Made by a program: the position numbers and the translations under genes. Positions 1-55,403 of a DNA stretch of 55,403 nt are shown here, one piece after another. The notes under the pieces are model-generated. The model saw only the letters and a program-made list of their open reading frames with translations. It was not told the DNA's origin and ran no database searches. The DNA is from a virus (taxonomy: Duplodnaviria > Caudoviricetes). The stretch covers positions 1 through 55,403 of the IMG/VR virus record IMGVR_UViG_3300051212_001061. One strand, written 5' to 3'. The first letter of the stretch is position 1; each line of letters opens with the position of its first letter.

Positions 1-546
1 AATACTTATTGTGAAAGAATAATAAGTTGTCTTGATTATATTGAAGAAGAATATATTCTTTATGCACAAGAAGACTTCATACTGTATGATAATGTTAATT
101 TTCAGGAATTTTTAAAATGTTTTGAATTCCTAAAGAGTAGTGATTATTCCTGTATTAAATTACTTAGATCTGGATCAGATTCTTTAGAAATAAAAAAATC
201 CGAAAACATATATCAAAGCTGTAAAGAATTATCTGCAGTTCACCAGTCTTTGATTTGGAAGAAAAAAGATTTTATAGAAATAATATTAAATTTAAATCCA
301 AGAACTATTAGAGATTTTGAATTTAATTCAAATGCAAGTTATATTATGAATAGATTGGGATATAAATCATGCTTTTATTTCCATAAAGATTCTCCTCCTC
401 GTGGTGGACATTATGACAGTATAGTTTTCCCTTATACTGCTACTTCTATTTCCGCTGGTAAGTGGAATATGACGGAATATTCTAATGAGATTAATCAATT
501 CTCTACCGAATATAATATAGATCTTAACAAAAGAGGAATTGTTTGA
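1..546 (+). CDS. 5'-truncated glycosyltransferase-like (GT-A fold) protein
   Basis: Frame is open from base 1 (NTYCERIISCLDYIEEEYILYAQEDFILY...) to TGA at 544-546; it has a YILYAQEDF acidic motif and lies in the glycan cluster. Confidence 0.45.
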   Translation, partial: NTYCERIISCLDYIEEEYILYAQEDFILYDNVNFQEFLKCFEFLKSSDYSCIKLLRSGSDSLEIKKSENIYQSCKELSAVHQSLIWKKKDFIEIILNLNPRTIRDFEFNSNASYIMNRLGYKSCFYFHKDSPPRGGHYDSIVFPYTATSISAGKWNMTEYSNEINQFSTEYNIDLNKRGIV

Positions 547-1088
547 TGATTAAACTTATTATTCTTGATATTGATGGTGTTATGACCGATGGTACTAAAG
601 TATACGATCGTGAGCATAAAGTTTTGTCTAAAAGATTTTTTTGTAAAGATTTTACAGCGATAAAAAGATTTATTGCTTCTGGAATAAATGTTATAATGCT
701 TTCTGGTGATGAGTGGAATCGTTCCATGGCAGAAAAAAGAAATATTGAATTTTATTGTTCTCGTGGTGAAAATCTTAGTTTAGATAAATCTCTTCTTTTA
801 CCAACTTTAATTGAAAAATATAACCTTTCTTTGGATGAAATTGCTTTTGTTGGTGATGATTATTTTGATCTTTCTATGTTTGAAAAATTAAAATACACAT
901 TTTGCCCCTATGATTCTCCTTTAATTATTAAGAATAAATCATATGTAACCTTAACTAAATGTGGGGGAACTGGAGTTGTATCTGAACTTTATGATTATTT
1001 TGTAGAAAATAAATTTGTTGAGGATTCTGACCCTGAGCAAGTTGCTCTATTAGATAAAAAAGAAATTACAAGTCAAGAAATGAAATAA
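546..1088 (+). CDS. KdsC/YrbI-like HAD-superfamily sugar-phosphate phosphatase
   Basis: LIILDIDGVMTDG (DxDG motif I), MLSG, and AFVGDDYFDL (GDxxxD motif IV); C-terminal GGTGVVSE as in KDO8P phosphatases. Confidence 0.8.
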   Translation: MIKLIILDIDGVMTDGTKVYDREHKVLSKRFFCKDFTAIKRFIASGINVIMLSGDEWNRSMAEKRNIEFYCSRGENLSLDKSLLLPTLIEKYNLSLDEIAFVGDDYFDLSMFEKLKYTFCPYDSPLIIKNKSYVTLTKCGGTGVVSELYDYFVENKFVEDSDPEQVALLDKKEITSQEMK

Positions 1089-1771
1089 TGAATAATTACG
1101 ATCTGTGTCTTTATGGTCATTTAACTGTTGATAGAGTTTTTACTGGATTTAGTGAAAGTTTAACACTAGGTGCCCTTGCCAATGTTTGGTATGCTTTCAC
1201 TAAAATTAATCCTTCTCTTAAAATTAAATTGAATCCTATATCTTTAGGTGAAGCCATTGTTCTTGTAAACTGTGAAAATTCTCAAAGAATAGGACGAGCA
1301 AATTTAAACATAAAGGAAAGAAAAGTAAATATAGAAAAATCTAAGTGGCATCATATAATGTATTTGAACCATCTTAAAGACCTTTCCTTTATTAACCATA
1401 TTGATACTGGAACAATATCTGCAGATATATCTGCTGGTGGTGATTTTGAAAGAATTATTCCTTTTCTGAATAAGATAGATTTTCTTTTTATTTCTGATGA
1501 AGATCTTTTTATGGATGTTTACGAACTATCTAAAAAAGTTTCTGGAAAAGTAATATTACATTATCCATCTGGAAGTTTAGTTGTTGGATCTGATGGTGAG
1601 GAGATAGAAACCCAAACTTCGGTTGTTGATAATTTGGATGTTCTTGGTGCTGGAGATATTTTTGCAGCAAGTTTTATTTCTTCCTACATGGAATCCAATG
1701 AGTTAAAAAAATCTATAGAATTTTCACATCAAAAAACTACAGAAATATTAATGGAGAAAAAAAGTATATGA
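1088..1771 (+). CDS. PfkB/ribokinase-family carbohydrate kinase (short form)
   Basis: N-terminal LYGHLTVD and C-terminal PfkB signature DVLGAGDIFAASF. Confidence 0.75.
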   Translation: MNNYDLCLYGHLTVDRVFTGFSESLTLGALANVWYAFTKINPSLKIKLNPISLGEAIVLVNCENSQRIGRANLNIKERKVNIEKSKWHHIMYLNHLKDLSFINHIDTGTISADISAGGDFERIIPFLNKIDFLFISDEDLFMDVYELSKKVSGKVILHYPSGSLVVGSDGEEIETQTSVVDNLDVLGAGDIFAASFISSYMESNELKKSIEFSHQKTTEILMEKKSI

Positions 1772-2490
1772 AAACTAATATTGTCCTTCCAATAGCGGGA
1801 AATGGTCAGCGTTTTGTTGATGGTGGGTATAAGACCATCAAGCCTTTAATAGAATTTGAAGGTAAGTATTTAATTCAAAAATCAATGGAATCAATTGATT
1901 ATGAAAATTCAAATTTAATTTTTATAGTCAGGAGAGAGCATGTTCAAACATTTAATTTGGATTTAAAATTAAAGGAAATTTTTGGACAAGATATAATTAT
2001 TATTATTCTAGAAAACCCCACAGAGGGGGCTCTTTGTACTTGCCTATTTGCGGAAAAATATATTAATAATGATTATCCTCTAATTATTTTTACTCCAGAT
2101 TGCTATTTTGAACCAAAATTTTCTATTGAACGTGTGCCATCAAATTATGATGGGGCAGTATCTACTTTTTCTTCTACTAGTCCAGCGCATAGTTATGTTC
2201 AATTGAATAGTGATAATCTTGTGGTTAAAGCAGCAGAAAAAGAAGTTATAAGTGAAAATGCTGTAGGTGGTCTTTATTACTTTAAACGAGGTAGTGTATT
2301 TGTAAAATATGCAAAAGATCAAATTGAAAAAAATATCAAAACAAAAGGAGAATTTTATATCTGTCCAGTATATAATTTATTAATAGATGCTGGTTTAAAA
2401 ATTGGCATAGACAAAAATACCAGGCACGATATACTTGGAACACCAGAAGATTTAGATTTTTATTTAAAAAATAAAAAAGAGAATCTCTGA
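1768..2490 (+). CDS. Sugar-phosphate nucleotidyltransferase (NTP_transferase-like)
   Basis: IVLPIAGNGQRF..GY..IKPLI motif, TEGALCT, EK..IS..A.GGLYYF, GEFYI.PVYN, LGTPEDL. Confidence 0.8.
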   Translation: MKTNIVLPIAGNGQRFVDGGYKTIKPLIEFEGKYLIQKSMESIDYENSNLIFIVRREHVQTFNLDLKLKEIFGQDIIIIILENPTEGALCTCLFAEKYINNDYPLIIFTPDCYFEPKFSIERVPSNYDGAVSTFSSTSPAHSYVQLNSDNLVVKAAEKEVISENAVGGLYYFKRGSVFVKYAKDQIEKNIKTKGEFYICPVYNLLIDAGLKIGIDKNTRHDILGTPEDLDFYLKNKKENL

Positions 2491-3197
2491 TGAATACAAT
2501 ACCATTAATGATTCAAGGACCAACTGAATATTACAAAGAAATAGTAGAATTTTATAAAGATTATGAATGTGTTTGGTCAACTTGGTCCACCGAACCTAAA
2601 CAAAATATTGATTATATAAATTCTAAAGAAAATTTTACAGTATTATTATCAGAAATTCCAAAATTTAAATATGACTATCATTGGGGTCTATATGCGTGGA
2701 TTTCTACACTCAATGGATTTGAGTATTTAAAAAGTAAAAATTATGAATTTGGAATAAAAATTAGATCTGATTTTTTAATTGATATTTCTGAAATACTTAA
2801 AATTACAAAATTTGACCACTTTAATTGTTTTGGGTGGGATACTGGTGGGGTTGGATATTTGTGTGATTATTATTTTTCTAGTCCAGTTGATACTATGTGT
2901 GATATAATGAAAGAATGTATAAGTATAGAATCTGAATCATTTCCAGAAAATATCTTAACATATGCTTTACTTCAAAAACTTAACTTTAGAAAAATAAATT
3001 ATACTTTAACAGACAATACTAAATTTTGGTGGTTGAAACGGGGTATAAGTGAGCAACATTATATGGATCATGTCAGAAATGGAACTTGGTATAATATAAC
3101 CGATAAAAAACAAATTTCTAAGTGTGTTGATTATAACTTTTATAGAGATAATTTTCCAGAAAATTATGAACTAACTTATAAATGGGGTCCCAAATAA
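2490..3197 (+). CDS. WavE-like LPS/glycan biosynthesis protein
   Basis: MIQGP ... WSTW ... STLNG ... KIRSD ... DYYF pattern resembles the WavE family; cluster context. Confidence 0.5.
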   Translation: MNTIPLMIQGPTEYYKEIVEFYKDYECVWSTWSTEPKQNIDYINSKENFTVLLSEIPKFKYDYHWGLYAWISTLNGFEYLKSKNYEFGIKIRSDFLIDISEILKITKFDHFNCFGWDTGGVGYLCDYYFSSPVDTMCDIMKECISIESESFPENILTYALLQKLNFRKINYTLTDNTKFWWLKRGISEQHYMDHVRNGTWYNITDKKQISKCVDYNFYRDNFPENYELTYKWGPK

Positions 3198-3878
3198 ATG
3201 AAAGACTATCATAAAGATAGTAAACTTTTTAATAATGAAAAGTTTGCTCTAGGAAAATTTGCAGATGGTGAATGGGGTGCTATAAAAGGAACTTATTTTT
3301 TTCCTGCTAATGGCGAATGGCAAGCAAATGGAAATGATCCTAGTTTTGAAGAAGCAAGATTAGCACTTATTGAATCAATTCAATATAAACATCCAGATTA
3401 TTATGTTGCAATTTGTCCTTGTTATAAAGAAGCAATAGAATTTTCTGGGCAAAATGAAAAAAATATTACTTATGCTAATATTTTTGTAAACTCAAATTAT
3501 CAATATTACAAAAAATATTATATTAACTTATATAAAGAAAGAGACATTCATTTAGTTACTCATAGAAACACAAACTTGGAAGATCTTCCATTTAAAGTTG
3601 AAAAATTTTATCCAATCGATTATAATGCTTGGATAGTCAATAAAGATCTTCCATATCAAATTCTTGAACAGGATCCAAAAGACAAATTATTTTTATTTGC
3701 TGCTGGATCTTTTGCAAATATTTTGGCTCATAAATTGTGGGTCAATAATAAAAATAATACGTATCTTGATGTCGGTTCTACTTTAAATATTTGGACAAAA
3801 GTAGAGAGATTAAAAAGAGACTATTATATGGGAAATCAAGAATTAGAAAATCTCTCTTGTCCTTGTCCAAATTTTTAA
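3198..3878 (+). CDS. Putative GT-D-fold (DUF1792-like) glycosyltransferase
   Basis: KFADGE near the N-terminus and FAAGS...LDVGS near the C-terminus resemble GT-D fold motifs. Confidence 0.5.
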   Translation: MKDYHKDSKLFNNEKFALGKFADGEWGAIKGTYFFPANGEWQANGNDPSFEEARLALIESIQYKHPDYYVAICPCYKEAIEFSGQNEKNITYANIFVNSNYQYYKKYYINLYKERDIHLVTHRNTNLEDLPFKVEKFYPIDYNAWIVNKDLPYQILEQDPKDKLFLFAAGSFANILAHKLWVNNKNNTYLDVGSTLNIWTKVERLKRDYYMGNQELENLSCPCPNF

Positions 3879-3893
3879 AAAGTTAATTATAAG

Positions 3894-4895
3894 ATGAAAG
3901 TTGCATTAATAACAGGTATAACGGGTCAAGATGGATCTTATCTTGCCGAACTTCTTTTAGAAAAAGGATATGAGGTTCACGGTATTGTTCGGAGATCTTC
4001 TTTGATTAATACTGATCGTATTGATCATATTTACGATCAAATTAAACTTCATTATGGGGATCTGACTGATTCCACAAACCTTGTAAGAGTCATTCAGCAA
4101 GTTCAACCAGATGAGATTTATAATCTAGGTGCTCAAAGTCATGTAAAAGTATCTTTTGAGATGCCCGAATACACTGGACAAACTGATGGGTTGGGAACTC
4201 TTCGTATTCTTGAAGCAGTTCGTCTTTTGGGAATGGAAAGAAAGACTAGAATCTATCAGGCATCTACGTCAGAAATGTATGGTAAGGTTCAAGAAATTCC
4301 TCAAAAAGAAACTACACCTTTTTATCCTCGTTCACCTTATGGAGTTGCAAAAGTTTATGGATACTGGATCGTCAAAAACTACCGAGAGTCGTATGGATTA
4401 CATGCAAATTCTGGAATTCTTTTCAATCACGAATCCCCAAGAAGAGGAGAAACTTTTGTCACAAGAAAAATCACTCGCGGATTATCATCTATTTCAACTG
4501 GGCAACAAGACATATTATATCTCGGGAATCTGAATGCGAAACGTGATTGGGGACATGCTAAAGATTTTGTTGAGGCAATGTGGTTGATGTTGCAGCAGGA
4601 TGAACCTGATGATTACGTAATCGCCACAGGAAAGCAGTATTCGGTGCGTGAGTTTGTAGAAGAAGCAGCACCATACTTTGGTATGAATATTGTATGGGAA
4701 GGTGAAGGTATTATGGAAAGGGGTATTGATAAAAGTACTGGTAAAACGATCATTAAGGTCAACGCTAAATATTTTAGACCTGCTGAAGTAGAGACTTTAT
4801 TAGGTGATGCCACTAAGGCAAAGGAAAAACTAGGTTGGGAACCTAAGATTTCTTTTAAACAACTTGTTGAGGATATGTGCATTTATGGACAGTGA
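3894..4895 (+). CDS. gmd: GDP-D-mannose 4,6-dehydratase
   Basis: [61 protein letters not shown]. Confidence 0.97.
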
Positions 4896-5823
4896 TTCTA
4901 GAGTATTAGTCGCTGGTGCCAACGGAATGGTTGGATCAGCAATTGTTAGAAACCTTGAAAGTAAAGATTATACTAACATTATTAAAGGAACTCGTCAGAC
5001 TGTAGATTTTACAGATCAAGAAGCGACTGACACCTTTTTTAGACTTAAAAAACCCGATTATGTATTTGTTGCTGCTGCCAAAGTTGGTGGTATTATGGCA
5101 AACAGTACGTATAAAGCAGATTTTCTAACTCAGAATATTCGTATTCAAACAAATATTATTGATTCTGCTTATCGTTGGGGTGTAAAGAAACTGTTGTTCC
5201 TTGGATCATCTTGCATTTATCCTAAGTTTGCAACTCAACCTATCACCGAAGATCAGTTGATGACTGGTGCTCTGGAACCTACCAATGATGCCTATGCGAT
5301 TGCTAAGATCACTGGTATTATGATGTGTCAGGCATATCGCCAGCAGCACGGTTTTAACGCTATCTCTCTGATGCCTACCAATCTTTATGGTCCTAATGAT
5401 AATTTTAATTTAGAAACCTCACACGTTCTTCCTGCAATGATTGCAAAATTTCATGATGCAGTTTCATATCATAGTGAGTATTGGGAAGTTAAACTTTGGG
5501 GCGACGGATCTGCCATGAGAGAGTTTCTACATGTTGATGATCTTGCAGAAGCGTGTTATGTTTGTATGCAGAAATATGATGAGGTAGAGCATATTAATGT
5601 TGGAACTGGTGAGGACGTAACAATTAAAGAACTTGCAGAAACTGTTGCTAATATTGTTGGATATGATAGACAAATTAATTGGGATATTACAAAACCAAAT
5701 GGTACTCCACGTAAAGTTTTAAACGTAGATAAAATTAAATCTCTTGGGTGGAATCCAAATATTTCTCTTTGTGAAGGGATTAAAAACACTTACGAATGGT
5801 ATAAAAAAAATGTTGTCATTTAA
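4885..5823 (+). CDS. fcl: GDP-L-fucose synthase (epimerase/reductase)
   Basis: [57 protein letters not shown]; ATG at 4885 overlaps the end of gmd. Confidence 0.95.
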
Positions 5824-6598
5824 TCATATTGGAAATCTTGGTCGTCTTGGAAATCAAATGTTTCAATATGCTTCTTTAAAGGGCATTGCAAAATATAGAG
5901 ACTATGAATATTCAATACCTCCAAAAGAAGTTTTTGGAAATATTGACAATAATGTTAAAAGAAGTGAATGTAACCTTCATGATGTTTTTGATTTAGAGAA
6001 AGAAAAAATTGGATTAATTAAAAATCCAACCTTACCCGAAAGAATGCATGAATTTGATGAAGATCTTTTTGTAAATTTTCCCGATAATGTAGATTTGTTT
6101 GGTTATTATCAAAGTGAAAAATATTTTAAACATATCGAAAATGAAATTAGGAAAGATTTTTCTTTTAAAGAAGATTTATTTGATATGTGTAAAAATGTTA
6201 TTAATGGCGATGAAGTAGTAATATCTTTACACATAAGACGTGGAGATTACATAACTAATAATAATCATCCTGTTCAAGATATTGAATATTACGAAAAAGC
6301 ATTATCCAAATTTGATAATTACCCAGTAATTGTTTTTTCGGATGATCCAGAATGGTGCAAGAATAAAAATATTTTTTCTTCCGATAGATTTTTAATATCT
6401 GAAAATAATACGACAGATTTTGATTTATGTTTGATGAGTTTGTGCGATTATCATATAATTGCAAATAGTTCTTTTAGTTGGTGGGGAGCTTGGTTGGCAA
6501 AAAGTAAGCAGGTAATTGCACCTAAAAAATGGTTTGGTGGGGAGTGTGTAAATAAAAATGTAAAAGATATGCCTTTTGGTAATTGGATTTGGTTATGA
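5810..6598 (+). CDS. Alpha-1,2-fucosyltransferase (GT11)
   Basis: GRLGNQMFQYA, GYYQSEKYF, HIRRGDY, IIANSSFSWWGAWL. Confidence 0.93.
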   Translation: MLSFNHIGNLGRLGNQMFQYASLKGIAKYRDYEYSIPPKEVFGNIDNNVKRSECNLHDVFDLEKEKIGLIKNPTLPERMHEFDEDLFVNFPDNVDLFGYYQSEKYFKHIENEIRKDFSFKEDLFDMCKNVINGDEVVISLHIRRGDYITNNNHPVQDIEYYEKALSKFDNYPVIVFSDDPEWCKNKNIFSSDRFLISENNTTDFDLCLMSLCDYHIIANSSFSWWGAWLAKSKQVIAPKKWFGGECVNKNVKDMPFGNWIWL

Positions 6599-7452
6599 TT
6601 AATTTATGGTATGAGGATTTTCATCTTCCTCCTGGTATGAATGGACCAAGAAAACTTCTTATAAATTTAAAAGAATCTTTAATAGATTCTAATATACCAT
6701 TTTCAGTAAATTCTGAGAAATATAAAATTAATTTTTTAGTTCATTATGATGAGTATGCTTATCCAAAACACGAAAAACTGGAACACAGCACGTGTTTTAT
6801 TGGTCCTCAATTTTGGCCATTTAACGACTATGGTAAATTTTTAATCGAACATCCCGAATACTATAATAAAATTATCGTTCCTTCTAAATGGGTAGAAAAT
6901 AAGTTTATTGATAAATTTAATTTTCCTAAAAATAAAATTTGCATTTGGCCAGTTGGAATTGAAAAATTAAACACTAAAAAAGAAATTGAATTTGATTGTT
7001 TAATATACTTTAAAAGACGCAGCACTCATGAATTAAAAATTGTAGAAGATTTTTTTGCAAGTTTAGGTATTTCATATCAAGTCATCTCTTATGGTAATTA
7101 TCAAGATGATGATTTGGAAAAACTTTGCAGTAAGTGTAAATTTTGTTTTCTTTTAAATGGAACTGAAAGTCAAGGTATAGCAGTTCAACAAATAATGTCG
7201 TCTAACACGCCATTGCTTGTTTGGGACGTTACTGAGTGGACAGATCAAGGTGAAGAATATAAAGTCTCTGCTACTTCTATACCCTATTGGTCTGATGAAT
7301 GCGGAAAAGTTTTTTATGATAGGGATGATATAGAAATTACTTTTTTTGAGTTTTGTGATAAAATTAATGAATACAATCCAAGAAAATATATCGAAGAAAA
7401 TCTTTCTTTTGAAAAATCTGTAAAAAAATTAATGGAGATTATAAATGATTGA
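6595..7452 (+). CDS. Putative glycosyltransferase (GT-B like)
   Basis: IVPSKWV...WPVGI...TESQGIA motifs seen in phage/bacterial GT4-like proteins; cluster context. Confidence 0.5.
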   Translation: MINLWYEDFHLPPGMNGPRKLLINLKESLIDSNIPFSVNSEKYKINFLVHYDEYAYPKHEKLEHSTCFIGPQFWPFNDYGKFLIEHPEYYNKIIVPSKWVENKFIDKFNFPKNKICIWPVGIEKLNTKKEIEFDCLIYFKRRSTHELKIVEDFFASLGISYQVISYGNYQDDDLEKLCSKCKFCFLLNGTESQGIAVQQIMSSNTPLLVWDVTEWTDQGEEYKVSATSIPYWSDECGKVFYDRDDIEITFFEFCDKINEYNPRKYIEENLSFEKSVKKLMEIIND

Positions 7453-8215
7453 AAATTGGAGTTGCCTCACGACACAAGACACTACTCCATATGCAGAGAT
7501 TTGCATAGAGGCAGTTGAGAATGATGAAGTCTTTGAAAAATTTAAGCAGGACCCCAGATATACTGCTATTCTAGAACACGTGTCCCCAGAACACGGTCAA
7601 AAATATTTTAATGGAATTATGTACTATGAGTTAAATGCAGAACTTATAGAAGCATTTAAAGAAAACGATAAACTTGGTGGAGCAAATCTAATTGATTATG
7701 GAAATCCTTTTGGATATGTTTCACCTTCAACATTGAGGTATGTCCAAAATACTCTTGATATTGCTCACTTTGTTGGTGAAGGTGAAATTAATAAAATTGT
7801 AGAAATTGGTGGAGGTTACGGAGGACTGTGTAAGACAATTAGTTGCCTTTGTGATTTTGATGAATATCACATTTATGATCTCGAATCAGCATCTAAATTG
7901 CAGCAAAAGTATCTTTCTAATTTTAATATTAAAGATAAAGTATTTTTTCACTCGGTCCCAGAAAAAATTGAAGATGTGGATTTGCTAATTAGTAACTACG
8001 CTTATTCGGAACTTAATCTAGAACTTCAGAATCTTTATTATGAAAATGTTATTAAGAATGCAAAGAGAGTATACATGATTCTCAATCGTGGAGAAGTAAG
8101 TAGAGATGTTTTATTGAAGCGAGCAGAAGAAGATTTTGAAGTTGATGTTCAAAAAGTTTTAGATTTTTGGCCACCTAATGGATATCTTTACTATACAACT
8201 ATGGTGAAGAAATGA
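7445..8215 (+). CDS. Putative sugar O-methyltransferase (SAM-dependent)
   Basis: IVEIGGGYGG SAM motif I, YDL, DLLISNYAYSEL. Confidence 0.75.
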   Translation: MIENWSCLTTQDTTPYAEICIEAVENDEVFEKFKQDPRYTAILEHVSPEHGQKYFNGIMYYELNAELIEAFKENDKLGGANLIDYGNPFGYVSPSTLRYVQNTLDIAHFVGEGEINKIVEIGGGYGGLCKTISCLCDFDEYHIYDLESASKLQQKYLSNFNIKDKVFFHSVPEKIEDVDLLISNYAYSELNLELQNLYYENVIKNAKRVYMILNRGEVSRDVLLKRAEEDFEVDVQKVLDFWPPNGYLYYTTMVKK

Positions 8216-8907
8216 AAATCTGCATCTTAACTATTGCAACAAACAAGTATATTCAGTTTGTTGAAAGACTTCTTGATAATATTGAAGAGAACTTTCTTAA
8301 TGGGCACGATATTGAGTGTTTGCTTTTCACAGACCATGAAGTAGAAGCATCTGAAAATGTAAGAGTTTGTCAAATTGACCACGAACCTTGGCCAATGCCT
8401 ACTTTGAAGAGATACAATTACTTCGTAAAAGAAAAAGAGTTTATCTCTCAGTTTGATTATTGTTTCTACTTTGATGTGGATATGGGTCTGGTAGATAAGG
8501 TTGGTGATGAGGTTCTAAGCGACCTAATTGCCACTCAGCACCCCTACCAGTCCTTCTATCCTAAGGAGCAGAGGTCGTATGATAGAAACCCACAATCGCT
8601 GGCATACGTGCCTGTGGGTGGGGAAGGTGAGCACTATTATGCTGGTGGATTTAATGGTGGGTCTACAAAGAGATTTCTTGAAATGGCAGAGGTTCTTGCA
8701 GACCGTGTAACCAAAGATCTTGAAAAAGGAGTTGTTGCTTTATGGCACGATGAATCTCAAATGAATCGCTATTTAATTGACAATCCACCAACTTTGAGTC
8801 TGACACCTTCATATTGTTTTGCGGAAGAACAGATGGGAAATCCAGAGTACCCATTTGCTCCTAAAATTATTGCCTTGAAGAAAAATCACAATGAACTTAG
8901 ATCTTAG
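8212..8907 (+). CDS. Family 6 glycosyltransferase (ABO-like alpha-1,3-Gal/GalNAc transferase)
   Basis: IATNKY, FTD, YFDVDM (DXD), YYAGGFNGG, WHDESQMN, C-terminal KNH. Confidence 0.93.
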   Translation: MKICILTIATNKYIQFVERLLDNIEENFLNGHDIECLLFTDHEVEASENVRVCQIDHEPWPMPTLKRYNYFVKEKEFISQFDYCFYFDVDMGLVDKVGDEVLSDLIATQHPYQSFYPKEQRSYDRNPQSLAYVPVGGEGEHYYAGGFNGGSTKRFLEMAEVLADRVTKDLEKGVVALWHDESQMNRYLIDNPPTLSLTPSYCFAEEQMGNPEYPFAPKIIALKKNHNELRS

Positions 8908-9535
8908 AGAAATACCTGCTCTTTATATGAATTTGGAGCAGCATACTGAAAAGAATGAGAGTATGCAAACTCTTTTGAAAGAATGTGGATTTAAACATAT
9001 CATTCGTGTAGAAGGTGTTGCTCGTCCAGATCGTCCTGTTGCAGGATGCTCTGCTGCTCATCACAAAGGATTGTCCGAGATTGATCCACCATTTATTCTT
9101 TTTGAAGATGATTGTGTAATCAAGAATTTCCGTCCAGAGATTGAAATTCCTGATGATGCCGATGCAGTTTATCTTGGCATTTCATCTTGGGGGAGAATGA
9201 ATGGACACTCTGGACCTTATGTTCAATATGAACACGTTAAAGATGATCTTTATCGTGTTTATAATATGTTAGGAGGACATTCTGTGTTGTATCTGAATGA
9301 TGAATATGTTAGAATGTGCCAAAGGATTACTTATCATGCTGGATACATAATAGAAGATTACCAAGATATTGGATTTGCTGAGATTCAGAGATGGTTCAAT
9401 GTCTATACATTTAATAATCCATTCTTTTATCAAACTAGTGGATATCATGGAACGGTTAATCCTCTAACAAGTTATCCGACAGAAGAGTGTTTTGTTTATA
9501 ATAAAAATTATTTTTTACCTGAGAGAGTTGTATGA
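8891..9535 (+). CDS. GT25-like glycosyltransferase
   Basis: YMNL, GCSAAH, ILFEDD, VYLG. Confidence 0.65.
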   Translation: MNLDLREIPALYMNLEQHTEKNESMQTLLKECGFKHIIRVEGVARPDRPVAGCSAAHHKGLSEIDPPFILFEDDCVIKNFRPEIEIPDDADAVYLGISSWGRMNGHSGPYVQYEHVKDDLYRVYNMLGGHSVLYLNDEYVRMCQRITYHAGYIIEDYQDIGFAEIQRWFNVYTFNNPFFYQTSGYHGTVNPLTSYPTEECFVYNKNYFLPERVV

Positions 9536-10458
9536 CTAAATCACTAGTTACTGGCGGTGCTGGATTTATTGGTTCCAATCTTGTTGATCGCCTCATAGAA
9601 ATAGGACACGAAGTTGTCGTTATTGACAATGAGTATTCCGATGCTCATGACCGATTCTATTGGAACGATAAAGCACAAAATTATAAGTATGATATTCGTG
9701 ATTATGAAAATACACGCCCACTTTATGATGGTGTAGATTATGTTTTTCATATTGCGGCAGAAGCACGTATTCAACCCGCAATTTTAAACCCTATCGAAGC
9801 TGTAAGTATTAACTCTGTCGGCACAGTAACGGTTTTGCAGTGTGCTCGTGAATCTGGTGTTAAGAGAGTGATATATTCTTCTACATCTTCTGCATATGGA
9901 ATGAACCAAATTCCCAACGTTGAAACTCAACCAGATGATTGTTTAAATCCATATTCAGTTTCGAAAGTGAATGGAGAAAAACTATGTAAAATGTATAATA
10001 ATCTTTATAATCTTTCTACAATTTGTTTTCGGTATTTTAATGTTTATGGTGAGCGTCAACCACTTCGTGGACAATATGCTCCAGTAGTTGGAATTTTTCT
10101 TAGGCAAAATGCTGCTGGAGAACCACTCACGATTATCGGTGACGGAAATCAGCGTAGAGATTTTACATATGTTGGTGATGTTGTAAATGCAAACATTCTC
10201 GCAGCAACTAAAGACGTTGATGAAAGTGTGTTTGGACAACTTTATAATGTTGGGACTGGAAAAAATTATTCTATTAATGAGGTTGCCAGTTTTATTTCCA
10301 CGAATATCGTAAATATTCCACCCCGCCCTGGTGAAACAAGAATTAGTTTATCAAATAATTCTAAATTGTGTGAAACTTTTGGGTGGAAACCAACAGTGAT
10401 ACTTGAAGATTGGATTAGTAAACAAATAGAAACATCTGAAACTTTAGATAGTAATTAG
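9532..10458 (+). CDS. NAD-dependent UDP-sugar 4-epimerase/dehydratase (extended SDR, WbpP/GalE-like)
   Basis: VTGGAGFIGS, YSSTSS, NPYSVSK (YxxxK), RYFNVYG, RDFTYV. Confidence 0.9.
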   Translation: MTKSLVTGGAGFIGSNLVDRLIEIGHEVVVIDNEYSDAHDRFYWNDKAQNYKYDIRDYENTRPLYDGVDYVFHIAAEARIQPAILNPIEAVSINSVGTVTVLQCARESGVKRVIYSSTSSAYGMNQIPNVETQPDDCLNPYSVSKVNGEKLCKMYNNLYNLSTICFRYFNVYGERQPLRGQYAPVVGIFLRQNAAGEPLTIIGDGNQRRDFTYVGDVVNANILAATKDVDESVFGQLYNVGTGKNYSINEVASFISTNIVNIPPRPGETRISLSNNSKLCETFGWKPTVILEDWISKQIETSETLDSN

Positions 10459-10459
10459 T

Positions 10460-11221
10460 ATGACAGTTCAAATTTTTACGTCTGTGGTAAATAGACCACA
10501 ATTTTTAGAGTTGCAAGTTAAGTTATTTTCTAAATTTTTGGAAAATGACTATCAATTTCATGTAGTGTATGATGATGGAATAGATAAAAATATTCTCAAA
10601 GAGTTTGAGAATATCTGCCAAAATAATAATTTAATTCTACATAAAGCGGATAATTCTGTAATACACAGTAATCCTTCTACTTGTATTAGTAAAGTCGTAA
10701 AATGGATTTATGATGAACTATTAATTAAAACATATCATGATGATATTTGCATGATTGTTGATTCTGATATGTTTTTGATTGATAAATTCAATGTTCAAGA
10801 ATACATTTCCGAATATCCAATTGCTGGCATACCTCAATATAGAGGACATGTTAAGTACATTACAAATCAATTGATGATATTCAACATGAAAGAAATATTA
10901 AAGATAGATTCGAATATTGATTTTATGGATGGAACTGTTGAAAATCAGCATGTGGATAGTTGTGGAGAAATGCATTATTGGTTTAAAAAGAATAATATTA
11001 ATTTGAAAGAAGTATTGACAGTCTATCCAACACATTTTAATGACATAGAGTTGCAAGATCCAAATATTACCAACGGCATTAATTTTGAGTTGTATGACGA
11101 TATATTTTTACACTATAGGGCTGGATCAAATTGGTTTTCAAAATGGAAAGAAAATGAAGATCCTTTAATAGAAAAAGAAAAGATATTTAATAAAATAATC
11201 GAAAGTATCTTAATATCATAA
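10460..11221 (+). CDS. Putative glycosyltransferase (GT-A, DSD motif)
   Basis: IVDSDMF and FLHYRAGSNW; cluster context. Confidence 0.5.
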   Translation: MTVQIFTSVVNRPQFLELQVKLFSKFLENDYQFHVVYDDGIDKNILKEFENICQNNNLILHKADNSVIHSNPSTCISKVVKWIYDELLIKTYHDDICMIVDSDMFLIDKFNVQEYISEYPIAGIPQYRGHVKYITNQLMIFNMKEILKIDSNIDFMDGTVENQHVDSCGEMHYWFKKNNINLKEVLTVYPTHFNDIELQDPNITNGINFELYDDIFLHYRAGSNWFSKWKENEDPLIEKEKIFNKIIESILIS

Positions 11222-11226
11222 TTATA

Positions 11227-12018
11227 ATGGACAAAAATAAATCAATCTATAAACTTAAAGGTCTTCCTCCAATTTATTATTTAAATCTTGATGGACAACC
11301 TGAAAGATCAGAATATATGGAGAATCAATTTAAATATTGGGAAATTGAAAACTATACTCGTATTTCTGCTTATGATGGGCGCGAAGATGATTTAGGGCAC
11401 ATTCTTAAAGGAAAGTATCCTGATAATATGTCTTCTGGAGAAGTTGGATGTGTAACTTCTCACCTTAAAGCATTGGAGTATTTTTTGCAAAATTCAGATT
11501 CTCCCTGCGCTTTAATTATGGAAGATGATTGTGATTTAGATACTGTTAAGCATTGGTCTTTTAATTGGAAAGATTTCTTTTCAAAAGTTCCTTATGCTTA
11601 TGATGTAATTCAATTGGCAATTATTAATCCTGCTCAGGTTCATTTGAAAATTCACCGACGATTTGTGAATGACTTTTCAACCGCTTGTTATTTAATAACT
11701 AGACGTCACGCTCAAAAACTTATAGATCTACATGTAAGAGATGGAAAATATAAGTTGGATAATGGAGTTAAACCTAGAGCGGTTGCTGATGACTTAATTT
11801 ATAATTCTGGTAATACTTATGCTATACCATTATTTCTTTATAAGATTGAACTGGGGTCATCAATACATCGTGACCATGTTGATGTTTTTCATCGCAGTAG
11901 TTATGAAGGGTTGTGGCAATTTTGGAAAAATCAATCATCAGAAATAGATGATTGGAATGCAATCTTCGATTATGACCCTTATTTTGGAACACTTCCTCCT
12001 GGTTGGGAAGGGAAATAG
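11227..12018 (+). CDS. GT25-family glycosyltransferase
   Basis: YYLNLD...R, RISAYDG, GEVGCVTSH, IMEDD, STACYLI. Confidence 0.8.
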   Translation: MDKNKSIYKLKGLPPIYYLNLDGQPERSEYMENQFKYWEIENYTRISAYDGREDDLGHILKGKYPDNMSSGEVGCVTSHLKALEYFLQNSDSPCALIMEDDCDLDTVKHWSFNWKDFFSKVPYAYDVIQLAIINPAQVHLKIHRRFVNDFSTACYLITRRHAQKLIDLHVRDGKYKLDNGVKPRAVADDLIYNSGNTYAIPLFLYKIELGSSIHRDHVDVFHRSSYEGLWQFWKNQSSEIDDWNAIFDYDPYFGTLPPGWEGK

Positions 12019-12054
12019 TAAGCATTTATACTTATAATGTGCGAAAATCGTAAC

Positions 12055-12081
12055 AGGGGTGCTTGACACCCCTTTATTTTT
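12055..12081 (+). terminator. Hairpin (likely intrinsic terminator) overlapping the next -35 box
   Basis: AGGGGTG-cttga-CACCCCT followed by TTATTTTT. Confidence 0.6.
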
Positions 12082-12091
12082 CCTATATAAT
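12063..12091 (+). promoter_or_regulatory. Sigma70-type promoter of the hli cluster
   Basis: TTGACA(12063-68), 17 bp spacer, TATAAT(12086-91); perfect consensus. Confidence 0.85.
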
Positions 12092-12118
12092 TGTGTAACA
12101 ATTCTTAACGAATTTACA

Positions 12119-12313
12119 ATGACTGTAACAACTAATGATCGTGGTCAACAAAACATGTGGGCAAAAGAACCCACCATGTACTACGAAAACTACGGGATGG
12201 ATACTCCCAATCAAGTAAAGGAAAGATACAATGGACGCTGGGCAATGGTCGGCATTATTGCTGGTGCTATTTCTTATGCTCTCACTGGCAAACTCTTCTT
12301 CGGAATCTTCTGA
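12119..12313 (+). CDS. hli: High-light inducible protein
   Basis: ERYNGRWAMVG chlorophyll-binding helix motif, and N-terminal QQNMWAKEP typical of cyanophage Hli. Confidence 0.9.
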   Translation: MTVTTNDRGQQNMWAKEPTMYYENYGMDTPNQVKERYNGRWAMVGIIAGAISYALTGKLFFGIF

Positions 12314-12402
12314 TGACTGAACTTATTTGGACAGTAACCACTGTTGCTTTTTTTGTGACTTTAGGTTATGCTGTGGAGAAACTTGCTGAAACTTATTCAT
12401 GA
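12313..12402 (+). CDS. 29-aa single-transmembrane microprotein (MTELIWTVTTVAFFVTLGYAVEKLAETYS)
   Basis: ATG overlaps the hli stop (TGATG), and its stop overlaps the next ATG (ATGA); hydrophobic core. Confidence 0.55.
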   Translation: MTELIWTVTTVAFFVTLGYAVEKLAETYS

Positions 12403-12596
12403 GTGCTAATATGCTTGGGCAACTTGGAGTTGCTCTTCAAGAGGTTGGTTGGGATCGAGATGTAGAACTAGAAGTCAAAGTCGCAGGCACCCTCAAAAAT
12501 GATAAGTTTATTGTAATTAAACCTATCAAAGAAAAACTGGTTTCTAATCTAGATCCAAGTCTTAAACAACAACACCCTTATAAAGGAGAAAACTAA
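12399..12596 (+). CDS. Hypothetical protein
   Basis: 65-aa ORF translationally coupled on both sides. Confidence 0.6.
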   Translation: MSANMLGQLGVALQEVGWDRDVELEVKVAGTLKNDKFIVIKPIKEKLVSNLDPSLKQQHPYKGEN

Positions 12597-12715
12597 TGGA
12601 AAAAATTTTTACTGAAAAAGCAGAACGTCTGAATGGTCGTCTTGCAATGCTAGGATTTGTTGCCGCTGTTGGTGCATATATCACTACTGGGCAAGTGATT
12701 CCTGGTATTTGGTGA
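12596..12715 (+). CDS. hli: High-light inducible protein (39 aa, not in ORF track)
   Basis: MEKIFTEKAERLNGRLAMLGFVAAVGAYITTGQVIPGIW contains AExxNGRxAMxG and TGQxIPGI; AAGGAG RBS upstream. Confidence 0.93.
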   Translation: MEKIFTEKAERLNGRLAMLGFVAAVGAYITTGQVIPGIW

Positions 12716-12761
12716 GTATTATAAAATCAACACATCTTTGAAATAAGACTTAATCATTCTT

Positions 12762-12793
12762 AACTCTGCTCTAAATAAAGGGCAGAGTTTTTT
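12762..12793 (+). terminator. Intrinsic terminator with a late-promoter-like CTAAATA at its loop
   Basis: AACTCTGCTC-taaataaa-GGGCAGAGTT followed by a T-run. Confidence 0.7.
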
Positions 12794-12799
12794 AGTATT

Positions 12800-12961
12800 A
12801 TGCCACGCGGACAATTGACCAAGCAGGAAATAAAGAGAATATTATTGATGTATAAGAACGAATTATACGAAGAAAATATTGGATACACTTCAGATCCAAA
12901 GGGACTTGCTCACAAGTATTTGAACAAGGTTTTAGACAAGATAGAGGAATACGCCAGATAA
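12800..12961 (+). CDS. Small hypothetical protein (53 aa, MPRGQLTKQEIK...LDKIEEYAR)
   Basis: Intact ORF directly downstream of CTAAATA, filling the intergenic gap. Confidence 0.6.
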   Translation: MPRGQLTKQEIKRILLMYKNELYEENIGYTSDPKGLAHKYLNKVLDKIEEYAR

Positions 12962-12974
12962 GCACTCATACTTA

Positions 12975-13008
12975 TTGACAGGATTTCCTGACAATGTTAT
13001 GATAAATA
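12975..13008 (+). promoter_or_regulatory. psbA promoter (sigma70-type with overlapping late-type ATAAATA)
   Basis: TTGACA(12975-80), 17 bp spacer, TATGAT(12998-13003) with extended TG; ATAAATA at 13002-08. Confidence 0.75.
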
Positions 13009-13044
13009 CATCAAACATTAAGGAATGTAACAATTCTCTAATGT

Positions 13045-13152
13045 TGTCCTCTACCTAACCGAGACCTATGGGGAGGTTAAACACAGTCTCTCATACCCAC
13101 AATGGAGGGTGTTGTGGGAAATACTGTAACCATCCAGTTCCCCCTGGACTTT
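13045..13152 (+). ncRNA. Structured psbA 5' leader, PhotoRC-II-like RNA motif
   Basis: GAGAC/GTCTC pairing crossing a CCTC/GAGG stem (pseudoknot-like), a CCCACAAT..GTTGTGGG hairpin and a CCAG..CTGG hairpin; sits directly upstream of phage psbA. Confidence 0.65.
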
Positions 13153-13173
13153 TACTTACCCCTTTAACGAAAA

Positions 13174-14256
13174 ATGACTGCTACAATCGCTACACGTCGC
13201 TCAACTACTTCGGCGTGGGATTCATTCTGTGAATGGATTACTTCAACGAACAACCGCCTTTATGTTGGTTGGTTCGGAACTTTGATGATTCCTACATTGC
13301 TTGCGGCAACTGTATGTTTCATCGTCGCCTTCATTGCTGCCCCGCCTGTGGACATTGATGGCATTCGTGAACCTGTTGCTGGTTCACTCATGTATGGTAA
13401 TAACATCATCTCTGGTGCTGTTGTTCCTTCAAGCAACGCTATTGGTCTGCACTTCTATCCCATTTGGGAAGCAGCAAGTTTGGACGAATGGCTCTATAAC
13501 GGTGGTCCTTACCAACTTGTTGTTTTCCACTTCCTTATTGGCATCTTTAGCTATATGGGTCGTGAATGGGAACTTTCCTATCGTCTTGGTATGCGTCCTT
13601 GGATTTGCGTAGCATATTCGGCACCCGTTGCTGCTGCTACTGCTGTATTCTTGGTATATCCTTTTGGTCAAGGAAGTTTTAGTGATGGTATGCCACTTGG
13701 TATTTCTGGAACCTTCAACTACATGCTTGTGTTCCAGGCAGAGCACAACATCCTGATGCACCCCTTCCACATGCTTGGAGTTGCTGGTGTGTTCGGTGGT
13801 TCTCTGTTCAGTGCGATGCACGGTTCTCTGGTTACTTCTTCCCTGGTTCGTGAAACCACTGAGAATGAGTCACAGAACTATGGTTACAAGTTCGGTCAAG
13901 AAGAAGAGACTTATAACATCGTTGCTGCTCACGGGTATTTTGGACGCCTTATTTTTCAGTATGCTTCGTTCAATAACTCCCGTTCGCTGCACTTCTTTTT
14001 AGCGGCGTGGCCAGTAGTTGGTATTTGGTTTGCTGCTCTAGGTGTAAGCACCATGGCATTTAACCTTAACGGATTTAATTACAACCAGAGTATTCTTGAC
14101 TCACAAAATCGTGTAATTAACTCTTGGGCTGATGTTCTTAACCGTGCTAATCTTGGTTTCGAGGTGATGCATGAGAGAAACGCCCACAACTTTCCTCTGG
14201 ACCTTGCTGCTGCAAGCAACACCCCTGTTGCTCTTACTGCACCTGCAATCGGTTGA
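13174..14256 (+). CDS. psbA: Photosystem II D1 protein
   Basis: [42 protein letters not shown]; Glu130 (YMGREW); uninterrupted. Confidence 0.99.
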
Positions 14257-14275
14257 TAAAAACTCAATAGTTTTT

Positions 14276-14302
14276 AAGACCTCCTTTCGGGGGTCTTTTT
14301 TT
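14276..14302 (+). terminator. Intrinsic terminator after psbA
   Basis: AAGACCTCC-tttc-GGGGGTCTT followed by a T-run. Confidence 0.85.
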
Positions 14303-14306
14303 ATGC

Positions 14307-14314
14307 TATAAATA
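14307..14314 (+). promoter_or_regulatory. T4-type late promoter
   Basis: Exact TATAAATA about 30 nt upstream of the endonuclease ATG. Confidence 0.7.
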
Positions 14315-14343
14315 ATAATGTAGTAGAGACAGTAGCAGTAAGA

Positions 14344-14928
14344 ATGAAGCATAAGCATCATATTGTTCCAAGACATATGGGTGGAACTGATGACCCATCA
14401 AATCTTGTTGAACTGACTGTTCAGGAACACGCAGAGGCGCATAGGAAACTTTGGGAGGAGTATGGAAATATTAAGGACTATGCTGCTTGGAAAGGTTTGT
14501 CTGGAACCATAGGTAAGGAAGAAATAGTTAAGATGTTAATGGACCCCACAGGAAGAAAACATAGTGAGGAAACTAAAAAGAAGATAAGTGAAGCATGTAA
14601 AGGAAAAAAATTAAGCGATAAAACCAAAGAAAAATTAAGTGCTATTAATAAAGGTAAAAAGTTGAGTGAAGAGCATAAGAAAAATATTTCCAAAAGTTTA
14701 AAAGGAGATCCCCGACTTGCTTCCAACTTGGGTAAGAATTTAAGTGAAGAACAAAAACAGAAGTTGCGTATTGCGAATATGGGAAATAAAAATGCTTCTG
14801 GTCCTCACAAAGTAAGTGAAAAATCTCGACAAAATAGAATAAATGCAACAAAGGAAAGATGGAGACAGTATAGAATATCAAAGGGATTGGACCCAGATAA
14901 ACCTGTTGATAAGAGATATAATAAGTAG
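14344..14928 (+). mobile_element. Free-standing HNH homing endonuclease with NUMOD3 DNA-binding repeats
   Basis: HKHHIVPRHMGG.DDPSNLV.LT..EH..AH HNH-type domain followed by repeated GRKHSEETKKKIS / GKKLSEEHK motifs; inserted between psbA and psbD. Confidence 0.85.
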
Positions 14929-14937
14929 AATTTCTTA

Positions 14938-14971
14938 TTGACTTTTATTGTAAAGTATTGTAAACTAAATA
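14938..14971 (+). promoter_or_regulatory. psbD promoter with an overlapping HLR1 (RpaB-type) direct repeat
   Basis: TTGACT(14938-43), 17 bp spacer, TAAACT(14961-66); ATTGTAAA-GT-ATTGTAAA at 14947-64; CTAAATA at 14965-71. Confidence 0.65.
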
Positions 14972-14994
14972 TGAGAAATAATAAAGGAGGTTTG

Positions 14995-16056
14995 ATGGTT
15001 TCATCTACACTTTCAAAACCAATTCAACAAAGGGGGTGGTTTGATGTCTTGGATGATTGGCTTAAAAGAGACCGTTTCGTTTTTGTTGGCTGGTCTGGAC
15101 TTCTTCTTTTTCCCACTGCTTATCTTGCTCTTGGTGGTTGGCTTACTGGAACAACTTTCGTTACGAGTTGGTACACTCACGGGCTTGCAAGTTCCTATTT
15201 GGAGGGCGCGAATTTTCTTACAGCGGCAGTTAGTAGCCCAGCAGATTCTATGGGTCATTCTCTTCTTCTTCTCTGGGGTCCTGAGGCTCAAGGGGATTTC
15301 GTCAGATGGTGTCAACTTGGGGGACTCTGGACTTTTGTGGCGCTCCACGGAGCCTTCGCTCTTATAGGTTTCATGTTGCGTCAGTTTGAGATTGCTCGAC
15401 TGGTTGGCATCAGACCTTATAACGCAATCGCATTCTCTGGTCCTATTGCAGTATTCGTTTCAGTCTTCCTGATGTATCCACTGGGCCAATCCAGTTGGTT
15501 CTTTGCCCCATCATTTGGTGTGGCAGCAATCTTCAGGTTCCTGCTGTTCCTTCAGGGTTTCCACAACTGGACCCTCAACCCCTTCCATATGATGGGAGTT
15601 GCTGGTATACTGGGTGGAGCACTGCTCTGTGCCATTCATGGAGCAACTGTAGAAAACACACTTTATGAAGACGGTGAAAAAGCAAACACTTTCAAGGCAT
15701 TTGAACCAACTCAAGAGGAAGAGACCTATTCGATGGTTACTGCCAACAGATATTGGTCTCAAATCTTTGGTATTGCGTTTAGTAATAAGCGTTGGTTGCA
15801 TTTCTTTATGTTATTTGTTCCTGTCATGGGTCTTTGGACCTCTTCTATTGGCATTATTGGTCTTGCTCTTAATCTGAGAGCATATGATTTTGTGAGTCAA
15901 GAGATCAGAGCAGCAGAAGATCCAGAATTTGAAACGTTCTACACGAAAAATATCCTTCTAAACGAAGGTCTTCGTGCTTGGATGGCACCTGTAGACCAAC
16001 CTCATGAGAACTTTGTGTTCCCTGAGGAAGTTCTTCCGCGAGGTAATGCTCTCTAA
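14995..16056 (+). CDS. psbD: Photosystem II D2 protein
   Basis: [21 protein letters not shown] ... [10 protein letters not shown]; AGGAGG RBS at 14985-90 supports the ATG at 14995. Confidence 0.99.
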
Positions 16057-16063
16057 AATAAAT

Positions 16064-16091
16064 AAAGGAGTTCCACAAGAACTCCTTTTTT
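16064..16091 (+). terminator. Intrinsic terminator after psbD
   Basis: AAAGGAGTTC-cacaa-GAACTCCTTT followed by Ts; ATAAATA at 16058-64 abuts it. Confidence 0.8.
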
Positions 16092-16172
16092 ATGGAATTT
16101 CTTTTAATTCTTTTACTGTTTCAACTCTTTGGTGTACTTATGTTTATACTGTCTGTAACACAAGATTTTTAA
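16092..16172 (+). CDS. Putative 26-aa hydrophobic microprotein (MEFLLILLLFQLFGVLMFILSVTQDF)
   Basis: Short ORF that is almost entirely one transmembrane helix. Confidence 0.35.
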   Translation: MEFLLILLLFQLFGVLMFILSVTQDF

Positions 16173-16203
16173 TAGTGCTACATAAAGAGGTTGCTTTTTA
16201 CCA

Positions 16204-16365
16204 ATGAAAACTTTAACACTTACTGAAAATCAAATTAAACTCTTAGCAGATGCTGTATGGATGCGCCAGCGTCGTTTTATTGCAGGAGATAAAAGGTTTA
16301 GAGAATACGGAGAAATATTAGATAATATTCTCAAAGATATTGAATATACTCCATCAAGATTCTGA
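16204..16365 (+). CDS. Small hypothetical protein (53 aa, MKTLTLTENQIKLLADAVWMRQRRFIAG...)
   Basis: GAGG upstream; ends 2 nt before the next ATG. Confidence 0.55.
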   Translation: MKTLTLTENQIKLLADAVWMRQRRFIAGDKRFREYGEILDNILKDIEYTPSRF

Positions 16366-16367
16366 TT

Positions 16368-17072
16368 ATGACTTACGATACGGTTTTTATTTCCGATGTT
16401 CATTTGGGAACTAATAGATGTAATACAAAAAAGTTTCTCAAATTTCTTAAAGAATTAAAAACAAAAAAACTTGTGATGGTGGGCGACATTATAGACATCT
16501 ATTGTATGGAAAAATATAATACTCGTTGGACAAAACAGCATACTGAATGTGTTCATCAAATTTTAAACCTTGCAAAGAAAGGAACAGAAATCGTTTATAT
16601 TCTTGGAAATCATGAGGGAGAAATTCGTCGTTATTGTACCTTTGAACATAAAAATTTTAAAATGGTAGACGAATATATTCATAAAGATGTAAAAGGTAAT
16701 AAGTTTCTTTGTGTTCATGGAGATAAGTATTCGGAGTTTTCTTCTGGATCTTGGAAACAACTTATCTTTAATTGGGGTTATGAATTTATTACTCCTTTGA
16801 GTTTATGGATGGAAAGATTTTTTAGATTTTCTTTAGTGTACGCATTAAAAAAATCAGTTAAAGGAAAAAATTATATTAACCAATATGAGACAGATCTTGC
16901 TTCATACTGTATTCAAAGAGATAAAAAGTATAATGGAATTATTGTAGGTCACATTCACCATGCAAATATTCGGCAGTTTGATAAGATGACTTATATGTGT
17001 TGTGGAGATTTTGTGGACACTTGTTCTGCTATTGTGGAAAAAAATGGTATGTATTGTTTGGAGAAATATTGA
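16368..17072 (+). CDS. LpxH/PlcP-like calcineurin-type metallophosphoesterase
   Basis: ISDVHLG, VGDIID, GNH, HGD and GHIH metal-binding motifs. Confidence 0.85.
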   Translation: MTYDTVFISDVHLGTNRCNTKKFLKFLKELKTKKLVMVGDIIDIYCMEKYNTRWTKQHTECVHQILNLAKKGTEIVYILGNHEGEIRRYCTFEHKNFKMVDEYIHKDVKGNKFLCVHGDKYSEFSSGSWKQLIFNWGYEFITPLSLWMERFFRFSLVYALKKSVKGKNYINQYETDLASYCIQRDKKYNGIIVGHIHHANIRQFDKMTYMCCGDFVDTCSAIVEKNGMYCLEKY

Positions 17073-17118
17073 TAATCTAGAATATGTTTTCAATTCATAA
17101 CAAAAATTAACACCCTAA

Positions 17119-17151
17119 TAAGAACTCATTATAATTAGAAATGAGTTCTTA
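17119..17151 (+). promoter_or_regulatory. Perfect 12-bp inverted repeat upstream of talC with TATAATTA at the loop
   Basis: TAAGAACTCATT-ataattaga-AATGAGTTCTTA. Confidence 0.55.
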
Positions 17152-17158
17152 CTTTTAT

Positions 17159-17818
17159 ATGAAGATCTTTTTAGATACTGCCGATGTTTCGATGATTAGT
17201 TCAGCATATGACACTGGACTATTGGATGGAATTACTACAAATCCCACTTTAATTTTCAAAAGTGGTAGACAACTTCAAGAAGTTATTGCTGAAATTTCAA
17301 ATATATTTCCAGATTTAGAAAGCATTTCTGCTGAGGTGGTTGCAGATACTGCCGAAGAAATGCTTTCACAAGCACAACAATATTACACAATCGCTCCTGC
17401 GGTTACAATCAAAGTTCCTTGTACAGTTGAAGGACTTAAGGCTTGTAAAACACTTTCCGACAAAGGAATTAAAACCAATGTAACTCTTGTGTTCTCGGTG
17501 GCACAGGCAATTCTTGCATCCAAAGCAGGGGCAACATTCATCTCACCTTTCGTTGGTCGTTGGATGGACAATTCTGTGGATGGAATTGAACTTATTAAAA
17601 ATATTCGTAAGGCATTTGATCATTCATTTTCACAAACAGAAATTCTTGCAGCATCTCTTCGTGATGTAAGACAGGTAGAGCAATCTGCTCTTAATGGCGC
17701 GGATGTAGTTACGATTCCCCCCATTGTGTTCTGGGGAATGTATAAGAACATTATGACTGATAAGGGTCTGGAACTCTTTCAGAAAGATTGGGAAGAAGTT
17801 TTAAAAAATAAAAAATAA
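17159..17818 (+). CDS. talC: Transaldolase (TalC/FSA-type)
   Basis: MKIFLDTAD, GITTNPTL, IKVP (Schiff-base Lys), NVTLVFS, ISPFVGR. Confidence 0.95.
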   Translation: MKIFLDTADVSMISSAYDTGLLDGITTNPTLIFKSGRQLQEVIAEISNIFPDLESISAEVVADTAEEMLSQAQQYYTIAPAVTIKVPCTVEGLKACKTLSDKGIKTNVTLVFSVAQAILASKAGATFISPFVGRWMDNSVDGIELIKNIRKAFDHSFSQTEILAASLRDVRQVEQSALNGADVVTIPPIVFWGMYKNIMTDKGLELFQKDWEEVLKNKK

Positions 17819-17822
17819 AAAA

Positions 17823-18029
17823 ATGAAACCAGAGCATAAATGTTGGCATTTTATAATGTCTTCATTTGCAAGGTTATATGGAGTTGAAAGAATTAACGCA
17901 GATCGAAAGTTTCATGAAATTGCTTTGCAGTGGTGTGATGATCACAATTACATTTGCGATATTCACTTAGATGATTTAAATAAAGTTGATCTGTATTTTA
18001 GAAATATTTACGAAACTTGGGGGGGTTAG
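17823..18029 (+). CDS. Hypothetical protein
   Basis: 68-aa ORF in a tightly packed gene array. Confidence 0.6.
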   Translation: MKPEHKCWHFIMSSFARLYGVERINADRKFHEIALQWCDDHNYICDIHLDDLNKVDLYFRNIYETWGG

Positions 18030-18170
18030 ATGATTAGTTCTGATACTCCATATAAGATGGCAGAAATTATAAGAGATACTTGGCCTGGTCTTTACAGAAA
18101 ACCAGAACCATCATATAATAATAAAAAAGATACTCATAATGAACGAATACTGGATTGTAACAGAGAATAA
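18030..18170 (+). CDS. Small hypothetical protein (MISSDTPYKMAEIIRDTWPGLYR...)
   Basis: ATG immediately after the previous stop; fills the gap. Confidence 0.5.
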   Translation: MISSDTPYKMAEIIRDTWPGLYRKPEPSYNNKKDTHNERILDCNRE

Positions 18171-18420
18171 GACTGGAAGAGTCATTGCCCATTGTGGTAA
18201 TATTAATGATGCAATTATGATGGTTAAATTTGATCCTAATCAAAGATCTTATAGTCGCCAGAGATTTATACTGGATCAAATTATCACGGTTACTTCCACA
18301 ACCGATAAACAACTTCCAGGACAAATTGGTCTTCCTGCTGGTAATGAGCAATTACCTTCAATAGAACTTCAGCAACAAGTTTGGTTGCCAGAAGGACAAG
18401 GGGAACCAGTGATTATATGA
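18139..18420 (+). CDS. Hypothetical protein
   Basis: 93-aa ORF coupled to the next gene (ATGA). Confidence 0.55.
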   Translation: MNEYWIVTENKTGRVIAHCGNINDAIMMVKFDPNQRSYSRQRFILDQIITVTSTTDKQLPGQIGLPAGNEQLPSIELQQQVWLPEGQGEPVII

Positions 18421-18626
18421 ATTATCGTAAAAGAAAACAAGCAGAGAATCAAAAAAAGAAAAGGATGTACACACCTGAAGGATACGTTGGAGATCCACCA
18501 GATGCAAAATGCCCTTATTGTGGAGAAAAAGGAAAATCCTGTTCTAATGTAAATAGTTTAAGTCGAGCATGGGCAAGGGATGCCTGCTCAAAAAAATATA
18601 ATAAACAATCTTTTAGCAATGATTAA
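18417..18626 (+). CDS. Small putative zinc-binding protein
   Basis: CPYCG...C...C in a basic ORF; ATG at 18417. Confidence 0.5.
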   Translation: MNYRKRKQAENQKKKRMYTPEGYVGDPPDAKCPYCGEKGKSCSNVNSLSRAWARDACSKKYNKQSFSND

Positions 18627-20403
18627 GGTATTATTTTTTTCTAGAAATTGTAGAGAAGAAGTTTGGGAATATGATTTTATTTTAAATGAAGTATTACCGA
18701 AACAATTGGAAAAATCCATACATTTTCTTTCTCTGGAACAAGTTAGGACTTGTGATGAAACATTTGATGTTTTTGTCTATAGTTGCAGAGATCCTGAAAT
18801 ATATGAATGGGGGTACATGCCTTCATATGATGATGCTTTAGAATGTGTTTTAAAATTAAAACCTAAAATTGTAATTCAATTATCCGATGAATATGCACAT
18901 GAAGATCTGGATGTTCATAATGAGTTGGCAAATTATTGTGAATTATTTTTGAGGCAGCATAATCATCAAGAATTTAGAAAGGAAATATGTAAAACACCAT
19001 TGTATTCTTATGAAAATATAATTCACATGCCTTTAGGATATCTTAATGATACTCCAGTTGATCAGATTGAAATATTAACACCAGATCAAAGAAAATATAA
19101 TTGGTCTTTTGTTGGTAAGATTAAAGATGAACAGTTTTTTTATTATAACTCAGAAGTTGGTGAATGGTTGCCCACAACTGATCGGGCTAAAATGATAGAA
19201 ACATTTCAAAATTCTATTGACAATTATTTTTTCAAGGATAGTGGAGTTGATAAAAAACAATTAGTTGAACTTTATAGTAATTCTATATTTGTTCCTTGTG
19301 GTAGAGGAAATACATCTTTAAATTGCTTTAGAAATTATGAGGCAACTATTTGTGGGGCAATACCTGTGGTTGTTTGGAGATGGCAAGGTGAACTTGATGT
19401 TGTATTTAAATATGGTGCAACACCAATACCGTGGATTTTTTCTCTTTCTTGGGAAGATGCAGTTCAAAAATGCAAAGAACTACTAAATCAACCAGAAAAA
19501 CTTAAAGAACTTCAAGAACAAAATATAAATTGGTGGAATACTGTTATGAATAATATTCGTAACAAAGTGAAATCCGTTTTAATTAAACCTATTGATTTGA
19601 CTAGAACTGAGAAATTAAAAAATTTTCCTCCAGTTCATTTTATTAGTATTGAAGAAACTCTAGAAAGAAGAACTCTTTTAATTGAAAAATTTAAAAATGT
19701 TGGAATTGAGAATGTTACTCCTCATATTTTTAAACGTTACAAAGATGAAGATCATACTATAGTTTCTGATTTTCTTGATAGAATTGGGCAATGGAGATTA
19801 AGTGAGGGTAGTCGTGGTCCAGTAACTTCTCATTTAAAAGCTGTTAAACGTTGGTATTATGAAACTGACGAACCATATGCATTCTTTTGTGAAGATGATC
19901 TTAGTTTGGAAACAGTTGATTATTGGAATTTTACTTGGGAAGAATTTTTTGAAAGACTACCAAAAGATTGGGAGTGTGTTCAACTTGCATGGATAAGAGA
20001 ATATCTATTTCATTATGGAGACAAATTTAGAAATAGATGTTGGTGTGATTGGTCTGCTTGCGCCTATTTGATCTCTAGAGAACATGCTAAAAAATTAGTT
20101 GAAGCATATCATCCTGATGAAAAATTTTATCTTGACGTAAAAGGAAATGATGTTCACCAAAGAGCAGAAAATTTTGTAGTTCCTGTTGTTGAAACTGTTA
20201 TGTTCTCTCCTCTTGGACCAATATATTCATTTCCACTTTTTGTTGAAGATGTTCATGGGTGTAAATCATCTTATTTAGATCTTATGGGGGAAACGGCCCA
20301 AAATCTTAATGGGCAATGTGATCATTATCATTTAAGATCTCATAATGAAATTATTGAATGGTGGAAATCTAAAGGAAAATATTTAAGAGCAAATGAACTT
20401 TAA
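18619..20403 (+). CDS. Two-domain glycosyltransferase (exostosin/GT47-like N-terminus plus GT25-like C-terminus)
   Basis: WSFVG ... SIFVPCGRGN..CFRNYEA..CGAIPVV (GT47-like), then FISIE...R, VTSHLKA, FCEDD, SACAYLI (GT25-like). Confidence 0.7.
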   Translation: MIKVLFFSRNCREEVWEYDFILNEVLPKQLEKSIHFLSLEQVRTCDETFDVFVYSCRDPEIYEWGYMPSYDDALECVLKLKPKIVIQLSDEYAHEDLDVHNELANYCELFLRQHNHQEFRKEICKTPLYSYENIIHMPLGYLNDTPVDQIEILTPDQRKYNWSFVGKIKDEQFFYYNSEVGEWLPTTDRAKMIETFQNSIDNYFFKDSGVDKKQLVELYSNSIFVPCGRGNTSLNCFRNYEATICGAIPVVVWRWQGELDVVFKYGATPIPWIFSLSWEDAVQKCKELLNQPEKLKELQEQNINWWNTVMNNIRNKVKSVLIKPIDLTRTEKLKNFPPVHFISIEETLERRTLLIEKFKNVGIENVTPHIFKRYKDEDHTIVSDFLDRIGQWRLSEGSRGPVTSHLKAVKRWYYETDEPYAFFCEDDLSLETVDYWNFTWEEFFERLPKDWECVQLAWIREYLFHYGDKFRNRCWCDWSACAYLISREHAKKLVEAYHPDEKFYLDVKGNDVHQRAENFVVPVVETVMFSPLGPIYSFPLFVEDVHGCKSSYLDLMGETAQNLNGQCDHYHLRSHNEIIEWWKSKGKYLRANEL

Positions 20404-20512
20404 AAAAATTAGAGAATCTTTAACTAGAGATTCTGATATTACTTATTATGATGAATGGCATTATATCTACATTACAGTAAAGGAAACGTTTTTAATATTA
20501 TTAACTAAATAA
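20393..20512 (+). CDS. Possible 39-aa protein (MNFKKIRESLTRDSDITYYDEWHYIYITVKETFLILLTK)
   Basis: Fills the gap between the GT and HNH genes. Confidence 0.3.
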   Translation: MNFKKIRESLTRDSDITYYDEWHYIYITVKETFLILLTK

Positions 20513-20532
20513 TTATAAGTTTATAATATTTT

Positions 20533-20904
20533 ATGGATCTTCTCCATTCTCCTCAAGATTACTTGTTCAATCTACGAACAACAAGTCCAAGAGAAGCGAA
20601 ACGATTATGGAGAAAAGAAATAAGAGAAAAATGGGAATATAAATGTGCTTATTGTGGATCTGAAGAAAATTTAACAATAGACCATATCATTCCACAATCT
20701 AAAGGTGGATTAGATATAACAAAAAATGTAGCGTGTTGTTGCCATTCTTGCAATCAAGACAAAGGTCATACCCCTTGGGAAGATTGGTACTTTTCGCAAG
20801 AGTTTTTTGATATGGGAAGATATCAGAAAATTAAAGATTGGATGAAACCCGATCCACCAACAAATTTATTTAATTATCGCCCAAGAAGGAATAATGCGAG
20901 TTAG
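20533..20904 (+). CDS. HNH endonuclease (McrA-like, Zn-binding)
   Basis: CAYCG..LTIDHIIPQSKGG...N...CCHSCNQDKG. Confidence 0.9.
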   Translation: MDLLHSPQDYLFNLRTTSPREAKRLWRKEIREKWEYKCAYCGSEENLTIDHIIPQSKGGLDITKNVACCCHSCNQDKGHTPWEDWYFSQEFFDMGRYQKIKDWMKPDPPTNLFNYRPRRNNAS

Positions 20905-20955
20905 ATAAATACCCTTTATAGGGGCATTTTCTTTTAATACGAGAGTATCCAGCTA

Positions 20956-23900
20956 ATGGCAGACATACAAGTACGTGTAGGTGGGACAAATATTTCATCG
21001 ATAAAAGTCGGCCAAGAAAATGCTGTAAAAGTAGTTGCTAGTAGTTCTGGTGCTCAAGGATCGCAAGGAACTCAGGGGACTATTGGTTCTCAAGGAATTC
21101 AAGGAACACAGGGATTTACTGGTGGTATTGGTTCAATAGGATCTCAAGGTTTTCAAGGTATTCAAGGTCCTATTAGTAATTTTCAAGGAACTCAAGGTAA
21201 TCAAGGTATTCAGGGAACACAAGGTGCTCAGGGTACACAAGGTACTATTGGTTCTCAAGGATTACAAGGACTTCAAGGAGAAATAGGATCTCAAGGTGCT
21301 CAAGGTACACAAGGTACTATTGGTTCTCAAGGATTCCAAGGACTTCAGGGAGAAATTGGTTTTCAAGGTTCTCAAGGTATACAGGGAACCATTGGATCTC
21401 AAGGATTTCAAGGATCTCAGGGATCTCAAGGAACTATTGGTTCTCAAGGTGCTCAAGGTATTCAAGGAAACGACGGATCCCAAGGATTCCAAGGATCTCA
21501 GGGATCTCAAGGCACTATTGGTTCTCAAGGTGCTCAAGGTACACAAGGAATTATCGGTTCTCAAGGACTCCAAGGTACACAGGGAACTATTGGATCGCAA
21601 GGTGCTCAAGGTACACGGGGAACTATTGGATCGCAAGGTGCTCAAGGTACACAAGGAAATATCGGATCTCAAGGATCTCAAGGATTTCAAGGTGTATTTG
21701 GTTCTCAAGGATCGCAGGGAACTCAAGGTGTAATTGGTTTTCAAGGATCACAAGGTGCTCAAGGAACTCAAGGGACTATTGGATCACAAGGTGCTCAAGG
21801 TACACAAGGAACTATTGGTTCTCAAGGTACTCAAGGTACACAAGGCACTATTGGATTACAGGGATCTCAAGGTACACAAGGAACTATTGGATCACAAGGT
21901 GCTCAGGGAACACAAGGTATAATCGGTTCTCAAGGATTCCAAGGTACACAAGGAACAGCAGCCCCATCTTTAACTGTTAGTACAAGATCTGGATATTCTG
22001 GAATTAATAGTACAGATTCTGTATCAAATGTAAGTGCAATAAGGTTTGATAGAAATACTGGATTTGCTGTAACAAGTCTTGGTAATAATGAAGTTTTTGT
22101 TCAACTTGGAAGTAGTTTCAAAACATGGAATGTTGCTGGACAAGATTCTCTTATAGCAGTTGCTGAAGATACTGTAGAGTTTATTGCTGGTCCTGGAATT
22201 GCAATAACAACAAAAGCAACAGATCCTAAAACAATAACATTTTCAACTACTGCAGGTGTTGGTGCTCAAGGTGCTCAAGGAACTCAAGGATTGCAGGGAA
22301 ATCAAGGAACTATAGGTTCTCAAGGTTCTCAAGGTCTTCAGGGTGTTGGTGCTCAAGGTACACAAGGCACTATTGGTTCACAGGGTGCTCAAGGTACACA
22401 AGGCACTATTGGTTCACAAGGTGCTCAAGGTCTTCAGGGTGTTGGTGCTCAAGGATCACAAGGTACACAAGGCACTATTGGTTCTCAAGGATCACAAGGG
22501 ACTATTGGATCACAAGGTGCTCAAGGTCTTCAGGGAATCATAGGTTCTCAAGGTGCTCAAGGTACACAAGGAAATATCGGATCTCAAGGATCTCAGGGAT
22601 CTCAAGGCACTATTGGTTCTCAAGGATCACAGGGAACTCAAGGAACCATTGGATCACAAGGTTCTCAAGGTACACAAGGAACTATTGGTTCTCAAGGTGC
22701 TCAAGGTCTTCAAGGAGAAATTGGTTCTCAAGGTGCTCAGGGAACACAAGGAACGATTGGATCGCAAGGTGCTCAAGGAACTCAAGGTGTAATCGGTTCT
22801 CAAGGATCTCAAGGTACACAAGGTTCAATAGGACCTATTGCGGGTTCAAATAGTCAAATTATCTTTAATGACAATAATACTTCTGGTGCTTCTTCTAATC
22901 TTACTTTTGACAAAAATACTTCAACTCTTCAAGTTGGAGGTGTTTCTGGAACTGGGATTGGCATTAATACAAATACTATTACTGGTCCTTCCCAAATTAC
23001 TATTGATCCCTCTGCAATTGGAGATAATACTGGTTTAGTAAGAATCAAAGGTGATTTATATATTGATGGCACACAGACTTATATTAATTCGACAACAATT
23101 GAACTTGCTGACTTTAATGTTGGTATTGCAACTACTGTGGGAACTAATTTACTTCTTGATGGTGCTGGAATTGGAATTGGATCTACTAATATTCGTAAAA
23201 CTATAACATGGAATAATACTGCTGGAGCATTAACTTCCAGTGAAGATTGGAATTTAGTATCGGGTAAAAAATATGAGATTGATGGAATTTCTGTACTGGA
23301 CGCAACAACACTTGGAAATGGAATTACTAATTCGTCACTGACTTCTGTTGGTACATTAGGACAATTAAATGTTTCTGGTCTTTCTACTTTTGCAAATATT
23401 GTTGAGTTAAATGCAGGTCTAAAAGATATTTACAATAATGTAGGTGTTGCTGGTTCTGTTCTTATTTCTACTGGCGCTGGAATTTCTTGGACTAATCCTT
23501 ATGCTGCTGGATTGCAAGGTCTTCAGGGAACGATTGGATCTCAAGGTGCTCAGGGAACTCAAGGAACTATTGGTTCTCAAGGTGCTCAAGGTCTTCAGGG
23601 AATCATAGGTTCTCAAGGATCACAAGGTACACAAGGCACTATTGGTTCTCAAGGTGCTCAAGGTCTTCAAGGAACGATTGGATCTCAGGGATCTCAAGGC
23701 CTTCAAGGCACTATTGGTTCTCAAGGTGCTCAAGGTCTTCAAGGAACGATTGGTTCTCAAGGTGCTCAAGGTCTTCAGGGTCTTCAAGGTATAACCGGAA
23801 CTTTTGGTGCTAGGAATTATTCAGTAACAAATAGTGGTGCAAGTGATTACATTATAGATGGTTCAAATGATCCAACATTAAATTTACTGAGAGGATTTAC

Positions 23901-26811
23901 CTACACATTTAGTGTTAATGCTTCTGGGCATCCTTTTTGGATAAAAACTACACAAACTACTGGAACCGGAGATGCTTATAATACCGGAGTAACTAATAAT
24001 GGTACTGAAAGTGGAACAATTGTATTTGCAGTTCCTTATAATGCACCTGACACTTTATACTATATTTGTCAATATCATGGCAGTATGGTTGGGACCATAT
24101 CTATTACTGATATTGGACCTCAAGGAATTCAAGGTCTTCAAGGATCGATAGGTTCTCAGGGTACACAAGGAACTATTGGATCCCAGGGATCGCAAGGTCT
24201 TCAAGGAACTATTGGATCCCAGGGATCGCAAGGTCTTCAGGGAACTATTGGATCCCAGGGATCGCAAGGTCTTCAGGGAACTATTGGATCCCAGGGATCG
24301 CAAGGTCTTCAGGGAACTATTGGTTCTCAAGGTTCTCAAGGTACACAAGGCACTATTGGTTCTCAAGGTTCTCAAGGTACACAAGGCACTATTGGTTCTC
24401 AAGGTTCTCAAGGTACACAAGGCACTATTGGTTCTCAAGGTTCTCAAGGTGCTCAAGGTCCTGCTGGACCACCTGCCACTATAAGTGCATTAAATTATTC
24501 ACAAACTCTTGGAACAAAAGTAACCGTATTAAGTAGTGCTTCTTTCCCAGTTGGTATTGTTACAACCACTATTACTACAAGTGGGAACCCAGTTCAAGTT
24601 GTTGTAACTGGTGATGCAGAAAACGCAACTGCTGGCACTTGGGGTCGTATTCAGTTGTATAGAGATTCAACTGCAATCGGAAACGATGTTCAGTTTGAAA
24701 GTTCTGCTGGGAGTGAAAACTCTCCATTTGCAATTTCAGTCATCGATACTCCTTCTGCTGGAACATATTCTTATAGTTTAAAAGTTGTAACTTTAGCTGG
24801 AGGAAACTTTAATTTTGGTGAAAATACTGGCCCAGTTCTTTATGCTTATGAACTTGCAAACGTATTAGGTAATCAAGGCACTCAAGGTACTCAAGGTGTT
24901 GGGTCACAGGGTACTCAAGGATCTCAAGGACTTCAAGGCACTATAGGTTCTCAAGGACTTCAAGGTGTTCAAGGTGTTCAAGGACTTCAAGGTTTAAGTA
25001 ATCAAGGTTCTCAAGGACTTCAAGGCACTATAGGATCACAAGGTTCTCAAGGTCTTCAGGGAGAAATTGGTTCTCAAGGTGCTCAAGGTGCAATTGGTTC
25101 TCAAGGATCTCAAGGTCTTCAGGGAGAAATTGGTTCTCAAGGTCTTCAGGGAACTGTTGGATCACAAGGTGCTCAAGGTGCAATTGGTTCTCAAGGTTCT
25201 CAAGGTCTTCAGGGAACTGTTGGATCTCAAGGATCTCAAGGTACACAAGGAACCATTGGATCGCAAGGTTCTCAAGGTCTTCAAGGAGAAATTGGTTCTC
25301 AAGGTGCTCAAGGTCTTCAGGGAGAAATTGGTTCTCAAGGTGCTCAAGGTCTTCAGGGAGAAATTGGTTCTCAAGGTGCTCAGGGAACACAAGGAACGAT
25401 TGGATCACAAGGTGCTCAAGGTCTTCAGGGAGAAATTGGTTCTCAAGGTGCTCAGGGAACACAAGGAACGATTGGATCACAAGGTGCTCAAGGTCTTCAG
25501 GGAGAAATTGGTTCTCAAGGATTTCAGGGGACACAAGGAACTATTGGTTCTCAAGGTTCGCAGGGAACTCAAGGACAAACTGGATCGCAGGGAGTAGTAG
25601 GTAATATTTCTTATAATGTTTATAATTCTGGATCTTCATCCTATAGTATAAATTCTCAAAACAATCCAACTTTAGTTTTAGCAAGAGGATTTACCTATCA
25701 GTTTGTTATTGATGCTTCTGGACATCCTTTTTGGATTAAAACTACTCAAACAACTGGAACTAATGATGCTTATAATACTGGAGTTACTAATAATGGAACT
25801 GATAGTGGGACTATAACATTTGTAGTTCCTTTTGATGCTCCAAATACTTTATATTATAATTGCCAATATCATTCTTCAATGGCGGGAACTATTTCTGTCA
25901 ATGATTTTGGACAACAAGGAATTCAAGGTCTTCAAGGATTTACTGGAGGATCAGGAACTCAAGGATCGCAGGGTCTTCAAGGTGATAAGGGAATTGGTTC
26001 TCAAGGTGCTCAAGGTTTATCTGTTCAAGGTCTACAAGGACTTCAAGGACTTCAAGGACTTCAAGGATCTGGAAATCAAGGAACACAAGGTATTAGTAAT
26101 CAAGGAACTCAGGGAATTCCTGGTCCAGCTGGTCCAGATGGTGCTCAAGGTTCGCAAGGAACACAAGGAATTTCTGGATTATATGCTGGTCAAGGAACTC
26201 AAGGTCTTCAGGGTGCTGGTTTAGATGGAGCTCAAGGTTCTCAAGGACTTAGGGGATCTTACGATGCTCAAGGACTTCAGGGAACTCAAGGATTGGGAAT
26301 TCCCGGATCTCAAGGATCTCAGGGATCGCAAGGATTGAGGGGATCTTATGATGCCCAAGGATTGCAAGGTCTGCAGGGATTTTCTGGATCTATTGGTCTT
26401 GATGGATCTCAAGGCGCTCAAGGTATTGGTGGTCTTTATGCTGGACAAGGAACTCAGGGACTTGGTGGAGGGTTTAGAGTTTTTAGATCATCAACTCCAC
26501 CTAATATTTCGACAGTTTCTGGTGATTATTGGATTGATGAGGATGATGGAATTACATATACATGGTTTGATGATGGTGATTCTCAACAGTGGGTTGAGTT
26601 TGGACCAACTCCACAACAAGTTAATATTGGAGTCAGTGGATTCGGAATTTCAACGAGTGGTGGATTTGTTGGATTTACTACTTATCTAAGTCTTGAAGGT
26701 CCTGGTGTTTCTACCGTAACAGTTTCTGCGGGAATTGCAACAATAAATATAACAGGAGGAGGAGCAGGAACTCCTGATATAAGTCCAGTAATGATGGGGA
26801 TGATTTTCTAA
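20956..26811 (+). CDS. Collagen-like (Gly-X-Gln) fibre protein with interspersed globular domains
   Basis: Long GSQ/GTQ/GAQ/GTI triplet tracts separated by non-repetitive domains; ATAAATA late motif at 20905-11. Confidence 0.85.
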   Translation: MADIQVRVGGTNISSIKVGQENAVKVVASSSGAQGSQGTQGTIGSQGIQGTQGFTGGIGSIGSQGFQGIQGPISNFQGTQGNQGIQGTQGAQGTQGTIGSQGLQGLQGEIGSQGAQGTQGTIGSQGFQGLQGEIGFQGSQGIQGTIGSQGFQGSQGSQGTIGSQGAQGIQGNDGSQGFQGSQGSQGTIGSQGAQGTQGIIGSQGLQGTQGTIGSQGAQGTRGTIGSQGAQGTQGNIGSQGSQGFQGVFGSQGSQGTQGVIGFQGSQGAQGTQGTIGSQGAQGTQGTIGSQGTQGTQGTIGLQGSQGTQGTIGSQGAQGTQGIIGSQGFQGTQGTAAPSLTVSTRSGYSGINSTDSVSNVSAIRFDRNTGFAVTSLGNNEVFVQLGSSFKTWNVAGQDSLIAVAEDTVEFIAGPGIAITTKATDPKTITFSTTAGVGAQGAQGTQGLQGNQGTIGSQGSQGLQGVGAQGTQGTIGSQGAQGTQGTIGSQGAQGLQGVGAQGSQGTQGTIGSQGSQGTIGSQGAQGLQGIIGSQGAQGTQGNIGSQGSQGSQGTIGSQGSQGTQGTIGSQGSQGTQGTIGSQGAQGLQGEIGSQGAQGTQGTIGSQGAQGTQGVIGSQGSQGTQGSIGPIAGSNSQIIFNDNNTSGASSNLTFDKNTSTLQVGGVSGTGIGINTNTITGPSQITIDPSAIGDNTGLVRIKGDLYIDGTQTYINSTTIELADFNVGIATTVGTNLLLDGAGIGIGSTNIRKTITWNNTAGALTSSEDWNLVSGKKYEIDGISVLDATTLGNGITNSSLTSVGTLGQLNVSGLSTFANIVELNAGLKDIYNNVGVAGSVLISTGAGISWTNPYAAGLQGLQGTIGSQGAQGTQGTIGSQGAQGLQGIIGSQGSQGTQGTIGSQGAQGLQGTIGSQGSQGLQGTIGSQGAQGLQGTIGSQGAQGLQGLQGITGTFGARNYSVTNSGASDYIIDGSNDPTLNLLRGFTYTFSVNASGHPFWIKTTQTTGTGDAYNTGVTNNGTESGTIVFAVPYNAPDTLYYICQYHGSMVGTISITDIGPQGIQGLQGSIGSQGTQGTIGSQGSQGLQGTIGSQGSQGLQGTIGSQGSQGLQGTIGSQGSQGLQGTIGSQGSQGTQGTIGSQGSQGTQGTIGSQGSQGTQGTIGSQGSQGAQGPAGPPATISALNYSQTLGTKVTVLSSASFPVGIVTTTITTSGNPVQVVVTGDAENATAGTWGRIQLYRDSTAIGNDVQFESSAGSENSPFAISVIDTPSAGTYSYSLKVVTLAGGNFNFGENTGPVLYAYELANVLGNQGTQGTQGVGSQGTQGSQGLQGTIGSQGLQGVQGVQGLQGLSNQGSQGLQGTIGSQGSQGLQGEIGSQGAQGAIGSQGSQGLQGEIGSQGLQGTVGSQGAQGAIGSQGSQGLQGTVGSQGSQGTQGTIGSQGSQGLQGEIGSQGAQGLQGEIGSQGAQGLQGEIGSQGAQGTQGTIGSQGAQGLQGEIGSQGAQGTQGTIGSQGAQGLQGEIGSQGFQGTQGTIGSQGSQGTQGQTGSQGVVGNISYNVYNSGSSSYSINSQNNPTLVLARGFTYQFVIDASGHPFWIKTTQTTGTNDAYNTGVTNNGTDSGTITFVVPFDAPNTLYYNCQYHSSMAGTISVNDFGQQGIQGLQGFTGGSGTQGSQGLQGDKGIGSQGAQGLSVQGLQGLQGLQGLQGSGNQGTQGISNQGTQGIPGPAGPDGAQGSQGTQGISGLYAGQGTQGLQGAGLDGAQGSQGLRGSYDAQGLQGTQGLGIPGSQGSQGSQGLRGSYDAQGLQGLQGFSGSIGLDGSQGAQGIGGLYAGQGTQGLGGGFRVFRSSTPPNISTVSGDYWIDEDDGITYTWFDDGDSQQWVEFGPTPQQVNIGVSGFGISTSGGFVGFTTYLSLEGPGVSTVTVSAGIATINITGGGAGTPDISPVMMGMIF
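24169..24450 (+). repeat. Near-perfect 36-bp in-frame tandem repeats within the collagen gene
   Basis: ggaactattggatcccagggatcgcaaggtcttca(a/g) x4, followed by about 3 copies of ggcactattggttctcaaggttctcaaggtacacaa. Confidence 0.85.
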
Positions 26812-26812
26812 A

Positions 26813-27175
26813 ATGGCAGCACCAAATCTAAAAAATCCTACTAGTATTGTTGGAATAACAACAGTTGTAAAATTAACTACCAATAACATTACTGGCGTCC
26901 TTACTAATTTGTCAAATAGTAACAAAGTTTTAAAAATCAATAGTATTTTTGCTGCAAATGTTGATGGAGTTAATAACGCAGATATAAGTATTTCTATACT
27001 GAGAGATTCTAGTGATGTTTATATTGCAAGGACTATAACTGTTCCTGCAGACTCCACACAAATCATTTCAACCAAGGAAAGTTATTTTTATGTAGAAGAA
27101 AACGTTGGTATTCGTGCTCAGGCTAGTGTGGCAAATGATATTGATATTGTAATTTCTTATGAGGAGATTTCATAA
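26813..27175 (+). CDS. Putative small virion structural protein
   Basis: Beta-rich 120-aa ORF (MAAPNL...ISYEEIS) coupled to the fibre genes. Confidence 0.6.
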   Translation: MAAPNLKNPTSIVGITTVVKLTTNNITGVLTNLSNSNKVLKINSIFAANVDGVNNADISISILRDSSDVYIARTITVPADSTQIISTKESYFYVEENVGIRAQASVANDIDIVISYEEIS

Positions 27176-30100
27176 TGAAAATGATAAGTGGAAGTCTTCC
27201 AACCACACCACAAGGATTATTAAAGGGTATTTTTTTTCCAGATGATAATGTTCGTAATGAAGTAATATCTGGTGATATTGTTCGTTATGGGTATACTAAT
27301 AAATCTTTTTCTGTTGGTCTTCAAAATGGTGTTCCGTATTCAGTTGTGATAAGTACTGACGGAACTAATATGTATGTTATTTCCAATCAACAAGTTTTTC
27401 AATATACATTATCGACCCCGTTTGAAATTAATACCGCAACTTATGCAAATAAAAGTTTATCGTTTGGTTCAATCGAAGGTAATGGGCAAGGTCTATCAAT
27501 AAGTAATGATGGTGTTAATCTTTATATTAATGGAAACACAAATGATAGAATAGTCCAATATGTTATGACCACTCCATGGGATCTTGCGACTGCTAAACTA
27601 CCACCTCAAGTAAAAACTCTTGTGGTTTCATCTCAAGGAGAAACCGAACCACATGGAATGTCTTTTGGTGACTCGGGAACTAAACTTTATGTTGTAGGAA
27701 ATACAAACGATACGATATATCAATACACATTAAGTACTGCATATGATGTTTCCACTGCAACTTATGCAAACAAATCTTATTATGTTGGTGCTGTAGATTC
27801 TTTTCCTACAGGAATCGATTTTAAACCAGATGGAACTCGGTTTTATATTCAAGGCGGATCTAATGCTAGATTGTACCAATTTACATGCACTACACCATGG
27901 GACATTAGCACTGCTAGATACTTATTAACCCCATCTCCAGTTTTTTCTGGTGTTGGAACCGTTGGGGAGCAACAACCTACTGGAATGTATGTCGGTGACT
28001 CTGGAACAAAACTTTATATTATAGGAAATTGGAACGATACGATATATCAATATACTTTATCCACTCCATATGATGTTTCTACTGCAACTTATGCCAGTAA
28101 ATCTTTTTTAATTACAAGTCAAACTAGTTATGGAACTGGAATATTTTTTAAACCAGATGGAACAAAAGCTTATATATCTGATGGACTTAACGACAGAGTT
28201 TTTGAATATATACTGACCACTGCTTGGGATATTAGTACTGCTAGTCATTTACCATCATTTTCAATATCTTTAGCTTCTCAAGAAAGTCTTGTGACTGGAA
28301 TGGCATTTAAATCTGATGGAACTGCTGTTTATGTTATTGGTACAAATAATGATACGATATATCAATATACTCTAAGCACTGCTTGGGACGTTTCTACGGC
28401 ATCTTATGCGTCTAAAAGTTTTTCTGTTAATGCTCAGGATACTTCTCCTAGAGGTATTACGTTTAAAACTGACGGAACTAAAGTTTATGTCATGGGAGAC
28501 ACGAATGATAGAGTATATCAATATAGTTTAAGTACGGCATGGGATATTAGTACTGCATCTTATGATTCTAAAAGTTTTCTTGTAAGTGGACAAGATAGTG
28601 CAGGAAATGATCTTTATTTTAAAACCGATGGTGCTAAAATGTACATCCTCGGTGATACGAACAATAGAGTATATGAATATACTTTAAGCACCGCATGGGA
28701 CGTTAGTACTGCAACTAGTTCAACTAACGTAGCTGTACAAACGGAAACTTTAACTGGATTAACTTTTAATTCGGATGGAACTTCTTTTTATGTGATCGGA
28801 ACTACAAATGATGTTGTTTATCAATATAATATGTCTACTGCTTGGCTTGTTAGTAGTGCGACATTAGTATCTCAAACTGTTAGACCAACTATTTTGCAGG
28901 ATACATCTCCAGTAGCAATAAGTTTTAATTCTGACGGAACTAAGATTTTTCTTTTGGGGGATAGTAATGACCGAATATATCAATATGAAGTAAGCACCGC
29001 ATACACAACTAGTACAATGAATGTTGGATATGTTCCGATGTCATCTACTTCATATGAATGTAGAGATCTTGCTTTTAGTAGTGATGGGACAAAATTATAT
29101 CTTGCCCAATATTCTTCTGGATCAACAGATTATATTGAACAATATAATTTAAGTGTTGCTTGGAATATTTCAACTGCAGTCACTAGCTATTTTTTAACTT
29201 CTCCAGATACTATTCCTGAAGCAATATCTTTTAAATCCGATGGAACTAAACTGTATGTATTGGGAGGCACTAATGATAAAATATATCAATATACTTTAAG
29301 TACTCCTTGGTCTCTTTCTACTGCCACTCAAAATACATTACAAAACGTCACATATGTTGGATTGCAAGATATTTCTCCCACTGGAATGCATTTTAATGCC
29401 GATGGTACTCGTGTTTATGTTTTGGGAGATAATACCGATAGAATATATCAATATGAAATAGAAGATGCTTGGAATATGAATAGTATGAATATGGGATATT
29501 TCCCAATATCTAATATCTGGGGTAGTGCAAGTTATACTATTCGTGATATTAAATTTAAACCTGATGGAACTAGGTTTTTTTGTCCTATCTATGCTCCTTC
29601 TACTACCGATTACATAGCGCAATTTACATTAACTGCAAACGCTTGGAATATATGTGCTTTATCTTCAACTTCTGCATCTATTTCATCACCTGATATTCAA
29701 CCAGAAGGAATTGCACTTAAATCGGACGGAACTCGGTTGTACATGGTGGGACTTGGTAATGATAGAATTTATGAATATACTCTATCGGTTCCTTGGGATC
29801 TGGGAAGTGGCACAGTAACACAACAATCTCATAATCATAATGGATATATTGGATATTTTGAAACTGAAGGTAGGGCTTTAGAAGTAAGTGCCGATGGAAC
29901 TAAAATATATGTTATTGGATCTGGAAGCGATACTGTTTTTCAGATGGATATGACAACGCCATGGATTCTTGATACGATGAATGTTGGATTTAAATCTCTT
30001 GCTGGTCAAGAAGGAACTTCTTATGGGCATACTATGTCCTATGATGGATCCAAGGTTTATGTTATTGGAGCAAATGATACGATATATCAATATAGTTTAA

Positions 30101-30420
30101 CAACTCCATTTAATTTGGGATCTTTTTCATATGAAAGTAAATCTTTATCCATTTCCGCCGTTTCATTTGATGCTAGAGATTTGTTTATTAATAAAAACGG
30201 AACAAAAATATATACTATAGATCAATCCCAAGATAGAGTATATCAATATAATTTATCAACACCTTTTGATATAACAACGGCAACTTATTCCACTAAAAAT
30301 ATATCAATTGTTACTAATGAAATAACCGGAGAAGGATTAACGTTTTCTCAAAACCTTGACAGACTGTATGTTGTTGGTACAAATAGTGATACAGTATATC
30401 AGTATGATTTTAATTTTTAG
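27175..30420 (+). CDS. Beta-propeller repeat protein, putative receptor-binding/adhesin
   Basis: 20 copies of a ~50-aa unit F(K/N)xDGTKxYVxGxxNDxxYQYxLSTxWDxSTA. Confidence 0.75.
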   Translation: MKMISGSLPTTPQGLLKGIFFPDDNVRNEVISGDIVRYGYTNKSFSVGLQNGVPYSVVISTDGTNMYVISNQQVFQYTLSTPFEINTATYANKSLSFGSIEGNGQGLSISNDGVNLYINGNTNDRIVQYVMTTPWDLATAKLPPQVKTLVVSSQGETEPHGMSFGDSGTKLYVVGNTNDTIYQYTLSTAYDVSTATYANKSYYVGAVDSFPTGIDFKPDGTRFYIQGGSNARLYQFTCTTPWDISTARYLLTPSPVFSGVGTVGEQQPTGMYVGDSGTKLYIIGNWNDTIYQYTLSTPYDVSTATYASKSFLITSQTSYGTGIFFKPDGTKAYISDGLNDRVFEYILTTAWDISTASHLPSFSISLASQESLVTGMAFKSDGTAVYVIGTNNDTIYQYTLSTAWDVSTASYASKSFSVNAQDTSPRGITFKTDGTKVYVMGDTNDRVYQYSLSTAWDISTASYDSKSFLVSGQDSAGNDLYFKTDGAKMYILGDTNNRVYEYTLSTAWDVSTATSSTNVAVQTETLTGLTFNSDGTSFYVIGTTNDVVYQYNMSTAWLVSSATLVSQTVRPTILQDTSPVAISFNSDGTKIFLLGDSNDRIYQYEVSTAYTTSTMNVGYVPMSSTSYECRDLAFSSDGTKLYLAQYSSGSTDYIEQYNLSVAWNISTAVTSYFLTSPDTIPEAISFKSDGTKLYVLGGTNDKIYQYTLSTPWSLSTATQNTLQNVTYVGLQDISPTGMHFNADGTRVYVLGDNTDRIYQYEIEDAWNMNSMNMGYFPISNIWGSASYTIRDIKFKPDGTRFFCPIYAPSTTDYIAQFTLTANAWNICALSSTSASISSPDIQPEGIALKSDGTRLYMVGLGNDRIYEYTLSVPWDLGSGTVTQQSHNHNGYIGYFETEGRALEVSADGTKIYVIGSGSDTVFQMDMTTPWILDTMNVGFKSLAGQEGTSYGHTMSYDGSKVYVIGANDTIYQYSLTTPFNLGSFSYESKSLSISAVSFDARDLFINKNGTKIYTIDQSQDRVYQYNLSTPFDITTATYSTKNISIVTNEITGEGLTFSQNLDRLYVVGTNSDTVYQYDFNF

Positions 30421-30436
30421 TTAGGTTTTAATAAAA

Positions 30437-31159
30437 ATGGCATTAGATTTTCCATCATCTCCAACAATTGGAATAACAACAACAATAGGTAGTAAAACTT
30501 GGGAATGGACTGGATCTGCTTGGAAGTTAATTCCAAATGTTGTTGCTGGAGTTCAAGGACTTCAGGGTATTATTGGAATTCAGGGTGTTCAGGGAGTTCA
30601 AGGTGTTCAGGGTGTTCAAGGCGTCCAGGCAACTCAAGGTGTTCAAGGAGTTCAAGGTATTCAAGGACTTCAGGGTTTACAGGGTGATGTTGGATATCAA
30701 GGGACGCAAGGGTTAAGTAATCAAGGTGTTCAGGGTGCCAGAGGATTCCAAGGTCTTGAAGGACCATTTGGATCTCAAGGACTTCAAGGACTTCAAGGAT
30801 TAACTGGTCTTTATGCTGGACAAGGAACTCAAGGTATTGCTGGTGTTGGTGGTGGTGGGGGAACTGTAATTGAGGTTCAAAGTGATGTTTCAGACTCTAG
30901 TACAAATATATTGTTCGTTGCAGATCCTACAAGTCCAGGAATCGCAACATTAAGAACTAATCCTAATCTAACTTTTGATGCATCAACAAGTCGAATTGGA
31001 ATAGGAACGACATCTTTACCATCTTTTACTGTAGATGTTGAAGGAGATATTCGTGTTAAATCTGCAAATAAAGTAAGATTTGGCGGAACAACTGGATCTA
31101 CAAATTATTATATTCAATATAACTCTTCGACTGATAGTTTAGATTTTATATCTGGTTAA
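30437..31159 (+). CDS. Short collagen-like fibre protein
   Basis: N-terminal MALDFPSSPT..TWEWTGSAW module, GVQ/GLQ triplets, and a RIGIGTT fibre motif. Confidence 0.75.
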   Translation: MALDFPSSPTIGITTTIGSKTWEWTGSAWKLIPNVVAGVQGLQGIIGIQGVQGVQGVQGVQGVQATQGVQGVQGIQGLQGLQGDVGYQGTQGLSNQGVQGARGFQGLEGPFGSQGLQGLQGLTGLYAGQGTQGIAGVGGGGGTVIEVQSDVSDSSTNILFVADPTSPGIATLRTNPNLTFDASTSRIGIGTTSLPSFTVDVEGDIRVKSANKVRFGGTTGSTNYYIQYNSSTDSLDFISG

Positions 31160-31161
31160 TT

Positions 31162-32724
31162 ATGCCAAATACAATAGCAAGGTTGACGCAATATGGTACA
31201 ATTATTACAAATCAATTTGATGAAATAGAGAACGTTGATGTTAAAATAACAGGATTGGGTACTTATTATTCTAAATCTTTTAATGAAAACGTTGGTATTG
31301 GAACCACTTTGTATGCTGGTATTTTCAAACCATTCAATCAGCGTGATCTAAATTTTTGTGATGTAACGCATAATCCAGGAAATGGAACATTTATGCGTCG
31401 AAATAGTTCTGGAGAAGTTGATCTTTATAATGAAATAGATGAAATTTCTTTTTTACCAACATATGCAATTATACCACTAAAAACAACAATTGATGAGGGG
31501 CAATCAATCATCTTTGATGTTTTTGCTTCTAATGATCCAAATACCACTCTTTATTATGAAATAGTTTCTCCAGAAATAATTACTATTACACCAAATAGTG
31601 AATCTGTAAATGAAGGAAATACTGTAATTTTTAATATTGATGCAACTAATATTTCAACGGGAACAACGATATATTATTCTATTTCTGGAATCGGTGTTAA
31701 TGCTTCTGATTTTTCAGATAATACTTTGACTGGAATTGCTACTGTAAGTTTTGGATCAACAGTTATATCAAAAACTGTTGTTTTAGATTATACTCAAACA
31801 TCTACAGAAACAGAAGAATTTTTTGATATGAGTGTTAGATATGCCAACGCAAGCGGAGTTCCATATGGTTCAGTATTGGCAACAAGTCCTCAAGTTAGAA
31901 TTTTAAATACACCATTAACAGCAACTATTACTGCTTCTCCGGAAACTTTAACCGAAGGTAGTCCAGTAACTTTTACGATTGGTGTTAATGGAACTAGTGG
32001 AACTCTTTATTATACAATAGAGGCAGTAACTGGTACTATAGCAACGTCTGATTTTACTGATGGTCTTTTATCTGGATCTTTTTCTTATACTAATGGATCT
32101 GCTCAAATTACAAAAACTTTAGCATCTGATGGATCTTCTGAAGGAAATGAAACTTTTGTTTTAAAAGTCAGATCTGGAAGTGTTAATGGGGTTGTTATAG
32201 GAACGAGTCCAATAATAACTGTAAGTGATCCCTCAGCTTATTCAACTTATGCTCAATTTGCTGCTAATGCGGTAGTCGGACAAAATATACAATTATTAGG
32301 TCAGTCTGGAACTGTAAGAACACTTGCTGTTGTTGCTGCTCCGGATGGAAACAAATCAATTAGATTTCCTGTAACTTGGCCTTCATCATTTTTTAGTTTT
32401 AATAATCAAAATATAAACTATAGTTTTTCTATGGCGGCTGGAGATTTTACAGTTTTATCGGACGTTGATTATATTTTTAATGGTGCATTTTTTGGTGTGT
32501 ATCCGATTAGTGGATCTTCTGAATCTTGTTGTGATACATATTCTATGTCTTTTAGTGGAATTTCTCTTTTTAGTATTAGGGGAAGTTATTTTTCTAATTA
32601 CTTTAAAGTTTCTTTTGGTGGAACCATAAGTACTAATAGTGGAACCGTCAATTACCGAACTGATGTTAGTGTAAATGGTGGAAATGGACTTACTGGTGCT
32701 AGTGGACATTTTTATTTAAGTTAG
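31162..32724 (+). CDS. Virion surface protein with Calx-beta/Ig-like repeats
   Basis: Repeated (V/I)xEG..V.F.I...TLYY.I....SDFxD...G...ITKT..D...EG.ETF motifs. Confidence 0.65.
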   Translation: MPNTIARLTQYGTIITNQFDEIENVDVKITGLGTYYSKSFNENVGIGTTLYAGIFKPFNQRDLNFCDVTHNPGNGTFMRRNSSGEVDLYNEIDEISFLPTYAIIPLKTTIDEGQSIIFDVFASNDPNTTLYYEIVSPEIITITPNSESVNEGNTVIFNIDATNISTGTTIYYSISGIGVNASDFSDNTLTGIATVSFGSTVISKTVVLDYTQTSTETEEFFDMSVRYANASGVPYGSVLATSPQVRILNTPLTATITASPETLTEGSPVTFTIGVNGTSGTLYYTIEAVTGTIATSDFTDGLLSGSFSYTNGSAQITKTLASDGSSEGNETFVLKVRSGSVNGVVIGTSPIITVSDPSAYSTYAQFAANAVVGQNIQLLGQSGTVRTLAVVAAPDGNKSIRFPVTWPSSFFSFNNQNINYSFSMAAGDFTVLSDVDYIFNGAFFGVYPISGSSESCCDTYSMSFSGISLFSIRGSYFSNYFKVSFGGTISTNSGTVNYRTDVSVNGGNGLTGASGHFYLS

Positions 32725-32728
32725 AACT

Positions 32729-33793
32729 ATGTTTGCAACAGATTTTACGGATCAATCATTAACAGGTACAGTTTCTATTAGTGGTGGAAACGGATCTTTT
32801 ATTAAAACATTATCTTTAGATTCTTTTAGAGAAGGAAGAGAATCTTTTTATGTCAATTTAAGAACAGGAAGTTCTAATGGACCAATTGTTGCAACTTCAA
32901 GACTCATAACTGTAAATGATACATCTCAACAAGAAACTCTAGGAGATTTATATCCATTTAGCACATTTACTTTTACAAATGGAGGAGCAACGGGAAGATT
33001 TGGTCCAACTTCATTTGCATCTGTTTCAAGTTATACTTCACAACCTTGGTATTATACTTATTTTACGGTAAGTTCTGGTATTCAGTTTTGGACCGCACCT
33101 GCTACTGGAAATTATACAATTCGTGCTGCTGGTGCTTCTGGGGGGCATTTTTTTGCGTCTTCTTATAGGGGTATAATTATAGAATCAACAATTGCTTTAA
33201 CAAAGGGGCAGCAATATAAAATATTAGTTGGGCAAATGGGTACAATATATGCTGGTTTTTCTGGTTATTCTAGTGGTGGTGGAGGGGGGACATTTATGTC
33301 CACTTCCGCTAATGTTCCAATTATAGTTGCTGGCGGCGCTGGTGGTGCAGACTCTAGCAGTGCTTCTAGCAATAGTAATTCTAATGGACAATCTGGAACA
33401 TCTGGAGCAAGTGGAGATTCTGGTGGTTTGGGTGGTTCTGGTGGTTTCGGCGGTGGAGGATCTTTTTATAGTGGTGGTGGTGGTGGTTTTTATGGTTCTG
33501 GATCTAATTCATCTAATGGAGGTGCTCTCGGTGGCGGTGGATCTGCATTTACGAGTGGTGGTCCTGGAGGAGACAGTTCTCCAGGTTCTTATGGTGGTTT
33601 TGGTGGCGGTGGTGGTTGTTGGGGTCCCAATGGATATGGCGCTGGCGGCGGCGGCGGATATAGTGGCGGCGGCGGTGGCAGTTATTTGGGGTCTGTTAGA
33701 TTTGGTGGTGGTGGGGGAAGTTACTCACAATCAGCAATTACGAATATTGGAACCAATTATGGGCATGGGTATTTGACTATTACTAAGATATAA
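32729..33793 (+). CDS. Glycine-rich (ALK/LTK-like polyglycine) receptor-binding/fibre-tip protein
   Basis: FTFTNGGATGRFGP, GIQFWTAPATGNYTIRAAGASGG, ILVGQMG, GGGGGTF, many poly-G tracts, GHGYLTIT. Confidence 0.75.
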   Translation: MFATDFTDQSLTGTVSISGGNGSFIKTLSLDSFREGRESFYVNLRTGSSNGPIVATSRLITVNDTSQQETLGDLYPFSTFTFTNGGATGRFGPTSFASVSSYTSQPWYYTYFTVSSGIQFWTAPATGNYTIRAAGASGGHFFASSYRGIIIESTIALTKGQQYKILVGQMGTIYAGFSGYSSGGGGGTFMSTSANVPIIVAGGAGGADSSSASSNSNSNGQSGTSGASGDSGGLGGSGGFGGGGSFYSGGGGGFYGSGSNSSNGGALGGGGSAFTSGGPGGDSSPGSYGGFGGGGGCWGPNGYGAGGGGGYSGGGGGSYLGSVRFGGGGGSYSQSAITNIGTNYGHGYLTITKI

Positions 33794-33800
33794 ACTTGTT

Positions 33801-33808
33801 TATAAATA
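33801..33808 (+). promoter_or_regulatory. T4-type late promoter
   Basis: Exact TATAAATA about 20 nt upstream of the ATG at 33830. Confidence 0.7.
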
Positions 33809-33829
33809 CAAAAAACTATGTAATTTAAG

Positions 33830-36800
33830 ATGGCAAGAAAGGTCATATTAGAAACTGCTTATACATTTACCCCTGGCAATTCTGGAGTAGGATCTCTTGT
33901 CATACCACGAGCAATTAAGAGAGAAAATTTAATATTAATCACTAACGTAACTAAAAATACAGTAATTTATAATTTTTCAGATCCTAATTTAAAAGCATCT
34001 TCTTATAGTATCACCACATCCGGAACTAATACAACAACTACGGTATATTTTGAATATAATACTGCTGGTATGAGCAGTTCTGATAAAATACAAATTGTAG
34101 TTGATGAATATGATGAAAAGTTTACTCCAGCAGAAACTTACACAGATCCAGTTAATAGATTTAGAATTTCGCAACCACAAGCATTAATTGATACTGACTT
34201 TGAATACGGAACTCAAACAACTAAGTGGGAAAATTTAGGATTAATTAATAATCGTCCATTTGCATACCAAAGACCAAATCCACTTTCTATAAGTTCAATT
34301 ACTTTAAACACTTCTTCTAAAACTGTCACTGTTGTTTTATCTACTGGAACAGCACCTGCAAACGGAACTTCTATTACTGTAACTGATACTTTTCTTTCAA
34401 TCGCAAATGGAAATTTTTTAATAGAATCTGGTGGTGGAACAGGAACATTTACTTATAGTGCTGGTGCAGTTAATACTACAGCAATTACTAGTATTTTTGA
34501 TACAAATAAAACGTTAATTTACGCTGGAGATTTATATACATCTGCTTCGATAGGAACTGCTCCTACTTCAATTACTACAAGTGGAAATGCTGTTACTGTC
34601 ACGACTAGTGTTCCTCACGGATTGGCAATAGGAAATGAAGTTGCTGTTACTGGAATTACTGGAACAAACCCACCAAATGGATCTTTTATTGTTACTACAA
34701 TTTTAAGTTCAACTCAATTTGTTTATTATGCTACTGCCGGAACTCCATCTGGATTATCTTTTGGATCTGCAAGAATTTATGTAAGACCACAAGCACAATT
34801 TTTGCATAGACCTTTTGATGGTGGAGTTATTTTTACTTCTAATGGTAATGCAAATTACGAAACCGCACTTCGCCAAACGAGAAGATATTTTAGATATCAA
34901 TCTGGTAAAGGCATTATGGTTAGTTCTGGAACCATAATCAAACCAAATTTGCAAGTTGATAGTATGACTGCAAGTGGTAGTACTGTCACGGTCCAAACAA
35001 AAGAAAAACATAATATTCTTCCTGGAACTACAGTTACGGTTAGTAATGCAACACCAAATGAATATAATGGAACTTTTGTAATTACTAGCATCACTGGAAA
35101 TAATACGTTTGAATATACTGCAAATTCTTCTCCCACATCTTCTCCTGCTGGTGGACTGTATTATGTTAGTGTGACAGGATGGTATGGATGTGCCAATCGT
35201 CTTGGTTTATTTGACTCTCAAAATGGAGTATATTTTGAATATGATGGCCAACAATTGTATGCCTGTAGGCGTAAATCAACGTTTCAATTATCTGGTAAAG
35301 TTACGGCAACAAACGAATCTAATACAATTACTCAAACAAGTTCATCTTTTCCAACGTATTTTACTAAGCAATTAAGACCTGGTGATTTTATTGTTATAAG
35401 GGGTCAATCATATCGTGTATATGATATTGCAAGTGATACTTCTTTAACAATATCTCCATCATATCGTGGAGCAACTGCATCTTATGCTATAGTTTCTTTA
35501 ACTGAAGACTTGAAAATCCCACAATCTCAGTGGAATATTGATAAATGTGACGGAACTGGACCTTCGGGATTTACTATTGATCTTGCAAGAATGCAAATGT
35601 TTTATATTGATTATTCTTGGTATGGTGCTGGATTTGTGAGGTGGGGATTTCGTGGACCTGATGGAAATGTTTTTTATTGTCATAAATTAGCAAATAATAA
35701 TGTAAATACTGAAGCTTATATGAGATCTGGTAATCTACCTGCCAGATATGAAAGCACCATAGAACCACCAAAAACTCTTCTCACTGGAACTCTTGCTTCT
35801 GGTGGATCTACACTATTTGTTGAAAGTACATCTGGATTTCCAAATACTGGAACTTTATGTATTCGTAATGCCAATACTTATGAGTATGTTAATTATAGTG
35901 GAATTGGTGCAACTAGTTTTACTGGATTGAATAGAGCACAGGCTGGATCATCAATTACTATTAGCGTTAATCAGTCTTCTAATGTTGCGACAGCAGTAAC
36001 AACAGCAGTTCAAGTTGGTCAAAGAATTGTTTCGACTGCCATTCCTGATGGATCTTTCGTAACAAGTATCGGGTCTGGAAGTGTTAGAATGAGTCAAGCT
36101 GCAACCTCAAGTGGATCTGCTTCTGCAGTATTTGCTCCCATGGGAGCTTCATCGGCTCAAACATTTACTTACTCTGCTACTGATCCAGTTGCAATTGAAC
36201 TTGCTTATCCTACTTTTGCTCCCACAATCTCTCATTGGGGAACAAGTGTAATTATGGATGGTAGATTTGATGATGATAAATCTTTGATCTTTACTTATGG
36301 TCAAGTTGCTCCTATTGCAGTTCCTGCTAATGGTACTAGAGCACTATTTTCAATTCGTGTTGCTCCATCTGTCGATAATAGTATTGGTGGTATTTTTGGT
36401 TCTAGAGAACTTGTTAATCGAATGCAGTTAGTTCTTAGACAGCTTGATGTTGCATCTCAGGCATTTGGAAACTCTTCACTTTTGGTAAGGGTGTATTTGA
36501 ATGGAATTCCATCAACTACAACTGCTTGGACAAATGCTGTTGGAAACGTGACAACAATCTCGAATTCAAGTTTAGCACAAATTGCAGACTATAGTGTTGG
36601 TGGTGGAACTACAGTATCTGGAGGTGAAGTTGTGGGGGGATTCTTTGTGGGGACTGGTGCTCAAAGTATTGATTTTACTCAACTTAGAGATTTGGGGAAT
36701 TCTGTTCTTGGTGGCGGCGGTCTTTACTCCAATTCTCAAATTTATCCAGATGGACCAGATACTGTGACAATTGTAGTTACTAATCTTACTAATACTCAAG

Positions 36801-36844
36801 TTAGTGTTTATGGAAGACTTTCTTGGACGGAGGCTCAGGCATAA
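33830..36844 (+). CDS. Large virion structural protein (baseplate/fibre-associated)
   Basis: Late promoter; Thr/Ser/Gly-rich beta repeats (VTVTT..PHGL..G..V.VTG...NG.F.V). Confidence 0.65.
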   Translation: MARKVILETAYTFTPGNSGVGSLVIPRAIKRENLILITNVTKNTVIYNFSDPNLKASSYSITTSGTNTTTTVYFEYNTAGMSSSDKIQIVVDEYDEKFTPAETYTDPVNRFRISQPQALIDTDFEYGTQTTKWENLGLINNRPFAYQRPNPLSISSITLNTSSKTVTVVLSTGTAPANGTSITVTDTFLSIANGNFLIESGGGTGTFTYSAGAVNTTAITSIFDTNKTLIYAGDLYTSASIGTAPTSITTSGNAVTVTTSVPHGLAIGNEVAVTGITGTNPPNGSFIVTTILSSTQFVYYATAGTPSGLSFGSARIYVRPQAQFLHRPFDGGVIFTSNGNANYETALRQTRRYFRYQSGKGIMVSSGTIIKPNLQVDSMTASGSTVTVQTKEKHNILPGTTVTVSNATPNEYNGTFVITSITGNNTFEYTANSSPTSSPAGGLYYVSVTGWYGCANRLGLFDSQNGVYFEYDGQQLYACRRKSTFQLSGKVTATNESNTITQTSSSFPTYFTKQLRPGDFIVIRGQSYRVYDIASDTSLTISPSYRGATASYAIVSLTEDLKIPQSQWNIDKCDGTGPSGFTIDLARMQMFYIDYSWYGAGFVRWGFRGPDGNVFYCHKLANNNVNTEAYMRSGNLPARYESTIEPPKTLLTGTLASGGSTLFVESTSGFPNTGTLCIRNANTYEYVNYSGIGATSFTGLNRAQAGSSITISVNQSSNVATAVTTAVQVGQRIVSTAIPDGSFVTSIGSGSVRMSQAATSSGSASAVFAPMGASSAQTFTYSATDPVAIELAYPTFAPTISHWGTSVIMDGRFDDDKSLIFTYGQVAPIAVPANGTRALFSIRVAPSVDNSIGGIFGSRELVNRMQLVLRQLDVASQAFGNSSLLVRVYLNGIPSTTTAWTNAVGNVTTISNSSLAQIADYSVGGGTTVSGGEVVGGFFVGTGAQSIDFTQLRDLGNSVLGGGGLYSNSQIYPDGPDTVTIVVTNLTNTQVSVYGRLSWTEAQA

Positions 36845-37383
36845 TGGCAAAATTAAGAGACGGAACTAGAATATACGGTTCTTTAATTGTAGATAATCAG
36901 TCATTAGTTGGAACTGCAATTTCTACAGGAACTGCATCTCAAGCATTACAGATTAGTGGTGGTGCTTATGTTTCTGGAAATGTTGGTATAGGAAGCACAA
37001 ATCCCCAATCCAAACTTTCTGTTGTTGGTAGTGTTAATGTATCTCAAACTATCACAGCAACAACATATTATGGTGATTGTTCTCAGATGTCAAATGTTCC
37101 TGCATTTGGAGTTACTGGGCAAGTGCAGTATAATAATAACGGAATTCAAACTGGTGCTCAATTTTTTAATTTTGATAATTCAACTTTTAATGTCGGTATT
37201 GGATCTTCAATACCAGGTAAAAAATTAGACGTTACTGGTGCAATTCAAATTACTCCAGGAACATCAGTAACTCCATCTAAAAATGGCGATCTTGTATTTG
37301 AATTTACAAATAATACAACACTAACCATAAGAGGACGAGGTTCGGATGGAGTTGTGAGATCTGCTACTATTACATTATCATAA
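36844..37383 (+). CDS. Tail-fibre-like protein
   Basis: GNVGIGSTNPQSKL and NVGIGSSIP fibre motifs. Confidence 0.65.
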   Translation: MAKLRDGTRIYGSLIVDNQSLVGTAISTGTASQALQISGGAYVSGNVGIGSTNPQSKLSVVGSVNVSQTITATTYYGDCSQMSNVPAFGVTGQVQYNNNGIQTGAQFFNFDNSTFNVGIGSSIPGKKLDVTGAIQITPGTSVTPSKNGDLVFEFTNNTTLTIRGRGSDGVVRSATITLS

Positions 37384-37384
37384 G

Positions 37385-37612
37385 ATGGTAAAAGAAATTA
37401 AACAAATTACAATAGAGAACAATACTGGAACTATTAAAGTTTTATTTGAGAAGCAAGATTCTTCTGGGCAAATTTATAAGTATATTTGCGAATCTAATTT
37501 TTATCTTGAAAATTGCATAGAAATTGATAAATTATCTGGACAAGAACTTATTGATTATGTTAATATTCTAAATTTAAATTGGATTGCTATTGAGCAAATC
37601 TACCCTGTTTGA
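37385..37612 (+). CDS. Hypothetical protein
   Basis: 75-aa ORF following the fibre gene. Confidence 0.5.
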   Translation: MVKEIKQITIENNTGTIKVLFEKQDSSGQIYKYICESNFYLENCIEIDKLSGQELIDYVNILNLNWIAIEQIYPV

Positions 37613-37637
37613 AGTATAATAGATAGTATAGTATAAT
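37609..37637 (+). promoter_or_regulatory. Sigma70-type promoter of the second glycan island
   Basis: TTGAAG(37609-14), 17 bp spacer, TATAAT(37632-37). Confidence 0.55.
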
Positions 37638-37659
37638 TATTTAAAATAAATTATAAATC

Positions 37660-38640
37660 ATGAGTAATTTTGTAAAACTTGCTTTGGAAAATGGTGGGAG
37701 TATTCACCCTTTAATTTTTCCGTCTTCTTATTTGCAAGGACCAGCAATTACAAATCCGTCAATTTATAATGATAATGGTAAAATTTTAGTTAATCTTAGA
37801 AATATAAATTATACTCTTTATCATTCTGAAAAGAAAAAATATGAGCATCAGTGGGGACCTCTTGTTTACATTCATCCAGAAAATGATCTTCATTTAAGAA
37901 CAAATAATGTAATGGGTGAAATGGATGAGACTATGAGTTTAAAATGGTATCATAGAGTAGATACTTCTTCCTTTGATACTTATCAACCACAGTGGGAATT
38001 TGTAGGTCTTGAAGATGCTAGAATTGTTAGGTGGGATGGAAGACTTTATATTTGTGGTGTAAGGAGAGATCTTGATACTATCGGAACTGGTAGAATGGAA
38101 CTATCAGAAGTGATTGTTTATGAAGACGGAGTTCGTGAAATAAATCGCTATAGAATTCCCGCTCCAGGAAATGATGACGAGTATTGTAATAAAAATTGGA
38201 TGCCAATTCTTGATATGCCATACCATTTTGTAAAGTGGACAAATGGTACGGAGATTGTTAAGTATGATATTAATACTGGAAAAACTGAAATAGTTTGTCA
38301 AACACAATGGAAAGATCTGGGATGTGTTGACCTTCGTGGTGGTTCGCAAGTATTGCCATTTGGTGAATATAGAATGTCTTTAAATCATGAGACATTCTTA
38401 TATCAAAGTCCTGCTGGAAGAAAGGATGGACATTATAGGCATCGTTTTATTGTTTGGGATAAAAATTGGGAAATAGTAACTGTATCTAAAAGATTTTCAT
38501 TCTTAGAAGCAAATGTTGAGTTTGCTGTTGGGATGTGTGAATTTGGGGATGATTATTTGATTACTTTTGGTTTTCAAGATAATGCGGCATATTTACTTAA
38601 AGTTCCTCAAAAATTTGTTAAGGAGTATATTTTCGAATGA
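37660..38640 (+). CDS. Putative five-bladed beta-propeller glycosidase/phosphorylase (GH130/GH43-like)
   Basis: TNPSI, GLEDARI, KNWMP, LRGGSQ, VEFAVG, ITFGFQD. Confidence 0.6.
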   Translation: MSNFVKLALENGGSIHPLIFPSSYLQGPAITNPSIYNDNGKILVNLRNINYTLYHSEKKKYEHQWGPLVYIHPENDLHLRTNNVMGEMDETMSLKWYHRVDTSSFDTYQPQWEFVGLEDARIVRWDGRLYICGVRRDLDTIGTGRMELSEVIVYEDGVREINRYRIPAPGNDDEYCNKNWMPILDMPYHFVKWTNGTEIVKYDINTGKTEIVCQTQWKDLGCVDLRGGSQVLPFGEYRMSLNHETFLYQSPAGRKDGHYRHRFIVWDKNWEIVTVSKRFSFLEANVEFAVGMCEFGDDYLITFGFQDNAAYLLKVPQKFVKEYIFE

Positions 38641-39368
38641 GAGTAGCAGTTTGTATTTCTGGTGTTATTAGATATCCTCATTTGGGACTAGAAAGCTTAA
38701 AAACAATTATTCCCAATGATGAAATTAAAGTTTTTATTCACACCTGGAAAATAAAAAATAGAGAAGAATTTATAAAGACAGTACATGATGTAAAAAATAA
38801 AGAAGAAGATAAAACAGTAGATACTGACATAAATTTTATTCACAATAATTATGAATATGAAAGCCTTCTTATAGAAGATTATGATTCAAAGCAAAAGTAT
38901 TTTCAACATATTTTTACATCTTTAGAATTTTCTGAGTATTTGAGAACTGATGTTGGACCTATAAGTATGCATTATTCCATTTATAGGTCTAATCAACTTA
39001 AAAAGAAATATGAAGAAATGCATGGAATAACCTTTGATAGAGTTATTCGTATGAGATTTGATAGTGATTTTAAAGGAGTTGAATTAAATCTAAAAGATTT
39101 AAATTATGACGTTTCTATACCTTTCGGTAGTGATTGGGCTGAAGGTATTAATGATCAATTTGCTGTTGGGTCATCATATGGAATAGATTTATATTCAAAT
39201 ATGTTTTGGAATTATCATAATATCCAAAAAAATCAAAATAGTAAATTTCATCCCGAAAGTATTTTAAAAAATAATCTTGATTTTTATAATATAATTCCGC
39301 ATAGATTTGATTTTAATGTCGATATTAACAACGGAATAGATTGGAGAAGAGTATATTTTCACTCTTAA
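38637..39368 (+). CDS. Glycan-biosynthesis-associated hypothetical protein
   Basis: VAVCISG.IR, VFIHTW, IRMRFD, NDQFAVG, HPE pattern. Confidence 0.5.
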   Translation: MRVAVCISGVIRYPHLGLESLKTIIPNDEIKVFIHTWKIKNREEFIKTVHDVKNKEEDKTVDTDINFIHNNYEYESLLIEDYDSKQKYFQHIFTSLEFSEYLRTDVGPISMHYSIYRSNQLKKKYEEMHGITFDRVIRMRFDSDFKGVELNLKDLNYDVSIPFGSDWAEGINDQFAVGSSYGIDLYSNMFWNYHNIQKNQNSKFHPESILKNNLDFYNIIPHRFDFNVDINNGIDWRRVYFHS

Positions 39369-39392
39369 ACACTTAAAATATATTTAAATTTT

Positions 39393-40292
39393 ATGAAAGT
39401 ATTATTCGTAACAAACCATATTCAAGATTACATGAAAGATATGGTTTACCATGGTTTAATTGATAGTGGAATTGATGTTTATGAAACTTATCCTCCACAT
39501 TATATGATGAAATATTATCTTGATTCCGATCAATCCACTAGTTCTGATTTTATTAGAAAATTTGATGGTAATAACACTAAGGGATTTACTGTATATTGTA
39601 AGTTAGATCATCAACCAAATGTAGAAACCCCAGAAGTTATTATTGATAAGATAAAATCAAAATTCTATGATCTAGTAATTTATGGGTGTGTATATACTCA
39701 TCCTTGGTTTCCTCAAAGACAATGTTTGGATTACTTGGAATATGTTAAAGAATACTATCCAAAAAATAAAGTTCATTTTATTGATGGTGCGGATGAACCA
39801 GACGATTTTGCGGGGCAGTCTGGTTTGCATCAATATGGAATAGTATGGAAGAGAGAATTATATGATATTAGTATTGCAAATCCAATTTCTTTTGCAATAC
39901 CAGAAAGTCAATTTATAGATCATATTCCAGAAAAAGAAAAGATATTTGGGCATGTTGTTCCTGGATATGCTGACACTTATATTTTCGATGATGAAAAATT
40001 ATATTATGAAGATTACTCTAAATCTTATTACGGGAGAACATGCAAAAAAATGGGATGGGATTGTTTGCGGCATTATGAAATTCTTGCAAATAGAAGTATT
40101 CCATATTTTACTGATTTAAAAGATTGCCCCCCATATATTATGACATCTTTTCCAAAATCTCTCATTTTAGAAACAAATAAATATGCGATGAAAGGCAAAA
40201 TACATCCTCAATATGATCAAATTTGTGAATATCTTTTTGACTTTTCTAAAAAAAATTTAACAACAAAAAAATTGGCTCAATTGTTTTTTTAA
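39393..40292 (+). CDS. Putative glycosyltransferase-like protein
   Basis: FIDGAD, WKRE, PISFAIP, GWDCLRHYEI..PYF. Confidence 0.5.
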   Translation: MKVLFVTNHIQDYMKDMVYHGLIDSGIDVYETYPPHYMMKYYLDSDQSTSSDFIRKFDGNNTKGFTVYCKLDHQPNVETPEVIIDKIKSKFYDLVIYGCVYTHPWFPQRQCLDYLEYVKEYYPKNKVHFIDGADEPDDFAGQSGLHQYGIVWKRELYDISIANPISFAIPESQFIDHIPEKEKIFGHVVPGYADTYIFDDEKLYYEDYSKSYYGRTCKKMGWDCLRHYEILANRSIPYFTDLKDCPPYIMTSFPKSLILETNKYAMKGKIHPQYDQICEYLFDFSKKNLTTKKLAQLFF

Positions 40293-40295
40293 TTC

Positions 40296-41009
40296 ATGAA
40301 CATTGTAATACCAATGGCTGGGGAAGGAACTAGATTTCCCAGAGATACTTATAAAATTCCAAAACCATTAATTGAAATTAATGGAGTTCCGATGATTAAA
40401 ATGGCGACAGAATCTTTAGGATTAACTGGAACTTATCATTTTGTAATACGGAAGGATAGTTATTATGATCAGGTATGTACTCTCCTTCATGCTATTTTTC
40501 CAACATCTAAAATTATCAGTGTAGATGAAACGACTGAAGGTCCAGCATCTAGTTGTCTTCTTTTTAGAGATTTAATTGATAATGAAGATGAACTTGTAAT
40601 TGCAAATTGTGATCAAATTATGTGGTGGGATCCAGATTTATTTCTTACTGCAGCAAGATATTATAAGTATGATGGATTGATTGTTACTTACAGTACATCG
40701 ACGCCAAAAAACAGTTATGCTAGAATTGATAAAAATGGTTTTGTTCGAGAAATAAAAGAAAAAGAAGTTATAAGTGATATTTCATTAAATGGGATTCATT
40801 ATTGGAGAAAGGGAAAGTATTTTGTACAAAGTGCAGAAAGTATGATAAAATATAATGATAGAGCACCTAATGGTGAATTTTATGTTGGACCAACTTATAA
40901 TCACATGATTAACCAGGGCCTTAAAGTAGGTATTCATCACATACCCAATTGGCAGCATAATCCAGTTGGAGTTCCAGAAGATTTAGAAACTTTTATTTCA
41001 AAATTATGA
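40296..41009 (+). CDS. Sugar-phosphate nucleotidyltransferase (paralog of 1768-2490)
   Basis: IVIPMAGEGTRF, PKPLI, TEGPA, ANCDQ, EK.VIS, GEFYVGPTYN, VGVPEDL. Confidence 0.85.
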   Translation: MNIVIPMAGEGTRFPRDTYKIPKPLIEINGVPMIKMATESLGLTGTYHFVIRKDSYYDQVCTLLHAIFPTSKIISVDETTEGPASSCLLFRDLIDNEDELVIANCDQIMWWDPDLFLTAARYYKYDGLIVTYSTSTPKNSYARIDKNGFVREIKEKEVISDISLNGIHYWRKGKYFVQSAESMIKYNDRAPNGEFYVGPTYNHMINQGLKVGIHHIPNWQHNPVGVPEDLETFISKL

Positions 41010-41329
41010 ATCTGAGTAAATTAAAAGATTATCATAGGGGATGGATCATTGGTGATTTTGATCCATCTGTTTTAAGAACAAAAGATTTTGAAGTTGGAGT
41101 TCTGTTTCATCCCAAAGGTGAAAAATGGGCAGCACATTATCATAAGGATAGTGTAGAATATAATGTATTAATTAATGGAAAAATGATTATCCAGGGTAAA
41201 GAACTTAATTCTGGAGATGTATTTGTTTTTGAAAAGGGAGAAATTGCAGATCCAGTTTTTATTGAGGATTGCACAGTTTTGTGTGTAAAAGTTCCCTCCA
41301 TTCCTTTAGACAAATATGAGGTAAAATAA
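41006..41329 (+). CDS. Cupin-fold protein (possible sugar isomerase/epimerase)
   Basis: GWIIGDF, the HYHK..VEY cupin metal motif, and G.V. Confidence 0.7.
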   Translation: MNLSKLKDYHRGWIIGDFDPSVLRTKDFEVGVLFHPKGEKWAAHYHKDSVEYNVLINGKMIIQGKELNSGDVFVFEKGEIADPVFIEDCTVLCVKVPSIPLDKYEVK

Positions 41330-42045
41330 TGTACGCTTATTCGATTAAAGTAGATTTAAACAATTCTAAAACTCAATTATGTGAGTTGGGATCCAAATAT
41401 GAAACTACCAAATCTCCATTTTTGGATTTTAATTTGAACAATAATCTTGAAAGGAGAGAATGTAATTCTTATACTCCATTTTATAATTTTTTGTTCTCTT
41501 CATTGAAGTATAAAAAAATTAATTTTGGAGAAATTGGAATCTATAAAAATGGTTCAATGAAAATGTGGAGGGATTATTTTCCTAATGCTAATCTTTATGG
41601 TTGGGATTGTAAACCAGAATCTGCGGATGAACCTAGATATAGAGTTGTTGATTTTGTTGAAAAAGCAAAAAAAGACAATTTAATTAATGTCTCTTATGAT
41701 TATATGGATGTTAGGGGAGAGGAATCAATTTCTCGGGCATTGGGAAAAACAAAATGTAAATTTGACATTTTAATTGACGATTCTGATCATGAATTTTGGT
41801 CTCAAATAAAAGTGATCAGAAGTGCTCCAAATTATTTGAATCCAGGATCTTTTTTAATCATAGAAGATGTAAATTATACAGTCACTCCCGAATATTCTTT
41901 TGCAAGATATATAGAAGAAATATCTAGATATGGTCATGACGTTTACTATGATTCTATATTAAAAGTTAATACAAAACATTTTAAAGAAACAACAAGACAT
42001 CCAAACAGTTGTTTAATAGTCTTGACCAGAAATAATTTTAATTAA
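41329..42045 (+). CDS. Class I SAM-dependent (sugar) O-methyltransferase
   Basis: EIGI..GS..MW.DYFPNA.LYGWD, FDILIDDSDH, GSFLIIED. Confidence 0.8.
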   Translation: MYAYSIKVDLNNSKTQLCELGSKYETTKSPFLDFNLNNNLERRECNSYTPFYNFLFSSLKYKKINFGEIGIYKNGSMKMWRDYFPNANLYGWDCKPESADEPRYRVVDFVEKAKKDNLINVSYDYMDVRGEESISRALGKTKCKFDILIDDSDHEFWSQIKVIRSAPNYLNPGSFLIIEDVNYTVTPEYSFARYIEEISRYGHDVYYDSILKVNTKHFKETTRHPNSCLIVLTRNNFN

Positions 42046-42062
42046 AATTTGAGAGAAATGAC

Positions 42063-43301
42063 ATGAAGTTTTTTAGAGAACTGACTGAACAAGAAAAAAA
42101 TCGTTGTGTAGTTGCAACGTATAAAATGAGTTCCTTTAAAGACATTGGAACCTTAAAAGATGTTGCTTGGAACCTTGCCATAGGACAAAGTGTTGGCAAT
42201 CCTAAGATTAGAAATGCTTGGGAAACTGATGAACTTTTTGAGCAATCTTCTTGTGTTATATACGAAGAAGAAAAATATCTTGAATCTGTAGGAGCAGGAA
42301 TTGTTAAAATTGGATTCCCAATTATCAACACTGATTGGGAAGGTGATGGAATATCTCATTTGATGTGCCAATTAATGGGTGGACAACTTGATATAGATGT
42401 TGTTAGGACTTGCAGACTAGAAAAAATAGAATTTCCTAAAGAGGTTGAAGATAAATTTCTTGGACCTAAAAATGGCATTGATGGAATTCGTAAGTTTGTC
42501 AATCGTTATGATAAACCACTTTCTGGTGCTATTGTAAAACCAAAGACTGGTATTTCACCACAAACTCTTTCTGAAATGGTGAAAGAACTTCTTGATGGTG
42601 GAGTAGATTTTATTAAAGAAGATGAGATTCTTGCAAACCCATCTTTTTGTAGTCTTGAAGATCGTGTAGAACTTATTTCTAATATTGTCAACAACTGCGG
42701 TAGAAATGTCATCTATGCTTTCTGTATTAATGGTGATCATCATACCGTTCTTGATCGTGCTAAGTTTGTTGCTGATAATGGTGGAAATGGTATTCATATT
42801 AATTTTTGGTCTGGTCTTGGGGTTTATAATTCAATTAGAAAAATGGACCTACCGCTGTTTATTCACTATCAGAAGAGTGGGGACAAAATTCTTACGGATA
42901 AACGCCACGCATTTGGAATAGATTGGAATGTTCTTTGCGACCTTGCTGGTCTATGTGGTGTGGATACTATTCATGCTGGAATGTGGGGTGGATATTTAAG
43001 TGATGATGAAGATGAACTTCGTCAAACTCTTGATATTTTACATCGTCGGAATGTTCTTCCTGCATTAAGTTGTGGTATGCACCCAGGAATCGTTAATACC
43101 ACTGCAGAAAAGTTCGGAACAGATTTTCTTGCAAATTGTGGTGGAGCAATCCATGGGCACCCCGAAGGCACCTTAGCGGGCGCTCTAGCTATGCGTCAGG
43201 CAATAGATAAAACACCTGGACCAGAGTTTCGTGCTGCCATAGATAAGTGGGGTTATGAAACTGGAGGTGGATCACTTCCCGAATGGGTGCTTGAGTTTTA
43301 A
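42063..43301 (+). CDS. RuBisCO-like protein (form IV RLP)
   Basis: GP..GIDGIR, IVKPKTG, GGVDFIKEDE, GVDTIHAG, PALSCG.HP, GGAIHGHP.G..AGA.AMRQA; several carboxylation residues are substituted. Confidence 0.93.
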   Translation: MKFFRELTEQEKNRCVVATYKMSSFKDIGTLKDVAWNLAIGQSVGNPKIRNAWETDELFEQSSCVIYEEEKYLESVGAGIVKIGFPIINTDWEGDGISHLMCQLMGGQLDIDVVRTCRLEKIEFPKEVEDKFLGPKNGIDGIRKFVNRYDKPLSGAIVKPKTGISPQTLSEMVKELLDGGVDFIKEDEILANPSFCSLEDRVELISNIVNNCGRNVIYAFCINGDHHTVLDRAKFVADNGGNGIHINFWSGLGVYNSIRKMDLPLFIHYQKSGDKILTDKRHAFGIDWNVLCDLAGLCGVDTIHAGMWGGYLSDDEDELRQTLDILHRRNVLPALSCGMHPGIVNTTAEKFGTDFLANCGGAIHGHPEGTLAGALAMRQAIDKTPGPEFRAAIDKWGYETGGGSLPEWVLEF

Positions 43302-43332
43302 TTGTTTTATTTTAAATTAATCGGAGAAAAAA

Positions 43333-43980
43333 ATGGTTCCTGTTATTCCTAGTTTACAAGTATTTGTTGATAAAATTCGTGAAGTTTATGGTGATAAAGA
43401 TCCAGAAGTTATTTTAGATATTGGATCTAGAGATTTGGATTGTAGTGTAGATCTTCTTAAATATTTTCCTGAAGCGAGAATTATTGCATTTGAACCAATC
43501 CCTTGGCAATATAACAATTGTTTAGAAAGAGCAAATAAACTTTATAATATTGAAGTTTATAATTTTGCATTATCCGATGAAGAAGGTGAATTGGACTTTT
43601 GGGAAGTTCATGGAAATCCAGGAGGATCATCCATGTTTGAACCGATTGATGTTCCTTATAGTTCTGGATCATGGTCTAAAACTGTAGTTCAATCAAGAAG
43701 ATTAGATAATGTTCTAAAAAGCTTAAATGTTTCAAAAGTTGATTGTATTTGGATGGATACGCAAGGATCTGAACTCAAAGTTCTTAAAGGTATGGGAACT
43801 TATCTAGATTCTGTTAGGGCTATTCATACCGAAGCATGTCCAAAACCATATTATAAAGGGCAAGTTTTGAAGAGTGATTTGGAAAATTATTTAATTGAAA
43901 ATAATTTTATTATCGATCAATTTATAGCTGCTCCTAATCATCCTTACGATGAAGGTGATTTAATTTGCATTAAAAAATAA
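43333..43980 (+). CDS. FkbM-family methyltransferase
   Basis: ILDIGS, IAFEP, ALSD, GGSS, RLD, WMDTQGSEL.VLKG. Confidence 0.85.
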   Translation: MVPVIPSLQVFVDKIREVYGDKDPEVILDIGSRDLDCSVDLLKYFPEARIIAFEPIPWQYNNCLERANKLYNIEVYNFALSDEEGELDFWEVHGNPGGSSMFEPIDVPYSSGSWSKTVVQSRRLDNVLKSLNVSKVDCIWMDTQGSELKVLKGMGTYLDSVRAIHTEACPKPYYKGQVLKSDLENYLIENNFIIDQFIAAPNHPYDEGDLICIKK

Positions 43981-43985
43981 TTTTT

Positions 43986-44903
43986 ATGATTGATTTCAAA
44001 GTATCTTTAATATGTGCATGTAAAAATAGATATAATGCTCTTAGAGTTGCATTAAATTCTTGGTTGGCGTTTGATCAAATACATGAAATTATAATTGTTG
44101 ATTGGGATTCTGATGAATCTATTTCACATCTATCTAAATTAGATGATAGAATTAAAATTATTGAGGTTAAAAGCAAACCGTATTTTAATCAACCTCAACC
44201 TTTAAATCTTGCTGCAAGTATTGCTACTGGAAATTACATCTTAAAAGTGGATTGTGATTACATTCTCAATCCATATTATAATTTTTTTGATGCATATCCA
44301 GTAGATAATAATACTTTTATTTCTGGCAAGAGTAATTATCAAGCTCCTGAGTATTATTCCGAATCTCATGGTGGATATGTAATCGACATGCATCAAATGA
44401 GACCAGAAGAAATTGTTGATTATACTGTTTCTTATAGTCCTTATTTTAAATTTTTAATTGGTCTTTTATTAATCAGCAAAGAAAATTTCTTGAGATGTGG
44501 TGGATATAACGAAAATCTTACTAAATGTTATGCTTTTGAAGATGAAGAACTTTATGCTAGATTAAAATTGATGGGTCTTAAAGAAACTAGATTACGTCAT
44601 GATTATCATGCAATTCATATTCCTCATCCTGATAAAAAAAGAACGGAATATTTTGAGGGATTTTCTTGGGAATCTGATTTCATAAAAATGGTTCAAGAAA
44701 ATATGAGAAATCAGGGACATACTGAGCAGGAAGTTCAATGGCAAGTTGAATATGCTTTAGCTCAAAAACATATTGACCAAAATAAAGAAATGATTGGTGA
44801 AATTACCGAATATTGTGTTCAATCAAAATCAAATTGGAGAGTTTATGAGATGTGTAAAAATGTATACAACGCTATAGAAGTTTTACCATTAAATAAATTA
44901 TGA
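43986..44903 (+). CDS. GT2/GT7-like glycosyltransferase
   Basis: ACKNR, IIIVDWDS, KVDCD, GGYNE...YAFEDEELYARL. Confidence 0.75.
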   Translation: MIDFKVSLICACKNRYNALRVALNSWLAFDQIHEIIIVDWDSDESISHLSKLDDRIKIIEVKSKPYFNQPQPLNLAASIATGNYILKVDCDYILNPYYNFFDAYPVDNNTFISGKSNYQAPEYYSESHGGYVIDMHQMRPEEIVDYTVSYSPYFKFLIGLLLISKENFLRCGGYNENLTKCYAFEDEELYARLKLMGLKETRLRHDYHAIHIPHPDKKRTEYFEGFSWESDFIKMVQENMRNQGHTEQEVQWQVEYALAQKHIDQNKEMIGEITEYCVQSKSNWRVYEMCKNVYNAIEVLPLNKL

Positions 44904-45712
44904 TGTATTCTGATTTCACTTTAGTAGTTCAGGGTCCAACTAATGACTCTACTAAAATAGATTTTTTAGATTCTATAGATTACTATAAGACCCTATTCTC
45001 TAAAATAATATTATCAACTTATGACGAGCATATTTGTGATAATAAAAATCTTTTAAAAATATGTGAAGAAAAAAACATAGAAATAGTAACTCAAAGTCTA
45101 GAGAATGGAATAAACAATCTATCATTTAAAGACTTTGATGAAAATCATGACATGGATAATGATTGTGGAATTAAATTCCAAACTGTTAGTACTTTAATTG
45201 CTTTAAAAAATGTTCATACTCCTTATGTTTTAAAACACAGAGTTGATGAAAGATATTCAAATTTGCATTTGATCTTGGATAAGTTTTTATTAGATACTGA
45301 AAAATTAGTAACTGGTGGAACTTTTTTTGGGCAAAAAGTTTATTTTGAATATTGTGCAGCAGATCATTTAATGGTTTCTAGAACTGGCAAAATGATAAAC
45401 ACATTTGAAAAAACTTTAGAGATGATAAATTCTGGTATTTTAGATAGTGGACCAGAAATAATGTATACAAAAAATTTCATTAGAATTTCTGGAGAAAATC
45501 CTACAAGTGAAAATCACGATATTCTTATGAAAAAGTATATTGATTTCTTACCGGACAAATATATGGAACCATTTGTTATACGTGCAAATCATTGGAATCA
45601 GATTTGGACAACTGCAGAATCTCTGGGTCATAGAAGAAATGCCTATGAAACGATAGATGATATGATAAACAGTGAAATCGTAGTTTTAAATCAATTTTAT
45701 AATTATAGTTGA
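44900..45712 (+). CDS. WavE-like protein
   Basis: LVVQGP, IILSTY, QTVSTL.AL, LKHRVD, ADH, PE. Confidence 0.6.
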   Translation: MMYSDFTLVVQGPTNDSTKIDFLDSIDYYKTLFSKIILSTYDEHICDNKNLLKICEEKNIEIVTQSLENGINNLSFKDFDENHDMDNDCGIKFQTVSTLIALKNVHTPYVLKHRVDERYSNLHLILDKFLLDTEKLVTGGTFFGQKVYFEYCAADHLMVSRTGKMINTFEKTLEMINSGILDSGPEIMYTKNFIRISGENPTSENHDILMKKYIDFLPDKYMEPFVIRANHWNQIWTTAESLGHRRNAYETIDDMINSEIVVLNQFYNYS

Positions 45713-45718
45713 GGTAAT

Positions 45719-47104
45719 ATGAACAACTCATTAATGATGGCAAGTTATTCGGATAAAAAACAAAAATTAATTAATTTTCCAAAAGTTTATTATATTAGCT
45801 TAGAAGAAAGTGAAGACAGAAGAGAAAACTTGAGAAAAAGTTTCTTGAAATATGGAATTTATAATTTACAAGATGTAATTTCTAAAAGATATTCTGAATC
45901 GAATGATCAAGTTTCTGGACCACAATTGCATATTCTTGATGGTGGAACTATAGGATGTGTAGTTTCTCACATTAAAATGATTAAAAAGTGGTATGAAGAA
46001 ACTGATGACGAATATGCATTCTTTTGTGAAGATGATCTTAGTTTAGAAACTGTCGATAATTGGAATTTTACTTGGGATGACTTTGTAAACAATCTCCCCG
46101 AAGATTGGGATTGTGTTCAACTTTGTTGCATTAAACCCTCTCACGATTCTATTATTCTTAAAGAAAGATCTATGTATGATTGGTCAGTGACCGCATACAT
46201 TATGAAGCGCGATTATGCTAAAAAAATTATAGATCGCTATTGTTTTGGGGATAAATTTAATCTTGAGATTTATGGAACTGATTTTTATCCTATGCCAGAA
46301 ACAGTTCTTTTTTATGATATTGGAAAAGTTTACGCTGTAGATTTGTTTGTTGAGGAAGTAAAGTTTCAGTCAACATTTACTGAAACAGCAAATATTGAAG
46401 GTGGTACTAAGGACCATCATGCAGAAAGCCAAGAATTTGTGTCATCTTGGTGGGAAAAAAATGGACAGAACATTACCATTCAGGAACTTGTTGGTAATGA
46501 GCAACCAAAAACTGTAAGAGAAAAAACTGAATTGGAAGATCTCCTAACAAAATTTTCTCTTGATACTGAAAATGCAGTACATAATTTTAATCTAGGTGTT
46601 TGGTATGAAAATGGTGGTCATACTGCACCAGCTCTTTCTTACTACTTGAGAGCAGCGGAAAGATCTGAAGATGATAATCTTACTTACGAGGCACTTATTA
46701 GAGGATCTTATTGTTACGATAAGCAAGGTACTAGAGATAATAGTTCTAAATCTCTTTTAACTCAAGCACTGTGCTCAGTTCCATTAAGACCAGAAGCATA
46801 TTTTCTTTTAAGTAGATTTGCTGAACGTAGGAGTCAGTGGATGGAAGCATATACTTTTGCTTGTCAAGGTTTGGAATATGCAACATTCGATCATCCAAAT
46901 CTTATCACTGATGTTGAATATCCTGGTAAGTATGGGTTGATCTATCAGAAAGCACTTTCTGGATGGTGGTGGGGTAAGTCTGAGGAATGTAAAGAATTAT
47001 TCCAAGATCTTATGACAAACTACCAGATGGATAATTATTATCTAGAAAGATCCAAAGAACATATTGCAAGTTTTAATCTTGAAATTGTAGAAAAAAAGAA
47101 TTGA
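45719..47104 (+). CDS. GT25-like glycosyltransferase fused to a TPR-like helical domain
   Basis: YYISL...RR, GCVVSH, FCEDD, WSVTAYI; C-terminal ALSYYLRAAE, RPEAYFLLS. Confidence 0.7.
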   Translation: MNNSLMMASYSDKKQKLINFPKVYYISLEESEDRRENLRKSFLKYGIYNLQDVISKRYSESNDQVSGPQLHILDGGTIGCVVSHIKMIKKWYEETDDEYAFFCEDDLSLETVDNWNFTWDDFVNNLPEDWDCVQLCCIKPSHDSIILKERSMYDWSVTAYIMKRDYAKKIIDRYCFGDKFNLEIYGTDFYPMPETVLFYDIGKVYAVDLFVEEVKFQSTFTETANIEGGTKDHHAESQEFVSSWWEKNGQNITIQELVGNEQPKTVREKTELEDLLTKFSLDTENAVHNFNLGVWYENGGHTAPALSYYLRAAERSEDDNLTYEALIRGSYCYDKQGTRDNSSKSLLTQALCSVPLRPEAYFLLSRFAERRSQWMEAYTFACQGLEYATFDHPNLITDVEYPGKYGLIYQKALSGWWWGKSEECKELFQDLMTNYQMDNYYLERSKEHIASFNLEIVEKKN

Positions 47105-47904
47105 TGCAGAACAATAACTTTGAAAAAATTGACATTGTTCTGCAAGGAAGATACGATGAGTTTACTAATGAAGTCATAGATTCATACTTTGAATTACCTT
47201 TTGTAAATAACATCATTCTTTCTTGCTGGGAAGATGATGTTGTTACATACATTCCAAATTCAAGATTCTTTGTTGTCTCAAATAAGTTTCCAATTACTCC
47301 AGGAACAGATAATAGAAATCTACAAATTGTAACGTCTTTTGTAGGTCTTCAAAAAGTTACAACTGAATATGCTATTAAGATGAGAACTGATCAAAAATAT
47401 ACTTATCAAAGTATGTTAAACATGTATCAGTTCTTTATAGATCATAGGAATGAAGATAGAATATTTGTTCCTGGAATGTATCCTCATTTGTTATTTCACC
47501 CAAGAGATCATGTTTTCTGGGGAAAAACTGAGCATTTAATTAAAATGTTTGATATTCCTCTAGAGATAAATGGACTTATTGACAAAATAAGAATAAGCAA
47601 GTATGATCTATGGAAATATTATGGTCACTTTATAAGAACTGAAACTTATATTGGGGCACATTATTGCTCTAACTATGATGATAGAATTAAATTATTTTTA
47701 CTCTATCCAAATGAATATCTTTATGATTATGCTCCAAATTGGGAAGAAGTTTATAAAATTAGTCAAGAATTAACTAAAAAGATATTTAAATGCTTTCCCA
47801 AAACTGATATTGATCTAACGTGGCCTAAGAAAAATTTATCTTCTTATCCATATGAAGATCAAAAAAATGGATACAATGAATGTTGGCATGAAGATGGATT
47901 ATAA
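47101..47904 (+). CDS. WavE-like protein
   Basis: IVLQG, IILSCW, NLQIVTS..GL, KMRTD, FHPRDHVFWG. Confidence 0.65.
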   Translation: MMQNNNFEKIDIVLQGRYDEFTNEVIDSYFELPFVNNIILSCWEDDVVTYIPNSRFFVVSNKFPITPGTDNRNLQIVTSFVGLQKVTTEYAIKMRTDQKYTYQSMLNMYQFFIDHRNEDRIFVPGMYPHLLFHPRDHVFWGKTEHLIKMFDIPLEINGLIDKIRISKYDLWKYYGHFIRTETYIGAHYCSNYDDRIKLFLLYPNEYLYDYAPNWEEVYKISQELTKKIFKCFPKTDIDLTWPKKNLSSYPYEDQKNGYNECWHEDGL

Positions 47905-47932
47905 ATTAAATATAAATTAAATATAAATTAAT
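47901..47932. repeat. 11-bp AT-rich tandem repeat (ATAAATTAAAT, about 3 copies)
   Basis: Read directly from the sequence, upstream of glutaredoxin. Confidence 0.6.
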
Positions 47933-47952
47933 TACAATAGAAAAGGAGTTTT

Positions 47953-48189
47953 ATGAATTTTACGGTATATTCAAAACCAGATTGCCCTTATTGTTATAAA
48001 ATTAAACAAGTATTAGAATTGACAGCAAGTAACTTTGTGGTTTATAATTTAGGAGAGCACTTTACTAAAGAAGAATTTTATTCCGAATTTGGTAAAGGAA
48101 CCACATTCCCTCAAGTTATTTGTAATGACAAAAAACTTGGTGGGTGTACAGATACTATTAACTTTTTGAAAGAGAATAAAGTTGTCTAA
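47953..48189 (+). CDS. nrdC: Glutaredoxin
   Basis: CPYC active site, TFPQV, LGGC; AAGGAG RBS. Confidence 0.9.
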   Translation: MNFTVYSKPDCPYCYKIKQVLELTASNFVVYNLGEHFTKEEFYSEFGKGTTFPQVICNDKKLGGCTDTINFLKENKVV

Positions 48190-48367
48190 TACTAACCTAA
48201 ATAATTTTGACAACCATATTAATCGTGGTTTTGAATTTATCTTAAACGGAGGTAAAAGAAAGCAACCCAAAAATATTCATATTGTTTTTGAAAAGTTGGT
48301 TTGCTTTCTGAACAGGGAAGTGACCATCTACTTAGAATTTTCTTTACACGCAAAAAGAAAAAGGTAG
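48182..48367 (+). CDS. Hypothetical protein
   Basis: 61-aa ORF in the operon. Confidence 0.5.
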   Translation: MSNTNLNNFDNHINRGFEFILNGGKRKQPKNIHIVFEKLVCFLNREVTIYLEFSLHAKRKR

Positions 48368-48385
48368 TTCCCAGGAGAAAAAAAA

Positions 48386-48616
48386 ATGTTAGCAACAAGT
48401 TTAGTGTTTGGATCATTTTTAACCATTTTATTTTTTGTTGTTGGGATACTATTTGGATGGGTCGCTAGAGAATACATGATGAATTACAGGGAAATACCAA
48501 GACCTCACCCTGAAATGTTTGATTCGCAGGGTAATCTAATACCCGATGAGGTAATTGCATTTAATTTTGAGAACTATTATGACAACAACGACGACAACGC
48601 AGAAGAAGAAGACTAG
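48386..48616 (+). CDS. Small membrane protein
   Basis: N-terminal TM helix followed by HPEMFD..G; AGGAG RBS. Confidence 0.65.
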   Translation: MLATSLVFGSFLTILFFVVGILFGWVAREYMMNYREIPRPHPEMFDSQGNLIPDEVIAFNFENYYDNNDDNAEEED

Positions 48617-49184
48617 TTCTTCTAAAGTAAATACAACTGTTAAAAAAATATCTGAAGATCTTCCTGTAAATCCATTTGCTTTTGAAGTTTTAGAATTAGT
48701 TTCTAAACAAAGAACTAATGCTAAAAAAATCGAATTGCTTAAGAAATATGAAGATCCTTCTCTTAAGGCTATTTTTATTTGGAATTTTGACGAAAGTTTA
48801 ATTTCAGCACTTCCAGAAGGAGATGTTCCTTACGCAAGCACTGGAGAACAAAATTCATTTAGTGGTACGGTAAGTGATAAGGTTAGGGATGCTGTTGGTA
48901 AAATGCAAGAATTGGGTTCCAATTCTCTTGGCATGAATGATCAGGGTCAAATTACAATTCGTAAAGAATATACTAGATTTTATAATTTTATTCGTGGTGG
49001 AAATGATGGACTAAGTTCTCTTCGAAGAGAGACTATGTTTATTAATATTCTTCAAGGACTTCATCCTCTTGAAGCAGAAATTCTTTGCCTTGTTAAAGAT
49101 AAAAAATTAGAAACGAAATATAAAATTTCTAAAGAAATTGTTTCCGAATCTTATCCTGATATTAAATGGGGAAATCGTGTATGA
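48579..49184 (+). CDS. Conserved T4-like phage hypothetical protein
   Basis: WNFD, LPEG.VPY, RRETMFINILQGLHPLEAE. Confidence 0.7.
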   Translation: MTTTTTTQKKKTSSSKVNTTVKKISEDLPVNPFAFEVLELVSKQRTNAKKIELLKKYEDPSLKAIFIWNFDESLISALPEGDVPYASTGEQNSFSGTVSDKVRDAVGKMQELGSNSLGMNDQGQITIRKEYTRFYNFIRGGNDGLSSLRRETMFINILQGLHPLEAEILCLVKDKKLETKYKISKEIVSESYPDIKWGNRV

Positions 49185-49546
49185 GTAATAATCTTCGTGA
49201 TGTTGTTCAAAAGACAAAAGGTAAGGGGGAATTAAATTTGGAAAAGGATTTAGACAATAAAAATGATGTTCTTCCCTCTAAGTATGGGTGTCAAATTTTA
49301 TTTCAAGATACAACACTAGAAAAAGTAAAAGACCCATCTCTACCATCTGACGCTTATCTAGTTTATTATAAATTAGAAGAAAAAATTTGCTTAGATTTGT
49401 GTAGAGGTGGAAAGAGGGTTGATATTTTTGATTTTTACTATGACAAATATGGTAAAGATTCACTTCAAAAAATTGCATGGGGTTATGGTAGATCTAATCC
49501 CAGAATTTGGGGATATAAATCACCCGAAAAGAAAAAGAGAAAATAA
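49181..49546 (+). CDS. Hypothetical protein
   Basis: ATGA-type coupling; LPSDAYLV, IFD.YYD, G..NP..WG. Confidence 0.6.
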   Translation: MSNNLRDVVQKTKGKGELNLEKDLDNKNDVLPSKYGCQILFQDTTLEKVKDPSLPSDAYLVYYKLEEKICLDLCRGGKRVDIFDFYYDKYGKDSLQKIAWGYGRSNPRIWGYKSPEKKKRK

Positions 49547-49552
49547 TTCACA

Positions 49553-49584
49553 AATTGTCGGAAAAAATTTCCGGCAATTTTTTT
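49553..49584 (+). terminator. Intrinsic terminator
   Basis: AATTGTCGGAAA-aaa-TTTCCGGCAATT followed by a T-run. Confidence 0.75.
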
Positions 49585-49629
49585 GCCCCTTAAGATTTTT
49601 TAAAATTGTATCAAAAAATACAAAATTAG

Positions 49630-49658
49630 TTGCATAGATAGAATGAATAAGGTATAAT
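49630..49658 (+). promoter_or_regulatory. Sigma70-type promoter for the riboswitch leader
   Basis: TTGCAT(49630-35), 17 bp spacer, TATAAT(49653-58); predicted +1 near 49665, where the RNA motif starts. Confidence 0.7.
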
Positions 49659-49664
49659 GCCTTT

Positions 49665-49761
49665 ATCGTTCATCCCTTTGGGACGGAAGTAAGCCGACGC
49701 GGAACGGATCGTTCATTCGCTATTTGCAAATAGCGAACGCAAACGCCGACTGAAGGAACGC
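49665..49761 (+). ncRNA. Tandem glutamine riboswitch-like aptamers (glnA / Downstream-peptide class)
   Basis: Two units ATCGTTCAT-hairpin-...GCCGAC...GGAACG (49665-49707 and 49708-49761), with CGTTC/GAACG P1 pairing, upstream of a DUF4278-like ORF. Confidence 0.75.
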
Positions 49762-49792
49762 TCTTTAACCTAAACCATTAAGGAGAACCCTA

Positions 49793-49957
49793 ATGTCTAA
49801 AGTCGTATATCGTGGTGTTGAATATGACACCACAGAACGCCCAAATCAAACGTTTAAGATTGAACCCCACGTAGAAATTTATCGTGGTACTATGTTTTAC
49901 GTTGATGAAAATGGAAACAAACTCTCTATGGAAAGATCCAAAGGGGGTGTAAAATGA
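49793..49957 (+). CDS. DUF4278-like small protein (54 aa, not in ORF track)
   Basis: MSKVVYRGVEYDT...EIYRG with a duplicated YRG motif; AAGGAG RBS. Confidence 0.8.
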   Translation: MSKVVYRGVEYDTTERPNQTFKIEPHVEIYRGTMFYVDENGNKLSMERSKGGVK

Positions 49958-50055
49958 ACACTTACTTCGTTCGTTATTTAAAGAAAAAAGCAAAGAAGGA
50001 AAAACTTCTTAAAGATGCACAACTGAATATGGCAAAGAAACCACAAATTGCTTGA
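49954..50055 (+). CDS. 33-aa basic microprotein (MNTYFVRYLKKKAKKEKLLKDAQLNMAKKPQIA)
   Basis: ATGA overlap with the DUF4278 stop; G-rich RBS; ends just before a terminator. Confidence 0.55.
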   Translation: MNTYFVRYLKKKAKKEKLLKDAQLNMAKKPQIA

Positions 50056-50059
50056 TATG

Positions 50060-50086
50060 AAGGAGGGTTGATTCCCTCCTTTTTTT
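50060..50086 (+). terminator. Intrinsic terminator; the loop holds the -35 of the next promoter
   Basis: AAGGAGGG-ttgatt-CCCTCCTT followed by a T-run; TTGATT, 17 bp spacer, TAAAAT(50091-96). Confidence 0.8.
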
Positions 50087-50117
50087 GTGTTAAAATGCAA
50101 AAAGAGGATATAATTTT

Positions 50118-50288
50118 ATGGACAAAGAAAAATTAAAACTCATTGTTCGTAATCTTGAATTGTTGGTTGATTCTCTCAAAGCAGAAGTTTATTCTGATGT
50201 TTCTGCTTATGAACCACCAAAAAAAACTTTAGAACAATTTGCAGATTACGACGAACTTTATGACGATGATGATGGATACACAGATTAG
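50118..50288 (+). CDS. Small hypothetical protein with acidic tail (56 aa)
   Basis: MDKEKLKLIVRNLELLVDSLKAEVYSD...DDDDGYTD; GAGG RBS. Confidence 0.65.
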   Translation: MDKEKLKLIVRNLELLVDSLKAEVYSDVSAYEPPKKTLEQFADYDELYDDDDGYTD

Positions 50289-50448
50289 TAGAACAAAAAA
50301 ACTTGTGAAACTTCTTAATAGATTGCTCAAGCAAGAACACTTATATACTCCCGAGCAACTTTTAGAAATGAAATCACAATTAAAAATTGTAAAACAAGAA
50401 ATCGCAAATCTTGAAGCACAAACATCAAAAGGATTTGGAAAAAAATGA
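50239..50448 (+). CDS. Small coiled-coil hypothetical protein (true start probably a downstream Met)
   Basis: ORF track; ends TSKGFGKK and is coupled to thyX. Confidence 0.55.
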
Positions 50449-51077
50449 CCGTAAAACTTATTTCAGTAACACCAGATGCAGAAAAAACAATGGCATTTAT
50501 TGCACGAGTTTCTAATCCTGCGAATCAAGACAACGAAAACTATGCCAAGTTGCTTGCTTATTGTATTAAGCATAATCATTGGTCTGTTTTTGAGCAGTCT
50601 TCTATGACTCTTGAAATTGAAACGAATCGTGGTATTGCAGCACAAATTTTACGTCATCGTTCATTTACATATCAAGAATTTTCGCAACGCTATGCAGATT
50701 CTTCTTTGTTAGGAGAAATCCCTGTTCCCGATCTTCGTCGTCAAGATACGAAGAATCGTCAAAACTCAATTGATGATATTGATGAGGATGCAAAACAAGA
50801 TCTTTGGTTAAAGATTAATGATCATTTTAAGGAGTCTATGCAACTCTACAAGGAACTTCTTGATAAGGGAATAGCAAAAGAGTGTGCGAGGTTTGTATTG
50901 CCCTTGGCAACGCCCACACGCATCTATATGACCGGTTCTTGTCGCAGTTGGATTCATTATATTAATCTTCGTTCTGCAAATGGTACTCAAAAGGAGCACA
51001 TGGATATTGCACTTGCCTGCAAAGAAATTTTCAAAGAGCAATTTCCATCAGTTTCAGAAGCCCTTGAGTGGGTCTAA
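50445..51077 (+). CDS. thyX: Flavin-dependent thymidylate synthase
   Basis: HWSVFE, the [14 protein letters not shown] ThyX motif, [13 protein letters not shown]. Confidence 0.96.
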
Positions 51078-51102
51078 ATAACGATACATATTATTAAACC
51101 TT

Positions 51103-51345
51103 ATGGCAATTTATCCAATTATTCATAAAGAAACAGGTGAAAAAAAAGTTGTTGAGATGAGTGTCAACGACATTATGCAGTGGTATAAAGACAATCCCGA
51201 ATGGCAGAGGGATTGGTCGGAAGGATGTGCAACTCCAGGTGAAGTTGGAGATTGGCAAAACAAACTTATTAGTAAAAACCCAGGGTGGAACGACGTTTTA
51301 GGACGTGCAGCAAAAATGCCTGGATCAAACGTAAAAAAACTCTAA
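51103..51345 (+). CDS. Conserved cyanophage hypothetical protein
   Basis: 80-aa ORF after CTAAATA (51074-80). Confidence 0.65.
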   Translation: MAIYPIIHKETGEKKVVEMSVNDIMQWYKDNPEWQRDWSEGCATPGEVGDWQNKLISKNPGWNDVLGRAAKMPGSNVKKL

Positions 51346-51346
51346 T

Positions 51347-52102
51347 ATGGCAAGAAGAAATAGAAGAGCAGATCAACCAATAGGTGTTGGTCTTACAACT
51401 CGTCAAATGAAGCGTAGAAAACCGTTAAGTTTTGATTATTTGGTAGACATAGATCCCCTAACAGAGAATCAAAAAAAACTTTTTTATTCTTACGATAATG
51501 ACAAACATATCGTTGCTTATGGGTGTGCTGGAACTGGTAAAACATTTATCACGTTGTACAATGCTTTAAAGGATGTTCTTGATGAAAAAAGTCCATATGA
51601 AAAAGTTTACATCGTAAGATCCTTAGTAGCGACTCGGGAAATCGGATTTCTTCCTGGTTCACATGAAGATAAAGCAGATATTTACCAAATTCCTTATAAG
51701 AATATGGTGAAATATATGTTCCAGATGCCCTCCGATGTGGACTTTGAAATGCTCTACGGAAATCTTAAATCTCAAGAAACTATCAAGTTCTGGTCAACTT
51801 CTTTCCTTCGTGGAACAACTCTCGACAATGCTATTATTATTGTAGATGAATTTCAGAACCTAAATTTCCACGAACTTGATTCTATCATTACTCGTGTTGG
51901 CGAAAACACCAAAATTTGTTTCTGTGGTGATGCTTCTCAATCAGATTTACAGAAAACAAATGAGCGTAATGGTATTGTAGATTTTATGAACGTATTGCGT
52001 AAAATGCCATCATTTGATATAATTGAGTTTGGTGTAGACGACATTGTTCGTTCTGGACTTGTTAAAGAATACATCCTTGCAAAAATGGAATTAGGTTTTT
52101 AA
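51347..52102 (+). CDS. phoH: PhoH-family ATPase
   Basis: GCAGTGKT Walker A, IGFLPG, FLRGTT, IVDEFQN, GDASQSDL, DIVRSG. Confidence 0.95.
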   Translation: MARRNRRADQPIGVGLTTRQMKRRKPLSFDYLVDIDPLTENQKKLFYSYDNDKHIVAYGCAGTGKTFITLYNALKDVLDEKSPYEKVYIVRSLVATREIGFLPGSHEDKADIYQIPYKNMVKYMFQMPSDVDFEMLYGNLKSQETIKFWSTSFLRGTTLDNAIIIVDEFQNLNFHELDSIITRVGENTKICFCGDASQSDLQKTNERNGIVDFMNVLRKMPSFDIIEFGVDDIVRSGLVKEYILAKMELGF

Positions 52103-52782
52103 TGTTTAATCATATTGATATTCAACTCCCCCAGTTGGAGCGTGAGACAATTGATGGTGTAAGATATTATAAAGTTCCTGATGAAGAAGAACTTCTCCGA
52201 CTGGTCTCCATTACTTCGGTGACCAGTCATTTTAATAAAGAAATCTTTGTTAAATGGCGTAAAAAAGTTGGAGATGATGAAGCAGATCGCATCACAAAAG
52301 CGGCAACAAGTCGTGGAACTGATATGCACCTTCTTGTAGAACATCATCTCAAAAATGAAGAACTTCCAGAAGTTCAACCAATTTCAGATTTTCTTTTTAA
52401 AATTGCGAAAACTGACTTAAATCGTATAAATAATATTTACGCCCTTGAAGGGTCCCTATATAGTAAGCAATTAGGAATTGCTGGGACAGTTGATTGTATC
52501 GCTGAATATGATGGCGAACTGGCAATCATTGACTTTAAGACTTCTAAAAAACCAAAACCACGTGAGTGGATCGAACACTATTTTGTTCAATGTATGGCAT
52601 ACGGATGTATGCTCTACGAACTGACTGGTATTTCAGTCAAAAAACTTGTAATCATTATGGCTTGCGAAAATGGAGAATGCGTCGTTTATGAAGAAAGAGA
52701 CAAATCAAAATACATCAAACTTCTCACCGAATACATTAGAAAGTTTGTTAGACATCAATTGGAATTATATGGAACAAAATAA
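52102..52782 (+). CDS. PD-(D/E)XK exonuclease
   Basis: RGTDMH, AGTVDCI, IIDFKTS, YFVQCMAY. Confidence 0.85.
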   Translation: MFNHIDIQLPQLERETIDGVRYYKVPDEEELLRLVSITSVTSHFNKEIFVKWRKKVGDDEADRITKAATSRGTDMHLLVEHHLKNEELPEVQPISDFLFKIAKTDLNRINNIYALEGSLYSKQLGIAGTVDCIAEYDGELAIIDFKTSKKPKPREWIEHYFVQCMAYGCMLYELTGISVKKLVIIMACENGECVVYEERDKSKYIKLLTEYIRKFVRHQLELYGTK

Positions 52783-53029
52783 AGAAATAGAGCAGGCTAT
52801 ACAAAGTAAGTTTTTAACTCCATCTAAGTTTGCTTTAGAAATTGAAAAAATAGTTGCAGAAGAAAATATAAACTACATTGATGCTATTTGTCATTATTGC
52901 GAAACAAATGGTGTAGAAATTGAATCTGTTACTAAATTGATTTCAAAACCTTTAAAAGAAAAATTAAAATGGGACGCAATTCGTCTTAATTTTATGAAAA
53001 AAACTTCCCGTGCTAAACTTCCTTTATGA
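52769..53029 (+). CDS. gp33: T4 gp33-like late transcription co-activator
   Basis: F..EIEKIV, YIDAI..YC, KLISKPLKEKL..A..LN; canonical position before gp59/gp32. Confidence 0.85.
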   Translation: MEQNKEIEQAIQSKFLTPSKFALEIEKIVAEENINYIDAICHYCETNGVEIESVTKLISKPLKEKLKWDAIRLNFMKKTSRAKLPL

Positions 53030-53613
53030 GTCCTTTTGAGACATATCAAACTTATCTTTCGATGAAAAGTCATTTTACGAATAGTAAATATGACTTTTTT
53101 AAGTATGGTGGCAAATCCAGAGCAACAGTCACTTCATTCAATAAACGCAAGGACAAATACTGGTTCGAAAAAAGCTCAAGAAAATATTCAGATAAAGAAA
53201 TAGTAGATTTTTTATTAGCAAATTTTGTATCCACAGACAACCCACAAAACTTATGGATTGGAGAAATTATCAATTCTGGAGAAAGAACATACGCAGATTG
53301 GATGCGGAGACAACAGAGTTTGACTTACTTGTTCAAAGAACAATCAACGGAATTGTTCTCAGAGAACGAATTCGAAACTGTGTTCAACTGTTCCAAAGGT
53401 CACCCTATAGTTCTCAAAAAGTTTCTAAGCGGGAAATTATCGCTAGAAACATTCGTAATTTACGACAAAATATTTGGTTTCTCAAAAACTTTTGATAAGA
53501 AACTTTTGGATCCAGTGTGGGAAACCGTCAGTTTAAAAATCAAAAAATACAATCCGTTTCTAAATATTGACGTATTTCAGTTTAAGCGTATTTTAAGGGA
53601 AATCGTTCAATGA
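53026..53613 (+). CDS. gp59: T4 gp59-like helicase loader
   Basis: YLSMKSHF..YDFFKY, SFNKRKDKYWF.K, SLET, KIKKY; synteny. Confidence 0.85.
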   Translation: MSPFETYQTYLSMKSHFTNSKYDFFKYGGKSRATVTSFNKRKDKYWFEKSSRKYSDKEIVDFLLANFVSTDNPQNLWIGEIINSGERTYADWMRRQQSLTYLFKEQSTELFSENEFETVFNCSKGHPIVLKKFLSGKLSLETFVIYDKIFGFSKTFDKKLLDPVWETVSLKIKKYNPFLNIDVFQFKRILREIVQ

Positions 53614-53942
53614 GTAAATTTTTTGACTCTGATATTATTCAAGAAGAATTGAAAGAAATTAATAAATTGCAAGAAGAAATTTACGGAAGTATTCTTACGT
53701 TTGGTATGATGGACCGTGAAACAAAACTGGAACACATTGAAAAGCTTGAGGTTTTGTTGGAAAAGCAACGTGTAATGTATACACGTTTGTCTCTTTCAGA
53801 TGACCCACAAGCGGTTGAAATGAAAGAAAATTTAAAAAAATCTGTTGTTCTGATGGGATTTCCACCAGAAACTGATATGAGTTTGCTTTTTAGTAGTATG
53901 AGTAAAACTATCGAATCTCTCAAACAATACGTTGACAGTTGA
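53610..53942 (+). CDS. DUF1825-like protein
   Basis: FFDSDIIQEEL ... KQRVMYTRLSLSDDP. Confidence 0.7.
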   Translation: MSKFFDSDIIQEELKEINKLQEEIYGSILTFGMMDRETKLEHIEKLEVLLEKQRVMYTRLSLSDDPQAVEMKENLKKSVVLMGFPPETDMSLLFSSMSKTIESLKQYVDS

Positions 53943-53960
53943 GAGAATCCTTGTTATAAT
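53932..53960 (+). promoter_or_regulatory. Sigma70-type (early) promoter of gp32
   Basis: TTGACA(53932-37), 17 bp spacer, TATAAT(53955-60) with extended TG. Confidence 0.85.
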
Positions 53961-54002
53961 ATTCAAGTAATCCCCCGAATCCAATTAATCTGAGGTATCT
54001 AA

Positions 54003-54923
54003 ATGGGCTTTGCCGATCTTAAAAAACAATCTAAACTTGGTTCCTTGACTGCTAAACTGGTTAAGGAAGTAGAAAAAATGAATACCGCTAGTAATTCTAG
54101 CGATGATCGTGTATGGAAACTGGATGTAGACAAAAGCGGTAATGGATATGCCGTAATTCGTTTCCTTCCTGCACCCGATGGGGAAGATCTTCCTTTCGTG
54201 AAGGTTTATTCTCACGCCTTTCAGGGTCCTGGTGGTTGGTTAATCGACCAGTGCTTAACCACTATTAACCAAAAATGCCCAGTTTGTGAGCACAATTCTG
54301 GTTTGTGGAATAACGGAACTGATACAGGTAAAGAAGTTGCTCGCAAACAAAAGCGTAAACTAACTTATGTTTCTAACATTTATGTTGTAAAGGATCCTGC
54401 TAATCCTGAAAATGAAGGTAAGGTCTTCCTGTTCAAGTATGGTAAGAAGATCTTTGATAAACTCACTGCTGCAATGCAACCTGAGTTTGAAGATGAGCAA
54501 GCAATTGATCCTTTTGATTTTTGGCAAGGTGCCAACTTCAAACTGAAAGCAAAGAATGTTGCTGGTTATAGGAATTATGATTCCAGCGAGTTTGCTTCTG
54601 TTAGTGCTCTGCTAGACGATGATGATGCAATGGAAGCAATCTGGAAAAAGCAGTATTCTCTTGCAGAATTTGTTTCTCCTGATCAGTTCAAGTCTTACGA
54701 TGAACTAAAGAAGCGTCTTCACTCTGTTCTTGGTTCTAAACAAACTCGTATTGATGAAGAAGTTGAAGACGAAGAAGACTATCGTGGTCCTGTGAAGGAA
54801 CTTGATGATGATCTTCGTTCTGAACTGAACAATCTTCAACCCACTCGCCGTGCTGCTGCCCCTGCAGAAGAGGATGAAGACGATGATGCCCTTTCCTACT
54901 TCGCCCGCTTGGCAGAAGACTGA
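54003..54923 (+). CDS. gp32: T4 gp32-like single-stranded DNA-binding protein
   Basis: GNGYAVIRFLP, HAFQGPGGW, CPVCE, NEGKVFLFKYGKKIFDK, NYDSSEF, acidic C-terminal tail. Confidence 0.96.
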   Translation: MGFADLKKQSKLGSLTAKLVKEVEKMNTASNSSDDRVWKLDVDKSGNGYAVIRFLPAPDGEDLPFVKVYSHAFQGPGGWLIDQCLTTINQKCPVCEHNSGLWNNGTDTGKEVARKQKRKLTYVSNIYVVKDPANPENEGKVFLFKYGKKIFDKLTAAMQPEFEDEQAIDPFDFWQGANFKLKAKNVAGYRNYDSSEFASVSALLDDDDAMEAIWKKQYSLAEFVSPDQFKSYDELKKRLHSVLGSKQTRIDEEVEDEEDYRGPVKELDDDLRSELNNLQPTRRAAAPAEEDEDDDALSYFARLAED

Positions 54924-54938
54924 TCAGGTGCTATAATG

Positions 54939-54963
54939 AGGGGAGCGAGATCTCCCCTTTTTT
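54939..54963 (+). terminator. Intrinsic terminator after gp32, directly preceding the next ATG
   Basis: AGGGGAG-cgagat-CTCCCCT followed by a T-run. Confidence 0.75.
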
Positions 54964-55403
54964 ATGAAATCTGATTATTATATCGATAAGATTTCTAAAA
55001 AACAGGCAGAAGAACTACTCCTAGAATACCACTATCTCAAAGACATTTCAAAAGGATTTAAGTCTGGTTATAACTACGGACTTTTCAAGAAGAATGATTT
55101 CAGTCCTTTGAATGTTGGTGGTCTTCTGGGAGTTTGTATCTTTACAGGACTTCCTGTTCCTGAAATTGCTAAAGGTGCTTTTGGATTAGAACGTAATGAA
55201 CAACAAGGACTTTTTGAACTTTCGCGCCTCTGCATTCACCCAGACACCCAATCTGACGAGCATAATATCACTTCTTGGTTTGTTTCAAGATCGATTAGAC
55301 AGTTACGGAAGGATACTGAAGTTAAAGCAATCATCTCTTACGCTGATAGTGATTTCCATAATGGTACAATCTATCGCGCTTGTAACTTTAAGTATTGCGG
55401 ACT
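54964..55403 (+). CDS. Mom-like (GNAT-fold) DNA modification protein, 3'-truncated by the window edge (not in ORF track)
   Basis: My translation: MKSDYY...EYHYL...FELSRLCI...SWFVSRSI...IISYADS..HNGTIYRACNFKYCG; carries Mom-family ELxRL, SYAD and GxIYxAxNFxYxG motifs. Confidence 0.75.
   Translation, partial: MKSDYYIDKISKKQAEELLLEYHYLKDISKGFKSGYNYGLFKKNDFSPLNVGGLLGVCIFTGLPVPEIAKGAFGLERNEQQGLFELSRLCIHPDTQSDEHNITSWFVSRSIRQLRKDTEVKAIISYADSDFHNGTIYRACNFKYCG

Follow-up and report, generated by a model that had tools for sequence, protein, structure and literature searches.

A RuBisCO-like protein paired with a nucleotidyltransferase in a cyanophage glycan island, with a proposed role in sugar-phosphate activation

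RuBisCO-like proteins (RLPs) with named functions act in salvage, catabolism or stress response, as far as the portions of PMC6302742 and PMC6389311 drawn on here extend. In these portions, MtnW, the DK-MTP-1-P enolase, works with MtnX in the methionine salvage of Bacillus (PMC6302742), and the OiaX/OiaT RLPs function in D-apiose catabolism (PMC6302742, PMC6389311). About 80 'form IV-like' RLPs are also reported there on IMG/VR phage contigs, some of them myoviruses of about 200 kb. These RLPs are highly divergent from the others, they retain only some catalytic residues, and what they do was left unclear (Jaffe et al. 2018, PMC6389311). For nucleotide activation, the part of PMC10918830 used here describes a cytidylyltransferase that acts on a ketose phosphate and gives CDP-6-D-fructose in C. 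jejuni HS:5.

The window, the whole stretch of 55,403 nucleotides that was analysed, is a fragment of a T4-like freshwater cyanophage. It carries psbA and psbD (both matching phrog_182, at 2.7e-199 and 3.2e-173), gp32, PhoH, ThyX, a virion protein (phrog_5838) and a transaldolase. The RLP module lies inside a glycan island of about 10 kb (Table 1). The initial annotation described a tightly packed run among glycosyltransferases, and this is what is found: the five ORFs from 40296 to 43980 are all on the + strand, either overlapping (by 4 nt and 1 nt) or separated by 17 and 31 nt, and GT2, GT25 and WavE-like genes follow. No GDPD-like gene was called in the window. Contigs from an independent study tile positions 33000-48000 and reproduce the gene order, one piece covering 39057-42625 with 9 differences and another 42596-45670 with 1 difference, so the module locus is not a chimera with cellular DNA, a possibility that the initial annotation had raised.

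Table 1. Genes of the RLP module and the surrounding glycan island in the window
Feature	Position	Strand	Assignment
Glycan-island genes of no assigned family, 326 aa and 243 aa (weak DUF7796)	37660..39368	+	
299-aa protein	39393..40292	+	No Pfam or PHROG family
Nucleotidyltransferase, 237 aa, conserved RLP partner	40296..41009	+	PF00483, 33.7 bits vs 21.2
Small metal-type cupin, 107 aa, frequent accessory	41006..41329	+	AlphaFold/Foldseek
Probable class I methyltransferase, 238 aa, variable insertion between cupin and RLP	41329..42045	+	
RuBisCO-like protein, form IV type, 412 aa, module core	42063..43301	+	PF00016, E=1.3e-43
FkbM-family methyltransferase, 215 aa, variable neighbour	43333..43980	+	PF05050 1e-18, TIGR01444 6.6e-25
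GT2, WavE-like, GT25+TPR and WavE-like genes	43986..47904	+	PF10111/PF00535, PF07507, PF01755

The module core was first annotated as a RuBisCO-like protein, and it does belong to the RuBisCO large-subunit superfamily. The barrel domain PF00016 scores 149.8 bits against a Pfam cut-off of 30.1, the N-terminal domain PF02788 is just over its cut-off (21.5 bits vs 20.7), and the K201/D203/E204 site is present. The protein reaches no NCBIfam equivalog, every score being far under the cut-off. This applies to the bona fide RuBisCO models TIGR03326 (208.8/497), NF003252 (201.4/438) and NF010002 (113.2/489), to the MtnW and YkrW models NF007095 (164.7 vs 409) and TIGR03332 (128.2 vs 513.6), and to the OiaX model NF042437 (158.6 bits vs 700).

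Active site residues were checked in a HMMER alignment to the P. horikoshii RuBisCO 2cwx and a MAFFT alignment with genuine form I/III sequences. Both alignments were computed, and the spinach residue numbers are assigned by motif. The RLP retains K175 (K159), K177 (K161), K201 (K185), D203 (D187), E204 (E188), H327 (H304), S379 (S336) and G403/G404 (G360/G361). Substituted are E60 (G41), T65 (N46), N123 (G107), H294 (Q270), R295 (K271), K334 (Y311) and G380 (C337). The initial alignment by eye had named the same retained residues apart from G403/G404 and the same losses apart from T65 and G380, and all of its calls stand. Archaeal form III RuBisCO is the best sequence match (2cwx, 6.4e-42; TIGR03326 as above) and has K175, K177, K201, D203 and E204 in common with the RLP, but E60, N123, H294 and K334 are missing in the RLP. 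A bona fide RuBisCO of forms I-III was rejected on these four positions. As a superfamily member without the carboxylase residues, the protein fits the general definition of a form IV RLP.

The substitutions are shared by a whole clade. The signature GQSxGNPxxR / MGGxxDI / KPK / DFIKEDE / QKSG / GMxGGY / SCG occurs in at least 95% of 116 homologues spanning 35-88% identity. The carbamate/Mg ligands K185, D187 and E188 are invariant in 116/116, and there is little or no variation at K159, K161, Q270, Y311 and the phosphate-binding glycines. In place of the residues required for CO2 addition the clade has an invariant set of its own, and the gene is under purifying selection (dN/dS 0.055-0.084). 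Judged from its sequence, the RLP is predicted to be a catalytically competent, non-carboxylating enzyme of a distinct form IV lineage.

Global Ocean Sampling sequences reportedly form an RLP clade, IV-GOS, described by Tabita in 2007. The references of the tree built here are four form I, one form III, five OiaX-like and one MtnW-like (L127, on a long branch). The RLP clade (54 rows, 29 viral and 25 cellular; SH-aLRT 100, stem 0.73) is distinct from all of these references, and the clustering with MtnW proposed as a counter-test did not appear.

The window RLP is probably a member of the 'form IV-like' phage RLPs that Jaffe et al. reported in 2018, to which it was matched by description. Both are on phage contigs of myovirus type and diverge from the named RLP clades. 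The cellular relatives given in the part of PMC6389311 used here are Beckwithbacteria, whereas those of the present clade come from SAR11, DPANN archaea, Legionellaceae, Verrucomicrobiota and Azospirillum. Unlike the module described here, that part of the article describes no link to a nucleotidyltransferase, cupin or glycan genes and no fusions. The initial annotation took the system to be undescribed. This holds for the nucleotidyltransferase link, on which no publication was found, but not for phage form IV-like RLPs as such, which were reported in 2018 (PMC6389311).

The conserved linkage to a nucleotidyltransferase, which the initial annotation both claimed and set as a test of a sugar-activation module, was surveyed in 120 loci (80 viral, 40 cellular) found with the RLP alone as query. 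In 113/120 loci a nucleotidyltransferase is no more than 2 kb away from the RLP, and gene fusions (see below) support the same link. Before locus L109 was added (112 to 113), its nucleotidyltransferase having been missed by the ORF caller, the counts were 77/80 viral and 35/40 cellular, and the two genes share a strand in 110/112. The adjacency spans phages, SAR11, DPANN archaea, Verrucomicrobiota and Legionellaceae. The RLP-adjacent nucleotidyltransferases are polyphyletic, with at least three subtypes, and the label 'adjacent' needs 7 changes on their tree; the partner has therefore been exchanged.

In the window the nucleotidyltransferase has the N-terminal G-x-G-T-R signature of PF00483 enzymes (AGEGTRF) and reaches no NCBIfam equivalog cut-off. 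Its best PDB match is 4evw (2.6e-12), whose specificity is not established. For a transferase that requires an anomeric sugar-1-phosphate, the RLP product would be an odd substrate.

The cupin is linked to the RLP as initially claimed, by fusions and by presence in 73 loci (74 with L109), but less universally than the nucleotidyltransferase. Among the 40 cellular loci it was uncalled in 23 whose flanks are complete (22 once L109 is corrected) and in 10 with short flanks, and a GDPD-like gene was uncalled in 15 and 10, respectively. The cupin and the GDPD-like protein are frequent accessories of the RLP-nucleotidyltransferase pair. The full four-gene operon is present in a cultured bacterium, Azospirillum oleiclasticum RWY-5-1-1, and cultured Synechococcus phages have the nucleotidyltransferase and the GDPD-like gene but no RLP. 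The window cupin is under the Pfam cut-off (20.1 vs 27), and its AlphaFold (AF2) model (pLDDT 96.7) has a predicted double-stranded beta-helix with a Foldseek probability of 1.0 to cupins. Matches include phosphomannose isomerase 7zvm, KdgF, DddK/Q and quercetin dioxygenase. The motif-1 ligands HxH...E are present, with H44 and E51 invariant and H46 at least 90% conserved in 40 sequences.

The two methyltransferases do not hold up as conserved parts of the system. The FkbM gene is not conserved beside the RLP in the loci surveyed. The ORF at 41329-42045 has no Pfam or NCBIfam family, its sole match is phrog_21658 'methyltransferase' (1.5e-9), and its homologues (cluster 15) occur in just 12 loci. 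Of the upstream genes, homologues of the 243-aa protein (cluster 4) are found at 47 RLP loci and those of the 299-aa protein (cluster 11) at 15. In the database protein P0123 (724 aa) an RLP is joined to a segment that matches residues 164-296 of the latter at 43% identity.

Fusions tie the module genes to each other. Uninterrupted RLP-nucleotidyltransferase ORFs of 664-671 aa occur in 6/80 metagenome loci. These represent three sequence types at no more than 80% identity, with both Pfam domains over their cut-offs. Two database proteins, P0121 and P0122 (813 and 817 aa), are RLP-nucleotidyltransferase-cupin fusions, and the nucleotidyltransferase is fused to the cupin in L224 and to the GDPD-like protein in L093. 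Such natural fusions could serve as single-polypeptide assay material.

On sequence and gene context, it is fairly likely that the RLP forms or modifies a sugar or ketol phosphate, which would be nucleotide-activated for glycan decoration. The RLP would act as the committed enzyme in a compact mobile module, together with a dedicated nucleotidyltransferase and often with a metal cupin of the His/His/Glu type and a minimal phosphodiesterase resembling GDPD. Its substrate for enolisation or isomerisation would be a ketose phosphate drawn from central metabolism, probably a pentulose phosphate, and the cupin, where present, may isomerise or trim the intermediate. The nucleotidyltransferase would couple the phosphate with an NMP to yield a CDP- or NDP-linked unit, which transferases would then attach to a surface glycan. 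For this last step the candidate in Legionellaceae is LicD, and in the phage island the candidates are the GT-like genes. No kinase or mutase is present in the module. LicC/LicD and CDP-ribitol are CDP-alcohol activation pathways. In these and in the CDP-6-D-fructose/glucitol pathways the activating nucleotidyltransferase has the same fold as the one here and takes a non-anomeric phosphate, with LicD-type transfer to a glycan, but unlike the module here they use no RLP.

If this is correct, the clade, tied to a nucleotidyltransferase and in places fused with it, would have the first biosynthetic role among RLPs, measured against the functions named above, and a function would be assigned to the large phage 'IV-like' group, unexplained since 2018. 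Since the module is found in SAR11 and aquatic phages, its product could be a common unrecognised component of cell or virion surfaces, where it could affect phage-host recognition.

The gene context is not always that of a glycan. In L108 a fatty-acid desaturase and an HI0933-like flavoprotein come after the module, the GDPD-like partner has a lipid and phosphodiester enzyme fold, and no glycosyltransferase is universally conserved beside the RLP in the loci surveyed. The module may then make a nucleotide-linked small molecule or a lipid head group, such as a cofactor, osmolyte, signalling or anti-defence nucleotide or polar lipid. This is unlikely, as most loci, the window included, are rich in glycosyltransferases, epimerases, aminotransferases or LicD. 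LicD (PF04991, 1e-42) adjoins the RLP-nucleotidyltransferase pair in 4/4 Legionellaceae loci, a GT2 gene adjoins the RLP in L110, and GT2, GT25 and WavE-like genes, epimerases and DegT aminotransferases are found in phage RLP loci.

A salvage or catabolic enzyme (methionine salvage, apiose, tetronate) beside a coincidental transferase is improbable, although it would match the characterised RLPs in the portions of PMC6302742 and PMC6389311 used here, all of which are salvage or catabolic. The RLP and cupin are reminiscent of MtnW and MtnD, and an RLP enolising a ketose phosphate alongside a phosphoesterase and a metal cupin would resemble MtnW/MtnX/MtnD, as MtnD is a metal cupin. However, the clade lies apart from the MtnW-like and OiaX-like references, the MtnW and OiaX cut-offs are missed by far, and K177 is kept in the window RLP but is Ser in the MtnW-like reference. 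OiaX/OiaT are likewise form IV enzymes, with branched sugar-acid phosphate substrates, but catabolic. In place of an mtn context the RLP has a nucleotidyltransferase, at times in one polypeptide, which agrees with the initial claim of no methionine-salvage or apiose context. The sole MtnW-like locus of the sample, L120, is a short contig with no transferase called.

The presence of psbA, psbD and transaldolase in the window, the retention of both phosphate-site glycine motifs and K271 at the R295 position would also suit an auxiliary metabolic role in the cyanophage, in which the RLP would bind or divert RuBP to throttle the host Calvin cycle beside the phage transaldolase. This is very improbable, since the module is shared with SAR11, Legionellaceae, DPANN archaea and Verrucomicrobiota, the RLP gene is in the glycan island away from the photosynthesis genes, and other lineages have it fused with the transferase. 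The fusions and close adjacency would also agree with a regulatory part for the RLP domain, as a subunit of the nucleotidyltransferase that senses a ligand or serves as scaffold and is itself non-catalytic, but this is the least credible proposal given the near-invariant active site residues in the 116 homologues, the pattern expected for catalysis.

Within the glycan decoration reading, a more specific chemistry has a small chance of being right. By analogy with MtnW/MtnD, the RLP and cupin may act on a pentulose phosphate by enolisation followed by metal-dependent rearrangement or C-C cleavage. This would be a second route to a shortened or rearranged ketol phosphate of the type made by RibB (DHBP synthase), and the unit would be CDP-activated and become a phosphodiester-linked decoration. 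Such a surface modification would be new to science and common to SAR11, DPANN archaea and aquatic phages. The lead for this is Synechococcus phage S-SKS1, where a transferase of this family is joined in one protein to a DHBP-synthase domain (PF00926, 5.4e-65). In the transferase tree the N domain of this protein sits on a long branch within the RLP-linked enzymes (SH-aLRT 81).

The RuBisCO-like protein (RLP) of the window is encoded in a run of five plus-strand ORFs (40296-43980), with overlaps of 4 and 1 nt and gaps of 17 and 31 nt. All five ORFs of the initial annotation were recovered at the same coordinates. The first belongs to a nucleotidyltransferase family, here called N. The modelled cupin resembles archaeal phosphomannose isomerase, KdgF, DMSP lyases and quercetin dioxygenase in Foldseek and retains the HxH...E ligands; a protein atlas, used as a lead only, assigns it to Cupin_2 at 0.96-0.97. 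Separately, 1088-12018 forms a second glycan island.

Features of the RLP gene run and of the second glycan island in the window
Feature	Position	Strand	Evidence or remark
Nucleotidyltransferase (N)	40296-41009	+	PF00483, 33.7 bits; below all NCBIfam equivalog cut-offs
Cupin	41006-41329	+	Below Pfam cut-off; AlphaFold pLDDT 96.7; Foldseek probability 1.0 against small metal cupins
Probable methyltransferase	41329-42045	+	Sole match PHROG 'methyltransferase', 1.5e-9
RuBisCO-like protein	42063-43301	+	PF00016, 1.3e-43; PF02788 barely above cut-off
FkbM methyltransferase	43333-43980	+	PF05050, 1e-18
PfkB-like kinase piece	1088-1771		Second glycan island
N-family paralogue	1768-2490		Second glycan island; 35% identical to 40296-41009
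GDP-mannose 4,6-dehydratase	3894-4895		Second glycan island
Two more epimerase/dehydratase genes	within 1088-12018		Second glycan island
GT11 fucosyltransferase-type gene	5744-6598		Second glycan island
GT25	11227-12018		Second glycan island

The window is the entire IMG/VR record, with a completeness rating of 27%, and carries psbA, psbD, gp32, PhoH, ThyX, transaldolase and a virion structural protein about 45% identical to its counterparts in T4-like Synechococcus phages. Near-identical DNA is present in freshwater metagenomes from several studies. Contigs from an independent study tile 33000-48000, which excludes the assembly chimera with cellular DNA that the initial annotation had considered; single contig pieces cover 39057-42625 with 9 differences and 42596-45670 with 1 difference. 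The RLP is absent from cultured phages, a tblastn search of 50,697 GenBank phage records giving no match to it. One metatranscriptome run contains two 151-nt contigs of depth 2 identical to 40454-40604 and 40764-40914 of the N gene, and a single 36-nt piece of the RLP with 3 mismatches; these are not counted as expression, since such libraries may contain DNA. Upstream of the virion structural genes, 20956-26811 is a 1951-aa ORF that matches the collagen triple-helix repeat 15 times (PF01391, 4.9e-144) and probably encodes a fibre protein.

The window RLP scores far under the cut-off of every NCBIfam model (form III, 208.8 vs 497; MtnW, 164.7 vs 409; OiaX, 158.6 vs 700). In the PDB it matches form III enzymes best, at about e-42, and solved RLPs less well. 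A 65-row tree (IQ-TREE quick, LG+G4) was built without IV-Photo, DeepYkrW, AMC or true Bacillus MtnW references, and without RLPs shorter than 370 aa, the MtnW-like outgroup locus L120 and any row sharing 85% identity or more with a retained one (111 reduced to 53). It places 29 viral and 25 cellular sequences in one group (SH-aLRT 100), separate from four form I, one form III, one MtnW-like and five OiaX-like references. Clustering with MtnW, raised as a possibility in the initial annotation, is thus not seen, the window clade lying apart from the single MtnW-like reference. The window RLP is nested in phage sequences, with SAR11 sequences as next relatives. The sister group comprises DPANN archaea, a second SAR11 group and Verrucomicrobiota, while Legionellaceae, Francisellaceae and one Elusimicrobia genome form basal branches. 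A 4.6-kb contig in a Methanobacteriota MAG (L081) falls inside the phage clade with a phage-type N-cupin-RLP-GDPD module 74-79% identical to the window, and is probably a wrongly binned phage contig.

The RLP was aligned both to the P. horikoshii RuBisCO and to authentic form I and form III sequences from genomes; spinach residue numbers were placed on it by motif. K175, K177, K201, D203, E204, H327, S379 and the G403-G404 phosphate loop are retained, and E60 is replaced by G, T65 by N, N123 by G, H294 by Q, R295 by K, K334 by Y and G380 by C, in agreement with every residue described from the sequence alone. The substituted positions are invariant too across 116 homologues of 35-88% identity, which share the signature GQSxGNPxxR, MGGxxDI, KPK, DFIKEDE, Q-K-SG, GMxGGY and SCG. 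These alignments show a conserved active site of predicted non-carboxylase type, and the invariant substitutions form, judged by sequence, the pattern of an enzyme whose specificity is new and fixed rather than that of a decaying gene. Compared with three phage homologues, the RLP gene has a dN/dS of 0.055-0.084, with dS close to saturation.

With the RLP as sole query, 80 viral and 40 cellular loci were collected, their ORFs called and all neighbours clustered. N lies at most 2 kb from the RLP in 77 of the 80 viral and 35 of the 40 cellular loci, on the same strand in 110 of 112 cases, so that the predicted linkage to a sugar-activation gene is conserved. The apparent miss in Azospirillum oleiclasticum RWY-5-1-1 (L109) is an artefact of ORF choice and adds a complete GDPD-like/RLP/cupin/N operon at 3891-6749. 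Six of the seven other loci lacking N, L120 among them, are flanked on one side by under 2 kb of sequence, and L078 is the only one of the 120 with full flanks yet without N. Gene order varies with lineage, being N-cupin-RLP in phages and RLP-N in DPANN archaea and Legionellaceae. Two later sets, found with a fusion-protein query, have N in 74 of 76 and 68 of 80 loci, tallies not used as statistics because the search patterns contained transferase and cupin peptides.

The cupin occurs in 73 loci (66 viral, 7 cellular), and most cellular loci are without it. Also found in 73 loci is a 150-aa accessory protein (GDPD-like) with the motifs HRG..EN..ExD..GHD and no Pfam family. The best fold match of its AlphaFold model (pLDDT 90.8) is to glycerophosphodiester phosphodiesterases, weakly (1.6e-3); the atlas, again as a lead only, suggests GDPD at 0.87, and a PDB sequence search gave chance-level matches only. 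The methyltransferases, proposed earlier as parts of the module, do not hold that place: a homologue of 41329-42045 is present in just 12 loci, so they count as local decoration. Neither a kinase nor a mutase is part of the module. In one Verrucomicrobiota genome the RLP neighbours suggest lipids, not glycans. In L088 (Woesearchaeota), a GHMP-kinase/nucleotidyltransferase fusion on the other strand (6061-7863) lies immediately upstream of the RLP, and the genome also encodes a genuine form III RuBisCO (581 bits vs a cut-off of 497).

A tblastn search of the window with all 73 GDPD-like cluster members gave zero matches. Its closest relatives (L004, L005 and L042, neighbour genes 90-98% identical) carry a 159-aa GDPD-like gene between WavE-like and GT25 genes; where L005 has this gene (11625-12104), the window has a 6-nt spacer at 45712-45719. 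The window RLP is 88% identical to those of L005 and L042, against 93-98% for the flanking genes, and an extra methyltransferase lies between cupin and RLP, which points to mosaic exchange here.

Among longer proteins, RLP fusions were found in 3 of 5532 candidates, namely two RLP-N-cupin proteins of 813 and 817 aa and a 724-aa protein joining an RLP to a homologue of window 39393-40292. Each is a single database gene call, so evidence at the DNA level was sought. Uninterrupted RLP-N ORFs of 664-671 aa are present in 6 of 80 metagenome loci found with the fusion-protein query and represent three sequence types, at most 80% identical, the L265 ORF being 669 aa long; none was found in 76 additional viral loci. 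Both Pfam domains are above their cut-offs in these ORFs, and the RLP signature motifs are kept, apart from minor variants of DFIKEDE and a single one of SCG. A cupin follows in each available downstream stretch; three of the four loci examined continue with a GDPD-like ORF and another N.

Adjacency and fusions support the RLP and N acting together, and so uphold the coupling to nucleotide activation in the initial interpretation, without the methyltransferases as conserved parts. The RLP would convert a phosphorylated ketose to a modified phosphate ester, which N would join to a nucleotide, and transferases would attach the activated unit to a glycan. A cytidylyltransferase accepting a ketose phosphate is already known (PMC10918830). 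LicD adjoins RLP-N in 4/4 Legionellaceae loci, which fits a CDP-X or phospho-X transfer logic. The LicD link did not extend to other lineages: phmmer with the Legionella protein against all ORFs of the 120 loci and the window hit only the four Legionellaceae proteins.

RLPs in phages are not new. Jaffe et al. 2018 (PMC6389311) described phage contigs, some from myoviruses, that together encode about 80 'form IV-like' RLPs, and called the function of these RLPs unclear; the window RLP probably belongs to this group. The link to a nucleotidyltransferase, cupin, fusions or glycan islands was not found in the literature covered, which lies outside most subscription journals and the supplementary phage genome map of that study, and the passages covered of a 2026 survey on the genomic context of rubisco make no mention of phage or IV-like proteins. 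The claim to an undescribed system would apply to the nucleotidyltransferase link, not to the presence of an RLP in a phage; the window RLP appears to be a new functional variant inside a known protein superfamily.

No single N clade co-evolving with the RLP was found; at least three N subtypes adjoin RLPs in the N tree. Cultured Synechococcus phages have N and the GDPD-like gene without an RLP. Phages of this type include S-CAM9 (L123), S-PRM1, S-8S53/55/56, B3/B23, DSL-LC03, Bellamy, S-SM2 and SynMITS9220M01, in which these genes are often accompanied by genes for HAD proteins or the heptose pathway. The GDPD-like gene mostly lacks an annotation there. N is also fused to the cupin (L224), to GDPD (L093), to HAD as HAD-N (S-CAM9, SAR11 and others) and to DHBP synthase. 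The last, in Synechococcus phage S-SKS1 (L124 5001-6428, NC_020851.1), is one annotated CDS with an N-family and a RibB domain (PF00926, 5.4e-65), and adjoins phosphoheptose isomerase and transaldolase genes.
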